Virus record (IMG/VR): IMGVR_UViG_3300006028_000002
Location: 24,064-88,063 of that record
Origin: a virus
Strand: one strand, 5' to 3'
DNA: 64,000 nucleotides
Under the pieces are notes generated by a model. That model saw nothing but the letters and a program-made list of their open reading frames with translations. It did no database searches and had not been told where the DNA came from. Positions 1 through 64,000 of this stretch are shown here, piece after piece; positions within the stretch are counted from its first letter, which is position 1; each line of letters opens with the position of its first letter. Position numbers and translations under genes: made by a program.

Positions 1-176
1 CGTACTGGTTTATTGGGATCTAATTTGCGGTTTGGTACACCATGTTGCTGGATAAATGATAGTAGTCTTTCGTCGGTAGGCTCGGTATAGTCTGCCTTAT
101 ACCGCATCCACTCGGATGCCCATACCGAGGCAATGATGCCACGTGCGTTTTCCTCGTTTGCCTCGTGTGCAATCAT
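1..176 (-). CDS. Hypothetical protein, runs off window
   Basis: ATG at 176 just after helicase stop; MIAHEANEENARGIIASVWASEWMRY... open to position 1. Confidence 0.45.
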   Translation of the reverse strand, partial: MIAHEANEENARGIIASVWASEWMRYKADYTEPTDERLLSFIQQHGVPNRKLDPNKPV

Positions 177-180
177 GTCC

Positions 181-1374
181 TTATCGCCTTCCTGTCAATG
201 ACTCCCAGAGACTCCGAATCCGGCTGCGCTGGCCGCCATGGATTCGCCGGGGGTCGATGTCAATCAATGTGCTCAAATCAAAGTCATCGGTGACGCCCGT
301 GGTATCCAATATCCGGCAATCGGTTTTCGCCCGACCGGTGCGGGGATCGATCCAAGGCTTTCCCGTCCGCGGGTCGATGCAGGGTCGCAGGCCGCGCCCG
401 ATCATCTGGGTGAGGAATCCGGGGGATTCCGTGTAACGATCCAGCAGAATGCAGCTCACCTGCGGGCAGTCGAATCCCTCCGTGGCAACACCCACATTGA
501 CCATGACGCGGATCTCGCCGGCCGCCAGTTTCTTATAGATTACCTGCCGGTCCTCATAGGGCGTGGATCCGATGACCAATGCCACCGGTACTCCGGCATC
601 CTGGAATGCAGCCGTGCGCATGTGAGCTAGTTTGATGCTGGAGGTGTAGACGATTGTGATGCGGTTTTCCGCTTTGCGTAGCCATTCCTGGGCGATGCGC
701 TGGGAATCACGCTCATCGAGGCCCCGTGAGGTCAATGGCCGGAAAAACTGCCGAAACCGATCCCCGCGCCGTTCCAGTTTGATGCGCTTGGTGCTGTATT
801 TCACCAGGAGTTGCTGACTGATCGCCCACTCCGGGGTCACCACATCCGCAACCGACTCAAACAGGTCATCGAATTGTTGCCCATCGCCGCGAGTGAGAGT
901 AGCGGTCACGCCCAGCAGTTTGGTGCGCCGCTGGTCGAAACAGCCAGCCCAGCGAGCAATCATCAGATACGATTTGGCCAACGCGTGGTGGACCTCATCG
1001 ATAACGACCAGTGTGGGCACCCAGCCGATAGCATCGAGAGCTGCCTGTCGTTTCGGCCGGCACATGGATTGCACCATGGCGATAATGAGGTCGTAGCCGA
1101 TGTCATTCTGTGCGGCCTGGATGCGACCCACCGGGATTTTTGAGTAGGCGGCGATGCGTTCGGTGAGTTGATCGAGCAGTTCCGAGCGGTGCGCCAGCAC
1201 CAATACCCGGCCACCTTTCGCAACCTCATCGATACAGGCGTCGGCAATATAATCGGTTTTTCCGATACCCGTAGGCCACACGATAGCAGTACGAGTAACC
1301 CCAGATTCCCACTCAGCATCAGTTCGATCGCGTGCGATTTGCTGATATTCGCGTAATTGGCGTGGCGTATTCAT
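181..1374 (-). CDS. SF2 DEAD/DEAH-box helicase
   Basis: LREYQ, PTGIGKT, DEVHH, TAT, TEGFDCP, QMIGRGLR motifs; ATG 1374 overlaps HNH stop (ATGA). Confidence 0.9.
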   Translation of the reverse strand: MNTPRQLREYQQIARDRTDAEWESGVTRTAIVWPTGIGKTDYIADACIDEVAKGGRVLVLAHRSELLDQLTERIAAYSKIPVGRIQAAQNDIGYDLIIAMVQSMCRPKRQAALDAIGWVPTLVVIDEVHHALAKSYLMIARWAGCFDQRRTKLLGVTATLTRGDGQQFDDLFESVADVVTPEWAISQQLLVKYSTKRIKLERRGDRFRQFFRPLTSRGLDERDSQRIAQEWLRKAENRITIVYTSSIKLAHMRTAAFQDAGVPVALVIGSTPYEDRQVIYKKLAAGEIRVMVNVGVATEGFDCPQVSCILLDRYTESPGFLTQMIGRGLRPCIDPRTGKPWIDPRTGRAKTDCRILDTTGVTDDFDLSTLIDIDPRRIHGGQRSRIRSLWESLTGRR

Positions 1375-1907
1375 GATAGATGAGTCCAAGTCTGTCGCCT
1401 GACGATGAATCCGACATTTTGTCGCGTGATGCTAAACTGTCTAGCTATCGCTGGATAAGATTGCCCAGACGCCGCCAGTAGTCTAATCATTTCAACGTCG
1501 GCATCATTGAGTTTGCGATTGCCATTACGTTCCCCATGCTGCACTGTGTTGTGCTTAACTTTATCTAACATGTTGTCTCTATGTGTGGTCCATCTGAGGT
1601 TAGTCCACTCATTATTGTGCGTATTATTGTCCGCATGAGCAACTTCCATTCCCTCTGGTTTCGTGCCGATAAATGCGGTAGCTACAAGAACATGTATGCC
1701 GACTGAGTAGTTCGCGCCGCTTACTCTGTAAACTACAACGAGATATTTTCTATCCTTACAGGTGGGTGTGATAAGTTTTCCAGAGCGTCCGATGATAGAT
1801 CCGTAATTTCCGACTAGGAATCCGGGGTGCAGCGGGTCTGATGATCTAAATTGCTCGACATTGCCCATTTGACCTATACGAGCACAGTAGCTACATTTGC
1901 CAGTCAT
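1371..1907 (-). CDS. HNH homing endonuclease with C-terminal HTH
   Basis: IHVLVATAFIG...VAHADNNTHNNEWTNLRW; C-terminal SYPAIARQFSITRQNV; lower GC than flanks. Confidence 0.85.
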   Translation of the reverse strand: MTGKCSYCARIGQMGNVEQFRSSDPLHPGFLVGNYGSIIGRSGKLITPTCKDRKYLVVVYRVSGANYSVGIHVLVATAFIGTKPEGMEVAHADNNTHNNEWTNLRWTTHRDNMLDKVKHNTVQHGERNGNRKLNDADVEMIRLLAASGQSYPAIARQFSITRQNVGFIVRRQTWTHLS

Positions 1908-1913
1908 TGGACT

Positions 1914-2345
1914 TCACGACGCCTTCCTGCGAGCCGGAGCCCTGCGCGTGCGGGTGCTGGCGGTGTGGATCCGTCGAATCGGTTTCCGAACGGGAACCCA
2001 TCCGAGCATGTACCAGGCCACCACGATGACTTCGATCAACGCGGCGATCAGCCGCATGTAATGGTTGCCAGTCCAGAGGGAAAACGGAACGGCCATGTTG
2101 GAAGCAATGGCGATATCGAACCAGATGGAAGGCATCGCCCGGCGCGTGGTGATCTTGCGGCGCAGCCTGTTGGCGATCTTGTTCACTGTCTTGCTCCTGA
2201 CTGAGCAGGTGCCGCCCACCGCATACCCCGGGAGAGTCTGGTTGGGGCCTTGCTGGTGGGGGGCGCTACGTTGTTGCCTGACATCATCAGTATGGCCTTG
2301 CGCACGCACGTTGTCAAGAGGTACTGACGAGCTGGTCTCAGCCAT
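1914..2345 (-). CDS. Hypothetical membrane protein (possible Spd-like accessory)
   Basis: Two hydrophobic segments, basic tail; coupled to upstream gene in the traB operon. Confidence 0.5.
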   Translation of the reverse strand: MAETSSSVPLDNVRAQGHTDDVRQQRSAPHQQGPNQTLPGYAVGGTCSVRSKTVNKIANRLRRKITTRRAMPSIWFDIAIASNMAVPFSLWTGNHYMRLIAALIEVIVVAWYMLGWVPVRKPIRRIHTASTRTRRAPARRKAS

Positions 2346-2664
2346 CCCTGGACCTCATCTGATCGGGAAGGTTGCGGAGCAGATGCCCTCCGCCGAGGAT
2401 TCGGATCGCGAGCGCGGCTGGTCGTAGTTTCTTGCCGGTGGTGCCGCAGTACCCGCAGTGCTCACCGAAGTTCTGACGAGCCTTATCCCAGTTCCGCCCC
2501 TTGTCACAGTGCTTGCACGGGCGTAGCGGGCGCCACGTCACCTCCATAAACCAGATCATCACCACGGCCGGCACGAGCAGGATGAGATGCGCCGCCACGC
2601 CGATGCGTGCGCCCAGCGACAGCACCGCCATGAGCACCGCACCGCTCAGTATCAGGTACCTCAC
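2338..2664 (-). CDS. Membrane protein with CxxC...CxxC zinc finger
   Basis: Two TM segments then RPCKHCDKG...HCGYCGTTG; RBS ggagg. Confidence 0.65.
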   Translation of the reverse strand: MRYLILSGAVLMAVLSLGARIGVAAHLILLVPAVVMIWFMEVTWRPLRPCKHCDKGRNWDKARQNFGEHCGYCGTTGKKLRPAALAIRILGGGHLLRNLPDQMRSRDG

Positions 2665-2701
2665 GAGGGCCTCCTGTTACCTTGCGCGGGCCTCGAACGC
2701 A

Positions 2702-2864
2702 GGGGCACTCCGGGGGCACTCCGGAGATCGTTAAACCCGCTCCGGCGTAGCGCCTCCGGAGTGCCTAGAGCGCGAGGGCACTCCGGCCCGTAGCGCCCGT
2801 GACCAGCAGGTTTGTCGAGGGCACTCCGGCCGGAGTGGGGTGCGGAGTGGGGTGCGGAGCGGGG
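2702..2864. repeat. Array of C(A/G)CTCCG repeats, candidate clt/TRS locus
   Basis: Forward copies at 2706, 2717, 2738, 2779, 2822; reverse copies at 2757, 2831, 2843, 2855; directly downstream of the traB stop. Confidence 0.7.
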
Positions 2865-2866
2865 CA

Positions 2867-4960
2867 TCACGCCTCACCTCTCAAGATCGTCATGGCTTTT
2901 TCTACGTCTTCCCGGTAATAGCAGCGGCACCGTTGTTGCGGTGTGCAACTTACTCGGCAGCGACCATTGCGGGGTTTGATGATATCCCCGTCGTCATTAC
3001 CCGGAATCGCCTTTCGCAGGGCCGTGGCCAGGCTTTCCGCACTCCAGTTCTCGCCATCACTGTTGGCGAACTCCAGAACCAATCCGCTGGCCAATACATC
3101 CACCTGATAATGATTGAGCGCCGCCTCTACCGTGTATAGCGCGCCCGAGGGGGTAGGTGTGGGACCGGCGGCATCGATGACCGTGACCGGTTCCGGTGTG
3201 AGGTCGTCCTCGCGCGTGAACTCCAGTGCCGGCAGCAGCTTGTGCGGGCAGTTACCCTGGGCTTCCCATTCTTTGAGCCGGCGGAGTGCGCGTGCCTTGA
3301 TGGCGAACGGTGCGTATCCGCGCACGTAATCAGAGCCGAATCCAGGTCCGTCCACCACGGCCTTGCCGGCGTCATTCGGGTTGCGTTCGTCCGCGGGTTG
3401 CAGCAAATGCGGTGCGTAGCCCTGGTCGCGGCGGTCTTTCCCCAGCAGGTCGACGGTATCCCGCTCGCTGCACGGGCCGATGATTTTAACCCCTACCTGT
3501 TTGTAGACAACCGAGGATCCCCAGTCCTCATTACCGCTGGCCTGGCAGGCGCCGATGATGGAGACCCCCAACTCCAGCCCGAGCCGCATGATGGTTTTCA
3601 CCATCTCCAGCAGGTTGGGTTTCCGGCCGCGGTGGACTTTCGTGCCGTCGTAGGAGACGATTTCCGGCAGTTCATCGAGCACCAGGACGATGGCCGGTCC
3701 CAGGTCGGGATTCCACTTGTCGACGTCATTGTCGGGATCATCATCCGAGTTGATCTCTTTGAGGATCCGGTTGCGGTGATGGATCTGGGCAATGGCCCAC
3801 CGCAACAGATCCTCGATCTCCTCAACGGTCTCCGCTTTGTTGTCCAGCACCGCCCGGTTATAGAGCACATCCCGCCAAGCGTCGAACCGGGCGGATTTGA
3901 CGAGTGCACCCGCGCACACCACAACATCGCGCGTCGCCGAGAGCCGGTCGATGATATTGCTGAGGTGGACGGTTTTTCCACCTCGGGTTTTTGCCACCAG
4001 CAGGATGTGCCGCATTACCAGGATGAGTTCGAACAGAACCTCCCGATTGGCGGAGGCACCCAGATCCAGCGGTTGCCAGCCGGACACCGACCCCGCCGGC
4101 AGCCACGGCGCCTCCGGCACGGTTTTCAGCGGATCGAGCAGCGGGATGAGGATCGTCTTGTCGGCGGCATTGGTGGGGCTGGTGATCAGTTGGCAGACCC
4201 CGTGCGGGGCCCGGATCCACTTTTCCAGCTCACGCAGCAGTTTGGCATCGATCTCCATGGTGGTGTGCACGTCCACCTGGAAAGCCCCTCGCCACGCATC
4301 CGGACGGATATCGTGCACCCGGATGGCGTGCTCTAGCGGGGGTTTGTGCTCGGCCAGGAATGTATCGATCTGACCCCAGAGGATCGAGGTGGGCATGCCC
4401 AGTTGCAGTGCCTCCGGCCGGCGCGGTGGTTTTTGTCGGGGTGCTCGGCCCCGGCGTCCGATCGCATCGAGCGCTGCCCACAACCCGAGCCCGGCAAGTG
4501 CCCCGGTGTAGGGGTGTTTGAGCCCGAGCCACAATCCGAGTATTGCGAGCGCGCCCAGCGCGGCGGCGAGCAGTATTCCGCGGGCCCGGCGGGCGTTGAT
4601 GTGCCGTTCCTTGGCCCGGTACTGGTGTGGGCTGCCCAGGGCCAGGCGCACCCCTTCCTCATGGTGCAGCGCAGCGCCGAACGCATAGGCCCGATCAATG
4701 ATCCGCAGGACACCCTCGATGGTGTACCCGCACTCGTACCAACACCCCCGCACGCCCCGGCCGAGCAGGATGGCCAGTGCTTTCGGCACCCGGTACCAGG
4801 GATGCACGGCGTAATACGCCATCGCGCGCAACCGCCGCGGACTCACCGGCAGGGTGTGATGATCCGCAGCCCGTAACCAGGCCGGCATGCCCGCGGTCTC
4901 ATCCGGCCACGAAATGAGGGCAGGGGGTACCCCGTGGCGGTGCTGGTTGCGCAGGGTCAT
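2867..4960 (-). CDS. traB: FtsK/SpoIIIE-family DNA translocase, TraB-like
   Basis: N-terminal TM pair; HILLVAKTRGGKT Walker A; LVLDELPE Walker B; GKAVVDG; C-terminal wHTH-like W..ESLATAL...YYREDV. Confidence 0.8.
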   Translation of the reverse strand: MTLRNQHRHGVPPALISWPDETAGMPAWLRAADHHTLPVSPRRLRAMAYYAVHPWYRVPKALAILLGRGVRGCWYECGYTIEGVLRIIDRAYAFGAALHHEEGVRLALGSPHQYRAKERHINARRARGILLAAALGALAILGLWLGLKHPYTGALAGLGLWAALDAIGRRGRAPRQKPPRRPEALQLGMPTSILWGQIDTFLAEHKPPLEHAIRVHDIRPDAWRGAFQVDVHTTMEIDAKLLRELEKWIRAPHGVCQLITSPTNAADKTILIPLLDPLKTVPEAPWLPAGSVSGWQPLDLGASANREVLFELILVMRHILLVAKTRGGKTVHLSNIIDRLSATRDVVVCAGALVKSARFDAWRDVLYNRAVLDNKAETVEEIEDLLRWAIAQIHHRNRILKEINSDDDPDNDVDKWNPDLGPAIVLVLDELPEIVSYDGTKVHRGRKPNLLEMVKTIMRLGLELGVSIIGACQASGNEDWGSSVVYKQVGVKIIGPCSERDTVDLLGKDRRDQGYAPHLLQPADERNPNDAGKAVVDGPGFGSDYVRGYAPFAIKARALRRLKEWEAQGNCPHKLLPALEFTREDDLTPEPVTVIDAAGPTPTPSGALYTVEAALNHYQVDVLASGLVLEFANSDGENWSAESLATALRKAIPGNDDGDIIKPRNGRCRVSCTPQQRCRCYYREDVEKAMTILRGEA

Positions 4961-4981
4961 GGCATATCCGGTGTAGTGATC

Positions 4982-5029
4982 GGGTTTAGCCGTGTAGTCT
5001 AAACCCCGGATCTATGACCGTGAATCCGG
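4982..5029. promoter_or_regulatory. Two inverted repeats in the traB/regulator divergent gap (operator-like)
   Basis: GGGTTTAG-N9-CTAAACCC (4982-5006) and CCGGAT-N12-ATCCGG (5006-5029). Confidence 0.5.
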
Positions 5030-5065
5030 ATCAGCACTCAACTACTGGTTTTCTAGGAGGATTCC

Positions 5066-5542
5066 ATGCCAGGCAACCCGAGACGGCCCGGCTCACCCCC
5101 GGCGCGAGCACTACCCCCGCCACCGCAACCACCGCCCCGGACCGATCCGCCGGCACCCAGCAACGGAGGAAACGGGACCAATGGTGAGCCGCTCGGCAAC
5201 ACGATCCAGCCTGAGTGGATCTACACGGAGGGAATGACCGCAGCCGAGGCCCTACAGTTCGTGCTGGGTGACGCGGTAACGGGCAACAACCTGGCAGACG
5301 GCGCGGCTGCGATGGCCAGAATCGCCGAGTGGCTGCGGTTGATTCCGGCGCTCCGGTCAGTGATCTTGCACCTGATGTTCAATGATTATGTACGCCGGGG
5401 GGATCGCCGGCCCGAGCACCAGCGCAACAACTGGGCGGAGGTAGCCCGCATGGCTAGGCTGCCCTATGCCACCGCCTATAAGTACGCCCACCGGGTGGAA
5501 TGCTACGACACCATCCCCGGGGACGACGATGACCAGCAATAG
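5066..5542 (+). CDS. Putative HTH regulator divergent from traB
   Basis: Strong RBS aggagg; C-terminal NWAEVARMARLPYATAYKY HTH-like; Pro-rich N-terminus. Confidence 0.55.
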   Translation: MPGNPRRPGSPPARALPPPPQPPPRTDPPAPSNGGNGTNGEPLGNTIQPEWIYTEGMTAAEALQFVLGDAVTGNNLADGAAAMARIAEWLRLIPALRSVILHLMFNDYVRRGDRRPEHQRNNWAEVARMARLPYATAYKYAHRVECYDTIPGDDDDQQ

Positions 5543-5712
5543 GAAGACGGGCCCCGAGGCTGCGCGCGCTCAGAGCCCGTCCCGTCACGGTAGGCGGAGA
5601 TGAGGGGCTACCTACCGGGTGTCCCCAGACCGTCCAAGATGTCAGGCAAGGGAGGTTTCCAGGGACGGCCCTAGTCTAGCAGGCCCGTCAGCTCAGCGAT
5701 TCTCTATGGAAT

Positions 5713-5742
5713 TTGACAACGGCTAGGCCAGGGGTCCATTAT
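5713..5742 (+). promoter_or_regulatory. SigA-type promoter of lsr2
   Basis: TTGACA-N18-CATTAT. Confidence 0.55.
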
Positions 5743-5800
5743 CGCGGGCGACATAGACCCGCGACATTAAATCATTTGACTCAAGGGAGGAACTACCTCG

Positions 5801-6277
5801 ATGGCAACCAAGACCTACACCATCATGCACGATGACCTGGACGGCACGGCGGAAAGCGACACCAACCCGGTGAGCACCGTGGAATTTGCGCTGGACGGGC
5901 AGGACTACGAGATCGACCTGGGTGGCGGGAATGCAGCCAACCTGCGCTCGATGCTGGCCCCCTTTGTCGCTGCCGCGCGCAAGGCCACCGCTAAGACAGC
6001 CACTACCGCCGCGAAGGCCACCCGGGGGACGGCTACCGCCAAGCCCGACCGGGAGCAAAATGCCGCGATCCGCACCTGGGCGCGCAGCCGGGGTGCCACG
6101 ATTAGCGAGCGCGGCCGGATCCCGGCTGAAGTCACTGAGGCATATCACAAGGGTGGGGAGGCAGCCGAGCAGGCATTGCAGGTTTACATTGCCGGCCAAC
6201 AGGCTCGCCTCAATGCCCAGCTGACGCAGGGGGCCAATGGCCAGACCGCCCAGGTACCAGTGGCGGCCGGCGTGTGA
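5801..6277 (+). CDS. lsr2: Lsr2 nucleoid-associated protein
   Basis: [37 protein letters not shown]-hook. Confidence 0.93.
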
Positions 6278-6297
6278 TCTTTTAACCAGGATCAGGG

Positions 6298-6336
6298 AGC
6301 CGGCCGTGGCCAGTGCGCTGCGGCCGGTTTCTTTTT
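6298..6336 (+). terminator. Intrinsic terminator after lsr2
   Basis: AGCCGGCCG...CGGCCGGTT followed by TCTTTTT. Confidence 0.75.
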
Positions 6337-6360
6337 GCTCCGGTAGCTCGTCAGTACCTC

Positions 6361-6389
6361 TTGACAAGGTGCGGGGAGGTGCGTAACGT
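6361..6389 (+). promoter_or_regulatory. SigA-type early promoter
   Basis: TTGACA-N17-TAACGT. Confidence 0.7.
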
Positions 6390-6432
6390 CAGCAGTGTCA
6401 GGCAAGCAAGAACCGCCCAGGAGATGATTTCA

Positions 6433-6744
6433 ATGATCACCACTAAGGTAAAGCAACTGACCGCCATGAACATCAAAGCCCTGCGCGCAATTTCTCACGA
6501 CGCCGGCATGCACATCACGTTCGGCAAGACCTACGTCATCTTCGAGGCAGCTCCCTTAGGCGCCCTCATAGCCGTCGAATCCGCCATGACCGTTGTCGCT
6601 CAAACCGAGGGCATCAACTCCACCTACAACTCGCTGCGTGCTGTGCAGCGTAAACTGGTCAGCGCCGCACCCTACCGGATCGAGGAGTTTGCCGGCGTCC
6701 GAGGCGTTACGAAGCTCACTGATTACGTCCAGATCGCCCGTTGA
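6433..6744 (+). CDS. Hypothetical protein
   Basis: RBS aggag then ATG 6433, downstream of promoter; the longer track start would span the terminator. Confidence 0.65.
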   Translation: MITTKVKQLTAMNIKALRAISHDAGMHITFGKTYVIFEAAPLGALIAVESAMTVVAQTEGINSTYNSLRAVQRKLVSAAPYRIEEFAGVRGVTKLTDYVQIAR

Positions 6745-6769
6745 TCAATTGCAGAGGGAGTGATCTGAG

Positions 6770-7288
6770 ATGGCATTTAACTGGTACACCGTGCGCACGC
6801 CGGAGCAGTGGGCGATCGAGGCCGACAACTTCCGCACCCTCGCTAAAGAATGTGCCCAGCGTTCCCGTGAATCGTTCGAGCGCTGCGATACCGATGGCTA
6901 TCTATCCCAGTGGGCTGCCGACTCAATGGCCCGGCATTACCACACCTGCGCCGAGCTCTGCGATGCCCAGGGGATGCAGGAGCGTATCGCGCTGTTTGAT
7001 CTGGACGGCAAGCTGGCTGCCACGCGCATGGTTACTACTCAGTACGGCACGGCATGGCTCACCCGGGATGGAAAATTTGTCAACCCGAGTCGCGCCAAGA
7101 AAGGCGTCACACGCTATCGCAACCTGAAGGCTAAGGGCTACACGGAGGGTACGATCCGGATTCGCTGTGGCGTGTTCTCGCGCTCGGATGGGCCTTACCA
7201 GGTGGTCGACGTTATCGAGCCGCTGCGTGACACCACCGACGTCGAGATCATCACTACGGACAACGGGATCGGGGAAAACTGGACGTGA
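6770..7288 (+). CDS. Hypothetical phage protein
   Basis: RBS gggag; ESFERCDTDGYLSQWA motif; GC3-rich codons. Confidence 0.75.
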   Translation: MAFNWYTVRTPEQWAIEADNFRTLAKECAQRSRESFERCDTDGYLSQWAADSMARHYHTCAELCDAQGMQERIALFDLDGKLAATRMVTTQYGTAWLTRDGKFVNPSRAKKGVTRYRNLKAKGYTEGTIRIRCGVFSRSDGPYQVVDVIEPLRDTTDVEIITTDNGIGENWT

Positions 7289-7403
7289 GCACAGAGCCTT
7301 TTCAGACGGACCCCTACCAGATCGAGACGCCTGTACAGGATTTGATCATCGATGTCGAGTGGCAGGGCATGGTCGACGCCGGCAATAGTGGAGAGGTTGG
7401 GAA

Positions 7404-7568
7404 ATGAGTAACCGGGTCAACGCACCGCGAAACCTCACACCCGCCGAGCGCAACGAGTTGAATAAGAAACTCTCTGACCTTAATGCGATGTTGTCAGAGC
7501 CGGAGGACGGTCCCCAGCTGGTGGAGGCGGTAAGACACCTGCTCAAGCAATATGGCCAGCTTCGCTAA
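7404..7568 (+). CDS. Hypothetical protein (54 aa)
   Basis: RBS gagagg; MSNRVNAPRNLTPAERNELNKKL... Confidence 0.5.
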   Translation: MSNRVNAPRNLTPAERNELNKKLSDLNAMLSEPEDGPQLVEAVRHLLKQYGQLR

Positions 7569-7688
7569 AAACAACTACATAGCTCGGGACTCGGGTGGGG
7601 CGCACGTGAGGCATGTGTCCGAGCGGGAGGCCGGCGCGGCGGCCGGGTTAGATTCCACCCATCACAATCAACTGGAGATGAGGACACC

Positions 7689-7886
7689 ATGTGTGAGAAT
7701 ACTGAGCTTGACCCAGAGGCCGAGATCTGGCTCGCCGTTTATTGCAATGCCACCGGGCATGACCGGCGAACCGCCATCGCTCGATTGACGCAAATCGGTT
7801 TGCGCAGCTGGTTGACAGAGGATCATTATCGAGGTGAGCGAACATGCGGTCGAGTGATGGCCAGTTTTCATGCAGGGACGGGGTAG
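7689..7886 (+). CDS. Hypothetical protein
   Basis: RBS gagga; fits operon. Confidence 0.55.
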   Translation: MCENTELDPEAEIWLAVYCNATGHDRRTAIARLTQIGLRSWLTEDHYRGERTCGRVMASFHAGTG

Positions 7887-7901
7887 GACAGGAGACGCAT
7901 C

Positions 7902-8378
7902 ATGAAGATGCCTATTATCGATCTCAGCTCACGTGAGGGGATCGACTGGAGTCAGCCGCAACCGTTTGGTACGTGGCGCTGTGACCGAGGTTATGAGACT
8001 GACGGTTACCAATGCCTCTGCCTGCAACGGGCCACCACCGAGGTTAATGGTGAGAACTTGTGCACCGAGCACGCGCTGATCGAGACGCTTGATCGAATCC
8101 GATGTGAACTTGCGGAATCTCGTGAAGCTGCTCAAGAGACGGCTGAGCGACTGGGTGATATCGATGCTTCGCTGGCTACGGTGTCCGACGCGCTGTGGGA
8201 TATCGGGCGCACTTTGCTGCCTTTCTGGCGACGCTGGTACCGGAGTCTGCGCGCTCGACGCTGGGCGAAACGGCAAACAGATAAAACGCAGCGACGACCC
8301 TGGGGTAAGGAGATGCCGGATAGCAGCCCTGCACCGGAGATGATGCCTGAGAGTGAATTGCGAGGACTGGATCAATGA
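7902..8378 (+). CDS. Hypothetical protein with Cys/His cluster and coiled coil
   Basis: RBS aggag; C..C..LCTEH; helical middle. Confidence 0.65.
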   Translation: MKMPIIDLSSREGIDWSQPQPFGTWRCDRGYETDGYQCLCLQRATTEVNGENLCTEHALIETLDRIRCELAESREAAQETAERLGDIDASLATVSDALWDIGRTLLPFWRRWYRSLRARRWAKRQTDKTQRRPWGKEMPDSSPAPEMMPESELRGLDQ

Positions 8379-8560
8379 CTGTAGCTGAGCTGATCCAGCA
8401 ACTTCAGGCGCTACCTGCCGAGCTGCCGGTGTATTTCCGGGACACTGACGGGGACTGGCTACCATGCCAATCAACGGACGTGCAGCCGCAACATTTTTAT
8501 GAGATGGGGCGGTACCTTATACGGCCTGGCACTAAGTGGTTTATTACAGTCGGCGATTAA
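8375..8560 (+). CDS. Hypothetical phage protein (MTVAELI type)
   Basis: ATGA overlap; MTVAELIQQLQALPAELPV. Confidence 0.7.
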   Translation: MTVAELIQQLQALPAELPVYFRDTDGDWLPCQSTDVQPQHFYEMGRYLIRPGTKWFITVGD

Positions 8561-8612
8561 TCTGATCCGCCCAACGGGGTAGGCATCGGATGAGCAGAAG
8601 GGAGGTGCCGAC

Positions 8613-8876
8613 ATGGCAGACTGGCGTGATCGTGCCGCGTGCCGCGACGAGGATCCGGAGCTTTTCTTTGCAGTCGGCACCTCCGGTCCGGCGTTGCTCC
8701 AGATTACTGAGGCCAAGGCTGTTTGCCGTCGCTGCCCTGTCAGTGCTGAGTGCTTGTCTTACGCGCTGCGCATGGGCTGCGATGACGGAGTGTTCGGCGG
8801 CATGTCTGCCGATGAAAGGCGGGCGCTCAAGCGGCGCAATGCTCGCACGGGTGCCCGCACTGGCACCAACGGATAG
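8613..8876 (+). CDS. whiB1: WhiB-family Fe-S transcription factor, WhiB1/WblE-like
   Basis: DWRDRAACRDEDPELFF, CRRCPV, fourth Cys, GVFGGMSADERRALKRR; RBS ggagg. Confidence 0.93.
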   Translation: MADWRDRAACRDEDPELFFAVGTSGPALLQITEAKAVCRRCPVSAECLSYALRMGCDDGVFGGMSADERRALKRRNARTGARTGTNG

Positions 8877-8977
8877 GAGGTGATGCATGTCAGATCCCAC
8901 GGGAGACCAGATAGGTGATCTCATCGATGAGGAGACCGCGCAAGCTGAGCACGATACGTTGAGCGGAGGCTAGATCG

Positions 8978-9232
8978 ATGATCGCGTTGCGCGAGCAGGC
9001 CAAAGAACTGGCGCCGCAGTTGCCTGACCCCGGTGCCTTGGTATTACGTGCCAAGCTGGCCGGGGGAACGTCGTGGCTATTGTGGCTGATTACCGCGGCG
9101 GCCTGCGGGATGATTGCTTGGCAGACCGGTCAAATCCTGGCCACCCAGCGCAGGGTGCGCGAGATCCTGGAAAGAATGGAGGATAACCAGGTGCTCTCCG
9201 GTGGTCGCTCAGTGAGAGAGTACAGCCGGTAA
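8978..9232 (+). CDS. Single-TM hypothetical protein
   Basis: RBS ggagg; one hydrophobic helix. Confidence 0.6.
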   Translation: MIALREQAKELAPQLPDPGALVLRAKLAGGTSWLLWLITAAACGMIAWQTGQILATQRRVREILERMEDNQVLSGGRSVREYSR

Positions 9233-9240
9233 CACCATCC

Positions 9241-9275
9241 CCCCGGTCACGGGATACTGATTCCCATGACCGGGG
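9241..9275. other. Intergenic stem-loop
   Basis: CCCCGGTCA-CGGGA...TCCCA-TGACCGGGG. Confidence 0.55.
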
Positions 9276-9293
9276 GTACCCAGTGGAGGAGAC

Positions 9294-9596
9294 ATGAATT
9301 TTAAGGATGCAGCGAAGATTGCTATTGAGGCCGCATGGGATGGCTATCGAACGCACCCGGCGGGAACCACCGTCACCCGTACCGTAGGGCCGTTGCATAT
9401 GGGACTCGTGACCGAGCCCACGATGGCTGACGTTGACCGGTGCTATTCGGTGCACGGAGTAGCGAGCGCGCGGGATCCCATGGTGCTGGTGCAATGGGGG
9501 GTCGGGCAGCGCAGCTGGGAATACACCCAGGATCTCCGGATCATCCCGGCCAACAACAACCCGCAACCCCGTGACATTCAGGCCGAGAAACCATGA
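9294..9596 (+). CDS. Hypothetical protein
   Basis: RBS ggagga; ATGA overlap with next gene. Confidence 0.7.
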   Translation: MNFKDAAKIAIEAAWDGYRTHPAGTTVTRTVGPLHMGLVTEPTMADVDRCYSVHGVASARDPMVLVQWGVGQRSWEYTQDLRIIPANNNPQPRDIQAEKP

Positions 9597-9931
9597 CATC
9601 CGTGATGGATCCGCACCGACCGGGGCGACTACCGCCGGGTGGGAAAACACACCGCCCGAATGAATGGCCACGCTGTCTCTCGCCTGCGCACGGCAATCCC
9701 GGACCCCGGGTACCACCCTCAGCTATTCACCCGTTTTGCGAACGCGCGGGCGAATACGGCGCGTTCTACGCCGCGGCGCACACCCATGGCCCACCGTGCT
9801 GCCCCGGCGAATGTGGCGGGTGCGGGGTGTGTCTCGATCGGGTCGCCAGCATGTGTGATCGCTGCGCCGTGTGCGAAGGCTGCTGCCCGGGTCATGGCAA
9901 AGACGGCAAAGATGAGACCGGTGGACAATGA
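9593..9931 (+). CDS. Cys-rich protein, paralog of 9928-10251
   Basis: PCCPGECGGCGVCLDRVASMCDRCAVCEGCCPGH. Confidence 0.7.
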   Translation: MTSVMDPHRPGRLPPGGKTHRPNEWPRCLSPAHGNPGPRVPPSAIHPFCERAGEYGAFYAAAHTHGPPCCPGECGGCGVCLDRVASMCDRCAVCEGCCPGHGKDGKDETGGQ

Positions 9932-10251
9932 TGGGCCGGCACTCGCGCAACGGCACAACGGATCGCTCGGAATGGGTACCGTGCCGTGCGCACGATTGCT
10001 GGGTACGCGTGCCGGTGGCAGCCATTCACCGTAGCCCCGGGTGTTTCCGGGCAATGGCCGGAGCAGCGCTGCTGGAGGCGGTCCGCAGACATCCGGTGCC
10101 ATGCTGCCCGGGTAGCTGCCTCGGTTGCGATCGGTGCCTCGATCGGTTGGGATATCCGCAGCACTGGTGCATACGCTGTGACCGCTGCATCAATTGTTGC
10201 CCGGGACATGAGAAAGGTATGGCCAATGGAGGGACCGCAGGTAATGAATAA
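9928..10251 (+). CDS. Cys-rich protein, paralog of 9593-9931
   Basis: PCCPGSCLGCDRCLDRLGYPQHWCIRCDRCINCCPGH; ATGA overlap. Confidence 0.7.
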   Translation: MMGRHSRNGTTDRSEWVPCRAHDCWVRVPVAAIHRSPGCFRAMAGAALLEAVRRHPVPCCPGSCLGCDRCLDRLGYPQHWCIRCDRCINCCPGHEKGMANGGTAGNE

Positions 10252-10627
10252 TACCGAGCTTCATTTGCTGCGGCAGACATTCCACTCCTATGTGGACGTC
10301 GCGCCAGTGGAGAAACTGATGGAGCTGGTGCGCTACCTCGCGGGTGCCCATCCCCGTTACCGGAATCAATTCGAGTGGCTGCACGTTGTGTGCCAGGCGG
10401 AGGGTGATGCGGCACCTATTCCGGCGCCCCTGGTGCTCTGTGAGGAGATCTATGACGAGCTGGAGGCCCTGGATCACATCCTGCGCTGGGTGTTGACGCA
10501 GACGGACAATAGGGCGTACCGCGCGGACATCCGCAAGCACCGCCGTGTCCTGGAACGCCTGCACAAACAGTTAGGCTTACGGCACGTGGCACCCCGACCG
10601 GTACCGGAAAGCGAGAAGATTAAATGA
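10244..10627 (+). CDS. Hypothetical helical protein
   Basis: MNNTELHLL start overlapping previous stop; RBS ggagg. Confidence 0.6.
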   Translation: MNNTELHLLRQTFHSYVDVAPVEKLMELVRYLAGAHPRYRNQFEWLHVVCQAEGDAAPIPAPLVLCEEIYDELEALDHILRWVLTQTDNRAYRADIRKHRRVLERLHKQLGLRHVAPRPVPESEKIK

Positions 10628-10962
10628 CCGTGGCCAGCCTGACCACTCCCCAACAGCGGCCCCGCGAACTGCTGGGATTCATCTCGATTGCGGCGATGTT
10701 CGGCGTCACCCCCAACACGGTGTACGTATGGATCAGCCGGGGCAACGATCCCGACTGGCCGGGGGTGCCGCCGTTTCCCGAGCCCGACTACGTGACGCGT
10801 ACAGGGAGCGGACTGGTGCTGAGCTGGGAACCCGAGCGGGAACCGGAGATCCGGGCCTGGAGAAAGAGGCTACCCGGGCGGGGCTGGCGGAAAGGCAAGC
10901 GGGGGGATCCGCGCGTTATCCAGAGGAAAGGCACAAGCCATGACCGAATCGAAACCACCTAA
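10624..10962 (+). CDS. AlpA/excisionase-like HTH DNA-binding protein
   Basis: LLGFISIAAMFGVTPNTVYVW...FPEPD...LSW. Confidence 0.75.
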   Translation: MTVASLTTPQQRPRELLGFISIAAMFGVTPNTVYVWISRGNDPDWPGVPPFPEPDYVTRTGSGLVLSWEPEREPEIRAWRKRLPGRGWRKGKRGDPRVIQRKGTSHDRIETT

Positions 10963-11161
10963 AGCCGCAGTAGAACGGCATCACGAGCCCTACATCATCA
11001 CGGGCGCTAGCGGCGATTTCCACCAGGCACGCTGCGACACCCCCGGATGCACATGGGAGAGCCCCGAATTCGATGGCCGCCGATACCTCGCCGAGAATGC
11101 CGCAGAGGAACACATCAGAGCATGTGCCTACTGGCCCGGGACGGCACCGCATGTCGACTGA
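10940..11161 (+). CDS. Small zinc-binding hypothetical protein
   Basis: ARCDTPGCTWES...AEEH; RBS gaaagg. Confidence 0.6.
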   Translation: MTESKPPKAAVERHHEPYIITGASGDFHQARCDTPGCTWESPEFDGRRYLAENAAEEHIRACAYWPGTAPHVD

Positions 11162-11411
11162 TCCTATGACCCGTAGGCAGGAGCGTCTCATCGAGGGATA
11201 CGGACGCTATGATCCGCCGCACCAGGATCACATCGGCTGCCCTCGCGCCAAAACAGATATGACGCCCTGCGTCGCCCGGGACGGCATCGCCGCGTGCGGG
11301 GATAATCACCGTTGCATCGGTTGCCAACGGCACCCAGCTGAGTTGCTCACTGAACTGGTGCGCACCGTCACGTCACTGGTGCTACTGGCCAACGAAACGG
11401 ATTTGCTGTGA
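11151..11411 (+). CDS. Cys-containing hypothetical protein
   Basis: CPRAKTDMTPCVARDG...CIGC. Confidence 0.6.
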   Translation: MSTDPMTRRQERLIEGYGRYDPPHQDHIGCPRAKTDMTPCVARDGIAACGDNHRCIGCQRHPAELLTELVRTVTSLVLLANETDLL

Positions 11412-11572
11412 TGACATCGCGCGTATGGGTAATCCCTCTTTTTGCGGCGGTGTGCGGTAGTTGCTTAGCGATGCTCACCTACGCGTTGGGCGCACCGTTT
11501 GTGGTGGCTCTGATCATGTCTATTTCTGTGACGTTGTTCGTGGGATTCATGATGTTGCTGATCATAAGCTGA
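11411..11572 (+). CDS. Small 2-TM membrane protein (53 aa)
   Basis: TGATG overlap; MTSRVWVIPLFAAVCG...FVGFMMLLIIS. Confidence 0.55.
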   Translation: MTSRVWVIPLFAAVCGSCLAMLTYALGAPFVVALIMSISVTLFVGFMMLLIIS

Positions 11573-11591
11573 AATGGAGTTGCTGTGAATG

Positions 11592-12758
11592 CTAGGGCTG
11601 GTACATCCGGCCGCTGTTGATCCAACCCCGGGCCCGTGGCCAGCGCGTCGCCAGATGCAGCACGGTGCGCTGCCGCGCTCGATCCACCCGATTCTGCGGG
11701 GTCATGAAACGCATGGTGGCGGTCACGTCGCGCTGGTCACGCAGCAATGCCGGGATCCGTTGGGTGGTGTAGCTGCGCAGAATCTCGGGCGACATATCAC
11801 CGGTGATCACCCGGGCCAGTCGCGGTGCCAGGCACGCTACGTCGGCAATACCTGAGTTGAGCCCGCGTGCCCCGAAAGGCGCTACCAGGTGCGCGGCGTC
11901 CCCGGCGAAAAACACACGCGGTCGGGTAGTGGGGTAGTGCAGTTGCGGGAGGAGCCGCTGGTGGAATCGGTAGACGGAGGACCACACGAGTCGGTACGGG
12001 ATCGAGCCGAACAACTGATCCAGCTTGACGCGCGCCAAGGTGTCGATGACTTCCGGGTCGATACCGCGTCCCAGCTGCCAGTCAACTCGCCAGATGTTGC
12101 TGGGTTGGGGATGGATGAGCACGGTGGACCCCGGATGGCATGGGTGGTCGAAATGGAATCGCGGTTCAGCTGGCCAGTCGACTGCGGCACGCACGTCGGT
12201 GATGAGGAACTGATCGGGGTAGGAGGCCCCTGGAAACGGCAGGCGCATTGCCTCGCGCATCGTGGAACGGCACCCATCGGCGGCCACCACGTAGCGGAAG
12301 TTACAGGTACGCAGTGAAGGATCGCCGGTATCGACGGCCAGCGTCACCGAGGCATCATCCACGCCGAGCCCGACCACCCGGCATCTCCAGCACAGCTCAA
12401 TGAGTTCGGATGCCTCTGCCGCATCGAGCAGCAACGTCTCCAGCGCACTCTGCGGGTAGTTGGTCCACAGTGGCAGCTCACCCGGCGCCGGCTCGGGCAG
12501 GATCAGGGTGTGCACCTCGGCCTCGCGGTAGAAGGTGCGCCGTACCCGCCACGCAACGCCGCCCCCCACGATGAATGACGTCACCCCCAACGGTTCCCAC
12601 GTCGTCAGGGCCGAGCGGTGCAGCGCGATGGCTCGGGAACCCACGCACCCCCGCTCGCCGGCATCCAGCACGGTGCTGGGCACCCCGCGGCGGGCCAGCT
12701 CCAGCGCCAGCGTCAACCCGACCGGACCTGCGCCGACAATGCCCACGGGTGCGCTCAC
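11592..12758 (-). CDS. FAD-dependent monooxygenase (class A, PheA/TfdB-like)
   Basis: VGAGPVGL Rossmann motif, VAADGCRS, FAGDAAH..PFGARGLNSGIAD. Confidence 0.92.
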   Translation of the reverse strand: MSAPVGIVGAGPVGLTLALELARRGVPSTVLDAGERGCVGSRAIALHRSALTTWEPLGVTSFIVGGGVAWRVRRTFYREAEVHTLILPEPAPGELPLWTNYPQSALETLLLDAAEASELIELCWRCRVVGLGVDDASVTLAVDTGDPSLRTCNFRYVVAADGCRSTMREAMRLPFPGASYPDQFLITDVRAAVDWPAEPRFHFDHPCHPGSTVLIHPQPSNIWRVDWQLGRGIDPEVIDTLARVKLDQLFGSIPYRLVWSSVYRFHQRLLPQLHYPTTRPRVFFAGDAAHLVAPFGARGLNSGIADVACLAPRLARVITGDMSPEILRSYTTQRIPALLRDQRDVTATMRFMTPQNRVDRARQRTVLHLATRWPRARGWINSGRMYQP

Positions 12759-12945
12759 GGCGCGGGAGCATAGCGGTGCGTTTATCAGCCACTACCCGGT
12801 GTGGCGTGCGCACGTCTTAAAGTCCGGTTAGGGGGATCTTAGTGCTGACTTAGTCCTGACCGCGTGCGCACGGCTAAGCCTCGGTTTCGTCACTTTTCCA
12901 CAACCTCATCGTTAGTCGGGCACCCGGTGCTCGGGAGGGGGATTC

Positions 12946-14277
12946 ATGGCTTACCGTCGCAGCTTTCGCATCGCCGCAGCCCTGCTGGCGTGTCTGGGAC
13001 TACTGTCTTGCACCCCGGCGAACGTGCGCAGCTACCGACCGGCCGCCGCAGCGGCCCCCACATTCGATCACGTTCTGTACTGGGATTCGGTGCTGCTCGA
13101 TGCCTTCCGCCGAGCCGGCGGTCCCCCCACCACGCTCACCCGAGCCGCCGCGATCATGCATGTGGCCATGTACGATGCCGCCAATTCGATCACTCCGATC
13201 GGCACCCCGTACCTGGCCCGTTATCCGGGTGGGGGCAGTCTGGACGCCGAGATGGACCGGGCGGCCTACGACAGTTTGCGCGGCGTGTTCCCCGACCAGG
13301 ACATGCTCACCCCCTATCTGCTCGCCCAGCCGGCCAACTCGACAACCCTGCTGGCCAGTGACAGCCCGGGTGCGCGCTCGGCTGCCGCGGTGCTTGCCAA
13401 CCGATTCGATGACGGCGGCAACGCGCCCATGACCTATGCCGCGGTGCAGTCCCCCGGGCATTGGCGACCCACCGGATCCGGCGAGGCAGCCAGTCCCGAG
13501 TGGGGCAGCGTCAAACCGTGGACCATGACCGCTGCCGACCAGTTCCGGCCACCCGATCCGCTCGGGTACAGCGATGGTGCGGCGATGCTGCGCAGCAAGG
13601 CGTACGCCGATCAGGTACGCGAGGTATCAAGTCTAGGTCGGTGGAACTCAACTACTCGAACGGCTGACCAGACCAACATCGCGCGGTTTTGGGCGGAGGA
13701 TGTCGACGGCACCGAGAAGCCCCCCGGCCAGCTGTTGGCTTTTACCCAGATCATCGCGCGTAATCACGGCTTGACCGAGGCACAGAACGCCCGGCTGTTC
13801 GCGCTGACATCAATGGGCCTGGCCGATGCGGCGATCACCGCCTGGCAGCGCAAGTACTACTCGCCGCTCAACGTATGGCGGCCCGAGACGGCGATCCAGC
13901 AGGCCGACCTTGACGACAATCCGGCCACCGTCGCCGACCGGGACTGGCACCCGCTATCGAGCGATGCCAATGGCGTGCCGTTCACCCCACCTTTCCCCAG
14001 CTACACGTCCGGGCATTCCACCATGGGCGGTGCCTGGTCAGCGGTGATGGACGGTTTCTTTGGTACCGACCGGGATAGTTTCATCGGCACCAGCGATGAC
14101 ATCCACTGCATTGGCTGCACCCGGGTGTACGGAAGCTACACGCAGGCCGGATTCGAGGACGCCATCAGCCGGGTCTTCAACGGCGTTCATTACAAAATGG
14201 ATTGTATCGAGGGTTACAATTCTGGGCGCAAGGTGGGGGCGTGGACGGTCAATCGCTACCTGCTGCCAGCTCGTTAG
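12946..14277 (+). CDS. Exported vanadium-dependent haloperoxidase (PAP2 superfamily)
   Basis: Signal-peptide-like N-terminus; KYY...WRP, PPFPSYTSGH, SRVFNGVHY active-site motifs; FWA..PPG. Confidence 0.88.
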   Translation: MAYRRSFRIAAALLACLGLLSCTPANVRSYRPAAAAAPTFDHVLYWDSVLLDAFRRAGGPPTTLTRAAAIMHVAMYDAANSITPIGTPYLARYPGGGSLDAEMDRAAYDSLRGVFPDQDMLTPYLLAQPANSTTLLASDSPGARSAAAVLANRFDDGGNAPMTYAAVQSPGHWRPTGSGEAASPEWGSVKPWTMTAADQFRPPDPLGYSDGAAMLRSKAYADQVREVSSLGRWNSTTRTADQTNIARFWAEDVDGTEKPPGQLLAFTQIIARNHGLTEAQNARLFALTSMGLADAAITAWQRKYYSPLNVWRPETAIQQADLDDNPATVADRDWHPLSSDANGVPFTPPFPSYTSGHSTMGGAWSAVMDGFFGTDRDSFIGTSDDIHCIGCTRVYGSYTQAGFEDAISRVFNGVHYKMDCIEGYNSGRKVGAWTVNRYLLPAR

Positions 14278-14866
14278 TGCTCCCCATGATGGCCTGATAG
14301 TACCGATCTGAGATGGCTTGACGATCGTACGGGTTACCACGTTTCTTAGCCCAGTGCACTGTGTAGCGTGTCTTCTCACATGCTAGACACTCCCGATGAT
14401 TATTTTTCAGTGCTTGAGGCGATAGATTGGGCGCGCGTAATGCATGACCGTATGGGCAGTGTGTGCGCTTCTGCATATGATGCTTGCCATTACGGGACCG
14501 GTCGCGCATGTTGTCGGCACGAGTGCCCCAGTACAGGTTTGTGTCCACGTTGTTTTCTGGATCGTCGTCTCGATGGCAACTTTCGTGGTTATCGGGGCAT
14601 GGGCCCACGAAGGCTGTCAACACGAGAACATGAACTAGGCAGCATGTACGTTCTCCAGCGACACACAAAGATACTCGTTGGTGTGCGGTTTGTTTGTTTG
14701 CGTACGCCTTGAGTACTCGGCCTGGGCGTAGTGATGTCTGGTCACAGTGCGGGTTGTAAACCATCCGATCCAAGCTGCGGACACGGCCGAGGTTTGATAC
14801 CTCATAGAATCCCTCGAAACCGACAACAGGTAGCCAGCGCTCGATCACACTGCTAAGATCTTCCAC
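14249..14866 (-). CDS. NUMOD4-HNH homing endonuclease
   Basis: ERWLPVVGFEGFYEVSNLGRVRS; VHVLVLTAFVG; CHRDDDPENN..NLYWGT; THCPYGH. Confidence 0.9.
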   Translation of the reverse strand: MEDLSSVIERWLPVVGFEGFYEVSNLGRVRSLDRMVYNPHCDQTSLRPGRVLKAYANKQTAHQRVSLCVAGERTCCLVHVLVLTAFVGPCPDNHESCHRDDDPENNVDTNLYWGTRADNMRDRSRNGKHHMQKRTHCPYGHALRAPNLSPQALKNNHRECLACEKTRYTVHWAKKRGNPYDRQAISDRYYQAIMGSTNELAAGSD

Positions 14867-14958
14867 GTTCGACTCCCAGAAGTCGGATCACTGCCCTGGG
14901 CTTGTTAGCGCAAGCGCCGGGGCACCTAACTCTGACCGTAGCAGAGGTCGGTGGTTTA

Positions 14959-15135
14959 GTGCTCGACTGGGATGACGCCGAGTTGGCCCGCAAGATTCGG
15001 GAGTGGGCGATGCGTGCCCGTCCCAACGCTGCCGCACTACGCCGGGTCTGCGCCGAGTTCGAGCTGACCGAGCTGGCCGATGAGCTGCTCGCCGAGCGCG
15101 CTGCCGAGCAACCCGAGCTGGAGACCTCCGCCTGA
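14959..15135 (+). CDS. Hypothetical protein
   Basis: VLDWDDAELARKIREW...; GC3-rich codons; start uncertain. Confidence 0.5.
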   Translation: MLDWDDAELARKIREWAMRARPNAAALRRVCAEFELTELADELLAERAAEQPELETSA

Positions 15136-15244
15136 TTGGCGCCTTTCCTCCCGCTATATGCCCGTGGCTGAAGGCTGCGCTGCCACCAGCGCTGCTCCAT
15201 TAGCGTGAATCTTGCAACGCGTAGCCCGTACCTGGTCAGAGGGC

Positions 15245-15273
15245 TTGTAAAACGTAACCAGTCGCAGTACAGT
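15245..15273 (+). promoter_or_regulatory. SigA-type promoter
   Basis: TTGTAA-N17-TACAGT. Confidence 0.7.
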
Positions 15274-15279
15274 AAAGGT

Positions 15280-15525
15280 ACAACAGAAAATGAGAAAAGC
15301 CGAAAGGCCCCCAGTCCCTTAACAACTCAAAAGGTTCCCGATCACCGGAAGCATCGGGGGTGTGCGGGTAGCTAACGTGAACTGGACCCGCCCAGCACAC
15401 CAGCTGAGATCCCGCTCCGGCTAGCCCCCCTGAACCACACCCGCTCGAAACGCGCAACTATTAGCCCGGACAAACACGGGAAGCATCTAGACGCAGCCGA
15501 GAGCGGGTCCACCTAAACATTCAAC
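15280..15525 (+). ncRNA. Candidate structured ncRNA or long 5' leader
   Basis: No ORF; GCCGAAAGGC GNRA hairpin and nested stems GGTTC/GAACC, CCGAT/ATCGG, GTGTGC/GCACAC, GCGGGT/ACCCGC, CCCGCTC/GAGCGGG, CCCG/CGGG. Confidence 0.6.
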
Positions 15526-15529
15526 GCTT

Positions 15530-15740
15530 AGAATCGAGACATCATGACTACCGCCTATCGGGTGATAGCTAAAGCTAGGCGCGGATATGATATCCCTGAC
15601 TGGTACAGCAGTAAGTCTTGTACTTGGGATCAAGCACAGCAGCTAGTGGAAAAACTACACCAATGGTGCGATGACCCGGCAATCCTCACGATCAATATCA
15701 AAGAATGCACCGAATAGTACTAAGAATCGAGACATCATGA
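15530..15740 (+). repeat. Two identical 18-bp start-associated sequences
   Basis: AGAATCGAGACATCATGA at 15530-15547 and 15723-15740, each containing the ATG. Confidence 0.8.
15544..15717 (+). CDS. Hypothetical protein (57 aa)
   Basis: MTTAYRVIAKARRGYDIPDWY...; starts in the 18-bp repeat. Confidence 0.6.
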   Translation: MTTAYRVIAKARRGYDIPDWYSSKSCTWDQAQQLVEKLHQWCDDPAILTINIKECTE

Positions 15741-15943
15741 GGTCTACACAGATATATCGAATCCGCATCGATCAAATAGAACCTAGCCTAGTTCGCACCC
15801 AGGTGGAAGCCTGGCGAGTGGCTGCAAATTCTCAAGATGAGGCATTTGCTATCGGCCAACGCTACTGGACTGAGTGGATGCATCAGCATCCGGGTACGAT
15901 CAGCTCATTGAGTATCAATCAGCCAAGTCACAGTGAGATGTAA
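15737..15943 (+). CDS. Hypothetical protein
   Basis: MRSTQIYRIRID...; starts in the second 18-bp repeat. Confidence 0.6.
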   Translation: MRSTQIYRIRIDQIEPSLVRTQVEAWRVAANSQDEAFAIGQRYWTEWMHQHPGTISSLSINQPSHSEM

Positions 15944-15971
15944 GATTGCTCGATAGGGAGATAGATCATAC

Positions 15972-16169
15972 ATGGCACATCTCGTTTTCATGGCCCTGCG
16001 ATCGGAACAACACATTGATATGGGTGGTTCCTGCGGCCACACTTCACCGGACGGTTTCTTTGATGATTGTCTGTGCCGAGATGGTTGGTACATTCCGGCC
16101 GGCATCGAAGACGGGTACACCGCAGGTTACTGCGACCGTAACCACACATATGATAATGCTCCGTTTTAA
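15972..16169 (+). CDS. Hypothetical protein
   Basis: RBS gggag; CLCRDGW...YC. Confidence 0.55.
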   Translation: MAHLVFMALRSEQHIDMGGSCGHTSPDGFFDDCLCRDGWYIPAGIEDGYTAGYCDRNHTYDNAPF

Positions 16170-16193
16170 TAAGAAACCAAGAACGGAGTAATC

Positions 16194-16367
16194 ATGAGCA
16201 CGATGCCGACCGGCCAGCCCAATCCCCATCCGTCCGGGCTGGCCTGGTATCGGCTGCGCTCCGGTGAGTGGGTGCAAGCCGCTGCTGACGATCCGCGCTG
16301 GATGAAAGGCGCCACCCGCAACCATAGACGCAAGTCCCCCCGCAAAGCAAAGCGAGATGATCGATGA
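16194..16367 (+). CDS. Hypothetical protein (57 aa)
   Basis: RBS ggag; ATGA overlap with next gene. Confidence 0.55.
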   Translation: MSTMPTGQPNPHPSGLAWYRLRSGEWVQAAADDPRWMKGATRNHRRKSPRKAKRDDR

Positions 16368-16558
16368 CTGATCCCACCCTGCCCCGCGTGTTCGTCAAAA
16401 GTACGGGCCGCTGGGAATACCAGAAGATCTGCGCTAACCCGGACTGCCCGGTGCGGACGTTCACCTCATTCCGCCGGGACACCAAATACCACCACGTGAA
16501 CTGCCGTATGGCCGCATCCCGGCGACGGCGCGCGGAGAATCACCCGAACAGCACGTAA
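16364..16558 (+). CDS. Small zinc-finger DNA-binding protein (CGNR-like)
   Basis: CANPDC..F...KYHHVNCRMAASRRRR. Confidence 0.65.
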   Translation: MTDPTLPRVFVKSTGRWEYQKICANPDCPVRTFTSFRRDTKYHHVNCRMAASRRRRAENHPNST

Positions 16559-16685
16559 CACCCAGACCTCGCCATCCGATAAGGATCCTCCTGCGCCCCC
16601 TGGTATCGGCGTGCGCACGGCTACATAGTCTTGTCGGTGGCAGCGCTCGTCAGGCAGCGCCCCCAACCCCCTCGGAGATGACCCC

Positions 16686-17351
16686 ATGACCAGCACCGAC
16701 ACCCTCACCCGCGAGCGTTGGCTAGAGCTCGCGATCGACACCTACTGGCGCCCCCGGTTCGCCGAGCTCGGCTACCCCCTGCCCGAGCGCTTTCACGTCT
16801 CGGTGGGTTTCGGCCACGGCGCCAAGCGGGAATCCGCGAACATCGAGGCGCAGTGCTGGTCCCGCACGGCCAGCGCCGATGCCGTCAACCACATTTTCAT
16901 CTGCCCCACCGTGGCCAGCACCACACACGTACTCGCCCTGCTGGGCCATGAGCTGGCGCACGCCGCGCTCGATTCGGATGCCGGGATCCAGGACGGCCAC
17001 GTAAAGCGGTTCGCCGCGATCATGACGCAGCTCGGTTTCGAGGGTCCGATGACCTCAACGCAGACCACCGCGGAGCTGGAGGTAGACCTGGTGATCGTGG
17101 CCACCGAGCTGGGCGACTACCCGCACGGCGCGCTTGATGTCACCCGGGCCCGCACCCGCACCGAGGTACCGGTGCCCCGCGGTGGTGGCGGTGGCGGTCC
17201 CAAAATCCGCACCGGTCCCCCGCCGCAGCGCTCGCGCCGCATCAAGTGCGAATGCCCGTGCTGCGGGTACGCGGTCGACACGACGCGAAAGTGGATCGCC
17301 CTCGGTGCGCCGCGCTGCCCAGGTGGCACCGAAATGTTGATCCTCAGCTGA
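16686..17351 (+). CDS. SprT-like zinc metallopeptidase with C-terminal zinc ribbon
   Basis: HELAH (HExxH), GH...F, KCECPCCGY...RCP. Confidence 0.8.
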   Translation: MTSTDTLTRERWLELAIDTYWRPRFAELGYPLPERFHVSVGFGHGAKRESANIEAQCWSRTASADAVNHIFICPTVASTTHVLALLGHELAHAALDSDAGIQDGHVKRFAAIMTQLGFEGPMTSTQTTAELEVDLVIVATELGDYPHGALDVTRARTRTEVPVPRGGGGGGPKIRTGPPPQRSRRIKCECPCCGYAVDTTRKWIALGAPRCPGGTEMLILS

Positions 17352-17378
17352 ATCAACCTCCTAAGAGATGAGAAACGC

Positions 17379-17486
17379 ATGATCCATATCATCATCCCCC
17401 CTGTCCTTGTCCTCATCGTGGCCTACCTACTGCTCGTGCATTTTGCGCCCGGGATTCCCTGGGCCACCTTCCTTTTTAGTCACTAA
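17379..17486 (+). CDS. Small single-TM protein (35 aa)
   Basis: MIHIIIPPVLVLIVAYLLLVHF... Confidence 0.45.
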   Translation: MIHIIIPPVLVLIVAYLLLVHFAPGIPWATFLFSH

Positions 17487-17499
17487 GAAACCAGGAGTT

Positions 17500-17688
17500 A
17501 TGGAAGACGACAAACCCACCACTAAGCGCTACACCGCCGGATTTGTACCAGACGATTATGTGAGACCGGAAATGGGTGTCTGGGAAACCCCCGACTGGGT
17601 ACAGCAGGCCACTTTTCAGCCCGATGGCGTGCGCACCGGCTCAGACGGTCGGCTGCTCACCGAGGGTTGCACCGGATTTGGAGGATGA
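17500..17688 (+). CDS. Hypothetical protein
   Basis: RBS aggag before ATG 17500. Confidence 0.6.
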   Translation: MEDDKPTTKRYTAGFVPDDYVRPEMGVWETPDWVQQATFQPDGVRTGSDGRLLTEGCTGFGG

Positions 17689-17692
17689 GTGA

Positions 17693-17884
17693 ATGAGTAA
17701 ACCCAACAGCAACGATGAGACCGCAGTTGTGCAAGAGCGGTTTGTGATCCATGTCTGCGTCCCCCTGCCCGCGTCGGATCAGGTCATGCACGTACGCGGG
17801 AAGTTGAAAGAATTGATCGGTGACGCCGTAGCGGCTGCGGTATGGAACTCCTACGGCGAAAGGTCAGAGGTGATAGTCCGATGA
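17693..17884 (+). CDS. Hypothetical protein
   Basis: RBS ggagg; ATGA overlap. Confidence 0.6.
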   Translation: MSKPNSNDETAVVQERFVIHVCVPLPASDQVMHVRGKLKELIGDAVAAAVWNSYGERSEVIVR

Positions 17885-18213
17885 GTAATCTGATTGACGT
17901 CGATATCGAGATCGGGGAACAGTCCGTCTATGACGAGCGCCGGGTAGCACTGCGAATCAGCGGCACCGAGTCAATGCCCGCGCAGCCTAGTGGCCGTTTT
18001 CAGCCGCACGGCATCATCATCGTGTACGGCAAGCCGCGCGGTGAGCAGTGGCGCTGCATCCGGGTGGAAGTGTACGGACCCAAATTAAAGACCGGTGGTG
18101 GTTATTCTGCCACGATCGCAAAAACCGTCTGGTGCGGCCATGACGACATGCCGAACTGGGTACACGGTTTCGTGGGCAAATACTGGCCGCTGCAAGATCA
18201 CGGAGGAAGATGA
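17881..18213 (+). CDS. Hypothetical protein
   Basis: MSNLIDVDIEIG; RBS gaggtg. Confidence 0.65.
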   Translation: MSNLIDVDIEIGEQSVYDERRVALRISGTESMPAQPSGRFQPHGIIIVYGKPRGEQWRCIRVEVYGPKLKTGGGYSATIAKTVWCGHDDMPNWVHGFVGKYWPLQDHGGR

Positions 18214-18247
18214 CGCGCCATGCAAACCGTCCAGGATGCGAAGACGT

Positions 18248-18291
18248 CCCCCGGTCAGGTTTCGGACCGACTGCTCTGACCCGACCGGGGG
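18248..18291. terminator. Hairpin between convergent operons
   Basis: CCCCCGGTC...GACCGGGGG. Confidence 0.5.
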
Positions 18292-18318
18292 TCTCCCATC
18301 CACAGAGAGGCACCCATG

Positions 18319-19617
18319 CTACCCGGTGGGGGCCTTCACCCGGGGTCGCAGTACCAGCAGGGCATCATCCCGCGGGCCCCGGGTCATGATGTAGCGGCCA
18401 GGGGGGATGGCCGGGGCCCCTGGTGGGCGAGCCCAGTCCTCAAACCGCTGGAGGGTTTGCGCCAGCACCAGCGTGCCGATCATCAACGCCATGTCTTTGC
18501 CGATGCAGGACCGCTTACCCGAGCCGAACGGCTGCCACGTGGCCCGCTGGCCAGCGCTGAGCGAAGCGCGGAACCGGGTCGGGTCAAACGTCTCCGGATC
18601 CTGCCACGCCCGTGGATTGCGCCCGAGCGCGTGCGGCACCAGGAAAATCTGATCCCCGGGCCGCAGCTCGAATTCACCGAGCTGGGTGGCTGCGGCGACG
18701 TTGCGGAAAAACGCCGGGAATGACGGGTGCAGTCGCAGGGTCTCAGTCAGCACCGCCGCGGTGAACTCCAGCCGGGGCAACTGCTCGACGCGCGGTGGTT
18801 CGGTGCCGCAGACCTCGGCCACCTCCCAGTACAGGTCGTTGCGCAGCCCGGGGTCGGCTGCCAGGTACAGGCACGCCCAGGCCATCGCGGACGAACTCGA
18901 CTCGTACCCGCCGAGCAGCAGGATCACCACCTGGTCGTGGATCTGCTCGGCGCTCAGAGGGGGCTCGGCGGTGTACATCCGCCACAACAGATCCTCGCCC
19001 GGACCCTGCTCCCAGCGCTCGGCCAGCAGTCGCGCCACCTCGGCATGCAGCGCAGCCGTAGCGCGTCGGTATTCCCGGGCCGCCGGCAGCCACAGGGGCA
19101 GAAACACTCGATCGGCCATGGTGCCGAACACCGGTTGCGTCAGCTCAATGAGCCGGTGCAGCCGGGCGCCGGAGCCGAACAGGTGCCGCAGCAACACCTC
19201 CAGATTGAGCGCCCGCAGCTCGGTGGCCAGCGGGATGGGTAGTGCGGTGTTCCAGGTGTCCATCCGGGCGCCCCAGAGCTCTACAGAGGACTCGACGGCG
19301 CCGCGCAGCCCCTCCCGGGTAAACGAGGGATTCATCAACCCCCGGATGCGTCGCCATTCGCCCGGGTCGTTGGTGGTGAAGATCGCGTGTGCGCCCACCG
19401 GCTGGCGAATCGTGGCGTAGATGGGGCCGCCTTTGTCGAACGCCTCCGCGGAATACCCGGTGAGCACTTGGCGGTACAGGCCCGGGTCGGAGACCACCCA
19501 CCAGGACCGCCGGCCCGGAATCGGCAGCCGGGCGATGCCGCCCCCGACGATGGCCGCCGCGGTGAGGTACTCGGTGGGATCCCGGTACCGCAGGCTTTTG
19601 GCCAGCTCGCGCAGCAT
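18319..19617 (-). CDS. Cytochrome P450
   Basis: I-helix LLGGYESSSS, ETLR, FDPTRF, heme motif FGSGKRSCIG. Confidence 0.95.
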   Translation of the reverse strand: MLRELAKSLRYRDPTEYLTAAAIVGGGIARLPIPGRRSWWVVSDPGLYRQVLTGYSAEAFDKGGPIYATIRQPVGAHAIFTTNDPGEWRRIRGLMNPSFTREGLRGAVESSVELWGARMDTWNTALPIPLATELRALNLEVLLRHLFGSGARLHRLIELTQPVFGTMADRVFLPLWLPAAREYRRATAALHAEVARLLAERWEQGPGEDLLWRMYTAEPPLSAEQIHDQVVILLLGGYESSSSAMAWACLYLAADPGLRNDLYWEVAEVCGTEPPRVEQLPRLEFTAAVLTETLRLHPSFPAFFRNVAAATQLGEFELRPGDQIFLVPHALGRNPRAWQDPETFDPTRFRASLSAGQRATWQPFGSGKRSCIGKDMALMIGTLVLAQTLQRFEDWARPPGAPAIPPGRYIMTRGPRDDALLVLRPRVKAPTG

Positions 19618-19641
19618 GAGCGTGAACCCTACCGGAGACGC

Positions 19642-19681
19642 AAAAAGACCCCCATCTCCCGTGCGCAGGGAAATGGGGGCC
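19642..19681 (-). terminator. Intrinsic terminator just upstream of P450
   Basis: Minus strand GGCCCCCATTTCCC...GGGAGATGGGGGTC-TTTTT. Confidence 0.75.
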
Positions 19682-19781
19682 TCGGTGGGGGTGTCTTCAG
19701 TTGTGGGAGGAGAACATTCTCGGAACCGTCGTGCTCAGCGATGGTGGCCGGCCCTGGAAGCCTGACCGGCCGAGGCAAAGC

Positions 19782-20021
19782 CTACACCAGCGCCAGCACC
19801 AGCCGGATAGCGATCGCGGTCAGTGCCGCTGCGGTCAGGCAGGCCAGGCACATCCGGGGGGCCGGCGTGCGCACGCGGTGCCGGGCGGTCTCCGGTGAGC
19901 GGGTCAGCGCCAGCGTGTAGGCCGAGCGCAACCCGGGGTCGGAGAGCATTGCCCAGGTGATGACGGTTGCGGCGGATGGGCCGGTGCCAGCACGGCGTTT
20001 GCGCGGGGTCCGGGCGCTCAC
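19782..20021 (-). CDS. Small membrane protein
   Basis: C-terminal TM; possible -10 TAACCT shortly before GTG. Confidence 0.45.
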   Translation of the reverse strand: MSARTPRKRRAGTGPSAATVITWAMLSDPGLRSAYTLALTRSPETARHRVRTPAPRMCLACLTAAALTAIAIRLVLALV

Positions 20022-20117
20022 GTTCAGCAGAGGTTAGTGGCCAGGTAAGTTTTCGGTAATAAGCGCAGCGTAGTGCACCCGTTAGCTGCGTGATGCACGT
20101 GCCGATGTGCTGTGCGG

Positions 20118-20624
20118 TTACTTGCGGTGCCGGCCCCCGGTGCTGGCGGGTGTCCGGGTGCGGATGCCCACGGTTGCGGTAACTCTGCCGGGTCGCTGCC
20201 CGTTCGGCCTAGTCACGGAGAGCACCAGCGCGCCCAGCAGCGCCACCAGCCCGGCGGTGCGGGCCGGGTCCAGGTATTCGCGCATCGAGGTGTGCGAGCC
20301 CACCACCACCGCGCCGAGCACCACCACTGCGGCGACCAGCCAGATTTTGGCGACCAGCCAGCGGGGGCAGCCGCGCGCCTGGTACGGCCGGGCCAACACC
20401 GCGCCCGAGCCCACGGTGGCCGCCGCGCAGGGGATCAGCACCGCCCACTGCACGGTGTGCATCAGGTTGTTGAGCGCGCCCAGCGCGGGGGCATCCACCG
20501 GCCAGGTAGCCAGTCCCAGATCGAGCGCGAGCGCGGCGGCCAACACGCCCATCCAGCCCACCATGCCGATCAGATGCACGGTGAGCCAGATGGCGCGCCG
20601 CCCCCTCCCCAGCGGACGTGTCAT
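20118..20624 (-). CDS. 4-TM membrane protein (DUF2269-like)
   Basis: WLTVHLIGMVGWMG...RWLVAKIWL...LSVTRP. Confidence 0.7.
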   Translation of the reverse strand: MTRPLGRGRRAIWLTVHLIGMVGWMGVLAAALALDLGLATWPVDAPALGALNNLMHTVQWAVLIPCAAATVGSGAVLARPYQARGCPRWLVAKIWLVAAVVVLGAVVVGSHTSMREYLDPARTAGLVALLGALVLSVTRPNGQRPGRVTATVGIRTRTPASTGGRHRK

Positions 20625-20672
20625 GTCGAGCTAACGAAAAAACTGTCCTGGGGTTACGAGCAAGCGAGGCCA

Positions 20673-20996
20673 TCAGCGCAATCCAGCCAGCACGATAAGC
20701 GGTAACGCTGCCCATTCTTGTGCAATCGTATACTCTCTTTGCTCGGGAGAGTATTCATGCGGAGGCGAGCAACTTGACCGAACCAAACTACCGTCATTGA
20801 TGTGCTTGCCAACTACGCAGATAGTTGGATACATACTGATCTTGACACCAACCCGGCCAAAAGCCATGACATACAACGGATCTACATAATCAAGCTGTTT
20901 CCACACCGAGAGCGTTACTTGCCGAGATCCAACCATGAGCACGCGTACTTCCGCAGTGAGCACCTCAACGGTGGCCGTGTTCGTCTGTGTAGGCAT
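20673..20996 (-). CDS. Hypothetical phage protein
   Basis: TATVEVLTAEVRVLMVGSRQVTLSV; TAGCCT 6 nt before ATG (leaderless). Confidence 0.65.
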   Translation of the reverse strand: MPTQTNTATVEVLTAEVRVLMVGSRQVTLSVWKQLDYVDPLYVMAFGRVGVKISMYPTICVVGKHINDGSLVRSSCSPPHEYSPEQREYTIAQEWAALPLIVLAGLR

Positions 20997-21005
20997 GCTG
21001 TGAGG

Positions 21006-21668
21006 CTAGTGCGTCACCGGCACATTCGGCCCGAACACGATTTGACTACCTGCGCTCGGCGGCTGGCCTGGCACCACGGGCCCGGGATTGATCGGAATCA
21101 GCGGGATGATGTTGGGATTGGTGCTGCATTGGAACAGCACGTAGGCCAGCGGCGGGATGTCGAGCTGCTGATTGTCGATCTGGAGCAGGTGGGCATCGGC
21201 CACGTAGAGATCCACACAGGTGTGCAGCCACACGGTGCGCTCGGAAGGCAACGGCAGCGGGGTGCCCGGCGGGGGCAGAATTTCCAGCGGCACGATCGGC
21301 GGCTGCTCGCGCTGCGCCGGAGCGGTGGTGGGTGGCGGGTTGTACACCGGGCCCGGTGCGGGTGCTGCGGGTGCGGGTGCTGCGGGTGCGGGTGCTGCGG
21401 GTCCAGGTGCCGGGGTCACGGGTGCCGGCCGGTTGCGCCCCAGCAGCCGATCCAGCAGGCTGCGATGCGGTGCGGGGGCAACCGGATCAGCCGGCGCGGG
21501 AGCTACCGCAGCGGCCGGGTCAGGGGTGCACAGGATGCTGCTGGGCAGCAGCTCGAACCCGGGTGCACACGGGTTGACCGGGGCCGCGTCGGCCATCCCG
21601 GGCATGGCCAGCAGCAATCCGGTAGCGGTGGCGATCGCGGCCAGTGGGGGCAATAGTCGTTTCCACAT
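21006..21668 (-). CDS. Secreted Pro/Ala-rich protein
   Basis: RBS aggag; signal peptide ending ADA; PAAPA tandem repeats; Cys pairs. Confidence 0.7.
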   Translation of the reverse strand: MWKRLLPPLAAIATATGLLLAMPGMADAAPVNPCAPGFELLPSSILCTPDPAAAVAPAPADPVAPAPHRSLLDRLLGRNRPAPVTPAPGPAAPAPAAPAPAAPAPGPVYNPPPTTAPAQREQPPIVPLEILPPPGTPLPLPSERTVWLHTCVDLYVADAHLLQIDNQQLDIPPLAYVLFQCSTNPNIIPLIPINPGPVVPGQPPSAGSQIVFGPNVPVTH

Positions 21669-21820
21669 GCGCACTCCTGGTTGCTCGATCAGGGACTCCC
21701 TGCCCGGGATCAACGATCGAGCACCCGTCAGGATGCGCGCCAGTCTTACGGGTTGCTACAGTGTGCGGCGCCTGCGATTTCCTTGTCCCCCCTTGGCGCA
21801 GGTGATGGGTTCCCCTCAAA

Positions 21821-21871
21821 GAGTTGACCCGGCCGAGCGCACAAGACTCCACACCACGGCCGGGTCAACTC
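21821..21871. terminator. 15-bp inverted repeat after the lysis cassette
   Basis: GAGTTGACCCGGCCG-N21-CGGCCGGGTCAACTC. Confidence 0.55.
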
Positions 21872-21902
21872 CTGTTTCTCTACCTACCCCGGATTACATC
21901 TT

Positions 21903-22187
21903 TTAGAGCAGCCCGCCGACCAGCTTGCTGATCAGGTCGCTGGCCACCACTTGCGGAGCATTCCGCACTGGCGATACCAGTGGTGTGGCGTGGGTCGCCA
22001 CTGCCTTGGCAGCGAATAGAGCAAACACCCCACCCAGTACCGGGCTGAGAATCTTGGAGATAGTCGGAGGTACCAGGCCGGAGGTCAGCACTGCCGTGGA
22101 CAGCGCCGAGGCGATACCCACCACCGGGCCGATGATGTTTGCCACGTCATGGACAACCTGGGGAACGGGCGCAATGGGACTAGCCAT
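21903..22187 (-). CDS. Putative holin
   Basis: 2 TM segments, TP motif; directly after endolysin. Confidence 0.6.
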   Translation of the reverse strand: MASPIAPVPQVVHDVANIIGPVVGIASALSTAVLTSGLVPPTISKILSPVLGGVFALFAAKAVATHATPLVSPVRNAPQVVASDLISKLVGGLL

Positions 22188-22239
22188 GGAGAAAACCACC
22201 TTATGTGGATAATTGAGAATTGCGATATACGGGAAACGC

Positions 22240-23193
22240 TTAAACGGTGGGCCGGGTCTCTAGACACAGGGTCGCGCCATCGGGGCACGCCGTGACATCC
22301 CAGGTCACCACCAGGTGAATCGTGCCATCGCGCAACTCCTCGAAATTGTGCGGCACCAGATTGTTAGTGTTGGGGGTCAGTGCGGTTTGATCCCACGTCC
22401 AATCGTTGATGCCTCCGGCGGCACCCTGGGCGAACACCCGGATATAGCCGGGACCGGTCATTGAACTCGTGGCGGCTGAGAACCATGCCATGCGCTTATC
22501 TGCCGAGGCGGCTCCGGTGGGGCATTCGATGACACGGCGCCCCTTACCGGTGATGAACCATTGCTGCATATTGTCATCCTCCTGATGGCGGGCGCGGGTG
22601 TAGGGATGCTGGCCGAAATCCGGCCGTATCATTGCTTCGTTGACGTCGCAGTCAACCCCGTCCACGGTCACGGTCTTGATGTGCTGATAAATGTGCGCCT
22701 GCGGATGGATCTGGCCACCCGACCAGGCTCCAGCCTGCCACGCCCAGGTCGCGGTGCCATTGGCGAGCGCGCGTTTTACCGGGTAGAAGCCGCCATAGAT
22801 GCCGACCCGCTCCACGCCAATCACACTGGCCGCGCCGCGCAGATAATCATCGATGACACCCTGCTGAGCTTCGCTGGCATCCCAGTCCGCGGAGAAATAC
22901 ACGGGTCGCTCGGCCGCCGGATACCCTATCTGATCCAATTGATTCTGCGCCGAATGCGCGTCCATCACACCCGCGTTGTACCCGCCGAGCATTCTATCGG
23001 CGGTAGTTTCCCAGTTGACGATAACGGCGATTCCCGCCGCGGTGAGTGCCTGGTACTCATTTTTTGTGAGCAGCTTGCCGGGTAGTCCCGGGCCGCCGGG
23101 GGTCAGGTACCGGCAAACAAAACCGAAGCCTGCGTCTTTGATGGCGGCAGCACTCGGCACACCGCCCGCGAAATCGATGCCGTAAAGAGCCAT
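22240..23193 (-). CDS. Endolysin, DUF1906 (Rv2525c-like) glycoside hydrolase
   Basis: MALYGIDFA, FVCRYL, PVYFSADWD, GIYGG, WAWQAGAWS, VDCDVN; TAATG overlap. Confidence 0.88.
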   Translation of the reverse strand: MALYGIDFAGGVPSAAAIKDAGFGFVCRYLTPGGPGLPGKLLTKNEYQALTAAGIAVIVNWETTADRMLGGYNAGVMDAHSAQNQLDQIGYPAAERPVYFSADWDASEAQQGVIDDYLRGAASVIGVERVGIYGGFYPVKRALANGTATWAWQAGAWSGGQIHPQAHIYQHIKTVTVDGVDCDVNEAMIRPDFGQHPYTRARHQEDDNMQQWFITGKGRRVIECPTGAASADKRMAWFSAATSSMTGPGYIRVFAQGAAGGINDWTWDQTALTPNTNNLVPHNFEELRDGTIHLVVTWDVTACPDGATLCLETRPTV

Positions 23194-23546
23194 TAGTCCC
23201 CCGGCCGGATGATGATTTTGTCCCGGCCTGCGGGGTTGTCCCCGTTGATGCCGGCGGTGAGCAGTTTGGAGCGCTGGGCTCTGAGCTCTGCCATGTTTTT
23301 GGTCACGGCATCCTCGTATACCGCGGGTGGGAGGTGGATGGGCATCATGAAACTCTGTTGCAATACCTGACCGAGCACGTGCAGCGCCGCGGTGTGCAGA
23401 TAGCACAGCAGCACCGGAGCCGGGCCTTGCGGGGTCGGCATGATCGCCAGCGTCACCTCGAACGCCCAGTCCTCACCCAGGGCCAGCTTCTCCACGGTCT
23501 CCCGGATGATGGGGCGCACCGATTCGAGAACTTCGGTTACAGCCAC
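23193..23546 (-). CDS. Hypothetical protein
   Basis: RBS aggagg before GTG 23546. Confidence 0.65.
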   Translation of the reverse strand: MAVTEVLESVRPIIRETVEKLALGEDWAFEVTLAIMPTPQGPAPVLLCYLHTAALHVLGQVLQQSFMMPIHLPPAVYEDAVTKNMAELRAQRSKLLTAGINGDNPAGRDKIIIRPGD

Positions 23547-23565
23547 AGTGACGCGTCCTCCTGCC

Positions 23566-23934
23566 CTATGCGGTGGGTGCCGGGGGTGCTGGTGCGGGCA
23601 CCGGGTTGGCCGGATCGGCACCCAGGCCGCGCAGCGTCGTTTCGGTCGCCTGGAGCTTTGAAATATCGGGGGCCAGGGTGTCCATCGCGGCGGTCACCGC
23701 AGCCTGGTTACCGGAGCTGATGGCGGCCTGAAGTGCCTCCAGCTTGGTGCGGATCGAGGCGGCGTCATCGGCGAGCGCGTTGGTCACGGCATCGAGTGCG
23801 GCAAGCGTGTTTTCGGCGGTGGCCATTCTTAACTCCAATTGTTTCAATCGGGATTCATGATCGGTGAGTTCAGTGATGATCGTGGGCAGCGCATTGACGT
23901 TGTTCAGAACCACCACCCAATCGGACAGGTTCAT
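23566..23934 (-). CDS. Coiled-coil protein in lysis region
   Basis: MNLSDW start with ATGA overlap; heptad-rich; ADPANPVP tail. Confidence 0.65.
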   Translation of the reverse strand: MNLSDWVVVLNNVNALPTIITELTDHESRLKQLELRMATAENTLAALDAVTNALADDAASIRTKLEALQAAISSGNQAAVTAAMDTLAPDISKLQATETTLRGLGADPANPVPAPAPPAPTA

Positions 23935-24167
23935 TGGATGCTCGACGCAGGGGGTTGCCACGGAGTACTCGGCGCGGGAGGTGGGGCAGGGGGCGCAGCA
24001 GCCGGATGCGAATTGGGAATCTGGTGCACCAGAATACTGCCGATCACCGCGGTAACAATCGCTGAAATGCCGGCGGGTGTGGTGAATCCTTTCGCGGCGA
24101 CCACGGCCTGCGCGGCGGTAGCGGCCAAAGAAACGGCAGCCCAGATAAATTTGTTGTATTTGCTCAA
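23931..24167 (-). CDS. Putative second holin
   Basis: KYNKFIWAAV..., 2 TM segments, V..IPN motif. Confidence 0.65.
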   Translation of the reverse strand: MSKYNKFIWAAVSLAATAAQAVVAAKGFTTPAGISAIVTAVIGSILVHQIPNSHPAAAPPAPPPAPSTPWQPPASSIQ

Positions 24168-24179
24168 CGGGCCACACTC

Positions 24180-24815
24180 CTATTTATGGTAATTGATGTA
24201 CAGCGCGACAATCGCGATAAGAATGGTGATGACAGCCCCCGCGAACGCCCAGCTGGCGTGCATGCCGCTACGGTTTCCGCTGGACAATGTTTGCGCTTTG
24301 GCGATCTCATCGACTTTGGTCATCACGATGTTGTACTGCGCCATCACCGCATCCCGGTCGATGAACCTATCCATCCGTTTGATCAGTTCCTGGATTCGCT
24401 CGGCGTTGCGGTCGATGGCGCCCATCGCCTCATCCCGGGAGATGTGAAACGACACCCGGTCGGTGAGAACCCGCACCTGCTCGGCGTAGCGCAGTCCCGT
24501 GCTGTTGATCTCATCACGGGTCATAAACGTCGCGGTCTGATCGGAGAGCTGCTGGCGGAACTCGTTGACCGACTCGAACCGCAGTTCCATGGCCCGCTCG
24601 GCTTTGTTGCTGGCCAGGGTGACCGCGGTGAGGGCAGCATCGATGGCCTTGCCTTGCGCGCTGATCGCGGCCTCCAGTGCGCGTTGCTGGGAGTCGAACC
24701 GCTGCGCCATCTGGGCCTGCAAGTCGATGTGCCGGTCTTTGTAATACTCCATCAGCGTGGTGGTGGTCCACCCGGTGCTGATTTGCGGGGGCAGATCCCT
24801 GGGTTCCAGCGGCAC
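24180..24815 (-). CDS. Coiled-coil protein with C-terminal TM
   Basis: KAERAMELRFESVNEFRQQLSDQ; C-terminal hydrophobic helix. Confidence 0.75.
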   Translation of the reverse strand: MPLEPRDLPPQISTGWTTTTLMEYYKDRHIDLQAQMAQRFDSQQRALEAAISAQGKAIDAALTAVTLASNKAERAMELRFESVNEFRQQLSDQTATFMTRDEINSTGLRYAEQVRVLTDRVSFHISRDEAMGAIDRNAERIQELIKRMDRFIDRDAVMAQYNIVMTKVDEIAKAQTLSSGNRSGMHASWAFAGAVITILIAIVALYINYHK

Positions 24816-24819
24816 GTGA

Positions 24820-24984
24820 CTACTCCTGCCGTGTCATCCGGGGGACCGTGCACGTGGCGCGGGGCGGCTGGGCCTCCTGCAAGGCGCGCAGAATCGCGAG
24901 TGCCCCGAGTGCGTATCCGGCATTCAGCTGGTAAATGGCGTCATCGACCAATCGTTGCTCCGAGAGATTCATACATCGGGTCAT
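24820..24984 (-). CDS. Hypothetical protein
   Basis: RBS aggag; fits operon. Confidence 0.4.
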   Translation of the reverse strand: MTRCMNLSEQRLVDDAIYQLNAGYALGALAILRALQEAQPPRATCTVPRMTRQE

Positions 24985-25162
24985 ATCTCCTATTCGGGAG
25001 GTGCAGTGGGTAGTGGCGTGGTGCGGTCGGCCTGTTGCTCGGCGGCCAGCGTGCGCAGCAGACGCAAACCGAAATCGGCGCACCCGTGGCTGATAAACCA
25101 CACCGCATCCGCCGCTACCCGACGTTCGTAAGAATCCATGGCGCACCGATTCCTTTGGGTGG

Positions 25163-27676
25163 TTATTCGGTGAGGGTCAGCTCGCCCTGGGTGGCGTGGG
25201 TCAGCAGTGGACCGTGCGCATCGGCATCACTGCCGACATTCCGGGCGAGTGCGGCGGACGGGGCCCGCGCTGCGGCGGTGAGCTGGAACTCGTTTCGCTC
25301 GCGCAGCACCACGGACACCGAGTCGGGTACGTGCGCACGCACAACCCCGACCTCGGCACTGAACTCCATGGTGCCGGCGATCAGCGACGCCACCTGAGCA
25401 CCCGAGCCCGCCACGGTGGCGGTGAGAATCGCCGGAGCGTTGTCGTAGTGCAGCATCAGATCGCCGGCCGCGCCGGTAGCGCTAGACCCCAGCAGAGCCG
25501 CGTCGAGTGCTGCGGTTACCCCGGCTGCCGCGCCTGCCGCACTGGCTCCGGTCAGCGGGTAGGCGTCGTCGTGCGCCCCGGTCAGCGTGCTCGTGGTGCC
25601 GGTTGCGGTGGCCTCGATGAACACCGGGGCACCGTCGAACAGGGCCGACAGATCCCCCGCGCTGGCTACCCCGGATGCACTGACCTGGGGCGCGACGGTA
25701 GCCACCACGTCGGCAGTGACACCTGTAGCCGAGCCCGAACCAGCGGTGGCCAGCAGCGCGGACTCAATATCAGCGCTCAGATCAGCTGCGGTGCCGCTAC
25801 CGGTGGCCTCAATCAGCGTGGGGGAGGCGTCGTAGGCGGTGGTGGCGTCATCGGATTCGCCTGTGCCGGTGGCCTCGGACAGCGGGGATTCAACTTCACT
25901 GAAGACGCTGAAAATCAGCCCAAACGGGTTGCCGGTGCCGGTGGCCTCGATGATCGGCTGATCGGTGTCGGTGGCGTAGCCCACGTCAGCCGCGTCGCCC
26001 TGGACCTCGGCATCGGCCAGGATGACGGTGGTGTCGAACAGGGCACTGTGATCCTGTGCGATGCCCGAGCCGACCGCCGCGGTGGGAGCGGCCTCAATAT
26101 CAGCGCTGTTATCGGCTGCGGTACCGGAACCGGTGGCTTCGCTGATCGGGCATTCGAGATCGCTGGACAGGTCGCTGGCCGAACCGGTGCCGGTGGCCTC
26201 GGTGAGTGCGGCAGTCTCGTCGTAGGCGGTGGTCAGATCATTGGCGGTACTGGTTGCGGTGGCCGTGGTGAGGGAGGGGGCCGTGCCGGTGGCGTAGGTG
26301 ACGTCGGTGGCGCTGCCCGAGCCATCGGCGTCGATGAGTGCCGAGGTGACGTCGGTGGTCAGATCGTTGGCCGTGCCGGTGCCGGTGGCCTCGATGAGCG
26401 AAAACGCCAGCTCAAACGTGAGATCGGACGCCGTGCCGGTGGCATCCGCATCGGTCAGCGTGGCGCTGGTGCCGGTGGTGCTGGTGGCGCTCAGATCATT
26501 GGCGGTGCCGGTGCCATCGGCCTCGGTGAGATAGACATCGGCCTGGAATGCGACCACACCCGCGTTGCCGGTGCCATCGGCGTCGATGAGTGCCGAGTCG
26601 CTGGAACCGCTGACGCCTTGCCCGGCGCCCGAGCCGCTGGCTGAGCTGTAACTGGAGTCGCTGGACCCGGCTAGATCCGCAGCGGTGCCGGTGCCGGCGG
26701 CTGCCGAGGGGAAGACGCTGGCCGTGATGGTGTTATCGCCGGCCACCCCGGTACCGGCAGCATTGCCGAGCCCGGAATCGCTGGAGCCGGCCAAATCCTG
26801 CCCAGCACCGGTTGCGCTGGCGGTGGTGAGGGTGACCGCGTAGTCGTAGTTAGCGGTCAGGTCATTGGCTGCACCACTCGCGCTGGCTGAGCTGAAACTC
26901 GAGTCGCTGGAGCCGCTGACGCCTTGCGCGGTGCCAGTGGCGTCCGCATCGGTGGGGAAGACGCTGGCGGTGATGGTGAGATCGGACGCTGCGCCGGCAG
27001 CACTCGCGGTGCTGACACTCGAATCACTGGAGCCGGTCAAGTCATTCGCAGCACCACTACTGGCGGCGTTGGTAACGCCCGAATCCGAACTGCCGCCCGG
27101 GGCATTCGCGGTACCCGTACCATCGGCATCAGTCGGAAAAACGCTGGCCGTGATGGTCAGGTCATTGGCGGCTGAGGTGGCACTGGCGGAGCTGTAACTC
27201 GAATCGCTGGACCCGGCCAGGTCGCTGGCGGCACCGGTTGCGCTGGCCGAAGTAAACGACGCAGAGGTGTCATAAGTAGCGGTCAGATCGGATGCCGCGC
27301 CGATACCGTCCGCGTCGGTGAGGTTGCCAATAACATCAACAGATCCGGTCAGATCATTGGCGGTGCCCGCTGCGGTGGCCTCGCGCAGGTATCCTTCGAC
27401 ATAGCCGAAAGGACTGCCCGCCAGCGCGGTCTGGATCTCAAATCCACCGCCGGCATCTTGCGCGGCAGCCGTGGCATCGGCATCGATGAGGGCAGGGCTG
27501 GCGTCGCTGGTTGCGGTGAAATCATTGGCGGTACCCGTGGCGGTGGCCTCGGTGATGGCTGCCGAGACATCGGGACTAACACTGGGGAGAGTCCAGCAGG
27601 TTGGATAAAACCAGGGCCGCAGAGGATGACCTTGTTTGCGGGGGGCGCCACGGCCGGCGCGGTTTAGACTGCCCAC
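25163..27676 (-). CDS. Large A/T/G/S/D repeat virion protein (fibre-like)
   Basis: About 20-23 aa repeat, e.g. LTEATGTGTANDL; in late operon. Confidence 0.75.
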   Translation of the reverse strand: MGSLNRAGRGAPRKQGHPLRPWFYPTCWTLPSVSPDVSAAITEATATGTANDFTATSDASPALIDADATAAAQDAGGGFEIQTALAGSPFGYVEGYLREATAAGTANDLTGSVDVIGNLTDADGIGAASDLTATYDTSASFTSASATGAASDLAGSSDSSYSSASATSAANDLTITASVFPTDADGTGTANAPGGSSDSGVTNAASSGAANDLTGSSDSSVSTASAAGAASDLTITASVFPTDADATGTAQGVSGSSDSSFSSASASGAANDLTANYDYAVTLTTASATGAGQDLAGSSDSGLGNAAGTGVAGDNTITASVFPSAAAGTGTAADLAGSSDSSYSSASGSGAGQGVSGSSDSALIDADGTGNAGVVAFQADVYLTEADGTGTANDLSATSTTGTSATLTDADATGTASDLTFELAFSLIEATGTGTANDLTTDVTSALIDADGSGSATDVTYATGTAPSLTTATATSTANDLTTAYDETAALTEATGTGSASDLSSDLECPISEATGSGTAADNSADIEAAPTAAVGSGIAQDHSALFDTTVILADAEVQGDAADVGYATDTDQPIIEATGTGNPFGLIFSVFSEVESPLSEATGTGESDDATTAYDASPTLIEATGSGTAADLSADIESALLATAGSGSATGVTADVVATVAPQVSASGVASAGDLSALFDGAPVFIEATATGTTSTLTGAHDDAYPLTGASAAGAAAGVTAALDAALLGSSATGAAGDLMLHYDNAPAILTATVAGSGAQVASLIAGTMEFSAEVGVVRAHVPDSVSVVLRERNEFQLTAAARAPSAALARNVGSDADAHGPLLTHATQGELTLTE

Positions 27677-27694
27677 GGCTGCACCCCGTCAGTC

Positions 27695-28468
27695 TCAGCA
27701 GATAGCGTCGTGTGGTGCCACCGCGTTTGTCAGAATCCCCGGCGATCCCTTGAACCGCCACGGCGCCGGGCCCGGATTACCTGTGTTGTTCAGCTGCCAA
27801 TTGCCGTAGTACATGGTGGGCACATTCGCCACAGAGCTGTTCTGGAAACCGCAGTACCACCAGCTGGCAGTGGATGCGCCATAGTTCTGCCCCGTGACGC
27901 TGATCGTATCGGTGACCGTGGTGGTGTCGACATCGGTACCCGCAAAAAAGTTGGCGGACGCGCTACCCACGGATCCACTGGCGGTAAAGGCGAGCTCAAT
28001 TCGCGTCCATTGTCCGGTGAGTACGGTGATCGCACCCAACGATTGCGTACCGGCATTAAAGTTTTTCAGCACCCACAACACGGGTGCGCTGGAGGTGCGC
28101 AGATTGATCTGGAGCTGATCGTTGATGAGACTATTACTGCCGATACCGAATACCGTTTGATCGGCGACCAGTCCGGTAAATGATGTCACATAGATGTAGA
28201 ACCGCACATAGGTGGTCGTCTGAGTGCCCATCGAGGCATCCCATTGGACGTAAGGATTGTCCGCCGTAGCACCCGAGGACTGCCCGTAGACAAAGGTACT
28301 GGTGGGCCGATTGAGCCCAGCTCGGTTTGCGTCAATAAATTGTTGCACCGTACTGGCTGCCGGGTTACCGGTCACATCGAAAGCGTTATCCCCGAACTGC
28401 CCGCTATTCGAGGTGGTCAGCGTCGTGGTATCCGGGCCACCGTTGAAATTATTATTAAGGACGGTCAT
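27695..28468 (-). CDS. Beta-sandwich (LamG/lectin-like) virion protein
   Basis: TYVRFYIY, GQWTRIEL; beta-rich composition. Confidence 0.6.
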   Translation of the reverse strand: MTVLNNNFNGGPDTTTLTTSNSGQFGDNAFDVTGNPAASTVQQFIDANRAGLNRPTSTFVYGQSSGATADNPYVQWDASMGTQTTTYVRFYIYVTSFTGLVADQTVFGIGSNSLINDQLQINLRTSSAPVLWVLKNFNAGTQSLGAITVLTGQWTRIELAFTASGSVGSASANFFAGTDVDTTTVTDTISVTGQNYGASTASWWYCGFQNSSVANVPTMYYGNWQLNNTGNPGPAPWRFKGSPGILTNAVAPHDAIC

Positions 28469-28914
28469 TGCTCAATGTAAAGATTGATGGCCGCGGTGGT
28501 GGTGATCGTCGAGGTGCCCCGCAACGCCCGCAACACCGAAATCGGTTGGTAAATCTCCCGCCCAAACGGGTACAAAATGCTGTACATGCCGGGTAGTGGC
28601 AGCAGATAGATAGGCAGCTGACCGGCCGCGAAACTCGTAGGCTCAACAGTATCCGCCACTTTGACAGTACCCAGGGTCGCCGCGAGCGATTGATCCGGCC
28701 CAATCTTCTGTGGGGTAATCGTCGTGCCGGTTCCGGTCACAGTATAGGTACCCCATTGGATCGTCAGCGCACCAGCCGACGTCGCACCGCTGGTGACTTC
28801 CATGCAATAGACGACAAACGGCAGCGAGGCCCCGGTGGGAATCTCGATCATTGTTTTCGCGGTGGCTGCGGTCAGCGACACTGAGCCCGTACTAATACAG
28901 TATTGCAGCGCCAT
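28465..28914 (-). CDS. Virion protein, paralog of 29924-30409
   Basis: Similar N-terminus, GTTIT, (Y/L)P(F/L)GxE, C-terminal YIEQ versus VWTE. Confidence 0.7.
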   Translation of the reverse strand: MALQYCISTGSVSLTAATAKTMIEIPTGASLPFVVYCMEVTSGATSAGALTIQWGTYTVTGTGTTITPQKIGPDQSLAATLGTVKVADTVEPTSFAAGQLPIYLLPLPGMYSILYPFGREIYQPISVLRALRGTSTITTTAAINLYIEQ

Positions 28915-29145
28915 CTATTCGCTCTTTTCACTACCGCAGACATGGACGGGGGGCGCCTCTGGGCTGGCTCGTACACACAGACCGATGACCATGCCATTCT
29001 CATCAACAGTCGGATAGAGCTGCATGCCGTGCCAGTCGCCCACCGCACCGCATCCCGTGCATTTGTAATTCGCTCCGGCGTGCTGGAGCAGCGGCAAATC
29101 ATCAATTGGATGTGCCGGATTCTTGAACGGCGTGAACTCACCCAT
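28915..29145 (-). CDS. Small zinc-ribbon protein
   Basis: KCTGCG...HVC; RBS aggag. Confidence 0.6.
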   Translation of the reverse strand: MGEFTPFKNPAHPIDDLPLLQHAGANYKCTGCGAVGDWHGMQLYPTVDENGMVIGLCVRASPEAPPVHVCGSEKSE

Positions 29146-29147
29146 GA

Positions 29148-29687
29148 TCAGTCTCCTGGCATGATTCCGGCGACGGCGCTGAACACGCTGTTGACGGTGA
29201 ACATTAAATTGCTGTCCGTCTCCATCTTCTGCACAGTCCCGGTCGCCCCACCGACACCATCACCGGGCTGCGGGATCGAGAAGGTAGTGGTACTGATGAC
29301 CGTGATCACCCAGCTACCATTAGCGGCAGTGTTGACGGTGTGCCCGAGAATCTCCACCACGTCGCCGCTGGTGTAGCCGTGTGCCGCTGCGGTGGTGATG
29401 ACAATCGGATTCGCGTTAGTCGATGAAGTGATGGCAATAGGGTTAAACCAACTCAACGCCGAGCCAGGATCGGAAGCCACCGCATTGGTGAATGCCGCGA
29501 GTGTCGCGGTGGGTGAAGTCAGTACACGGATCGCGAGCAAGCGCCGTTTCGACCACACGGTCGCAGTCATAGCAGCCTGCGCCTCACTGCTGACCTGGAC
29601 AGCGGCCTTGACCATAGCGAGTTGGATGCGCTGCTGGAATGAGGCATCGGCAATGAGTTGCGCGCCCTGGCCCAACGTGAGTGCCAT
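29148..29687 (-). CDS. Virion protein with FCCH-like beta domain
   Basis: AITSSTNANPIVITTAAAHGYTSGDVV...NGSWVITVISTTTFSI. Confidence 0.7.
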   Translation of the reverse strand: MALTLGQGAQLIADASFQQRIQLAMVKAAVQVSSEAQAAMTATVWSKRRLLAIRVLTSPTATLAAFTNAVASDPGSALSWFNPIAITSSTNANPIVITTAAAHGYTSGDVVEILGHTVNTAANGSWVITVISTTTFSIPQPGDGVGGATGTVQKMETDSNLMFTVNSVFSAVAGIMPGD

Positions 29688-29700
29688 TCAGTCTCCCCCT

Positions 29701-29889
29701 TTAGGCGACGATGATTCCGGCGTCCACGGTGCCGCCCAAGTCTTGAGCAAAACCCGTGCTATCAGCATCGGTTACCGTTGCGCTTGTATCTGCGGCGCCA
29801 CGAGCCCGGGGCAGCGCTGGACCGGGAATAAGAACGGGGGACGGCGAGGGTGCCAGCCATCTCAAGCCCCCGGCACGGCGACGAGACAT
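29701..29889 (-). CDS. Mini-protein with one unit of the repeat family
   Basis: RBS gaggtg; VTDADSTGFAQDL matches the repeat of 25163-27676. Confidence 0.6.
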   Translation of the reverse strand: MSRRRAGGLRWLAPSPSPVLIPGPALPRARGAADTSATVTDADSTGFAQDLGGTVDAGIIVA

Positions 29890-29923
29890 CGCGTCACCTC
29901 ACCACGCAATGTGCCAACACGAG

Positions 29924-30409
29924 CTATTCAGTCCACACGAGATAACTGGTGACCGCGACAATGGCCGGCGCTACGCACTGAACGCCCAGCCCCGCGCCTG
30001 CTGTGGCCGGAAAAGCGGGCTCCTGCCCTAGTGGTAATTGCACGACAATCCCGGACGTGGGCGGCACATACCACGTCCGCAAAATAACGCCCACGGTGGG
30101 CGCAGTAGTGGCATAAACACCAGGTGATGCGGTGGTCGGCATATACGCGGTGCACAGACTGCCCGGCGCGGAGGAGTCCAGCGGGGTCGCCGCCTGAGTA
30201 ATCGTGCCGCCGCCCACCGGGGCGACTGTGGTACGGACCAGACGCACAATCACGGGCACCGCTGTAGCTGTGACGCCGTTAAACGTCACGGACAACTCAT
30301 TAGCGACCATGCGCCGGGTGGTGCCCGTTGAGGCAACATCCAGCACGACGAGTGCGGCTCCTGCACCCAGGTTGATGGCCTCGGATGCCGCCACATAAAG
30401 ATCAGCCAC
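29924..30409 (-). CDS. Virion protein, paralog of 28465-28914
   Basis: RBS aaggag; similarity as above. Confidence 0.7.
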   Translation of the reverse strand: MADLYVAASEAINLGAGAALVVLDVASTGTTRRMVANELSVTFNGVTATAVPVIVRLVRTTVAPVGGGTITQAATPLDSSAPGSLCTAYMPTTASPGVYATTAPTVGVILRTWYVPPTSGIVVQLPLGQEPAFPATAGAGLGVQCVAPAIVAVTSYLVWTE

Positions 30410-30427
30410 GGGACGGCTCCTTTTTGA

Positions 30428-31120
30428 TCACCAGAATACGGCGCGTTTTACGGCCTGACTGATAACGCGCGGGCGGATCGGCGTAACCGCTGACAAGGGT
30501 GTGAGCTCCAGAGCGATGCCCAACCAAGACAAGCTCGTATTGGTAGCACCTATCGTTTTGGTTCCCACCGCACCCGCGTTGAGGTAGTACCCGCCATAAA
30601 ATGTGCCGAAGAATGTATCGTTTTGTAGCGTGGCCTGGGTGTAAGAGCCCGCAGTGGCCGTACTGTATGTCAAGACAGTGTTAGCGCCATTGGCATCGGT
30701 CATCAGCATGACGATCGCGCTATTAGCCACGGTGGTGGCGATGGTAAACGTCGCTGCGGCGACTGCGCTAGAACTGGCGCTAGCGGTAGCCCCGATACCC
30801 GCCACTCCAGTAAAACTATAAGCGGTGTATGACCATTTTGTACTGCCGGTAGACAACGCTTGTGACAGCGTGAATGTCTGGCCAGAGCCGATGGGGGCCG
30901 ACCACATCTCAGCCGCGAGGATAGCGTTGGAGTCTACTATGGATATCCGCGGAGTATAGGTGTAGCTCCCACCAGAGGGGGTAGCGAAATTCAGGGCGCC
31001 GGTCTCAATCCACGAAATGACGAGCAGCATATCGCTGGCATTGACGGTCACTGATTCTGTTTTAGGCGTGGTGGTGCTGATAGCGATAGGCCCGGTCTGC
31101 ACACCGAAGGCGATAGCCAC
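30428..31120 (-). CDS. Virion protein, paralog of the N-terminal domain of 31496-33445
   Basis: KTESVTVNASDMLLV versus KTGSVTVAANDVLVI; YLNAGAVGTKTIG versus YLNAGAIATKSIG. Confidence 0.7.
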   Translation of the reverse strand: MAIAFGVQTGPIAISTTTPKTESVTVNASDMLLVISWIETGALNFATPSGGSYTYTPRISIVDSNAILAAEMWSAPIGSGQTFTLSQALSTGSTKWSYTAYSFTGVAGIGATASASSSAVAAATFTIATTVANSAIVMLMTDANGANTVLTYSTATAGSYTQATLQNDTFFGTFYGGYYLNAGAVGTKTIGATNTSLSWLGIALELTPLSAVTPIRPRVISQAVKRAVFW

Positions 31121-31164
31121 AGACCACACCCCCGGCCGTCATTGCTCTTGCTAGACTGACCGGC

Positions 31165-31506
31165 ATGCCCGATACGGAATTGCACTATCAACTCTACGAG
31201 CTGCGGCATGAAGTACCCTATGGGGTGACGATCAGACTCCCCGACACCGCCATAGCCATCACCCAGTCAGGCCCCGGTCGTGGCTGGCGCGTCGACCACT
31301 ATCGGGATGACGGCGTGATGCTGGAAAGCTGGATCATTCATCCCGACTGGATACACGGCTACGTCGTCAACTTTAACGAGCACAAAAACTCCTGGCTGTA
31401 TGCCTCTGTTTGGCTGGAATGGCCGAATAGCGATGCGGCGGAACCAATGGCCATTGCGGTGTACACGTCGGGTGTGCCCTATCTGCCGCCAAGCACTAAT
31501 CGGTGA
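31165..31506 (+). CDS. Hypothetical protein, antisense moron
   Basis: Extended -10 TGC-TAGACT 7 nt before ATG (leaderless). Confidence 0.65.
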   Translation: MPDTELHYQLYELRHEVPYGVTIRLPDTAIAITQSGPGRGWRVDHYRDDGVMLESWIIHPDWIHGYVVNFNEHKNSWLYASVWLEWPNSDAAEPMAIAVYTSGVPYLPPSTNR

Positions 31507-33445
31507 GCTGCACGTCCACCACGTAGCGCCGGGTCATGATGCCGGGGGTATCGGGGATGTCCGCGTAGCGCAGCTGAATCACACCAGCGCGCACCGGCCA
31601 CGGCCGATAGGGAATAATGCTGTAGCTCAAATCGGATGCCTGCGCGCTAGCCTGCGCTCCGGTGGTGGACGGGCTCGTGTCCAGCTGCACCAGCAAATCC
31701 AGCGCGCTGGCGTTGACCGTGGCCAGCTGCCCGGAAACATCGGATCCGAATCCCACGCCGGCCGCGGTGGCTGTGGTTAACGCCCCCCCGAGCGCTCCCT
31801 CCGGCCAGCCGCCCAGATCAGCTGCCGTGGCGACCGCATTGCTGGCGCTGTACGCCACGTCCACGCTGGCGGTCAAGGTTTGGGCTGCCCCGGTAGCGCT
31901 TGCCCCGGTGAGGGTGCCAGCGTCGTCGTGGATGGCGGTGAGGTCACTGGCAGCGCCGCTGGCGTCCGCGTCGATGAGTAGGGGGCTGCCAGGGGTGTTG
32001 CTGTTGAGGGTCTGCGCTACCCCGGTGCCGGTGGCGTTGCCCAGTGAGTAGGCATCGTCGTGAGCAGCGCTGACGTCCTGCGCAGCACCTGTAACGCTCG
32101 CGGTAGTGAAAGACGGGCCGGCATCGAGGTTGACGCTCAATCCCTGCGCGGCGCCCGAGCCATCGGCATCGGTACAAGTGGCTACGACGTCGAAATTGGC
32201 CGCCATGTCGCTGGCAGCACCCGTGGCCGTGGCCGTGGTAAGGGAAGGCCCGGCGTCCAGTTTGACGCTCAGATCATTAGCCGTGCCGGTAGCTGACGCA
32301 GCGGTATCTGTAGGCGCGCCGTCATAGTTGGCCGTAAGATCACTCGACGCACCGGCTCCGGTAGCGCTACCGGGGCCGGAGTCCACCTGGCCACCCACGC
32401 CGGCTGCCGTGCCCGAGCCATCAGCATCGATGGTGCCGGCATCAATCTGGGTGGTAAGGCTTTGTGCCGCACCCGAGCCGGCCGCCTCAGCAGTTAGCGG
32501 CGAGTCACTGGATCCACCGAGGCTCTGTGCGGCCCCGGTGCCGGCCGCCTCCGCAGACAGGAACACGCTGGCCGCGAGGGTGACATCCCAGGCTGTTGAG
32601 CTCGTGCTGGCTGTACCAATACCGGCGTCAGCGCCGCCGCCCTGGTCCTGTGCGACACCAATGCCGGTGGCACTGCCAGGCGTGGCCGCGAAATCGTAGT
32701 TAGCACTCAGATCGTTGGCAGTACCGGTGCCGCTGGCCGCGGTGTAGCTCGAATCGCTGGATCCGGTGACGTCTTGCGCTGCCCCGGTGGCGGTTGCGGC
32801 GGTGAGGGTGCCGCTGGCATCCGCTGAGGCGGTGTGAATCTCCAGGGCGCTGATATTGGAGCTGAATGATCCGGAGGGGGAGGAAACCCCGATGCTCTTG
32901 GTAGCGATCGCTCCGGCGTTCAGATAGATGCCCGGGTAATTGGAAATCGTGCCGTTGGTGGTGCCCTCGGCCGTAAACGAGCCCGCATCCGAGGTGATCC
33001 AGGTGACCGGGCCACCGCTGTCCGCGTCTTTCAAAATGATGGCAATAGCCGAGTTGGCTGCGCCCGCCGCAATCGTGGTGTTTTCGGTACCGGTGGCAGC
33101 ATCCGCATAGGCTGCGGTACCGCCGAAAGTGCCATCCGCCCCAGTGAGCCGCAACACGATGCAGCCCCAGACAACCCCGGCGGTGGATGAAACGGTGAGC
33201 GTAAACGTTTGCGTCCCCGAGCTGGGCGCCGTGATGATGGCACTGGAGCCATAGGTGGTGTTTTTGTTGACCCGGTTCGTATAGGTCAGCGCTGGGCTGC
33301 CCCCGGAGGCGGAGAATGTATTACTTAATCCACCAGAGCAGCACAAGATGACCAGCACGTCGTTTGCGGCGACCGTGACACTGCCCGTTTTGTTTCCGGT
33401 GCCGGTCCACGTATCGATGTAGGTTGCCGCAACTGCAATGGCCAC
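31496..33445 (-). CDS. Virion protein: beta domain plus A/T/G/S repeats
   Basis: Same repeat as 25163-27676 (ATGTANDL, GSSDS). Confidence 0.75.
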   Translation of the reverse strand: MAIAVAATYIDTWTGTGNKTGSVTVAANDVLVILCCSGGLSNTFSASGGSPALTYTNRVNKNTTYGSSAIITAPSSGTQTFTLTVSSTAGVVWGCIVLRLTGADGTFGGTAAYADAATGTENTTIAAGAANSAIAIILKDADSGGPVTWITSDAGSFTAEGTTNGTISNYPGIYLNAGAIATKSIGVSSPSGSFSSNISALEIHTASADASGTLTAATATGAAQDVTGSSDSSYTAASGTGTANDLSANYDFAATPGSATGIGVAQDQGGGADAGIGTASTSSTAWDVTLAASVFLSAEAAGTGAAQSLGGSSDSPLTAEAAGSGAAQSLTTQIDAGTIDADGSGTAAGVGGQVDSGPGSATGAGASSDLTANYDGAPTDTAASATGTANDLSVKLDAGPSLTTATATGAASDMAANFDVVATCTDADGSGAAQGLSVNLDAGPSFTTASVTGAAQDVSAAHDDAYSLGNATGTGVAQTLNSNTPGSPLLIDADASGAASDLTAIHDDAGTLTGASATGAAQTLTASVDVAYSASNAVATAADLGGWPEGALGGALTTATAAGVGFGSDVSGQLATVNASALDLLVQLDTSPSTTGAQASAQASDLSYSIIPYRPWPVRAGVIQLRYADIPDTPGIMTRRYVVDVQLTD

Positions 33446-33506
33446 GCAGCCCACCTACCCTGTCAGATCCGGCCCCATCCCCGCATTGTGGGACACCACA
33501 AAAAAT

Positions 33507-33998
33507 TCACAGGGTAAACAGCATCATCCCGTTCGCCGGGATCACCACGGTGAGCTTACCGCTGGAAACCGCCACCGCTGACCCGAACTGGTTAAAACAG
33601 ATTCCCTGTTTGGCGACCGGCGTTGCGATGGTGAAATCGTAAATGAACACTCCCTGAATATTGCTCATTGTCGCGGCGGTGCCGCTCACCGGGTTGGTGG
33701 CCGTCGTGAATTTCACCTGGGCGGACACCGAGACATCGATGGTGGGCGTCGTGATGTTGACGCCGCCCTGCGCCCACTGGCCCGTTTGGTACACCTGGGG
33801 AGTCCCGGTCGCACCGCCGGTCGCCGACCACACTCCGGCGCTGTAGGCGAAGTTAGCGGCGGTCACATTCTGGTCAGGGGTGATGGTGTTGTCATACAAC
33901 GCCATCGTAATAGTGTGCGTGTCAAGGTCAAAGGCAGCGGTCTGAGTGAAAAGATCCGCGAGAAACTGCCGGGAAACCTTACTTGCTGTCCAGGCCAT
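33507..33998 (-). CDS. Conserved virion structural protein
   Basis: FDLDTHTITMALYDNTITPD; RBS ggagg. Confidence 0.7.
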   Translation of the reverse strand: MAWTASKVSRQFLADLFTQTAAFDLDTHTITMALYDNTITPDQNVTAANFAYSAGVWSATGGATGTPQVYQTGQWAQGGVNITTPTIDVSVSAQVKFTTATNPVSGTAATMSNIQGVFIYDFTIATPVAKQGICFNQFGSAVAVSSGKLTVVIPANGMMLFTL

Positions 33999-34299
33999 CG
34001 CGGGCCTCCTCTATATCGTCTGCGTCCGCCACTGCGGTATCCGGGTAAGCACAGGTATCAAAAGAACCATCAGGGCGTTCGGTGTAGACGGCGCTCACCG
34101 GTCGGCCATTGTCATCGGTGTTGACCCGATTGCGCCCCACATAATCCCCGCGTTCCATCACCACGTGGCGCGTTTTGCTACCCGGGGGTACGAGGGGAAC
34201 CATAAGCCCAGCCACCGAGGGACACGGATGCAGCGGCATCGAGGCATCAACAGTGCGCGCCGTCGCCGAGCACTTCTCGCATTCCCACATATGGATCAC
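33979..34299 (-). CDS. Zinc-ribbon hypothetical protein
   Basis: WECEKC...HPCP...ERGDYVG. Confidence 0.65.
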   Translation of the reverse strand: MIHMWECEKCSATARTVDASMPLHPCPSVAGLMVPLVPPGSKTRHVVMERGDYVGRNRVNTDDNGRPVSAVYTERPDGSFDTCAYPDTAVADADDIEEARDGLDSK

Positions 34300-34317
34300 A
34301 AGAATCTCTCCCTCAAC

Positions 34318-34758
34318 TCACGCCGATGGCCGGGCCGCCTCAAAATCCACCTCGTACACTTGGTTGACGATGCGCGATTTGTAACCGGTAATCGGGTCCG
34401 TCATCTCAGCTTGCACAATGACTAGCGGGCACCGCCAAGCATTTGTCTGGGTGGGGGCCACGTGAATAGACACCCGGTTGGGGAAGTCCTGACCCCCGGC
34501 GGTGATCGTGCCCCAGCTAGGATCGGTGGGCGTGGTGTCCCACTCGGACACGATCGGCATGGTCATCCGGTAGCGCCACGTCAGATACAGCGGGCGCCCC
34601 AACACGAAACGCTGGTACAACGCGCGCGCCACCGCATGCACGGTAAACCCGGTGACGTTGACCAGGCTGCCCGTGCGCACGTCGCGGATATTGTCGGCCT
34701 CGATCCAACAGTCGGTGCCCTGGAGAATAACCCCCTGATTACCGGGAACGGTGGGCAT
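34318..34758 (-). CDS. Hypothetical virion-associated protein
   Basis: TGATG overlap; ILQGTD... Confidence 0.65.
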   Translation of the reverse strand: MPTVPGNQGVILQGTDCWIEADNIRDVRTGSLVNVTGFTVHAVARALYQRFVLGRPLYLTWRYRMTMPIVSEWDTTPTDPSWGTITAGGQDFPNRVSIHVAPTQTNAWRCPLVIVQAEMTDPITGYKSRIVNQVYEVDFEAARPSA

Positions 34759-35270
34759 CAGTAATCCCCGATGATCGTAGAAGGCCCGAGTGCAGTGACA
34801 ATCAAAGAAGTGGGGGAGACCGCGGTCAACGTGCCGGTACCAGAGCCAATCCGCACGATGCTACCTGCGAAATAATCAAGCTCAGCCGCAGTGGTTTTAT
34901 AGATAACACGCAGGGTGCCGCGATTCTGTTCGGGAGTGATATAGGTACCGATAGCCGCGCACTCGCCCAAAATAGTGCCGCTCACCGAGGTCAACCTTAT
35001 TTTCATGGACACATCATTACCGGCGGCTGAGGCCACAAAATACAAATTAAAATCCAACTGAAAAACGCTATTGGCGGTCAGCGCCAAAGTCTGAGTATCG
35101 ATGACAATAGTCTCGATAGTTGCCACTGCGGCACCGGCTGAGGTCTGGCGTTTACCACCAATCACCCCGAGCGCATCCACTGCGGTAGCGAGCGACTGAA
35201 TGTCAGCGGGAACGTTGGGCGAGGCGGACAACGCCGGATAGGGAAGCCCATACTTGGAGGTGGTAGGCAC
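34758..35270 (-). CDS. Minor tail protein
   Basis: YGLPYPALSASPNVPADIQSLATAVD N-terminus typical of actinophage minor tail proteins. Confidence 0.7.
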   Translation of the reverse strand: MPTTSKYGLPYPALSASPNVPADIQSLATAVDALGVIGGKRQTSAGAAVATIETIVIDTQTLALTANSVFQLDFNLYFVASAAGNDVSMKIRLTSVSGTILGECAAIGTYITPEQNRGTLRVIYKTTAAELDYFAGSIVRIGSGTGTLTAVSPTSLIVTALGPSTIIGDY

Positions 35271-35285
35271 TCCGTTACCTCCAAT

Positions 35286-36539
35286 TTAGACAGCAAAGGT
35301 TACTTGGATGTACGGGGCATAGCCGGTGGTGCCGAAACCGCGCATACCGGTTGACGAGTCGGTGAAATTAAAACTTCCGCCCAGCACCGAGTTAGCATTA
35401 CTGTTCAGAATGTTGGACATCTGGCTGGTAATATCAAATCCATTCCAACCAGGCACCACCCACAGATTTTTGACATCGAGCCCGCCAAAACCGTTGTTGG
35501 GGAATGTTGTGGCAATCGTTGAGTTGGTGCTCCATTTCCAGTTCCAGTCCGCCGGGCTGGATGATGACGCGAAACAGTAGTAGAACATCGCGGCGCTCAG
35601 TACCGTGGCGCTCGCCAAATCCGTGCGCATGGTGGCCGCATCGAACGTCCACATATTCGACTCATCGCCAAATGAGCGCCCAGACAGGGACCACGAGTAG
35701 ATGTTGTTGTCGCCGTCCGGTGAGCCGATGAAATTACCGTTGTGGTCGTACGAGCGGGAACCGGTGGCCCGGTAGATCTTGACGTGAGTCTGGGCACCAC
35801 TGGCCGGCCCCAACTCGGCGATGCGCAGCCATGACCCGGATTGCAGGATGGCCGGGGTTGCATTCGCGGTGGCCTGTGAGAAACGTAATTGCAGCAACCC
35901 GCCCGTGTCCGAGGTGGAAAACCAAGCGGAGGGACGGGCGACCGCGCTGGCGCCGAAACCGAAAATAGTCTGAGTGGTGGCGTCTCCGTACGCGGTAGCC
36001 GTATTGAAAATCGGGTAGTCATCGGTGCCGGTGCTCACATCGCCGAATGTGTTCCATTTGCAGGCCATGTTGGGCGGACCGGTCCAACCGAATTTGATAT
36101 TTGAGCTGCTGGTCGCGTTGTAAAACAGCGTGCCATCGATGCCATACTGGGTATTGTCGTTGAGCAGGAAATTTAGCAGCCCGGCATCGGCCATCGTGGT
36201 GGTGTTGGTGACCGGCACATCGCTGCGTAGAGAGCGATACCGGATCGGATCAATAAAGGTCACAGATCTGGAGGAACCCAGGTTACCCATGATGATGTAG
36301 CCGCCGGGCACCTTGGCCAGTAGTACCTCGCCCACGGTGAGCCCGTTGGGGGAGCACACCGGTACATTGATGAGCAGTACCGCACCACCCAGCAGTACGG
36401 TATTGGCAAAGCTGGTGGCGTCCCAGGTCAGTAGCTCCGCCGCACTCCAGTCCTGGGTGGAGGACGGCAGGCCCGGGATGTTGGTGGGCGCGATGAACTG
36501 CCGCGACATCGTAAATGCATCGGTGCCCGGATTGGTCAT
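35286..36539 (-). CDS. Minor tail protein
   Basis: Position after DUF5047-like gene; beta-rich. Confidence 0.7.
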   Translation of the reverse strand: MTNPGTDAFTMSRQFIAPTNIPGLPSSTQDWSAAELLTWDATSFANTVLLGGAVLLINVPVCSPNGLTVGEVLLAKVPGGYIIMGNLGSSRSVTFIDPIRYRSLRSDVPVTNTTTMADAGLLNFLLNDNTQYGIDGTLFYNATSSSNIKFGWTGPPNMACKWNTFGDVSTGTDDYPIFNTATAYGDATTQTIFGFGASAVARPSAWFSTSDTGGLLQLRFSQATANATPAILQSGSWLRIAELGPASGAQTHVKIYRATGSRSYDHNGNFIGSPDGDNNIYSWSLSGRSFGDESNMWTFDAATMRTDLASATVLSAAMFYYCFASSSSPADWNWKWSTNSTIATTFPNNGFGGLDVKNLWVVPGWNGFDITSQMSNILNSNANSVLGGSFNFTDSSTGMRGFGTTGYAPYIQVTFAV

Positions 36540-36925
36540 GGCAGATCCGCCGTGAACAGTACCGCCAGCGCCCGGAAAGACATGGTGTCGCTCGCGCCGC
36601 CGGTTATTCTGCCGGCGAAACGCAGGGATTGTCCGGCGCCCACGCCGCCTACATTGGCGAGCGCGTTACCGGCCGCTGAGATCGTACTGGAGGTGCCGGG
36701 AATGTTTGTCCAGCTCGCTCCCCCATCGGCACTGGATTGCACCGTCCACGTGAGCGTGGGGGCGCCGCTGATAGCTCCCACGTAGAGCAGCAGCTCCAGA
36801 TCGGCGATCAGCCAACGGGGATACCGGGTGGCGTATGCGGGGGATGCGTAGTTGCCGACCCCTCGGACAGCGTAGGGCATCGCGACCACCCAGACCACCG
36901 AATGCACCCCCGCCGGTAGCGGCAT
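36536..36925 (-). CDS. Small beta-sandwich virion protein, paralog of 45083-45436
   Basis: RGVGNY...VQSSADGGASWTNI versus RGAGTY...VQTSPDNTTWTSI. Confidence 0.65.
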   Translation of the reverse strand: MPLPAGVHSVVWVVAMPYAVRGVGNYASPAYATRYPRWLIADLELLLYVGAISGAPTLTWTVQSSADGGASWTNIPGTSSTISAAGNALANVGGVGAGQSLRFAGRITGGASDTMSFRALAVLFTADLP

Positions 36926-36937
36926 AACACCCCCTCA

Positions 36938-37105
36938 TCAATCCCGGCGTGCCCAGCCGTACTCCACACAATGGTGTAGGGCCATGCTCACCTGAGTCTC
37001 GGTGGGTCGGCGCACGTACGGGACGCCGTAGGCCAGTTCCATCAGAAAACGTCCCTCCGAGGCGTAGCGCCCCAACGACGTCGGCGGTGTCTGGAGTAAC
37101 GGCAT
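36938..37105 (-). CDS. Hypothetical protein (55 aa)
   Basis: MPLLQTPPTSLGRY...; fills gap, RBS agggg. Confidence 0.45.
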   Translation of the reverse strand: MPLLQTPPTSLGRYASEGRFLMELAYGVPYVRRPTETQVSMALHHCVEYGWARRD

Positions 37106-37117
37106 TACAACCCCCTA

Positions 37118-38347
37118 TCAGGCCAACACGCCGAGACCCAGCTGGAGACCTTCAGTAGCCAGCGGAATCCGGGTAATAACCTGCGCCGGTTTGTTCACGT
37201 TAAGAGGCAGCGTCATCGAGTCCACAATCGCACGTACCGGGTTGGTGTTGGGCCACACGATCACATCGATCGGATCGAACGGCTGGAGCGCCGGGTTAGG
37301 GATGGTTTGCAGGGTGAACGTCAGCGGCAACGATCGATAACGCCGCAGCAACGCCTCACCAGCCAGCACGACATCGCCGTCTGTCTGGAGTAGTGGGCTG
37401 GAATAGTAGGTGGTAGCCGGGCCGAACACGTGCGGATAGGTGGTGGAGTTCCAGGCCAGCGGACTGGCCGAGTCGGCATTATACGAAATGATGAAATCAG
37501 TGATCGAGTTCGGGTCTGTGCCGTACGCGGTCACTATGTTGACGACGTTTGTCCGCTTTGTTGACCGGGTGGCTGAGATGACGTTGCCACCCTTGCCGGC
37601 CGCCAGTGTGGCTTTCGGTGTGGAGTAGTCCACCAGCAGGGAGAACACTTCCATGCCGCCATCATTGTTAAATTTGATGGCCGAGTTGTAGATATGGATC
37701 AGATCAGCGAGATAGGAATACGTGCTATCCTGCACCAGCTGATCGCCCACGATGACCGTCTTATCCGGATCGTATCCGGTCCACGTGATCGGCACCCGTA
37801 CGTTGTAATAAGCACCCGGACCTGCCGGCGACACCCCCGGGTATGTCTGCTGCTGCGGAATAGCAATGCCGTTGACCAGGCGCTCAAACACGTCCCGGTG
37901 CGTGTTTCTATCATTGATCGGAATTGGCATCTGGACGGAGTTCTGCTGGATCTGCGCGATCCGATCCAGCGCAATGATCTCGATGGGCCCATAGGGTGCG
38001 TTATTCTGAGTGACCTGCTCAATCCTATGATAACCGAGCGGCACCAATTCTTTGTCCCCGTTGGCGTATTCCACACCAAGTTTGACGTACAGTTCCGCGC
38101 CGTACGGCTGAAAGGCAGTCCAGGGGTCTATAAATCCAGGCACCGCGAGATTGCCGGGCACCGTGACGGTCAATGTGGATTTGACGTCGGTCAAAGAACT
38201 GATCGTTAAAGTGCCATCGACCACCGGGATATTGATACCGGTCGGGTTGGTGCCGAATTGTGGCACTGGGTTGCACAAGGTGATCTGGTACGCGGCCCGG
38301 TAGCTTCCCTGTACGGCATTAAGGAAACGCTGGCTTACGGGATGCAC
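37118..38347 (-). CDS. Minor tail / baseplate hub protein (DUF5047-like)
   Basis: VSQRFLNAVQGS, PYGAELYV..G, VPLGYHRI, FGPATTYYSSPLL, PNPALQPFD. Confidence 0.75.
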   Translation of the reverse strand: MHPVSQRFLNAVQGSYRAAYQITLCNPVPQFGTNPTGINIPVVDGTLTISSLTDVKSTLTVTVPGNLAVPGFIDPWTAFQPYGAELYVKLGVEYANGDKELVPLGYHRIEQVTQNNAPYGPIEIIALDRIAQIQQNSVQMPIPINDRNTHRDVFERLVNGIAIPQQQTYPGVSPAGPGAYYNVRVPITWTGYDPDKTVIVGDQLVQDSTYSYLADLIHIYNSAIKFNNDGGMEVFSLLVDYSTPKATLAAGKGGNVISATRSTKRTNVVNIVTAYGTDPNSITDFIISYNADSASPLAWNSTTYPHVFGPATTYYSSPLLQTDGDVVLAGEALLRRYRSLPLTFTLQTIPNPALQPFDPIDVIVWPNTNPVRAIVDSMTLPLNVNKPAQVITRIPLATEGLQLGLGVLA

Positions 38348-38360
38348 CCGGGGGCACCCC

Positions 38361-39782
38361 CTACATCGTCCAGAGCGCGTCAATCGGCTGGCCACGCAGA
38401 TTCAGGATCGCCTGATAGGTGGCATTCGCGGCCAGTGTCGCAGCGTAGTCCGCATAGTTGGTGAGCAACGCTGCATAGGTGACCAGGTTGCCGACAATCG
38501 AGATGTCTGGCATGACCACTTCAGTCAATGGGACTTTGATCAATGCCCGGACGCTGCGGTGCGAGGGCCGCGCGTAGCTGTAGTTGCCCACTGCGCCGTA
38601 CATGGGTTGAAACGCCACATTCGGCGGCGTGTGCACGAACACCACATTGCCGACCGTGAGCACCAGCTCGATGGCTTGTAGCTCGGCGACGCTATCCGCC
38701 CAGACATGCAAGGTGACGGTGCGAGGGGAAGCTACATCCTGGTAGGCGGTGGCGTCGCGCTGGGCGTGGATCGCATAGGTGGCGGTGCGCGCAGTACGGG
38801 CGTTGTCCGACCAGTCCACCATGGTGATCGAGCGATTCAGGTAGGGGACTTCGGGCACCTTGAGCCACACCGCGACCATATAAGGCGTAATGGCGGCCAC
38901 GGTGCGAGTGACATAGGCCGAGGATTGCAAGGCCACCATGACGCCGTAGGAAATCCCTACGCTGCCGCCGGTCACCACGAACGCGCCGGAAGCCACCGGA
39001 GCAGCGGTGGGGGTCAGCAGGTAGTCCCAGACCAGCCCCGCGCCGGATCCGAGGCTCGATGAGATGTCACCCAGCTCGATAGCGCCGGCCAGGGTAGCGA
39101 CTGAGGTCCAGCTGGATTGCCGCCAGCCCAGGTACAGGATCGCATCCCACGCCGCGGTGAAAGCGAACAGGCCCGGATAGGTGATGTTGGCCGCGCTCGG
39201 ATTCTTTTGGTAGGCACTCGCTGCGGGCACCAGATCCAGATTCCGGAAACACGCGGTCTGCGCAATCACATCAGCGCCGGTCGCACCCGCCGTAATCGTC
39301 ACAGTCGGCGCGGATTCGGAGGCACTGGCGCGTTTGCCGAACAATCCCCAGTTGTCCTGCTGCGCAATCACTGAGTAACCGGTGGGCACATTGACAGAGC
39401 CGGTGCCCGCGTTGCGGATCGCCCCCCACACGAGTAGGAGATCACCCTCGCCCCACGTGCTGCCCTGTCCTGCTGGCAGTGCGGGGGTTACCGAGGCATT
39501 GTTGGCAGTGGCTGACGTACCTGCCGCCAGAAAACTGGGTGCACTGATGTCCACCGCAGTGGCGCGATAGTAGTTGGGAACGCCAGCCGAGAACTCATAG
39601 TCTGTGACGCTGGCTGCATTCGATACTGCGGCAACCGATGCACCGCCCCGGACCGGTGACCAGTGGACCTGATCAATGCTGCGCTCGAACGTAACGGTAT
39701 CAACCGATGCTGCTAATGAGGAGACGGTAACGGTAACTGCGGAAAACGTGTCTGAGTAGGTAAGTGTGAGAACTGGAGACAA
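38361..39782 (-). CDS. Distal tail-like protein with inserted beta domain
   Basis: Follows tape measure; VRGG, DYEF..GVPNYYRA, VWLK..PYLN. Confidence 0.7.
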   Translation of the reverse strand: MSPVLTLTYSDTFSAVTVTVSSLAASVDTVTFERSIDQVHWSPVRGGASVAAVSNAASVTDYEFSAGVPNYYRATAVDISAPSFLAAGTSATANNASVTPALPAGQGSTWGEGDLLLVWGAIRNAGTGSVNVPTGYSVIAQQDNWGLFGKRASASESAPTVTITAGATGADVIAQTACFRNLDLVPAASAYQKNPSAANITYPGLFAFTAAWDAILYLGWRQSSWTSVATLAGAIELGDISSSLGSGAGLVWDYLLTPTAAPVASGAFVVTGGSVGISYGVMVALQSSAYVTRTVAAITPYMVAVWLKVPEVPYLNRSITMVDWSDNARTARTATYAIHAQRDATAYQDVASPRTVTLHVWADSVAELQAIELVLTVGNVVFVHTPPNVAFQPMYGAVGNYSYARPSHRSVRALIKVPLTEVVMPDISIVGNLVTYAALLTNYADYAATLAANATYQAILNLRGQPIDALWTM

Positions 39783-39791
39783 GACTGCCTC

Positions 39792-40955
39792 CTAGTTAAT
39801 GAGCCCGCGGCCCATGCGTGCGAGTACCGCCGTGGCCTGATCGCTGCGCCGAATTTCATGGCTGATGATGTCCCGCAACTCCGACTCGCCGATTTTGACC
39901 GTGACAAAGGTGTGGCCCGTGTTGATATTGGGGGTGATGCTGCCCATTCCGGAGCCCATATGCAGCATTTCCGGCCCGTTCTCACCCACCAGATAAGACC
40001 GACCACCGAACACCGGACCACCTGCGGCGCGGCCACCGCCGAACAGGTTAGAAAAGAATCCGGTGATGCCGTGCCACAGATTACTAAAGAATCCTCCCCC
40101 GCTGCTGGTCGTGGTACCCCCGCTACCGCCGCTGGTGCCACCTGCCCCACCCAGTATGCCGCCCGCCGCGCTACCCACTCCGGTGATCCCAGACAGGACG
40201 GGTGCTATGAAACTGAGTAGCTTGGCAAACCAGCCGATGAGTGTAGTCACAATCGGCAGCAGGTCCATGAGGATGGCGGCCATCGACTGGAACAGGGAGA
40301 GCAGCGTGGGCAGCATCTTTTCGACCAGCGGGCCGAGCGATGCAAGCCATTTATCAAATGTGGTGATCCACTGCTGAATCGTTGCCACCACAGCGGGTTG
40401 TAGCAGGAAATGCACAAGCTGTTCCCGCAAGTTCCCCAGTGTGGTGCCGATGCTGCCGAGCCCGGTATCCAGAATCGGGAAGTACGTGGCGGCCAGCTGG
40501 CTGATATCTTTCGAGAACCCGGACCAGAATCCCTGTTCTATAATACCGTAGAGGTTTTTCAACTCCGGTTCGAGAAAACGTATCGCAGCTACCGCGTCTT
40601 TCATGGCTGGCGCCATATTACGGGTAGCGCCCACATAGGTGGCCGGATCGGTAGCTGTCAACGCTTGATTAAAACCGGTGAACGCCATCGAGGCCACCGA
40701 CATCGGATTAACGAGTGCCAGCAGAAACGCCGGCATGATAAACAACACCTTGGCAAATGCGGTAATGCCACCCACCACAGTTTTCAGCAGCGGTTTGAAA
40801 TTGCCGCCGAGCGCCGAGACAAACGATTTGCCGATGTTGGTAACCATGCTGCCGAGCCGGTCGATCATCCCGAGTGCCTGTTTAGTGCCAGACACCAACC
40901 CGGACGCCGAGCCCGCGAAGTTGACCATAATGGTTCGGGTGGTGGAATAGGCCAC
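39792..40955 (-). CDS. Tape measure protein (short, 387 aa)
   Basis: Amphipathic helical repeats; RAAGGPV...YLVGENGPE C-terminal motif. Confidence 0.8.
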   Translation of the reverse strand: MAYSTTRTIMVNFAGSASGLVSGTKQALGMIDRLGSMVTNIGKSFVSALGGNFKPLLKTVVGGITAFAKVLFIMPAFLLALVNPMSVASMAFTGFNQALTATDPATYVGATRNMAPAMKDAVAAIRFLEPELKNLYGIIEQGFWSGFSKDISQLAATYFPILDTGLGSIGTTLGNLREQLVHFLLQPAVVATIQQWITTFDKWLASLGPLVEKMLPTLLSLFQSMAAILMDLLPIVTTLIGWFAKLLSFIAPVLSGITGVGSAAGGILGGAGGTSGGSGGTTTSSGGGFFSNLWHGITGFFSNLFGGGRAAGGPVFGGRSYLVGENGPEMLHMGSGMGSITPNINTGHTFVTVKIGESELRDIISHEIRRSDQATAVLARMGRGLIN

Positions 40956-40970
40956 TGCTGACCCCCGAAC

Positions 40971-41132
40971 TCACGTGTTATGTACGTAGGTATAATGCAC
41001 GACTATTCGATGCTCGATCATCGGAACAGTAGGATCCTGCTGTTCCAGCTCCCCCGGACGCTGAAAAAACGGATGCGCATGTTTGAAATCCCCCGGGCGT
41101 TTCCCGATGTCCATGATCCACGGCTCGAACAT
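40971..41132 (-). CDS. Hypothetical protein (53 aa)
   Basis: TGATG overlap; MFEPWIMDIGKRPGDF... Confidence 0.45.
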   Translation of the reverse strand: MFEPWIMDIGKRPGDFKHAHPFFQRPGELEQQDPTVPMIEHRIVVHYTYVHNT

Positions 41133-42082
41133 CAGATCAGCAGGTCCGCTGCGCCCTCGGTGATAGCTTCCACGTCTTTGGCGATACCCCCGGCCAGATC
41201 TGAGGACACCGATCGCGCGGCACTCTGCTGCGCCTCGAACTGGCTGCCCGGCTCAATCGAGTCCCCGCCCTCCAGCTCACCGCCCCCCGATTCCGCCGCC
41301 TGCGGGCCCTGTGCGGACGTAGGGGGAGGATTGTCAGCCGCCCAGGCAGCCACGGCCGGAAAAAACCAGGGACCGCTGTGAAACTGTTGCGACGTGTTGT
41401 ACTCGCTGCCGTAGGCCAGCGCGCTCGCCGGGGTGTCACGGGAACCCACGGGTGCATTGCCGCCCGCGCTCACGGTGTTGGCCGCCTGATCCACGGCCAC
41501 GGTCTGAGCCACCAGGGCAGCCTGACCACCCGCGCCGATGCCGGCGGCAGCCACCGCGGCCAGCAGGCTGTAATCCGCGTACACGAGATGCGCCGAGAGC
41601 GTGCCGGGTGAACTGGTGTCCGTCCAGGAGTTGACTGGCGGCTGCTGCTCGCCGCCCCCTGATCCCCATGGGCTGGCGGTGCCACCGAACGGGCTGGCCG
41701 AGGGTGCACCAGGCGTGGGGGCCGGCTCGGCGCTGGCTTGGCTCACCCGATCCGCTTGCGCGCTTGCGGCGTGCGCGAGGGACGGTAGTGCCGCCGAACC
41801 GGGATCGCCCAGGCTGCGGGCTGCCGAGGCGGCATCCATCGAGGAACTGTACTGATCATCACCGAGGTTGGGGCCTGGCTGAATACCCTGCAAATGGCTA
41901 TCCGGCACGTTGGCCTGATTGGTCTGCTGCATCGGGGATCCCAGCGAGTAATCCGGCAGGGTGGCCAGGTCGCTGGCACCTTCCGCGCTGACGTCGCTAA
42001 ACGACTCACCCTGGCTGCCGTCTGAGCTCCATGCCCCGGCGGTCTGCTGGTCGGTGTAGTCACCGTCGATAGGGTCGGACAT
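41132..42082 (-). CDS. Possible neck/tail-completion protein with long acidic disordered extensions
   Basis: Core AYGSEY...QF...GPWFFPAV; acidic low-complexity flanks. Confidence 0.55.
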   Translation of the reverse strand: MSDPIDGDYTDQQTAGAWSSDGSQGESFSDVSAEGASDLATLPDYSLGSPMQQTNQANVPDSHLQGIQPGPNLGDDQYSSSMDAASAARSLGDPGSAALPSLAHAASAQADRVSQASAEPAPTPGAPSASPFGGTASPWGSGGGEQQPPVNSWTDTSSPGTLSAHLVYADYSLLAAVAAAGIGAGGQAALVAQTVAVDQAANTVSAGGNAPVGSRDTPASALAYGSEYNTSQQFHSGPWFFPAVAAWAADNPPPTSAQGPQAAESGGGELEGGDSIEPGSQFEAQQSAARSVSSDLAGGIAKDVEAITEGAADLLI

Positions 42083-42094
42083 CAGCTCACCGTC

Positions 42095-42265
42095 CTAGCC
42101 TGACATCAGCCTGCCCTCGGCATCGGTGTTGGTGCTGGAGCGGAGCATCTCGGCCGCGGTGGTGAGCGTCCGGTAGTCCTGGCGCCACCACGCCTCCGGA
42201 TCGGTGTTGGTGGCCAGCGCCAGGGAGATCACGAGCCGCGTCAACGACCCGTCCGGGTAGGGTCC
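42095..42265 (-). CDS. -1 frameshift extension of tail assembly chaperone
   Basis: GGACCCTAC site at about 42257-42265; -1 frame PYPDGSLTRLVISLALATNTDPEAW...RTLTTAAEML to TAG at 42095. Confidence 0.7.
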   Translation of the reverse strand, partial: GPYPDGSLTRLVISLALATNTDPEAWWRQDYRTLTTAAEMLRSSTNTDAEGRLMSG

Positions 42266-42660
42266 GCGCCGCGCCCCGGCAACGATTCCAGCAAGTCCAT
42301 CACCGCGTCGGCGATACTTTCCGGGGTGACCGTCACACCCATCAAAGCCTTTTCAATAACCGCAGCCAGCTCGATCCGATCGAGTGCGGCAACTGTATTG
42401 CTTGCCTTTGGCTGCACAGTGTGGGTATCGGCCCATTCATCCACGGTGGGGGGCAGGGTGCGGAGTCGCTGGCGTTTGATGGCGACATAGACAAGACTGA
42501 ACAGATCATCGGCTTTGGTGTTCTCGATCAGATTGCGCATGGTGTTGCGGAACCCTTGACGCTCCCAGGCCCGGATGTCCCGCAGATCCACGCTCACCTC
42601 ATAGGATTCCCCCTCATCGGGAACTACCACAAACACATCATTACCGGTATTACCCAGCAT
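42241..42660 (-). CDS. Tail assembly chaperone
   Basis: Between tail tube and tape measure; ends ...ADPTRTGR. Confidence 0.75.
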   Translation of the reverse strand: MLGNTGNDVFVVVPDEGESYEVSVDLRDIRAWERQGFRNTMRNLIENTKADDLFSLVYVAIKRQRLRTLPPTVDEWADTHTVQPKASNTVAALDRIELAAVIEKALMGVTVTPESIADAVMDLLESLPGRGADPTRTGR

Positions 42661-43178
42661 TACGTGGACACCCCCAAAACGGCGATAGTGTAGATCACCG
42701 AAGTGGTGCCAGCCGCATTCGCGATCTGCAACAGATCACCCGTGCCGGCGGTTACTACGTAGCCAACCGAATCTGCGGTAGCGGTCATCCACAATGCCGC
42801 GCCGCCCGGTCGCAGGGTCGTGGTGTGGGTGGTCGCCCCCATCAGTCCGGTCCACGTGGTGGCGCCACCGCCGATGGTGAGGTTGTTGGTGTTGCCGCCA
42901 TCAGCAGCGATCATCAGCACCTTGATGCGGGCCAACGTGACAGTGACGCCGAACGGATCTTTCAATGTGCCGGCGAAATCAATGGTCTCATTCGCGCTGG
43001 CACCCAGTGTTCTCTTGTCCCACCAGCCCACATCCGCCAAACCAGCACCGGCAGTCAGCGCAGCTCCCACCGCCGTGCTAACACTGCTGGACAGATTCGC
43101 GGTGGACGTGCCGGTATTGAGCACGCCCGCCAAGGCCGCCGAAAGCGACACACCCACCTGAGCGGTAGTCAATGACAT
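42660..43178 (-). CDS. Virion structural protein
   Basis: LKDPFG, TAGTGDLLQIAN; in tail operon. Confidence 0.7.
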   Translation of the reverse strand: MSLTTAQVGVSLSAALAGVLNTGTSTANLSSSVSTAVGAALTAGAGLADVGWWDKRTLGASANETIDFAGTLKDPFGVTVTLARIKVLMIAADGGNTNNLTIGGGATTWTGLMGATTHTTTLRPGGAALWMTATADSVGYVVTAGTGDLLQIANAAGTTSVIYTIAVLGVST

Positions 43179-43187
43179 ATCAGATCC

Positions 43188-43655
43188 TTACCGAGGTGGT
43201 GTATAGGTCGGGATACCGAGAATGAGCAGATTGACTGACGTCTCCTCAATCGTGCGGACGTCGCCACCCACCGAGGGGGCCTTGAGCACGCAGTTACCCG
43301 CCCACGTCACATGCTGGCCGGCGATATCCGGGTGATGCTCAAGACTAAAAGCGGCCACCGCGCGAGTATTCTGCATGAGGTAATCGCTTAGTCCGCCGCT
43401 CCGCCAATCGCTGTAGAATTTGAGCGATAACTGCCAGTCATCATCCGTCTCGGTGCGAAACTCACTCGCCGCACCGCCGTAAGTAAATGTCTTGGTACCG
43501 TCCACCGTGTTGTTGTTCAGCATCCAGGATGAGATCTGGAAACCGTACGAAACAGCCGCCAAGGTAAACGTAATGACCTTGAGCCTGTTGCGTAAAACCT
43601 GATATCCGGTCGGTGGTGGAATAGTAGAGGTATTCGGCACAGGCGGTGCGGTCAT
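43188..43655 (-). CDS. Major tail (tube) protein
   Basis: Position after tail terminator; WQLSLKFYSDW, APSVGGD. Confidence 0.7.
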   Translation of the reverse strand: MTAPPVPNTSTIPPPTGYQVLRNRLKVITFTLAAVSYGFQISSWMLNNNTVDGTKTFTYGGAASEFRTETDDDWQLSLKFYSDWRSGGLSDYLMQNTRAVAAFSLEHHPDIAGQHVTWAGNCVLKAPSVGGDVRTIEETSVNLLILGIPTYTPPR

Positions 43656-43712
43656 AAGGGCCCCCTAACAATGGACTGGAGGCCCTGGCCCCCGACTATG
43701 AGAATGCTCTAA

Positions 43713-44096
43713 TTAGGAGTGCAGCTCAATTTGTACAGTAGTCGTGTAACAGGGGAGCCCACCTTGCGGACTCGGGTAGATGCCAGGCCCGGATGACAGG
43801 ATCACGCCGGGGGTGCCCACCTCGATAGCGCTACACAACTGCGGCATCATGGCCAACAACGTGTCCTGCGCATATTGATTCATGCTGACCACCAGGTACA
43901 CATTCCACTGCCCGGTGGTGGGCTGGCCGCCCGCGTTGTAGGTACGCCAAAACAACCGGGGGGGACCGATCACCACGGCCGGCGGAGCAATCGAGACCAC
44001 CACGTTGGTCAATACCGGCAGGGTGGGCAACGCCAGCGATACCGCATCGGCGATCATCTGAGCGCCCAGTTGGATGGAGGTGAGGGGAGCAGTCAC
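43713..44096 (-). CDS. Tail terminator
   Basis: IAPPAVVIGPP...LPCY; position. Confidence 0.65.
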   Translation of the reverse strand: MTAPLTSIQLGAQMIADAVSLALPTLPVLTNVVVSIAPPAVVIGPPRLFWRTYNAGGQPTTGQWNVYLVVSMNQYAQDTLLAMMPQLCSAIEVGTPGVILSSGPGIYPSPQGGLPCYTTTVQIELHS

Positions 44097-44425
44097 GAGA
44101 AACCGCCCGTGATGCCCAACTGAATCAGAATGTCAGGATCAGAGGCCATCACCGTGGCGGTGCCCATGCCGCCCATGTTGACCGTGCCATCCGGGCTGAC
44201 CCGGCGCACAAACCATCGAGCGGCCAATCGCAGCGCGCCCAGCTGTACGTCCAGTGGGACCGTCCAGGCGCCGTGGTAATCGAGGTCCGGGCGGTGTGCT
44301 TCCACCCAGGCTTGTGCGGCGTCCAGCACCCGTTGCATGGCCTCATCGTCGCGTGTGGACAGCGCACTGCGATCTAATGTCTGATCATTTTTAAGTGCTT
44401 CCAACGTCAGCCAGCCGGGCATCAT
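44093..44425 (-). CDS. Head-tail connector (adaptor)
   Basis: VPLDVQLGALRLAARWFVRRVSPDG...DPDI. Confidence 0.8.
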   Translation of the reverse strand: MMPGWLTLEALKNDQTLDRSALSTRDDEAMQRVLDAAQAWVEAHRPDLDYHGAWTVPLDVQLGALRLAARWFVRRVSPDGTVNMGGMGTATVMASDPDILIQLGITGGFS

Positions 44426-44534
44426 TCACCGCCTACACTGAAGCCCATGGACGATCTTTACGTACATTGCTCAGTGCCGTGGCACCAAGAATTACGCGAC
44501 GGTCACGGCACCTTGGAGATAATCATGCTGCTGA

Positions 44535-45080
44535 TTACTTCGCTGCCGGTTTCGGCGGAGAATCCGGGGCCGGCTTTGACGTGACATCCGTGGTGGTAGT
44601 CACCGTAGTACTGCCCCCAGCGGGTGAGGTCGTAGTCTGGCCTGCTGGTTTCGCACTAGTGGCAGGCGGAATGGACACTCCCGGCGCCAGTGGCTCCGCT
44701 GCGGGTGGCGGAGGTGGGGAGGGTGCGTCGGTGCGCACCTGGCCGGGCGGCGTGGCACTGCGGCCCTCTGGTGGCCGCTTGCGGGCATCCACAGACTTAT
44801 CCCCCGGTGTGGAACGCTTCTGCCGAGCCTCCCACGCATCCAGATCGAATCCCTGTGCCTCCAGCACCTTGGTAGCGGCCTTGACACGCTCGTCGTTACC
44901 GTGCGCACGGGCATTGCGTAGCTCGGCGAGTGCCTGACGAACCTGGCCCGCACTCTGATAAGCCACGCCCAGCTCCTTATTCTGGGCAACCGCCGTAACC
45001 TGAGTTCCGCCTGCATCCAGCTGCCCTGGCCCGGTCTGTGGCTCACGGGTGGGAGTGGCGGGAGTCTTGTCGTCTGCCAT
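44535..45080 (-). CDS. Pro/Thr-rich head-associated protein
   Basis: RBS aaggtg; ARKRPPEGRS; downstream of capsid. Confidence 0.6.
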   Translation of the reverse strand: MADDKTPATPTREPQTGPGQLDAGGTQVTAVAQNKELGVAYQSAGQVRQALAELRNARAHGNDERVKAATKVLEAQGFDLDAWEARQKRSTPGDKSVDARKRPPEGRSATPPGQVRTDAPSPPPPPAAEPLAPGVSIPPATSAKPAGQTTTSPAGGSTTVTTTTDVTSKPAPDSPPKPAAK

Positions 45081-45082
45081 TG

Positions 45083-45436
45083 TCACCACACCTTAGCCCC
45101 GAGTACGAAAGTCGCCGTAGGCGTCCCTGTTCCACCGACTGTGACCAATATCTGCGCATATAAAGCGGCACCAACAAAAGCAAAACCAGATGCCTGACCT
45201 GTCGCGGTCAACTGGGAGATACCGCTGGCTGTGATCGAGGTCCAGGTCGTGTTGTCCGGTGAGGTCTGCACCACCGCATCGATAGTCTGCGTTGAGCCAC
45301 CCACTGCGGAAACCACGATAAAGAACTGCACAAAGTTGGCCTGGCCCGGGTTAGACACTTCGCCAGTACCGTACGTACCCGCTCCGCGCGATGCGGAAGG
45401 CAGAAGAATATCGCCAAAAACCGGATGCAAAGACAT
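45083..45436 (-). CDS. Possible capsid decoration protein
   Basis: Beta-sandwich VQTSPDNTTWT; after capsid; paralog at 36536. Confidence 0.6.
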   Translation of the reverse strand: MSLHPVFGDILLPSASRGAGTYGTGEVSNPGQANFVQFFIVVSAVGGSTQTIDAVVQTSPDNTTWTSITASGISQLTATGQASGFAFVGAALYAQILVTVGGTGTPTATFVLGAKVW

Positions 45437-45642
45437 TAGGGTGTCACCTCCCTCTCTGGGAGTCTGAGTGTGCCGTTGGGATTCCAGTCAGCCGGCAACC
45501 GGTGACCATAACCCGCGTAAACCGCGCGCATATAGATGGCGAGGCGTTGCTCCTGGGTGCGGGCCACTGAGATCGCGTACATAAGGTCAGACAACGTACG
45601 GATCACCGGTACCTCGGCCAACTCGTCATCATCGTCAAACAA
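45436..45642 (-). CDS. Hypothetical protein
   Basis: LPADWNPNGTLR; TAATG overlap. Confidence 0.55.
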   Translation of the reverse strand: MFDDDDELAEVPVIRTLSDLMYAISVARTQEQRLAIYMRAVYAGYGHRLPADWNPNGTLRLPEREVTP

Positions 45643-45665
45643 CGCGCACCCCTTTGCGGATGGGC

Positions 45666-45711
45666 ATCGGGAAGGCGCGCCGGAGGTCGGGGTCCGGCGC
45701 GCCTTCCCGAT
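45666..45711. other. Perfect 19-bp inverted repeat with 8-bp spacer after capsid gene
   Basis: ATCGGGAAGGCGCGCCGGA-GGTCGGGG-TCCGGCGCGCCTTCCCGAT. Confidence 0.8.
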
Positions 45712-45804
45712 CGATCATGCCGGTAGGGAACCTACAGCGGCCACGATAACTATTAAGATCACGCTAGCAGTAACACCATGATCAGTGATCATGTCTCTGA
45801 CCTG

Positions 45805-47226
45805 TCAGAACGTCGGCGTTGTGAGTCCGGTGCCGCCGATCTTTGACATAGCGTTACTGTACCGCGACATGGTATAAGCGAAGTAACCATAGAGCACCAA
45901 CAGAATGCCGAGATTAGCCGCAGCTGGCTGTTCACACCTGAGAAAAACGGGCGCAGAAGGATCTTCCCATAGGTGACACTCATCCGTGGCTACAATATAC
46001 ATTTCATCCTGATTAGAGTTCGTCGTCGTCAGAATGTTATTGTCCACGACTGCCGCCATGCCATTAGGCATCATTCCGCGATATCCACGGCCATAGATGA
46101 CGCCATAGTTCTCGCCACCATGATTCTCGCCGATGCCAGGCTGGCCGAATAGCGGCCACTGCGCGGAGAGCTGACTCTGCAACCAATACCAACGCCGCGA
46201 GTGCATCAGCACCACATCTGGCCGGGCAAAGCCCAGCAATGCGGCTTCCGAGTTGGCCGCACCCTGCAAAACTTTGGGCCATACCTCAGTACCACTCGGT
46301 GAGGCATCGGTGTAGGTAATGGCCTGCGCCACCGCTGACAACCCGGTCACAGACTGCGTGATGAGCGTCGAGTCCAACACACTGGCATAACGGCGGAAAA
46401 GGTCGTCCATCACGACTTCCTCAATACCGGTGCCACGTTCCGCTGCCTGCCGGCTGATGGTCTGCTGACCCGCTGCTGTCTGAATGTTGATAGTCAACAG
46501 CGTGTCGTCCATGTCCGTATTGGACACTGCGTCAGCCTCATTGGCTTGCAACGCTGCCGAGGATGCGGTGGTAATCCGGGAAATGTTGACCGTCATTCCC
46601 GACTCGGGTAGGTCGTGCTTATTACACACATCCGCGAATGGCCTCATGCCCGCGATGGCCGGTGCATAAAGATCAGTCAAATACTGTGGCACGACTAGTC
46701 CGGTGAATGCGCCAGTCCCTACCGCGCGTTGCAACTGCGCGCCGGATCGCTCTACCTGCTCCTCATGCATGTGCTGGGAGAGACGCATGCTGGCCTGGTT
46801 GTCGTTAAACAAATGCTGGCGGATGACATCCTGGAGGAAAAATGCGCCCTTACGGTCCCAGCCCTTGTGATAAGTTCTCTCCTCGCGGCCTACCCGGGCG
46901 ACCTCATCGTATTTGGGTTTGGGTGCCCCGGTCGGCGTTACCTGACGAGTGACCTCATCGTTAGCGATCTCCTCGGCCCGCAGCTTTTTCACATTGGCAA
47001 GTCGCTGGTTAATGCCATCGATATCAGTCAGTGCCGCATCCCGGGCCAGGAACAACTCATCGACCCGGCTCTGCTCATCAGCAGTCAGATTCGGGCGGCC
47101 CTCAGAGCGAGCCTGATTGAGGATTCCCTGGATCTCCAGCTTCATCTTGGTGCGGCGCTTTTTGGCGCTCTCCAGCTCCAGCTCGGTGCCGGCTTCCAAT
47201 TCATCTATGGTGACAGTCCGCGTCAT
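45805..47226 (-). CDS. HK97-fold major capsid protein with N-terminal delta domain
   Basis: Coiled-coil N-terminus; QR-AVGTGAFTGLVVPQYL; RPFAD; MHSRRW. Confidence 0.9.
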   Translation of the reverse strand: MTRTVTIDELEAGTELELESAKKRRTKMKLEIQGILNQARSEGRPNLTADEQSRVDELFLARDAALTDIDGINQRLANVKKLRAEEIANDEVTRQVTPTGAPKPKYDEVARVGREERTYHKGWDRKGAFFLQDVIRQHLFNDNQASMRLSQHMHEEQVERSGAQLQRAVGTGAFTGLVVPQYLTDLYAPAIAGMRPFADVCNKHDLPESGMTVNISRITTASSAALQANEADAVSNTDMDDTLLTINIQTAAGQQTISRQAAERGTGIEEVVMDDLFRRYASVLDSTLITQSVTGLSAVAQAITYTDASPSGTEVWPKVLQGAANSEAALLGFARPDVVLMHSRRWYWLQSQLSAQWPLFGQPGIGENHGGENYGVIYGRGYRGMMPNGMAAVVDNNILTTTNSNQDEMYIVATDECHLWEDPSAPVFLRCEQPAAANLGILLVLYGYFAYTMSRYSNAMSKIGGTGLTTPTF

Positions 47227-47354
47227 ACCGGCGGCCATCCTTTCGCTTACTCGGTGGACCGCCGGAGATGGCGGATTGAGGATCGCAATACAGCGGCAGC
47301 CGCTGCGGGCAAGAAAGGGCCACACACTGTGGCCGATAAATCAAAAGCGTCTAG

Positions 47355-48269
47355 TTAGTCTTCGGCAGCCAGCAGCGCAGCATGCACCAGGCCGATCGAG
47401 CGACCCATCCGCACCGGCTCGACGTCCACCGGGGCCCCGTTGCTGCGTACCGCGTTGGTCTGCTCCAACGGCCGGAAACGCCGGTCCAGAGCGCGCCACG
47501 CGGATCGAGCGGCGGCCTCCGGCCAGTCATCAACCTGATCGATCATCCGGCGGGCGCGCTCCCCGATGTGCGTCCGCGGGTTGGCCCCGAAATTGACCGC
47601 CGAAACGTCGCCGGCATGCAGGTCCAGCTCCATCAAGGTGAACTCGCTGAAATCAGCCGACCATTGGCCGTCCACCAGCATGGCGGCGAAAGACATCTGA
47701 TCTACGCACCCGTCACGGATACCGGTGATCAGGTTTCGGACGTCGGTGCGCTCCGGGTTGAGCCACGCCTCGGCCGTCAAGCCCTCCGGGCCACTGGACA
47801 GCGACAGGGAGCCGGCCCTGGTCCTCGCCATCGTCAAACCTTCATGATTGACCAAAAACGCTACATCAGGTTGACGCTGAAGGGACGCGCTGAAAGCGTC
47901 GCGAGAAACCCGCTCCGTGTAGGGACCGTAAAAATCCCACATCTCATAGGGCGTTTCGGTGACACTCGCCACGCCGGACAGATGAATCCATTCAGCGTTA
48001 AGATCTGGAGAATCCCCCGCTGCGGCACGCTCCCAGAATTGTTTGCCCCCGCAGGCGCAGATCACCGAATCCTCGCTGCACGAGCACGCGCGCTTGGCGA
48101 GAAACTCTTTTTTGGCGGTCATCGCACTGCGGAATGTGAGAACCCGCGGTGTGTCCACGTCCACCGGCATGCGGCGCCGAGCCCGGCTGATGTCCGCACT
48201 ACCGGTCCCGTTCATCAGAGCGTCCCGGCGGGCCAGTGCTGCGCTCTCCCGGGAAATCGTCGTATCCAT
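47355..48269 (-). CDS. HK97-family prohead protease
   Basis: FLVNHEG, QMSFA, DVSAVNFGANP; RBS agggag. Confidence 0.9.
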   Translation of the reverse strand: MDTTISRESAALARRDALMNGTGSADISRARRRMPVDVDTPRVLTFRSAMTAKKEFLAKRACSCSEDSVICACGGKQFWERAAAGDSPDLNAEWIHLSGVASVTETPYEMWDFYGPYTERVSRDAFSASLQRQPDVAFLVNHEGLTMARTRAGSLSLSSGPEGLTAEAWLNPERTDVRNLITGIRDGCVDQMSFAAMLVDGQWSADFSEFTLMELDLHAGDVSAVNFGANPRTHIGERARRMIDQVDDWPEAAARSAWRALDRRFRPLEQTNAVRSNGAPVDVEPVRMGRSIGLVHAALLAAED

Positions 48270-48321
48270 AAAAGCTCCCTTTCGAGCGCACGCCAGCCAC
48301 GGTGCCGATAGCAACGATTAA

Positions 48322-48573
48322 CTATGAGCTTGCTGATCCGCTGGACGCGGCAGACGGTGTGGATGGCGCGTCATCATCGTCACCATCGGGCTCAGTGTCA
48401 TTGTCCGGTGGATTAAGAAACCCGGGGGCACCGAAAAACCCTTTTTCTTTTTCCTTGTCTTTCGCCGCGCATTCAGCGCAACAACCGCACCCCCGGCACA
48501 CGTGCGCACGCCCGGCCGCAGTCATACCTCGCCGGGTCACGCTGCGCATCATCGGTCTACTGGCGCGGCGCAT
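48322..48573 (-). CDS. Arg-leader/acidic-tail family member A
   Basis: MRRASR...HVCR then CGCCAEC and an acidic APSTPS tail. Confidence 0.65.
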   Translation of the reverse strand: MRRASRPMMRSVTRRGMTAAGRAHVCRGCGCCAECAAKDKEKEKGFFGAPGFLNPPDNDTEPDGDDDDAPSTPSAASSGSASS

Positions 48574-48575
48574 GG

Positions 48576-48938
48576 CTATGAGCCCAGCTCATCGAACCAA
48601 TTCATCACGGCGCCCTGGTGCTCCTCCTCGCCGGGCATCTTCTCAGCCTCGCGACCCGCTTCTTTGGCCTCTTTTTCCTCAGTACCGATCAGCTCGGCGG
48701 GTGATTCCGGACCGTCCCCGCCGCCGTCCGGGCCTTTTTCGCTCGGTGTGGTGGGTGCGCCCGAGTCATTCGGTGCGGACGTCTCGGCGTCCTGTACATC
48801 GGCCAACGTGGCGCGGGACACCACACCCGGCGGGAGAACCACCGTATACCGGTGCACCGGGGCCGCTGCCACTCGCGCAGCCTTGGCGGGGGTAAGGCGT
48901 TGCACCGGGACAGTGCCGGCGCGCTGGTGCTTATCCAT
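48576..48938 (-). CDS. Arg-leader/acidic-tail family member B
   Basis: RBS aggag; APVHR; LADVQDA..APNDSGAPTTPS. Confidence 0.7.
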   Translation of the reverse strand: MDKHQRAGTVPVQRLTPAKAARVAAAPVHRYTVVLPPGVVSRATLADVQDAETSAPNDSGAPTTPSEKGPDGGGDGPESPAELIGTEEKEAKEAGREAEKMPGEEEHQGAVMNWFDELGS

Positions 48939-48963
48939 GGTCTCTAACTCCTGGGGGTTGTCT

Positions 48964-49194
48964 TTACTCGTCCGGGATTTCTGCCTCATCGAGGCACGGT
49001 GCGCCGCCCTGCATCTGATTGAGGTCCACCCAGGCCGCGCCGGGGGCATGTCGGGTAGGGGTCATCGGGATACCTGTGCTGTTGGGTGCTGCGTGCGTGG
49101 CATCCTGGAAATCGGCCAACTCGCGATGGACCCGGGAACCGGATACAGCTCTGCGCGCCGGGGCCCCGGTGCTGCGCTGGGTGGGTCGTTTCAT
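48964..49194 (-). CDS. Arg-leader/acidic-tail family member C
   Basis: MKRPTQR...SRVHR; LADFQDA..APNSTGIPMTPT; ATGA overlap. Confidence 0.7.
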   Translation of the reverse strand: MKRPTQRSTGAPARRAVSGSRVHRELADFQDATHAAPNSTGIPMTPTRHAPGAAWVDLNQMQGGAPCLDEAEIPDE

Positions 49195-49724
49195 GACGGA
49201 TTGCCTTTCTTGTCGGGGAAATCCACACCCGGGACGGGTGCCGCATCCGGTGGGAATTTGTGCGGTTCGCCCTCGGTGAGATCGCCCGCGCTCGGGGCCG
49301 CCTCCGGGGGGTGTGTCAACTCGGGTGTCTGCACCTGGGAAGGGGGAACAGGCGCCGCGTCCGGTGGTTCCATGCCCGGAATCCGATAATCCGGTTTCTG
49401 ATCATCTGATTCTTTTTCCACGTATCCGCTGGTGGGATCATCGGGATCCGGTTTCGATCCCTCCGGTATATGCAACGGTGCCGGATTGTCCGCGTCGGTC
49501 CGTTCCTCATCCGCCGAGCTGTCCTCAGTTTTCGGGTGGGTCGACTGGAGAAAAGGATCATCATCAGAGGGTGTGGTGGGCACGTCGTCACTGTTGGCCA
49601 GCGGGGGCGCTTCCACGCCTTGTGCCGCGCGATGCACCGGGGCACCCGGTATAGCTCGAACCACCGGCACCCCGCGCCGGGTCACCCGCCGGGGTACGCG
49701 GCTACGCGTAGTGTGTGGCGCCAT
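49191..49724 (-). CDS. Arg-leader/acidic-tail family member D
   Basis: MAPHTTRSRVPRR...APVHR; VPTTPS; internal PP(D/E)AAP repeats. Confidence 0.7.
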   Translation of the reverse strand: MAPHTTRSRVPRRVTRRGVPVVRAIPGAPVHRAAQGVEAPPLANSDDVPTTPSDDDPFLQSTHPKTEDSSADEERTDADNPAPLHIPEGSKPDPDDPTSGYVEKESDDQKPDYRIPGMEPPDAAPVPPSQVQTPELTHPPEAAPSAGDLTEGEPHKFPPDAAPVPGVDFPDKKGNPS

Positions 49725-50991
49725 TAGTCGCCCCCCGATCTCCCACCGCTGGATGGGTCGGCTTAAACGGTTCGGGCTTATCAGGCGACATATCAGGGGG
49801 TTTCCCCATCGGCATCGGGCCACGGGTCGGCCAGAACCGCTCGAACTCGGCGATCTGCGCATCCGTCATCGGCGGCAGATCTTCCATCAACCGGGCCTCG
49901 GACGGGGCCAGCACCCGGGATTGGATGCGGTGCGCCACCACTTCCGCGCGAGTCGCCGGGTCCATGCGCAACAGCGAGTCGGTGTCGAGACGCACAAACT
50001 GCCTGTTAGGCAACAGTTTGTTGAGCGAGTTCTCTCGGCGCCGGATCGCCGGGCCTAGGCTCATAATAAGTAGTTGCAGGTTGCGTTGCACCACATTGGC
50101 GTACGTCACGCTACTGCCAGAAATAGCCGCGTCAATCAGATCGGCCGGGCAGTCCAAGAATCGGGCGATCTCGGCCAGCCCGATGCTGCGCGCCTCCAGC
50201 CATTCCATGCCGGTCTGTTCGGCCTGGATGAGTTTGTATTCCCAGTCTTTACCGGTGACCAGCACATCGCCGGAGCGAATGCTTTCCTTAGCGCGGGCCT
50301 TGATTTCCTCGGCCTGTAAATTGGTCAGAGTCGGCAGCACCGTATTCTGCATATGGCCCCGCGGAATGCCACCACTCGTAAACCAGGAAATGGCGAAATC
50401 CTGTATAGAGAGGTGTTCCCCGATGCACCATGCCGCGTACATCAAGGGGGACAGACCTAAATGAAAACCGGGCACCGTGTATTGCTTCTCATGCCAGATC
50501 TGATCCGGTCGGTATGATTTACCACGGATCATGTATTCCACAAGTACGTTATCGATGACGTTGACGCTCACCCAGGCCAGAGGCACCAGCTCAATCTCAG
50601 CAGGCAGGCCATAACCATTGCGCTGGGTGATGATCCCTATCGTGTTCCCCGCGCGGTCCAGGTCGAATTGCGTTCCCCACATAAACTCCAGATAGTCGAC
50701 CTCCTGGCCGCCCGGGTTGAGGATCACCGGGGGTGTCTCCACCTTGACGTGGGGCAAACCGTATTGCGCGCGGCGGAACACATCCACCGGCATCGTACTG
50801 ATCAGGTTAGCGCGCAGCCGCAAACACGCCCACACCGCCGAATGCCGTAGCGCGGATTCTGAGTTAATCATGTGGCCGGGGGCGATCTGCATACCCAGCC
50901 GATGCGGTATCACGTCACTGGCAGAAGCACCAGGAAACTCGCCCCAGTACGGTCCCTCGATGTTCGCGGTGCGTTTGAAAAACAGGCCCAC
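49702..50991 (-). CDS. HK97-family portal protein
   Basis: ALRHSAVWACLRL, GLSPL, EIARFLDCP, SEARLMEDLPP. Confidence 0.92.
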   Translation of the reverse strand: MGLFFKRTANIEGPYWGEFPGASASDVIPHRLGMQIAPGHMINSESALRHSAVWACLRLRANLISTMPVDVFRRAQYGLPHVKVETPPVILNPGGQEVDYLEFMWGTQFDLDRAGNTIGIITQRNGYGLPAEIELVPLAWVSVNVIDNVLVEYMIRGKSYRPDQIWHEKQYTVPGFHLGLSPLMYAAWCIGEHLSIQDFAISWFTSGGIPRGHMQNTVLPTLTNLQAEEIKARAKESIRSGDVLVTGKDWEYKLIQAEQTGMEWLEARSIGLAEIARFLDCPADLIDAAISGSSVTYANVVQRNLQLLIMSLGPAIRRRENSLNKLLPNRQFVRLDTDSLLRMDPATRAEVVAHRIQSRVLAPSEARLMEDLPPMTDAQIAEFERFWPTRGPMPMGKPPDMSPDKPEPFKPTHPAVGDRGATNGATHYA

Positions 50992-51016
50992 AATTCCCGC
51001 CTGCCTTTCCAGTTAG

Positions 51017-51373
51017 CTACTCTTTGGCCAGCCAGGCGAATCGCCACCACGTGCGCACGATCACCGAGGGCACCTGCGGGATGTCTTTCGATCGAGTAAC
51101 CGGTGGTCGGCCCGGTGGCGCGGGTTGTGTCGCGCCAGCGCGTCCACCGAGCCAGTCCCCGAGCCAGCCGGCGGCCAGCAGCACCGCCCCGGCCATCACC
51201 AGAAACCCGGGCCAGCGCACCAGCTCAAATGCGGCGATCCCGAGCCCGGCGGCGATCGCCACCACCGCGGCCAGCTCCAGACACAGGATCACGATCTCGT
51301 GCACCAGGGGGGACAGCGTTGGCCGACCCTGGGTGGTGCGGCCCGGATGCAGGTCAGTGACAGCCGTGGTCAA
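51017..51373 (-). CDS. 2-TM membrane protein between terminase and portal
   Basis: Hydrophobic pair; typical position. Confidence 0.65.
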   Translation of the reverse strand: MTTAVTDLHPGRTTQGRPTLSPLVHEIVILCLELAAVVAIAAGLGIAAFELVRWPGFLVMAGAVLLAAGWLGDWLGGRAGATQPAPPGRPPVTRSKDIPQVPSVIVRTWWRFAWLAKE

Positions 51374-52866
51374 TGCACACTCTCCAGCACGTTGTAAGTG
51401 GGTGCGGCGTAACGCACCAGGCCGTACAGCGCCTCAGCAACTACCGTGACCGGGGTGATGTCCGCTGCGCTGACCATGCGACCGAACGCCCAGCCACCGT
51501 CGCCCACATTGCGCTTACGCGCCGCCCTGATTGCCGAGGTGACGCATTCCTGGCCGAGGTGGCGTAGTTGATCCCGGGTCGACACCGCTTTGAGCAGATG
51601 CCCGCACGCCTGGCTCAACTCAGCGCCTTTGATCGGGGTGATGCCGGGATCCCCGGTGGGGGTGACCCCGATGCCGGCTTTGATCAGTGCGGGCAGTAGC
51701 GCGCCGGCCGGTCCGGAGGTGTCCACCATCCAGAGGGTGGGGCCCCACACCGCGTCCAGTTCTTTCGCGCGGGACACCATCCAGTCGATGCCCCGGCGGT
51801 GATCCAGCTGCCCGTCTTTGTTGGTGATCTCCACATGAGGGATCCGGTCGGCGCGATAGCCGGCGACCCCGATGGCCCCGCTGGTCAGTCCCTCGGCCAC
51901 GTCCAACGCGAACACGAGCCCGCCGCGGGGTTGGCTGTCCGGATCCACCAGGGACAGCCAGGCGCCCAGGTGGATGATCGCCATGCCGCCCGGGTCATCC
52001 CAGGCGCAGAGCACCTCGCGGTCAAACTCGGCGGCATCCATGCTGCGCAGTGCGCGGCGCATCGTGTTGAAAGTGACTCGATCGCCCAATGCGGGGTTGG
52101 CCTGCGCCCAGGCTATGGGCATCTGCCGCACGTAATCGGGTGCGTCGTGGAAAGCGTCATCTACTGACCACTCATAGTAGGCCAGTTCCGGCTCTTGATT
52201 GATGCCGCGCATCCGAACCTGACGCAGTGCGGTGGAATTCGCCATGCCCGCCATCGACACGTACCATATCTGCCAATTACTGCGGGCAAACATAATAGGC
52301 ATCATGGCGCCGACCATTTCATTGGTAAGCGCGAAAGCCTCATCGAAAAATATGATGTCATATCCGGCCCAACCACGGGCCGCAGAGGATGTGCGAGCAA
52401 CAAAATCTATTCGAGCGCCGTTTTTGAGGCTGATGCTCTGTTCCTCATTGCTCATGCGGATCTGTTTAACCTCTTGATCGAGGCCCGGCACCGACTCGAT
52501 GCGCCACTGGATGCGCTCGCGGATCTTGCGGCTGGTGGCCATGAGGTGCGAGGTGTAGACCATTTTGTACTGCCGTAGAAACAGCCCGTTGAGGGTGGCG
52601 ATCTCCACACAGGCGCCTTTGCCGCTCTGTCTGCCCACCACCAGACCGACCTCGGGGGCCGTCCAGTTGCCTTGCTCATCCATACCCAGTGCACCGTCCA
52701 GCACCCGGCGCTGCCACGGGTCGGCAATCAATCCGGAGAGCTCGGCCAGCTCACAGGCTTCCGGGCCGGATGTCTTGAGGTAGGGGGGCACCAGTTCAAT
52801 TCGCGGTGCCTGGTCACCCCGCAGATTCGCCCATCTGTCGGCGCCTGCGCTCGCGGAGTTCATCAA
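51370..52866 (-). CDS. terL: Terminase large subunit
   Basis: DPWQ, GRQSGKG Walker A, FFDEAF Walker B, WAQANPALG, FALDV nuclease. Confidence 0.93.
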   Translation of the reverse strand: MMNSASAGADRWANLRGDQAPRIELVPPYLKTSGPEACELAELSGLIADPWQRRVLDGALGMDEQGNWTAPEVGLVVGRQSGKGACVEIATLNGLFLRQYKMVYTSHLMATSRKIRERIQWRIESVPGLDQEVKQIRMSNEEQSISLKNGARIDFVARTSSAARGWAGYDIIFFDEAFALTNEMVGAMMPIMFARSNWQIWYVSMAGMANSTALRQVRMRGINQEPELAYYEWSVDDAFHDAPDYVRQMPIAWAQANPALGDRVTFNTMRRALRSMDAAEFDREVLCAWDDPGGMAIIHLGAWLSLVDPDSQPRGGLVFALDVAEGLTSGAIGVAGYRADRIPHVEITNKDGQLDHRRGIDWMVSRAKELDAVWGPTLWMVDTSGPAGALLPALIKAGIGVTPTGDPGITPIKGAELSQACGHLLKAVSTRDQLRHLGQECVTSAIRAARKRNVGDGGWAFGRMVSAADITPVTVVAEALYGLVRYAAPTYNVLESVH

Positions 52867-53107
52867 GTGGACTCCGTTCCGGCATGACGTCCGGTGCCGG
52901 CGGCATCCTCAGCCGTTCCCAGCGGTCGGTGAGCTTGCGCAGATCGGCCAGCGCAAGGCGTACCTGGGACGCGGCCGGGTTATGACCCTCATCGAACCGC
53001 TGGGCGCAGCGCCGGCCCATCTCGATGAGACCGCACGCACTGTTGCGCACATCCGGGGGGAGCTGGGCTACCTCGCGCTCGAAAGCATCTGCCAGACTAT
53101 CGTCCAT
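52814..53107 (-). CDS. terS: Terminase small subunit
   Basis: Position; SPLDELRERRRR C-terminus; RBS aggag. Confidence 0.7.
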   Translation of the reverse strand: MDDSLADAFEREVAQLPPDVRNSACGLIEMGRRCAQRFDEGHNPAASQVRLALADLRKLTDRWERLRMPPAPDVMPERSPLDELRERRRRQMGESAG

Positions 53108-53147
53108 GATCCCGTCACTCCTGTTGCATATTCCCGGCCTCACCGCC

Positions 53148-53333
53148 ATGCAACGCCCGCCGCAACACGTCTGCCACCCGCCCGAGAAAGGTAGCGAGGG
53201 GGAACTGTGGCGATGTTTCTGCGGATATCGCTGGCGTTGCGCGCGACCCAATTCATGGACCACCAACCGCGGCGCTGTTGTGTTTCCCGCAGAATGGCGC
53301 AGGTATCGTTGGCCTTGGCCTAGACTTCCCTGA
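53148..53333 (+). CDS. Small Cys/Trp-rich protein (antisense)
   Basis: HVCHPP...GELWRCFCGYRW. Confidence 0.5.
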   Translation: MQRPPQHVCHPPEKGSEGELWRCFCGYRWRCARPNSWTTNRGAVVFPAEWRRYRWPWPRLP

Positions 53334-53356
53334 CTTTATAAACGGTTTACCCTAGT

Positions 53357-53788
53357 TTACGTATCTTTTGCCAACTTGGCGATCAGTTCATCCTGCGCAA
53401 ACAAATGTGCCTGAAGTTGCAAAGACTCGTGCAACAATGCTTCTGCATCATTAAACGTATCTAAAGCTCGCTTATCCGCTGCCGATGCCTGAACGGACTG
53501 ACCCACCAAAATGATTGACAGCAGGACCAATTGCAGGAAAGTCTGAGCGATCCACTGCACGATACCGAGCACACCCTGATGAATAGCCCCCGGTAAACCC
53601 ACCAACGCAATGGCACCGAACAGATACGCGCAGGTCATGGAGCCCACGAAACCTGTAATCTTCACCGCCAACCGAGCATTACACCTCGCATAAGCGGTAG
53701 AGGTGTCGTACTGGTCATTTACCCGCGCCGGGTCTCGGTGCCGGCGTCGAGCGCGCTGCGGGTGCGGCGTGTAGGTAAAGAGACTCAT
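53357..53788 (-). CDS. Membrane protein (DUF1003-like)
   Basis: NARLAVKITGFVGSMTCAYLF...QTFLQLVLLSIILVGQ. Confidence 0.75.
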   Translation of the reverse strand: MSLFTYTPHPQRARRRHRDPARVNDQYDTSTAYARCNARLAVKITGFVGSMTCAYLFGAIALVGLPGAIHQGVLGIVQWIAQTFLQLVLLSIILVGQSVQASAADKRALDTFNDAEALLHESLQLQAHLFAQDELIAKLAKDT

Positions 53789-53823
53789 CCGTATCCTGTC
53801 CCCCGGGCGCTCGTTAACGCTCC

Positions 53824-55218
53824 ATGAGATTCCCCCGCGAGCACGCTGATTATCACCCCGACATCATTGGACCGCTGCGCGTCATCGAGTTTTCCCGGCT
53901 CGGTGATGAAGTCTATCTCGACTACACGGGCGCCGCACTCTATCCGGAGTCACTGGTCATGGATCACTTGTGGGATCTGCGCGGTAACGTATATGGCAAT
54001 CCGCATTCCGACTCACCGGCCAGCCAACGCGCTACCGAGATAATGTCCACGGCACGCGCTGCGGTACTGCGATTCTTTAACGCCGACCCCGATGAATACA
54101 CCGTGGTATTCACCGCGAATGCCACAGCGGCCATGCAACTGGTGGGCTTATCATATCCGTTCCAGCCAGACAGTCTGTTTCTCTACACCGCCGATGTACA
54201 CAATTCGGCGCTCGGGTTGCGGGAACTAGCTCGGGACATCAAATGCACGGTAGGTTACCTGCCGCTGCAATCGGATCTGCGGGTCTCCGATACCGAGGCG
54301 ATGCTGACCCTCAACTCCCATGCGGGTGGGCTGTTCACATACCCGGCGCAATGCAATTTCAGCGGAGTACACCATCCCCTGTCGTGGATCAACGCGGCAC
54401 ACAATCTGGGCTGGCGGGTGCTGCTGGACGCTGCTGCGTTCGTGCCCACCAACCCGCTGGATCTGCGCAGGTTCCCGGCTGATTACGTCGCGGTCAGCTT
54501 TTATAAGATCTTCGGTTATCCCAGCGGCATCGGGGCTCTGATCGCTCGTCGCGAGGCGCTGGAGGAGTTGCAGCAACCCTGGCACGCCGGGGGCAGCACC
54601 CGGGCCGCCTCGGTGGCCGGCGACTGGTACCACCTGGCCGCTGGAGCGGACGCGTTCGAGCACGGCACCGTCAACTATCTGGCCGCCGCCGCCGTCACGC
54701 GAGGGCTGGAGTACATCAGCGCACTCGGGCTGGCCCAGATCCATGACCGGGTGCAGCTGTTGACCGGCTGGACGCTGGCTGAGCTGGCGAACCTGCATCA
54801 CAAGGGGGGCGAGCCCCTCATCCGGCTCTACGGTCCGCTCGGGATCGAGCAACGCGGGGCTGCCATCACTTTTAATCTGCTCGATCCCTCCGGCGCACCG
54901 GTTGACGAGCGGATCGTGGCAGCCCGGGCGCGCGAGCAGCACATCTCGCTGCGCACTGGATGCTTCTGTGCGCCCGGTGCCGCCGAGACGGCGTTTGCGC
55001 TCGATCCGGCCGATCTGGTGGCCGCGGGGGAGCTGCCGGCGGACGCGCCCATGGACGCCTATCTGGACACCCTGGGCATGCCCACCGGGGGCGCCATCCG
55101 GATCAGCTACGGGCTGGCCAGCAACGCCGCAGACGCCGAGCGTTTTCTGGAGTTCGCAGCCACGTTCGCCGATGCGCGGCCAAGCGAGGACAACCTACCG
55201 GCCCGAGTACATTGCTAA
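53824..55218 (+). CDS. Class V PLP enzyme, molybdenum cofactor sulfurase-like (NifS-like domain only)
   Basis: YLDYTGA, GNPHS, FTANAT, HNS, DAAAF, SFYKIFGYP (PLP Lys), LRTGCFC. Confidence 0.9.
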   Translation: MRFPREHADYHPDIIGPLRVIEFSRLGDEVYLDYTGAALYPESLVMDHLWDLRGNVYGNPHSDSPASQRATEIMSTARAAVLRFFNADPDEYTVVFTANATAAMQLVGLSYPFQPDSLFLYTADVHNSALGLRELARDIKCTVGYLPLQSDLRVSDTEAMLTLNSHAGGLFTYPAQCNFSGVHHPLSWINAAHNLGWRVLLDAAAFVPTNPLDLRRFPADYVAVSFYKIFGYPSGIGALIARREALEELQQPWHAGGSTRAASVAGDWYHLAAGADAFEHGTVNYLAAAAVTRGLEYISALGLAQIHDRVQLLTGWTLAELANLHHKGGEPLIRLYGPLGIEQRGAAITFNLLDPSGAPVDERIVAARAREQHISLRTGCFCAPGAAETAFALDPADLVAAGELPADAPMDAYLDTLGMPTGGAIRISYGLASNAADAERFLEFAATFADARPSEDNLPARVHC

Positions 55219-55296
55219 GTCGTGTCGCTCGGGTGGGGCTTCCTGGTGGCCGGTGGCCTGACCACGCTGGTGCTCGTGCTGCGGTGCTGGTGAGAT

Positions 55297-55449
55297 CTAG
55301 CGGGTGCACACCACCGTGTAGCCGGCATCGTTGAGCACCCGCAACACATGCCAGGCCAGATCCGCGCTGATGCCATGTGTCAACGTATTTTTGCTAACGC
55401 CCTCGGTCAGCGCGCGAACCACGTCATCTGAGTCGGCGGCTTTCGTCAT
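55297..55449 (-). CDS. Hypothetical protein (50 aa)
   Basis: ATGA overlap; ...VLNDAGYTVV. Confidence 0.5.
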   Translation of the reverse strand: MTKAADSDDVVRALTEGVSKNTLTHGISADLAWHVLRVLNDAGYTVVCTR

Positions 55450-55682
55450 CCCGTCCACCGTTCCCTCCCATCGGCGTGCCGGATACGCAGGCCGAATCCA
55501 GTATGCGTGACTGGCGCGCTCACCCGCTCCGTGATCGGTCCCGGGGTCTCACCCTCTGGCTGAGGTTTAGGCTTGCCCTCCGGTTTGGGCTCGAGGGCAA
55601 CCGGTACCGGAGGTGGCGCCGAGTTACCCAGCACCTCCAGCGACACCGGGACAAGCCCGAACAATGACAGGGTGATTTTCAT
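55446..55682 (-). CDS. Hypothetical protein
   Basis: MKITLSLFG...GFG; TGATG overlap. Confidence 0.55.
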   Translation of the reverse strand: MKITLSLFGLVPVSLEVLGNSAPPPVPVALEPKPEGKPKPQPEGETPGPITERVSAPVTHTGFGLRIRHADGRERWTG

Positions 55683-55837
55683 CAGACCACCAGCACGGCA
55701 AAACAGAATGCCAGGATAAAGAGCACCACGGCCAAGATAATCGATATCATGGATGGTGTCGGACCCGGCAACAAATGTGCTGCGGCGAAAAACACCAACC
55801 CCAGCGCGATAAGCGCCGGATAAAGCGCAGCGTGCAT
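55682..55837 (-). CDS. Small 2-TM protein (51 aa)
   Basis: RBS aggagg; MHAALYPALIALGLVFF... Confidence 0.6.
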   Translation of the reverse strand: MHAALYPALIALGLVFFAAAHLLPGPTPSMISIILAVVLFILAFCFAVLVV

Positions 55838-55849
55838 GCTCACCGCCTC

Positions 55850-55966
55850 CTAACCGAATATCCCGTGCAGAATGCCCAGCATAGCTGCGGTGAATAGCAC
55901 GAAAACAAGAATCAAGAGCATCGCCTGGCACAACTCACGGCACCAGTCAAACCAGCGCGACTCCAT
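55850..55966 (-). CDS. Small 1-TM protein (38 aa)
   Basis: TGATG overlap; MESRWFDWCRELCQAMLLILVFV... Confidence 0.5.
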   Translation of the reverse strand: MESRWFDWCRELCQAMLLILVFVLFTAAMLGILHGIFG

Positions 55967-56163
55967 CAGTCTTGATCAAACGGCGCAACGTTGGTGTCCG
56001 ACTCCGGATCATTGTCACCGCCGTCAAACTTCCCACGATCAACATCTGGCGCTGCGCCACTGTCATCCGCGTCGCGAACCACGCCGGGTCGCCGCACCGC
56101 CCGACCAAGCACCCCACGGCGCCCTGGGGGCACCGCACTACGCCTGCTAGCACCCGGACGCAT
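55966..56163 (-). CDS. Arg-leader/acidic-tail family member E
   Basis: RBS aggagg; MRPGASRR...GVVR then DADDS. Confidence 0.7.
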   Translation of the reverse strand: MRPGASRRSAVPPGRRGVLGRAVRRPGVVRDADDSGAAPDVDRGKFDGGDNDPESDTNVAPFDQD

Positions 56164-56332
56164 TCGCGCCACCTCCTGCTGCATCGTCGTCGCCGTCATC
56201 GTCGCGGGTCACCTGCGGAGTGGCATCGGCAGCCGCCTCATCCGCCCGAGTCGTCCACTGGCCACCGCGGATAGGCCGCCGGGTATGCAGCGGCACCGCA
56301 CTGCGCAGACTACGCACACCGGTCCGTTTCAT
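56147..56332 (-). CDS. Arg-leader/acidic-tail family member F
   Basis: MKRTGVRSLR...WTTR ADE...QVTR DDD; TGATG overlap. Confidence 0.65.
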   Translation of the reverse strand: MKRTGVRSLRSAVPLHTRRPIRGGQWTTRADEAAADATPQVTRDDDGDDDAAGGGANASGC

Positions 56333-56601
56333 CAGTCATCATCATCCTTTTTTGGAATGGTGTCGTTATCGTGGTCGGTGTCGTCGTCCTTTTTCTCGTC
56401 TTCGGCGCGAGCCTCCAGGGCCTCTTTACCGTCTTTGTGCTCGTCGCTCTGTTTCGGATCTTTATCTTTATCGTCACTGTCGTCATCGGCACGGCGGACC
56501 GGAATGCTCACCGGGGCACTACGGGTTGTCTGCACCGCTGGCGACTGGCGCGTCACAACGCGCGGAATCGCATTACGACTGACTGCTGTTGTTCGTTTCA
56601 T
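56332..56601 (-). CDS. Arg-leader/acidic-tail family member G
   Basis: MKRTTAVSR...IPVRR then ADDDSDDKDK; RBS agggga (alternative start 56685). Confidence 0.7.
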   Translation of the reverse strand: MKRTTAVSRNAIPRVVTRQSPAVQTTRSAPVSIPVRRADDDSDDKDKDPKQSDEHKDGKEALEARAEDEKKDDDTDHDNDTIPKKDDDD

Positions 56602-56681
56602 GTCGTCCCCTAAAGCTAATCGTGACCACCGGGTGGACTTATAGCGCGTACTCGGCGGCATGGTCGGCATCCCGCGGATAG

Positions 56682-56855
56682 TCATGCACTACTCGCTGAG
56701 CTGGCCCGGCCGATGTTGACTTCCGCAGCGGGTGTCCCCAGTGGGTGTTCCGCCTTCTCCTGCATCAACAGGTGCGCCTGATGTGTATCCCCATGCGCAT
56801 CCGGGTAACGGGTGACGATGCTGCGGCGCTGCTGACGCCCGGTGGATCGCCTCAT
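56682..56855 (-). CDS. Arg-leader family member H (57 aa)
   Basis: RBS aggagg; MRRSTGRQQRRSIVTR YPDAHGD; ATGA overlaps both sides. Confidence 0.6.
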   Translation of the reverse strand: MRRSTGRQQRRSIVTRYPDAHGDTHQAHLLMQEKAEHPLGTPAAEVNIGRASSASSA

Positions 56856-57364
56856 GCTGATGCCTCCTGCCAGTTATCGCCGATACCAAACATGACCGCC
56901 TGAGCCAAGCCCAACCAACCCGCGCTCGGCAACGTCATGTGCTCGCCGTTGATGACGAGTGCCTCCAGCTCAGCCCGGCTGATGTGCAGCTCGGTAACCA
57001 GCACGCCGGCCACGTAGTCGAGGGTCGCGGCGGACGGGGCCCGGGACAACCGATAGCGGTACAGCCGCCGGAGCAGCTCGATCGGCTCGCCCAGATAGGT
57101 CAGGCCAGCGTAATTGCGCTCCGGAGCGAACCCCCAGGGCACCAGCACGACCGCCCAGCGGCCGGAACTCTCCGCCGAACCGTAGAGGGCCTGGCACTGG
57201 CCGGCGTGGCGCGCATCCGGCTCATTGGCATACAGCGCGCGCATCTGGCTCTGGGCCGAGTCCTCTGAATCGTGGCACGCGATGATCTCACCAGAGCCAC
57301 TCTTGATGACGGCCCACGGTTTCGCTGGCGGACAGTCGTCGGACCGCTCCACTTTCCACGGCAT
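56852..57364 (-). CDS. Head-morphogenesis-associated hypothetical protein
   Basis: MPWKV...WAVIK...ACHDSEDSAQSQMRALYANE; RBS ggag. Confidence 0.65.
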   Translation of the reverse strand: MPWKVERSDDCPPAKPWAVIKSGSGEIIACHDSEDSAQSQMRALYANEPDARHAGQCQALYGSAESSGRWAVVLVPWGFAPERNYAGLTYLGEPIELLRRLYRYRLSRAPSAATLDYVAGVLVTELHISRAELEALVINGEHMTLPSAGWLGLAQAVMFGIGDNWQEASA

Positions 57365-57368
57365 CGCT

Positions 57369-57617
57369 TTAGTCTCCGCCCACCGGGGCACCAGGGCCAG
57401 CGCACAAGCCAAAACAATCTTTAAGACCCATGGACCCTAAAATGGTGTCGTCCTGTTTAATCTCGCTTCCTTCGGCAAGCTCGCCCTCTTCTTTCCGACC
57501 TTTCGGCTCATCAAAACCGAATTTAGTAATCGAGGCGCCCGTGCTCGGTAACTGGCGTGCCATGCCACGTCGGGGCGCACCCAGTGATGCTCGAGAAGTA
57601 CTACGCCGCATGGACAT
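57369..57617 (-). CDS. Arg-leader/acidic-tail family member I
   Basis: MSMRRSTSR...PRRGMAR; acidic middle; TGATG overlap. Confidence 0.6.
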   Translation of the reverse strand: MSMRRSTSRASLGAPRRGMARQLPSTGASITKFGFDEPKGRKEEGELAEGSEIKQDDTILGSMGLKDCFGLCAGPGAPVGGD

Positions 57618-58000
57618 CACCCACTACCATCAGGATTGTGATCGCCGTGGCCGATGTAATACGCGAGACTCGGATCGGATTCTTTCATCGCCTCCGGATC
57701 CTCCGCATATTTGGCGTCCAGCATGTCCGCGTTGGAATTAGGATCCGGCGGAGGTGACAAACCCATATCCTGAGCCGCATCACGGCACAACTGTCCCCGA
57801 GAGCCGGCCCGCTCCGGATCCTCACCATTGCCCCGGTCATCGTGGGCCTCACCGTTCGGTCCGGTAGAGGGCACCGATCCGGGGGGCGCGTCCGCGTCAT
57901 CGTCCACCCAGAACTTATCGCCCCGGCGCAGCGCGACACGCACAACAGGGCGCCCGGTAGAGGTTCGACGCATTCCGGGTATCGCGGTGGTCCGTCTCAT
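57617..58000 (-). CDS. Arg-leader/acidic-tail family member J
   Basis: RBS agggag; MRRTTAIPGMRR...VALRR then GDKFWVDDDAD. Confidence 0.7.
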   Translation of the reverse strand: MRRTTAIPGMRRTSTGRPVVRVALRRGDKFWVDDDADAPPGSVPSTGPNGEAHDDRGNGEDPERAGSRGQLCRDAAQDMGLSPPPDPNSNADMLDAKYAEDPEAMKESDPSLAYYIGHGDHNPDGSG

Positions 58001-58012
58001 GAGGGCTCCCTT

Positions 58013-58219
58013 TTAATACCAGCTGTTGAGTGGGTCATCGCCCTTGGACTCCTCGCCCGCAAGCTCGTCACCGCTGCCCATGGTGCCAGGGGACACATCC
58101 GACTCGAATGGCTCGTCTGATTCGCCAAAAGCGTTATATGTGCGCCGCACCCGGACATCCTGTACTCGCCGGCTGACCAAACCCAGCGCCCGGTTTCTGG
58201 CAACATTGTTTCGGCGCAT
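58013..58219 (-). CDS. Arg-leader/acidic-tail family member K
   Basis: RBS gagga; MRRNNVARNR...VRVRR then TYNAFGESDE. Confidence 0.7.
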   Translation of the reverse strand: MRRNNVARNRALGLVSRRVQDVRVRRTYNAFGESDEPFESDVSPGTMGSGDELAGEESKGDDPLNSWY

Positions 58220-58480
58220 CTAGTCCTCGATCCTCACGACTCGGTAACGCTCCGCTGATTCGGCGAACACCCCGGACGCATTTGTATTACTCAAACTGAT
58301 GCACAGCACATCATCAGCTAAGCGTGCGTAGACCTGGCCCACAAACACACCGTTACGAAAATGCGCCTCACCAAACCCGTACTCATCCAACCATTCACTC
58401 AAGATGCTCACGGCTACCAGCTGCGGGACGCGAGGCCCCGGGTCTCCCAGATCGGGCGGACGCGCCGGGTCGGATGCCAA
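58220..58480 (-). CDS. Hypothetical protein
   Basis: Fits operon; start uncertain. Confidence 0.5.
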   Translation of the reverse strand: MASDPARPPDLGDPGPRVPQLVAVSILSEWLDEYGFGEAHFRNGVFVGQVYARLADDVLCISLSNTNASGVFAESAERYRVVRIED

Positions 58481-58764
58481 CCCAGCCTGCGGCGCAGATC
58501 ATTCGACAGCCGCACATTGCAGCCGAAATGACAGGGGGTGTGATTCGCCGGGTCCATGGGGTCGCCGCCGATCCACAACTCGACAATGTGGTGCACGGTC
58601 GGGGCCATCGGATGCCGCGGGTTGATCTTACGCAGGCCGTAGTCGATGCGACCCCCGCAGCCATAACAGGGCGTGGCATTGAGCTCGCCGGCCTCCAGAC
58701 AGGCATTCTGCGCTTTGTACCAGCGGTGACCTTTGCGCCCGGCCGAGGGATACGCGGTAGCCAT
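58414..58764 (-). CDS. Packaging-type HNH endonuclease
   Basis: CYGCG..ID, TVHHIV, GGDPMDPAN, HFGCN. Confidence 0.85.
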   Translation of the reverse strand: MATAYPSAGRKGHRWYKAQNACLEAGELNATPCYGCGGRIDYGLRKINPRHPMAPTVHHIVELWIGGDPMDPANHTPCHFGCNVRLSNDLRRRLGWHPTRRVRPIWETRGLASRSW

Positions 58765-58799
58765 TGCGCACCCCCGGGTAAGTCCAAGATCATTTTGAA

Positions 58800-59020
58800 C
58801 CGCACAATTTTAGTCCAGAGATTTTAAGGCATAGGGATAGCACATCCTCGATCGCGAACTCTAAAAAAACGAAAACATTTAACGCCCGCGTCGCGATCAT
58901 GAAACAAAGTATTATCCCCACCGCGCTCATTACCCTATGTAATGTCACCCTGAGTAGCAGTGGAAAGAGTCACGAAACGTAACTACCCACGTTTGGTAAT
59001 TGGTTTTCCAGCCCAGCTTG
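58800..59020. other. AT-rich non-coding region, candidate cos/packaging site
   Basis: GATCGCGA...TCGCGATC inverted repeat (58850-58898) around an A7 tract; next to HNH. Confidence 0.35.
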
Positions 59021-59045
59021 CTAGCGCACCGCTGCTGCGGCCATG

Positions 59046-59441
59046 TCACGTAGCGTCATCAGGGCCAGAGTCGTAGCTGGTGGTGCTCTCAGTATCCAGG
59101 TGGTTGTGATCTGCGGAGTTGCCCGAGTTGGACACACCAGGCACCTGTACCTGGTCGGCAGCGTCGTTGGTGAAGCTGTAGCTGAACTCGCGGCGCGCCA
59201 TGGGGCGCCCATCACCCAGCAGTAGCGCCGCAGCAGCGGCACCAGCACCCAGGCCGGCTGACTGCCAGTCCACCGACTCCTGCTCATGCGTACCAGGACG
59301 CGCCTCGCCGGTACGGCCCGCGGCGACTGCTGCTGACGCGCTCGGCAGCGTGGGATCGACGTCACTAGGTGTGGTCGGTGGGTGTCCGCCGCGCCGCATC
59401 GGCGTGCGCACGGTGGATCGGTTTGCCCGGGTGTATCGCAT
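59046..59441 (-). CDS. Arg-leader/acidic-tail family member L
   Basis: RBS gaaagg; MRYTRANR...PMRR; GHPPTTPS; EARPGTHEQES. Confidence 0.7.
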   Translation of the reverse strand: MRYTRANRSTVRTPMRRGGHPPTTPSDVDPTLPSASAAVAAGRTGEARPGTHEQESVDWQSAGLGAGAAAAALLLGDGRPMARREFSYSFTNDAADQVQVPGVSNSGNSADHNHLDTESTTSYDSGPDDAT

Positions 59442-59525
59442 TGCGATCACGCCTTTCCGCTGTATGACTATGCAGCGCGCAGTGCGCACCCCACCAGGAA
59501 TCCACGATACTGTAGACATATCGTG

Positions 59526-59534
59526 TGCTAGAAT
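59526..59534 (+). promoter_or_regulatory. Extended -10 for leaderless recombinase transcript
   Basis: TGC-TAGAAT 7 nt before ATG 59542. Confidence 0.55.
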
Positions 59535-59541
59535 TTGTCAC

Positions 59542-60528
59542 ATGGAGATCCTCCCGGCACCCATGCCGGACCACGAAACCACGCGCCTGTCCACCATTGA
59601 GACCGCGGCTAAAGCTCTACTCAATTCAGACCTAGCCGAGAACAGCCGCCGAGCGTTCGCCACCGACTGGCGCCACTGGCAACAATTTTGCGCAAACGAA
59701 AACATCGACCCGCTATGCGTATCCTCTGGCCTGCTGGTTGCGTTCGTAACCTGTCTTGCACACGACACGCCAGCCCGCAAAGCTCAATCGCCCGCCACTC
59801 TCCAGAGACGGCTAGCAGGAGTACTGCACGGATGGAAGCAAGCCGGGTGCACCATTCCACACGCAATTAGCGCCGACGCGCTCCGCATCATCCGCTCCTA
59901 CGAGCGAAACCTACGTCGAGAAAACCTCCCCACCGGACGCGGTAGCGCTCCGGCGATCACCATTGATGACCTACGCAAAATCTCTGCGACTTGTCCCAGC
60001 TCACTCGCGGGGATGCGCGACCGAGCATTAATTTTGCTTGGTTTCGCTATCGGAGCTCGCAGATCTGAGTTGGCCGCGCTGCTCGTCACCGATATCAAAG
60101 TCACAGACGAGGGATTAGTCGTAACCCTCCGAGACTCCAAAACCGGATATCGACAACCCCACGTACTGCCTGGCACCGATGGGCTGACCTGTCCCGTACG
60201 CGCCTGGCTAGCTTGGCGCTTCGCTGCGGAGCTTACTGAAGGGTCTGCATTTTGGATGGTGAACAAACACGGAGATCTTGTCCGACCACTGACCCCGCAG
60301 GCAGTCGGCAACATCGTCACTCAAGCGGGCAACCGGGCAGGATGCGCCGCGCGGTTCACTGGGCACTCGCTACGAGCTGGACTGGCCACCGAGGCGCGCA
60401 AGGCCGGGCACGACCGCTGGGCCATCGCAGACCAGGGCGGATGGCAACGCAACTCAGCCGTGCTCGACAGGTACATACAGATCGTAGATCGCTGGTCCGA
60501 CAACGCACTCAAGGGGATAGGTCTCTAA
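59542..60528 (+). CDS. Cre-like tyrosine recombinase
   Basis: AENSRRAFATDW, RDRALILLGFAIGARRSEL, SKT, HSLRAG, QGGW, RY. Confidence 0.9.
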   Translation: MEILPAPMPDHETTRLSTIETAAKALLNSDLAENSRRAFATDWRHWQQFCANENIDPLCVSSGLLVAFVTCLAHDTPARKAQSPATLQRRLAGVLHGWKQAGCTIPHAISADALRIIRSYERNLRRENLPTGRGSAPAITIDDLRKISATCPSSLAGMRDRALILLGFAIGARRSELAALLVTDIKVTDEGLVVTLRDSKTGYRQPHVLPGTDGLTCPVRAWLAWRFAAELTEGSAFWMVNKHGDLVRPLTPQAVGNIVTQAGNRAGCAARFTGHSLRAGLATEARKAGHDRWAIADQGGWQRNSAVLDRYIQIVDRWSDNALKGIGL

Positions 60529-60530
60529 GT

Positions 60531-60714
60531 TCAGTCGCGCGGCGGCTGGTGCTAGCATGCCCGCCGAGCGGTAGGAGTCCGCTCGCAGTGAACAGCAGTG
60601 GAAGTGGTGACGGCCACCTCAGTGGCAGCAGGCCAGGGCTGTATGGATGCGCCCATGTCAACGGCGCTACCGGGAAGGCCCTGGCCTTTCCCATGGGCGT
60701 GCGCACGCGACCGA
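60531..60714. other. Highly structured non-coding element (candidate ncRNA or recombination site)
   Basis: Closing stem 60531-41/60704-14 enclosing four hairpins. Confidence 0.45.
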
Positions 60715-60769
60715 GAGAGAATCTACGGGGCGAAGCACTCACCCGCGCTGATCAGCAACGATGCACTGA

Positions 60770-60952
60770 CTAAATGTCCAGCAGGTCCACGCAGTTGGCC
60801 AGGTTGACCAGGCCGGATCCCCCGCAGTTGGTGAACTCGTGATGGTGGCTGTTTTCGGTGATCGGGCCACTGTTGGTGGTGTCGGCAGCCGCGTACGCTG
60901 CACCGCCCAGCATGAGGCCAGCCACCAGGGCAGCACTCAGCAAAATCCTCAT
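60770..60952 (-). CDS. Small secreted peptide with Cys pair
   Basis: Signal peptide MRILLSAALVAGLMLGGAAYAAA; CGGSGLVNLANCVDLLDI. Confidence 0.7.
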   Translation of the reverse strand: MRILLSAALVAGLMLGGAAYAAADTTNSGPITENSHHHEFTNCGGSGLVNLANCVDLLDI

Positions 60953-61027
60953 CGGTGTCACCCTTCAGTCGCGGACCGTCGAATTGATCGGAACGGATAA
61001 GATCAGTACCCCGCGCCCAGTGCGGAA

Positions 61028-61333
61028 TCACGCAACCGGGGCAGAAGGCGCCGCGGAAACGGGCGGAGTGACCGGTATCGGCATCGTCGTCACTACCGGG
61101 GCCGGCATCGGGGTTGGGCTCGCGGTGGCTTTAATCGCCGCATGGCTGGCGGTAATGGTGGCCAGCTGTCCGGCGCCGCTCACATGCGCTTTGAATCCGC
61201 TCACCGTACCCGCGATCGTGGTCTGCGCCGGGTCCATGCCAAGACTGCGGCAGGCGGCGATGAAATTCTCCAGATCGGCCAGCGTGAGCGCGCCAGAATC
61301 GCTGCCCTCAGACAAGCTGCGCATCTGACTCAC
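61028..61333 (-). CDS. Hypothetical protein
   Basis: GALTLADLENFIAAC; GTGA overlap. Confidence 0.55.
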   Translation of the reverse strand: MSQMRSLSEGSDSGALTLADLENFIAACRSLGMDPAQTTIAGTVSGFKAHVSGAGQLATITASHAAIKATASPTPMPAPVVTTMPIPVTPPVSAAPSAPVA

Positions 61334-61536
61334 CGGCCGAAATGCACATTGATGCTCGGCATGACGTCACTGAGGAAACTTTCTTCCTCATGCGTACCGG
61401 GTGCAGCCTCATCCTCGCGCGCTTTGATTTTAAGCGCCTCGGTGGGCGTAGTGGGCGCATGCCCCGAGCTTCCGGCACTACCGCGAGCAGTCGATGACAC
61501 ACCGCGTCGCCCGGCAACACCCGATGATCTGCGCAT
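61330..61536 (-). CDS. Arg-leader/acidic-tail family member M, paralog of L
   Basis: MRRSSGVAGRR; GHAPTTPT; EAAPGTHEEES. Confidence 0.7.
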   Translation of the reverse strand: MRRSSGVAGRRGVSSTARGSAGSSGHAPTTPTEALKIKAREDEAAPGTHEEESFLSDVMPSINVHFGR

Positions 61537-61615
61537 AGGGAGATCCCCCCTGTTTCTCGATTGATGGGAGTTCAGAGGATGGATGTCGCCGGGCGCGGGC
61601 GCGCTCAGTGCTCGA

Positions 61616-61789
61616 TCAGTCGTCCCAGCACCAGCGATTCTCCCAGCAGAACCGGCGCCAGTTCCAGCAGCACTGGTAATGCCCGCGGTGGTGCTGCGGC
61701 CGGCGCCAGCGGTCATCACGGTCGTGGTCGTGATCGTTGCGCCCGCCGAGCGAGTTCAGGCCCATAGTGAAGGCGTCAGAAACCTGCAT
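61616..61789 (-). CDS. Small Trp/Cys/Arg-rich peptide (57 aa)
   Basis: RBS gggag; MQVSDAFTMGLNSLGG...YQCCWNWRRFCWENRWCWDD. Confidence 0.6.
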   Translation of the reverse strand: MQVSDAFTMGLNSLGGRNDHDHDRDDRWRRPQHHRGHYQCCWNWRRFCWENRWCWDD

Positions 61790-62164
61790 CGTGCGACTCT
61801 CCCCGTCGTAGGTTGCGTGCCACGTCGAGTATCGCGCGAGCACCGCTGACAGTTACCTGCGTTCCAGCTCTATGTCAGCTGGTGGCGAACCACCCTCACG
61901 GCAAACGTGTGACCTGCGTCACAAAAGCACCTGGGCAGGTATCAACAGAGTGGACAACACCATCAACCACAACAGCAACTCAGCCGTGACCACCAGCAGA
62001 CCCAACGCAAGCACCCGGCACACCCACACGTCACACACCCCCGCCGCTCGCTCGCTACAGGGGTTTGCGCCGCTGGTCAGGGACCACTACGCCGGCGAAA
62101 TCAAGATCAGATGAGGGATCGCTCAGCCAGTCAGAAGTGACAACACTTCGATCCTGGCTTCCCA

Positions 62165-62617
62165 TTAGGTCAACGCCTCGATATGAGCCAGCAAAGCTAG
62201 CCCCGGCCGGAACCACTCACAACGCGCACCTAAGAACTCAGCAAACTGATCATGACGCTGCGTCTCAAGTTCCTCGGTGCCAGGCTCGGTAGCCAGCAAC
62301 ACTGCATCGGGCGGATACGCCTTAAGTCGTTGATCTATCCGGCGAGTATGGCCAATCTTGATCAAATCACCTACACGCAGGTAGTAGACCACACCCGGAC
62401 AGGATGCACGTGCCACTTCTTGCAGTGCCAAAGTCGCTGAACGTAACTCCACACTACCCATGAACGCACTGACATTCTGATTAACAAACTCAACGACGTG
62501 CGCCAGATGCACAACACACAAGGGAACGGGGCATGAAGCAATCGGAGCCTTCCGGCACCGTGAACCAGCCGGGCCACGGTACGCACACGGGGGACAGGAC
62601 TCCTGAGTTAAGGCCAT
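62165..62617 (-). CDS. GIY-YIG (T5orf172-like) protein with N-terminal zinc finger
   Basis: RBS ggagg; VYYLRVGDLIKIGHT, EPG, RHDQF, EWF. Confidence 0.8.
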   Translation of the reverse strand: MALTQESCPPCAYRGPAGSRCRKAPIASCPVPLCVVHLAHVVEFVNQNVSAFMGSVELRSATLALQEVARASCPGVVYYLRVGDLIKIGHTRRIDQRLKAYPPDAVLLATEPGTEELETQRHDQFAEFLGARCEWFRPGLALLAHIEALT

Positions 62618-63031
62618 CCTCCGTTCGGTGCTGGTCAAAGTCAAGGACTGCGCGCCTTGCGTCTTCGGTCGTAGCTTGCTTGCACCTGCTCGAACTCCCA
62701 CCGCCGGAGGTGCAGCGGGCCGTGTTTCGTCCAGCCGTCTTCGTGCGCCCATCGCCGCAACGTCCCCTGGGGCACCCGAAACAGCTGGGAGGCTTCGGCC
62801 GTCGTCACCAACACTCTGTGTAAACAGACGCAGCTGACCGAGGGGACGTTGCTTGCCCAACTCAATCACTTCAGCAAGATCCACCAGCCAAGCTCTCCCC
62901 GGGCCATGAACCCGCCGCACGTGCGTAAGGCGATCTTGAGCGACCCACCGCCGGAGAGTGTCAAAAGGAACCCCAGTCACACGTGATGCCTCTTTTAGCG
63001 TGACGCGGCGTGACTGCGTAGACTCACTCAT
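62165..63031 (-). CDS. MerR/excisionase-type HTH reading in frame into the GIY-YIG gene
   Basis: VTLKEASRVTGVPFDTLRRWVAQDRL...GRAWLVD; no stop until 62165. Confidence 0.55.
   Translation of the reverse strand: MSESTQSRRVTLKEASRVTGVPFDTLRRWVAQDRLTHVRRVHGPGRAWLVDLAEVIELGKQRPLGQLRLFTQSVGDDGRSLPAVSGAPGDVAAMGARRRLDETRPAAPPAVGVRAGASKLRPKTQGAQSLTLTSTERRMALTQESCPPCAYRGPAGSRCRKAPIASCPVPLCVVHLAHVVEFVNQNVSAFMGSVELRSATLALQEVARASCPGVVYYLRVGDLIKIGHTRRIDQRLKAYPPDAVLLATEPGTEELETQRHDQFAEFLGARCEWFRPGLALLAHIEALT
62641..62814 (-). CDS. MerR/excisionase-type HTH protein
   Basis: LVTTAEASQLFRVPQGTLRRWAHED. Confidence 0.65.
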   Translation of the reverse strand: MLVTTAEASQLFRVPQGTLRRWAHEDGWTKHGPLHLRRWEFEQVQASYDRRRKARSP

Positions 63032-63146
63032 GGTCTGGCCTGCTCTCTCAGGTCGGACTACGGCCCCGGCGGTGTTCCCAGGCACCACGGGGCCCTTCTC
63101 ATGATCAGTGTACACCGCAAAAGCGCAGCTCTGAATACACAAGGGG

Positions 63147-63347
63147 TTACGGGATCTTTTTATCGCTGCGAGGCAATCGTCCGCGGGCGCCGCGCAGCCC
63201 GGCCAGCTCACTCACCTGTTGCGGATCCACCAGCCACGCCCTCCCCCGGCGCCGCGCCGTCAACCGCTGATCCTCGATCCAACGGCGAATCGTACGTGCT
63301 GGGACGGCTGTCAACCGTGATGCCTCACGCACCGTCTCCAGCGACAT
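63147..63347 (-). CDS. MerR/excisionase-type HTH protein
   Basis: TVREASRLTAVPARTIRRWIEDQRL...GRAWLVD. Confidence 0.75.
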   Translation of the reverse strand: MSLETVREASRLTAVPARTIRRWIEDQRLTARRRGRAWLVDPQQVSELAGLRGARGRLPRSDKKIP

Positions 63348-63377
63348 GCCCAGCGTAACGACACCCTGGCCCCCCGG

Positions 63378-64000
63378 TTACGCTGCACTATGCGGTGGTG
63401 GAATGGCACGTGATTTCAGCTGATCTTTAAGCCGCAGCATGCGCCGGCCCACCTCGTACCATGATTCTGTCAGCCACGGATCGGTGTGACGTCGGCATTC
63501 CACGTTGCGGCACCGCAGCACCGCCGGGTCAATCCCGATGCGAGTAGGTATCCACGCCCACACCTCACCAAGACAATGGCGATTATCGCGAATCTCCGGA
63601 CACGCGCCCACCAGGAATGATGTACGTGAGGCCGGGCGGTCAATCACCACCCGAGCACGGCACACCACCCGGTCAATCTGCTCATAGGCAGCGCCGGCAT
63701 CCTCCAGCGCCCGCAGCCAGTCGATCCGCATGGCCAACCAATGCGCCACCGCGGGCACCGTGTTGGGCACGCTCCACACCGAGGCGCGAGCCAGTGCCAC
63801 CTTGCCGGCCCACCGACCGAGCACCGCAACCATCTCGATACCGGCGCGGGTGGCCGTCTCCGCATAAGGCAACCCACACTCACCACCGCGAGCCAGCGCA
63901 ACACTCAAATCATCCCAGCGGGCCTGCGTCATCCCCAGCTCGTGATACAAATCACCCACCGCGGCCAGATGATCCGCCAATCGATCCCCGCAGCTGGGAC
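63378..64000 (-). CDS. Zinc-binding phage protein upstream of late region (5' truncated)
   Basis: RVVIDRP...GACPE...C...RCRNVEC; frame open to window end. Confidence 0.65.
   Translation of the reverse strand, partial: PSCGDRLADHLAAVGDLYHELGMTQARWDDLSVALARGGECGLPYAETATRAGIEMVAVLGRWAGKVALARASVWSVPNTVPAVAHWLAMRIDWLRALEDAGAAYEQIDRVVCRARVVIDRPASRTSFLVGACPEIRDNRHCLGEVWAWIPTRIGIDPAVLRCRNVECRRHTDPWLTESWYEVGRRMLRLKDQLKSRAIPPPHSAA

Follow-up and report, generated by a model that had tools for sequence, protein, structure and literature searches.

Thirteen small genes for basic-to-acidic proteins in an uncultured phage and their possible loading into the procapsid

Introduction

Why does one phage encode thirteen short proteins that each pass from an Arg-rich head to an acidic tail, and could these proteins be carried in its capsid? 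The question arises from a stretch of 64,000 nucleotides (hereafter the window; positions 24,064 to 88,063 of IMG/VR record IMGVR_UViG_3300006028_000002). The source is an uncultured phage of actinomycete type with a complete-looking genome of 88 kb. An earlier sequence-only reading had taken the thirteen genes for a capsid cargo-loading system, in which the head would be a shared encapsidation tag removed by the prohead protease.

In phage T4, polymorphic internal proteins tagged with a CTS occur together with the small core proteins gp67 and gp68, and the prohead protease gp21 cuts them all at L/I-x-E, according to the accounts in PMC9026906 and PMC3012670. For phage P1, the first 30 residues of DarB are described as acting as a capsid signal (PMC9024508). 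Cutting of capsid proteins is reported at K103/S104 in HK97 (PMC10275583) and, in PMC8569155, at R128/L129 in the phi12 CP and at K87/Q88 in Ccm.

Results

The head module

By domain matches and alignment, the head module of the window has the order portal, S78-type prohead protease, HK97-type capsid protein. The S78 domain occupies residues 110-257 of the long protease ORF, and ISR/A (slashes mark joins or candidate cuts) is present in the N-terminal extension of the protease in the alignment. The capsid protein has an N-terminal delta domain of roughly 200 aa and, immediately before the N-arm, two conserved hydrophobic-x-R-small sites.

46714..46755, minus strand: capsid protein residues 191-204, VER/SGAQLQR/AVGT, proposed maturation cuts
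47355..48269, minus strand: prohead serine protease (Pfam Peptidase_S78, E 1.1e-19)
49702..50991, minus strand: portal protein gene (Pfam Phage_portal, E 1.7e-40), upstream neighbour of d-c-b-a

The thirteen small genes

All 13 minus-strand ORFs named by the sequence-only reading were found where it had placed them, and the basic-then-acidic build was seen in every translation. In 7/13 (b, d, e, g, i, l and m) an inner ATG at the basic head is the better start (48938, 49724, 56163, 56601, 57611, 59441 and 61536, respectively).

a, 48322..48573, minus strand: 83 aa; head MRRASRP...HVCR/G, Cys-rich patch, acidic tail ending APSTPSAASS
b, 48576..48938, minus strand: 120 aa; start moved to inner ATG; head end VVSR/A, motif LADVQDA..APNDSGAPTTPSE, acidic tail, conserved C-terminus VMNWFDELGS
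c, 48964..49194, minus strand: 76 aa; MKRPTQRSTGAPARR..RVHR/E; motif LADFQDA..APNSTGIPMTPT; paralogue of b
d, 49191..49724, minus strand: 177 aa; start moved; head ..PVHR/A, followed by VPTTPSDDD and PPDAAPVP repeats; the longer ORF runs into the portal gene
e, 55966..56163, minus strand: 65 aa; MRPGASRRS..GVVR/DADD; tail acidic
f, 56147..56332, minus strand: 61 aa; MKRTGVRS..WTTR/ADE, further on QVTR/DDDGDDD
g, 56332..56601, minus strand: 89 aa; MKRTTAVSRNAIPRVV..PVRR/ADDD; tail D/K-rich; counterpart in closest relative
h, 56682..56855, minus strand: 57 aa; MRRSTGRQQRRSIVTR/YPDAHGD
i, 57369..57611, minus strand: 80 aa; MRRSTSRASLGAPRRGMARQ..; without V-x-R join
j, 57617..58000, minus strand: 127 aa; MRRTTAIPGMRRTS..ALRR/GDKFWVDDD
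k, 58013..58219, minus strand: 68 aa; MRRNNVARNR..RVRR/T
l, 59046..59441, minus strand: 131 aa; start moved; MRYTRANRSTVRTPMRR/GGHPPTTPSD; divergent from recombinase gene
m, 61330..61536, minus strand: 68 aa; start moved; MRRSSGVAGRRG..STAR/GSAGSSGHAPTTPTE; without counterpart in closest relative

The same proteins are predicted by the gene callers of public sources. Gene a lies directly upstream of the protease gene. The nine genes e-m lie upstream of the terminase, with two plus-strand genes between them and the head genes; nothing in their position links these nine to the head module.

Coding evidence and specificity of the pattern

The heads comprise 16-42 aa with 5-9 K/R and 0-1 D/E, and D/E exceed K/R in the tails of all 13 proteins. 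With the moved starts ATG is the start codon throughout (13/13), a purine-rich, RBS-like stretch lies 5-15 nt upstream in about ten, and several starts abut or overlap the preceding stop. In the tails, frame 0 has the best codon log-likelihood of the six frames in 13/13 (pooled +0.29 per codon; 0.22-0.53 in a comparison set of 19 long genes), while the heads score non-coding-like at -0.19 per codon and are positive in none of the six frames. The weakest call is gene a, with a whole-ORF codon score of -0.1, a weak RBS and no counterpart in the closest relative.

A shadow-ORF control covered, across all 88,063 bp and six frames, the ORFs with an ATG start and a length of 50 aa or more, with K+R of at least 5 and D+E of at most 1 in the first 22 aa and a net charge of -4 or lower in the rest. 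The 21 matches correspond to 12 of the 13 candidates (alternative starts included) plus one start inside terL; candidate h falls short of the tail cut-off. No basic-head/acidic-tail ORF was found on the plus strand or elsewhere in the 88,063 bp. The control thus came out against a pattern equally common in shadow ORFs, which the sequence-only reading had named among its refutations. Its remark that most starts are MRR or MKR was also confirmed, M[RK]R opening 9/13 heads against 0 of 20,000 within-head shuffles; across the six frames, 23 M[RK]R strings lead into an open stretch of 50 codons or more, and 12 of them belong to 11 candidates. The 13 small ORFs are real genes, and their architecture is confined to this region.

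Relationships among the small proteins

The heads have in common a pattern of composition and charge and the M[RK]R start, but no conserved sequence, and the proposed shared leader tag is not borne out at that level. The leader profile suggested as a check mostly failed as well: profile HMMs of the a-d and e-m groups gave no cross-matches in either direction, and in leave-one-out searches the left-out member appeared at rank 1-2 in only 2/9 cases (h at rank 1, E 0.046; m at rank 2 of 9). Pairwise comparison gave Z above 5 in only 3/78 pairs (b-c, Z 10.0; l-m, Z 8.6), and e-k had no significant similarity among themselves by either leave-one-out profiles or pairwise Z. The only clear paralogues are b-c-d and l-m, and a single family of 13 is not demonstrable.

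Conservation is highest in the motif TPAxNxTGxPxTPSG and not in the leader. Across the six frames PTTP[ST][DE] turns up only in b, d, l and m, and PGTHE[QE]ES is common to the paralogues l and m. Islands in the tails differ by member (WFDELG in b, FGExDEPFxSDV in k, DAHxDTxxAHLL in h). Pfam and PHROG searches of the small proteins gave no matches. In the 13 translations inspected the Arg-rich head is followed by an acidic segment and by no hydrophobic stretch, and a Tat or Sec signal peptide was rejected.

A family between portal and protease

The new fact is comparative: at the level of protein sequence, b and c share a motif with a rare, unnamed family encoded between portal and protease (hereafter the gap family). 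Its members are disordered proteins of 115-190 aa in which a basic head is followed by a K/D/E-rich middle and a C-terminal TPAxN[DS]TGxPxTPSG; architecture and join motif are like those of the small proteins in the window. The motif common to b, c and the gap family is APNxTGxPxTP[ST], and hhalign aligned the gap family with the b/c family over the 18-column motif (93%, E 3.3e-7). HMMER against 1.84 billion representatives returned 9 proteins with the b/c motif; 29 further database proteins (P0010-P0038, one 78-aa fragment included) match the gap family, all of them 'hypothetical' or unnamed.

The gap gene is single-copy between portal and protease in 12/12 IMG/VR contigs where the family was found (portals 63-73% identical). 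In the window and in L003 four shorter genes stand in place of this single gene, and the motif lies inside the protein, not at its C-terminus. The position is held by a-d, not by e-m. TPAxN[DS]TGxPxTP[ST] is full in b and c, reduced to PTTP[ST][DE] in d, l and m, and missing in e-k. Gene a has no significant similarity to the gap family, and g matches its head and middle weakly (E 0.02).

The small proteins are predicted to be intrinsically disordered: in AF2 models the gap protein reached pLDDT 52 with one low-confidence helix (residues 5-19) and protein b pLDDT 57 almost without secondary structure, pTM being 0.12-0.13 for both (Atlas models 0.34 and 0.44). A helical scaffolding protein of the P22 gp8 or phi29 gp7 type, for which a helical or coiled-coil fold would be predicted, was considered and rejected.

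Relatives

By tblastn, 6/13 genes (b, c, d, g weakly, h and k) have counterparts in the closest relative, alike in protein without similarity at the DNA level, and 7/13 have no detectable counterpart there. The tail islands DAHxDTxxAHLLxQEKAxHP of h and FGExDEPFxSDVxPGxMG of k are kept. In d the head is 55% and the tail 35% identical to the counterpart, in g 45% and 25%; b and c show the reverse, with the tail more conserved. The window has 13 members, contig G001 has 8, 12 further relatives have one gene and L005-L021 have none; the putative cargo set is thus polymorphic between related phages. Nothing like e-m was found upstream of terL in G003 and G005. The gap gene is missing from more distant relatives whose capsid and protease are of the same type, and is therefore dispensable for assembly.

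The join and the capsid and protease sites

A switch from head to tail at V-x-R had been proposed for about nine proteins. The strings are all present, but when the join was set blindly as the last K/R ahead of the first D/E, without regard to V, the pattern held only in part: V stands at -2 in 7/13 (shuffle p 0.0003) and V/I/L/M in 10/13, against 1/8 and 3/8 among the eight counterparts of the closest relative. A or G occupies P1' in 8/13 joins (binomial p 0.003). The full motif [VLIMF]-x-R-[AG] stands at the join in 6/13 window proteins, compared with one occurrence every 359 aa across 19 long proteins; it is missing from the other 7/13 and, among e-m, is found in g, j and l.

In the gap family the join reads [VLF]-x-R-A in 10/10 sequences of one set and 22/24 of a larger one, and in the N-terminal half its R-A belongs to the few columns conserved in 90% or more of the sequences. 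In the capsid protein [LIV]-x-R-A lies just before the N-arm in 15/19 relatives (aligned R-A in 17/19), and [VI]-[ED]-R a few residues upstream in 19/19. The gap-family join is thus of the same type as the conserved capsid site, in agreement with the earlier comparison with LQR/AVGT. Near its N-terminus the protease carries [IL]-x-R-[AS] in 9/9 members of the gap clade and in 0/6 more distant relatives, of which L009 has K at the Arg position. These motif counts come from related, non-independent sequences, and the site was defined after looking.

Discussion

The best explanation, which we hold tentatively, is that these are disordered charge-diblock proteins loaded into the procapsid and cut by the prohead protease. 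The resemblance of the join to the probable capsid cutting site suggests that loading of the proteins into the forming capsid, with cutting there, is probable. Genes a-d stand in place of the single gap gene that related phages keep at this position, and their products would be internal proteins of the procapsid, either core or cargo, the short Pro/Thr peptide possibly serving as a docking element and the basic head as an electrostatic one. The prohead protease would then cut after the Arg of hydrophobic-x-R/A or G, a step suggested by motif sharing, at a site of the kind apparently used at the capsid delta/N-arm border and near the protease's own N-terminus. Such a cut would yield an Arg-rich peptide on one side and a disordered, acidic product on the other. 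Joins, motifs and synteny therefore lend a T4-like load-and-cut reading partial support for a-d and weaker support for e-m, which have the same architecture and may follow the same route, much less certainly than a-d. What stands of the cargo-loading proposal is that the genes are real, that four lie in the head module and that the gap-family join is capsid-like; the conserved leader tag falls away.

A rather less probable alternative, though one to be taken seriously, is that the proteins are cytoplasmic effectors and not virion proteins, acting in host take-over, in anti-defence through acidic DNA-mimic-like tails or in nucleic-acid binding through the Arg-rich head. Each tail peptide would then bind its own partner, and the junction motif would mark the mere end of the basic block. 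The different tail islands of b, k and h, the fast gain and loss between close relatives (13 against 8 members, 7/13 without counterpart), the position of e-m outside the head module behind two plus-strand genes and the lack of sequence conservation in the leader all fit this idea; the fixed place of the founder (gap) family between portal and protease in 12/12 contigs, the retention of its junction R-A and the match of the junction to the capsid and protease sites do not. That e-m are unrelated fast-evolving orphans, with only a-d a head-module family and no common system, is unlikely. Young ORFs in DNA of 62% G+C would be rich in Arg, Ala, Pro and Gly and could look alike by composition, in line with the non-coding-like head scores, the lack of similarity within e-k and the absence of e-m-like genes from G003 and G005. 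Against it, the architecture recurs in six frames of 88 kb only at the start inside terL, M[RK]R is position-specific, the relative retains g, h and k with their heads or islands conserved, and the PTTP[ST][DE] of l and m is otherwise found only in b and d.

It is improbable, too, that the basic heads are the product, serving as counter-ions for packed DNA, with the acidic tail as a neutralising pro-piece. The charge of +5 to +9 without an acidic residue and the better conserved heads of d and g would suit such a role, but b and c keep the tail better than the head, the founder family is most conserved in a C-terminal element, and the genes are absent from relatives that have this capsid. Untranslated chance or shadow ORFs are very improbable: many long shadow ORFs do exist in this genome and gene a is weak in score and RBS, yet all 13 tails are coding in frame 0, every start is ATG and most have an RBS, other frames hold no such ORFs, counterparts persist in protein without DNA similarity, and public gene callers give the same proteins, the relatives found being other proteins.

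Loading into the procapsid with cutting there would place the window set beside several known systems. HK97 gp5/gp4, phi12 CP and SaPIbov5 Ccm, as described in the sources cited above, have the same capsid and protease type and a basic P1 at the delta-domain cut. To our knowledge, processing of a set of separate small proteins is not known for HK97, phi12 or SaPIbov5. In HK97 it is the C-terminus of the protease that targets it. P1 Dar, in the account cited, resembles the proposed system in that an N-terminal signal loads accessory proteins into an HK97-fold capsid; DarB, however, is a 250-kDa enzyme to which no similarity in sequence is expected, and its loading depends on other Dar proteins.

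T4, as its accounts describe it, likewise has several small proteins (IPI, IPII, IPIII, Alt, gp67/gp68), and the gene content of its internal proteins differs between related phages (PMC9026906). T4 belongs to the myoviruses, and its protease is of the gp21 type with Glu at P1; the window phage resembles HK97 and has an S78 protease, with Arg predicted at P1. In T4 the CTS is short and conserved in sequence, and the N-terminal piece ends in a capsid-type hydrophobic-x-P1 site; the window head is a class of charge and composition only, and its join a candidate. The T4 internal proteins are basic and folded, while the window products would be acidic and disordered. As in T4, with its gene order 20-67-68-21, some of the small genes stand beside portal and protease.

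Genomic setting

The phage record (IMG/VR, 88,063 bp, G+C 61%) is rated 100% complete, and the window covers its bases 24064-88063. In the record's "direct terminal repeat" the two ends overlap exactly over 50 bp (window 63951-64000, genome 1-50), for which a circular assembly is a more likely explanation than a physical repeat, so the right end of the window is no genome terminus. On the same ground we rejected a physical genome end, comparable to a T5-like pre-early region, beside the upstream small genes e-m. The thirteen small minus-strand genes (a-m) code for a basic, Arg-rich head followed by an acidic tail; a-d lie between portal and protease, e-m upstream of the terminase. Their neighbours are:

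44535-45089, minus strand, Pro/Thr/Ala-rich ORF (184 aa), third gene downstream of the capsid gene
45805-47325, minus strand, HK97-type capsid gene (Pfam 0.0018, under cut-off)
47355-48269, minus strand, prohead protease, Peptidase_S78 (Pfam E 1.1e-19)
49702-50991, minus strand, portal (Pfam E 1.7e-40)
51370-52866, minus strand, terL (Pfam E 7.8e-5)
53824-55218, plus strand, class-V aminotransferase, cysteine-desulfurase-like, antisense to the minus-strand run
58414-58764, minus strand, HNH-type endonuclease-like ORF (116 aa), with ..HHIVELWIGGDP..CHFGCN..
59542-60528 (ORF from 59200), plus strand, tyrosine recombinase (Phage_integrase E 7.2e-17)
61616-61843, minus strand, small ORF with the Trp/Cys-rich C-terminal peptide ..CCWNWRRFCWENRWCWDD

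Capsid identity was confirmed by tblastn matches of about 29% to annotated major capsid proteins. By Megablast and tblastn the phage has no close cultured relative: 20 kb gave no Megablast match to cultured phages, and tblastn with portal and capsid reached no more than about 29% identity, with Mycobacterium cluster-J-like phages, which lack a gene between portal and protease of the kind described below. A promoter/terminator scan returned fewer sites than shuffled sequence.

The thirteen small genes are real

All thirteen ORFs claimed by the sequence-only reading were found in the window. Seven of the long ORFs start ahead of the basic head, and in these an inner ATG agrees with the neighbouring genes. 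With starts refined in this way every gene begins with ATG, most are preceded at 5-15 nt by a purine-rich stretch, and the starts of several overlap or abut the preceding stop. A codon model, for which 19 long genes served as training set, scored heads and tails separately. Frame 0 was coding in all thirteen tails (pooled +0.29 bits per codon; real genes 0.22-0.53), and the heads scored -0.19, positive in no frame, an odd value explained by their richness in Arg/Ser/Thr/Pro/Val. The heads must nevertheless be translated, because several acidic tails have no nearby start codon and an ATG stands at the head start. Nine genes start with M[RK]R, a count reached in none of 20,000 within-head shuffles. 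Across six frames M[RK]R precedes an open stretch of 50 or more codons 23 times, 12 of these within 11 of the candidates.

The suspicion that the basic-then-acidic pattern might be as common in shadow ORFs was not borne out. An objective rule describing the pattern was run on every ATG ORF of 50 aa or longer, genome-wide and in six frames. Its 21 rows stem from 12 of the 13 candidates, counted with their alternative starts, and from one start within terL; the plus strand and the rest of the genome gave none. Applied to 188 kb of 19 related loci, which had been collected by a portal-based search, the same rule found family-like small proteins in the locus L003 only. Even without a mechanism the result helps annotation: the thirteen ORFs, which gene callers may distrust, are real genes and can be sorted into definable groups.

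Two paralogue groups with fast turnover

The shared leader family proposed from the sequence could not be demonstrated, and a single thirteen-member family was rejected as unproven by profile, leave-one-out and pairwise tests. Against the six-frame translation, a head profile of the b/c/d type matched b, c and d only, and one built from e-m matched its own members only. When one member of e-m was left out at a time, only h (E 0.046) and m (E 0.17) came first or second, and the others ranked between 15th and 1407th. In pairwise alignments compared with shuffles, 3 of 78 pairs exceeded Z = 5 (b-c 10.0, l-m 8.6, c-d 5.6). The peptide PTTP[ST] has four exact occurrences across all six frames, confined to b, d, l and m. 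Sequence comparison thus proves two paralogue groups, with weak threads between the two and an architecture common to all.

No DNA repeat family was found as a source of the similarity, and a word-index protein search with b returned only b itself. Pfam and PHROGs searches with ten of the thirteen members, five gap proteins (see below) and neighbouring ORFs gave nothing above noise (e, h and i were searched against Pfam only). A Tat or Sec signal was rejected on inspection; the MKRT.. starts may resemble ribosomal protein L34.

The closest of the 19 loci is L003 on contig G001, with a portal 82% identical to that of the window. Its portal-protease interval contains four small genes, three matching d, c and b and one extra, with near-nil DNA similarity apart from two short matches (29 nt and 72 nt) in d and b, against 67-77% identity in the core genes. 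Upstream, G001 has counterparts of h, g and k, plus an additional member, L003:3404. By tblastn 6 of the 13 genes were detected on G001 (b, c, d, h, k and, weakly, g), and a, e, f, i, j, l and m had no counterpart there although the region is fully covered. Thirteen members in the window and eight in G001 mean fast turnover. In d (55% vs 35%) and g (45% vs 25%) conservation is higher in the head than in the tail; b and c show the reverse.

A single-copy gap family in related phages

A HMMER search with the b/c alignment against 1.84 billion representatives retrieved only nine proteins at E<=0.001, all of 61-120 aa and sharing the pattern M.K..HR..G.P.RR ... LAxxQD..APNxTGxPxTP. Scanning IMG/VR with a DNA pattern of the b/c motif gave at least 117 stretches, most of them chance matches; after a profile filter at least 12 contigs remained, with portals 63-73% identical to that of the window. 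In every one of these contigs a single gene of about 130-190 aa separates portal and protease. Profile searching of 5.8 billion clusters found 29 such gap proteins, all "hypothetical" or unnamed, on contigs of up to 94 kb. hhalign connected the gap-family motif to the b/c family (93%, E 3.3e-7), and the gap-family profile touches g (E 0.02) and c (E 0.026) marginally. Gene a was considered as a shortened orthologue of the gap gene and dismissed, the similarity being not significant.

Gap proteins begin with a basic head of about 40-50 aa. At the border between head and downstream part (the join) they read [VLF]-x-R-A in 10 of 10 and in 22 of 24 sequences (one deviates, one is a fragment), and the join R and A are among the few columns of the N-terminal half with at least 90% retention. 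A K/D/E-rich middle follows, then the block AGDxGDFxPMxG and, at the C-terminus, TPAxN[DS]TGxPxTPSG, eight residues of which are invariant. AGDxGDFxPMxG is near-invariant across the gap proteins of L004, L029, L055, L060, L069, L086, L095 and L107, and a short [DE]SLF peptide recurs in the middle part of the same eight; in its ESLF form it may resemble clamp-binding motifs. Both AF2 models, of a gap protein and of b, were of low confidence with almost no secondary structure (pLDDT 52 and 57, pTM 0.12 and 0.13), the Atlas's own models scored 0.34 and 0.44, and the ESM Atlas gave no match at >=0.9. In more distant relatives (portal 41-52%) the portal-protease interval measures only 200-500 nt and contains no gap gene. 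In the gap-clade contigs G003 and G005 nothing e-m-like was found upstream of terL, and tblastn with one gap protein found no match among cultured phages.

The join as a candidate protease site

Window joins were defined without reference to the motif. Six of the thirteen (a, b, d, g, j and l) read [VLIMF]-x-R-[AG], which occurs once per 359 residues in 19 long proteins. The residue after the join Arg (P1') is A or G at 8 of 13 joins, and position -2 is V in seven and V/I/L/M in ten. The G001 counterparts have V at this position in only one of eight and V/I/L/M in only three of eight.

A similar motif is found in the head proteins themselves. When 19 capsid proteins were aligned, [LIV]-x-R-A stood ahead of the N-arm (VGTGAFxGLxVPQY) in 15 and an aligned R-A in 17; [VI]-[ED]-R, 6-8 residues further upstream, is present in all 19, and in 18 of them the next residue is S, G or A. 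The N-terminal extension of the protease carries [IL]-x-R-[AS] in 9/9 members of the gap clade and in 0/6 more distant relatives, one of which (L009) has K in place of Arg. Published HK97-type capsid cuts fall after K or R: K103/S104 in HK97 (PMC10275583), R128/L129 in phi12 and K87/Q88 in Ccm (PMC8569155). The T4 gp21 site, L/I-x-E (PMC9026906), shares the hydrophobic-x-P1 layout with the join. The agreement of the join with capsid, protease and published sites is suggestive, but post hoc and drawn from related sequences.

The protease C-terminus, GRSIxLVxxALLAxD (window 47355-47420, minus strand), is conserved across the clade. The HK97 protease is held in the procapsid by its C-terminal tail, and by analogy the conserved end is a candidate for such a tail. 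Cys-rich patches occur in gene a (CRGCGCCAEC, window 48500-48470, minus strand) and in the N-terminal extension of the protease (CSCSEDSVICACGG, window 48269-47950, minus strand), where only some relatives share the patch; both patches may bind metal or form disulfides.

Possible roles of the small proteins

The sequence-only reading took the leader for an encapsidation tag removed by the prohead protease, with the acidic products as scaffold or ejected cargo. In a narrower form this is the most likely of the readings, put somewhat below an even chance: a-d, like the single-copy gap protein, would enter the procapsid and be cut at the join by the S78 protease, and the nine upstream genes e-m would take the same route in part. 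The Pro/Thr peptide is more likely than the head to be the docking element, and the acidic product may be either scaffold debris or ejected cargo. The main rival, that the proteins are disordered cytoplasmic effectors with different partners, is somewhat less likely; conserved tail islands that differ between members and the position of e-m agree with it, and the motif shared by join, capsid and protease points towards the procapsid route.

A more elaborate version of that route, which taken as a whole we regard as improbable, would make the proteins a self-associating diblock core. Polycation heads and polyanion tails would pair head-to-tail into a coacervate-like procapsid core docked by the TPxNxTGxPxTP peptide, and one protease cut at hydrophobic-x-R|A, between the blocks, would dissolve it. 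The Arg-rich peptides would remain as counter-ions of the DNA. The acidic products, unfolded, would either be expelled or leave together with the ejected DNA, in the latter case as fast-evolving decoys for host defences. If true, this would be a phase-separating, protease-switched scaffold-and-cargo system of an HK97-like siphovirus.

Load-and-cut delivery of accessory proteins is established in T4-like and P1-like myoviruses. Among known systems the closest is that of T4, which combines a capsid-targeting sequence, polymorphic internal proteins and the small core proteins gp67/gp68 (PMC9026906, PMC3012670). A second comparable case is DarB of P1 (PMC9024508). One defining feature of the T4 type is a sequence-conserved propeptide, and the head profiles showed none shared by the proteins here. 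The open-access literature yielded T4, SPN3US, P1 and HK97-type work only, and no such proteins in actinophages. We regard the small genes as a candidate for a T4-like kind of system carried by an undescribed protein family. If so, it would be the first load-and-cut case in an HK97-type, actinomycete-type siphovirus. It would also provide a readable site for the S78 protease of this lineage (hydrophobic-x-Arg|Ala/Gly), a function for an unnamed disordered family in the head module of a whole soil-phage clade, and a short tag for loading proteins into such capsids.

Other genes of the region

The run of minus-strand genes is broken by the two plus-strand genes, the aminotransferase and the recombinase. 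The former keeps its position in the closest relative (L003 4155-5479, 67% DNA identity) and is therefore a stable part of the phage lineage. Recombinase and gene l are divergent, with about 100 bp between their starts, and the minus-strand ORFs overlapping the recombinase (59538-60512) are probably shadows. The HNH-type endonuclease-like ORF sits among e-m, upstream of the terminase, and has a counterpart on G001. The Pro/Thr/Ala-rich ORF downstream of the capsid gene opens with MADDKTPATPTRE, one more P.TP[ST] peptide, and its product could be a decoration or head-tail protein. The Trp/Cys-rich peptide of the 61616-61843 ORF is kept on the related contig L026 (reverse strand 1368-1607) as ..HWDRWHRWCWDD, and because of this conservation we consider the ORF a real conserved gene.
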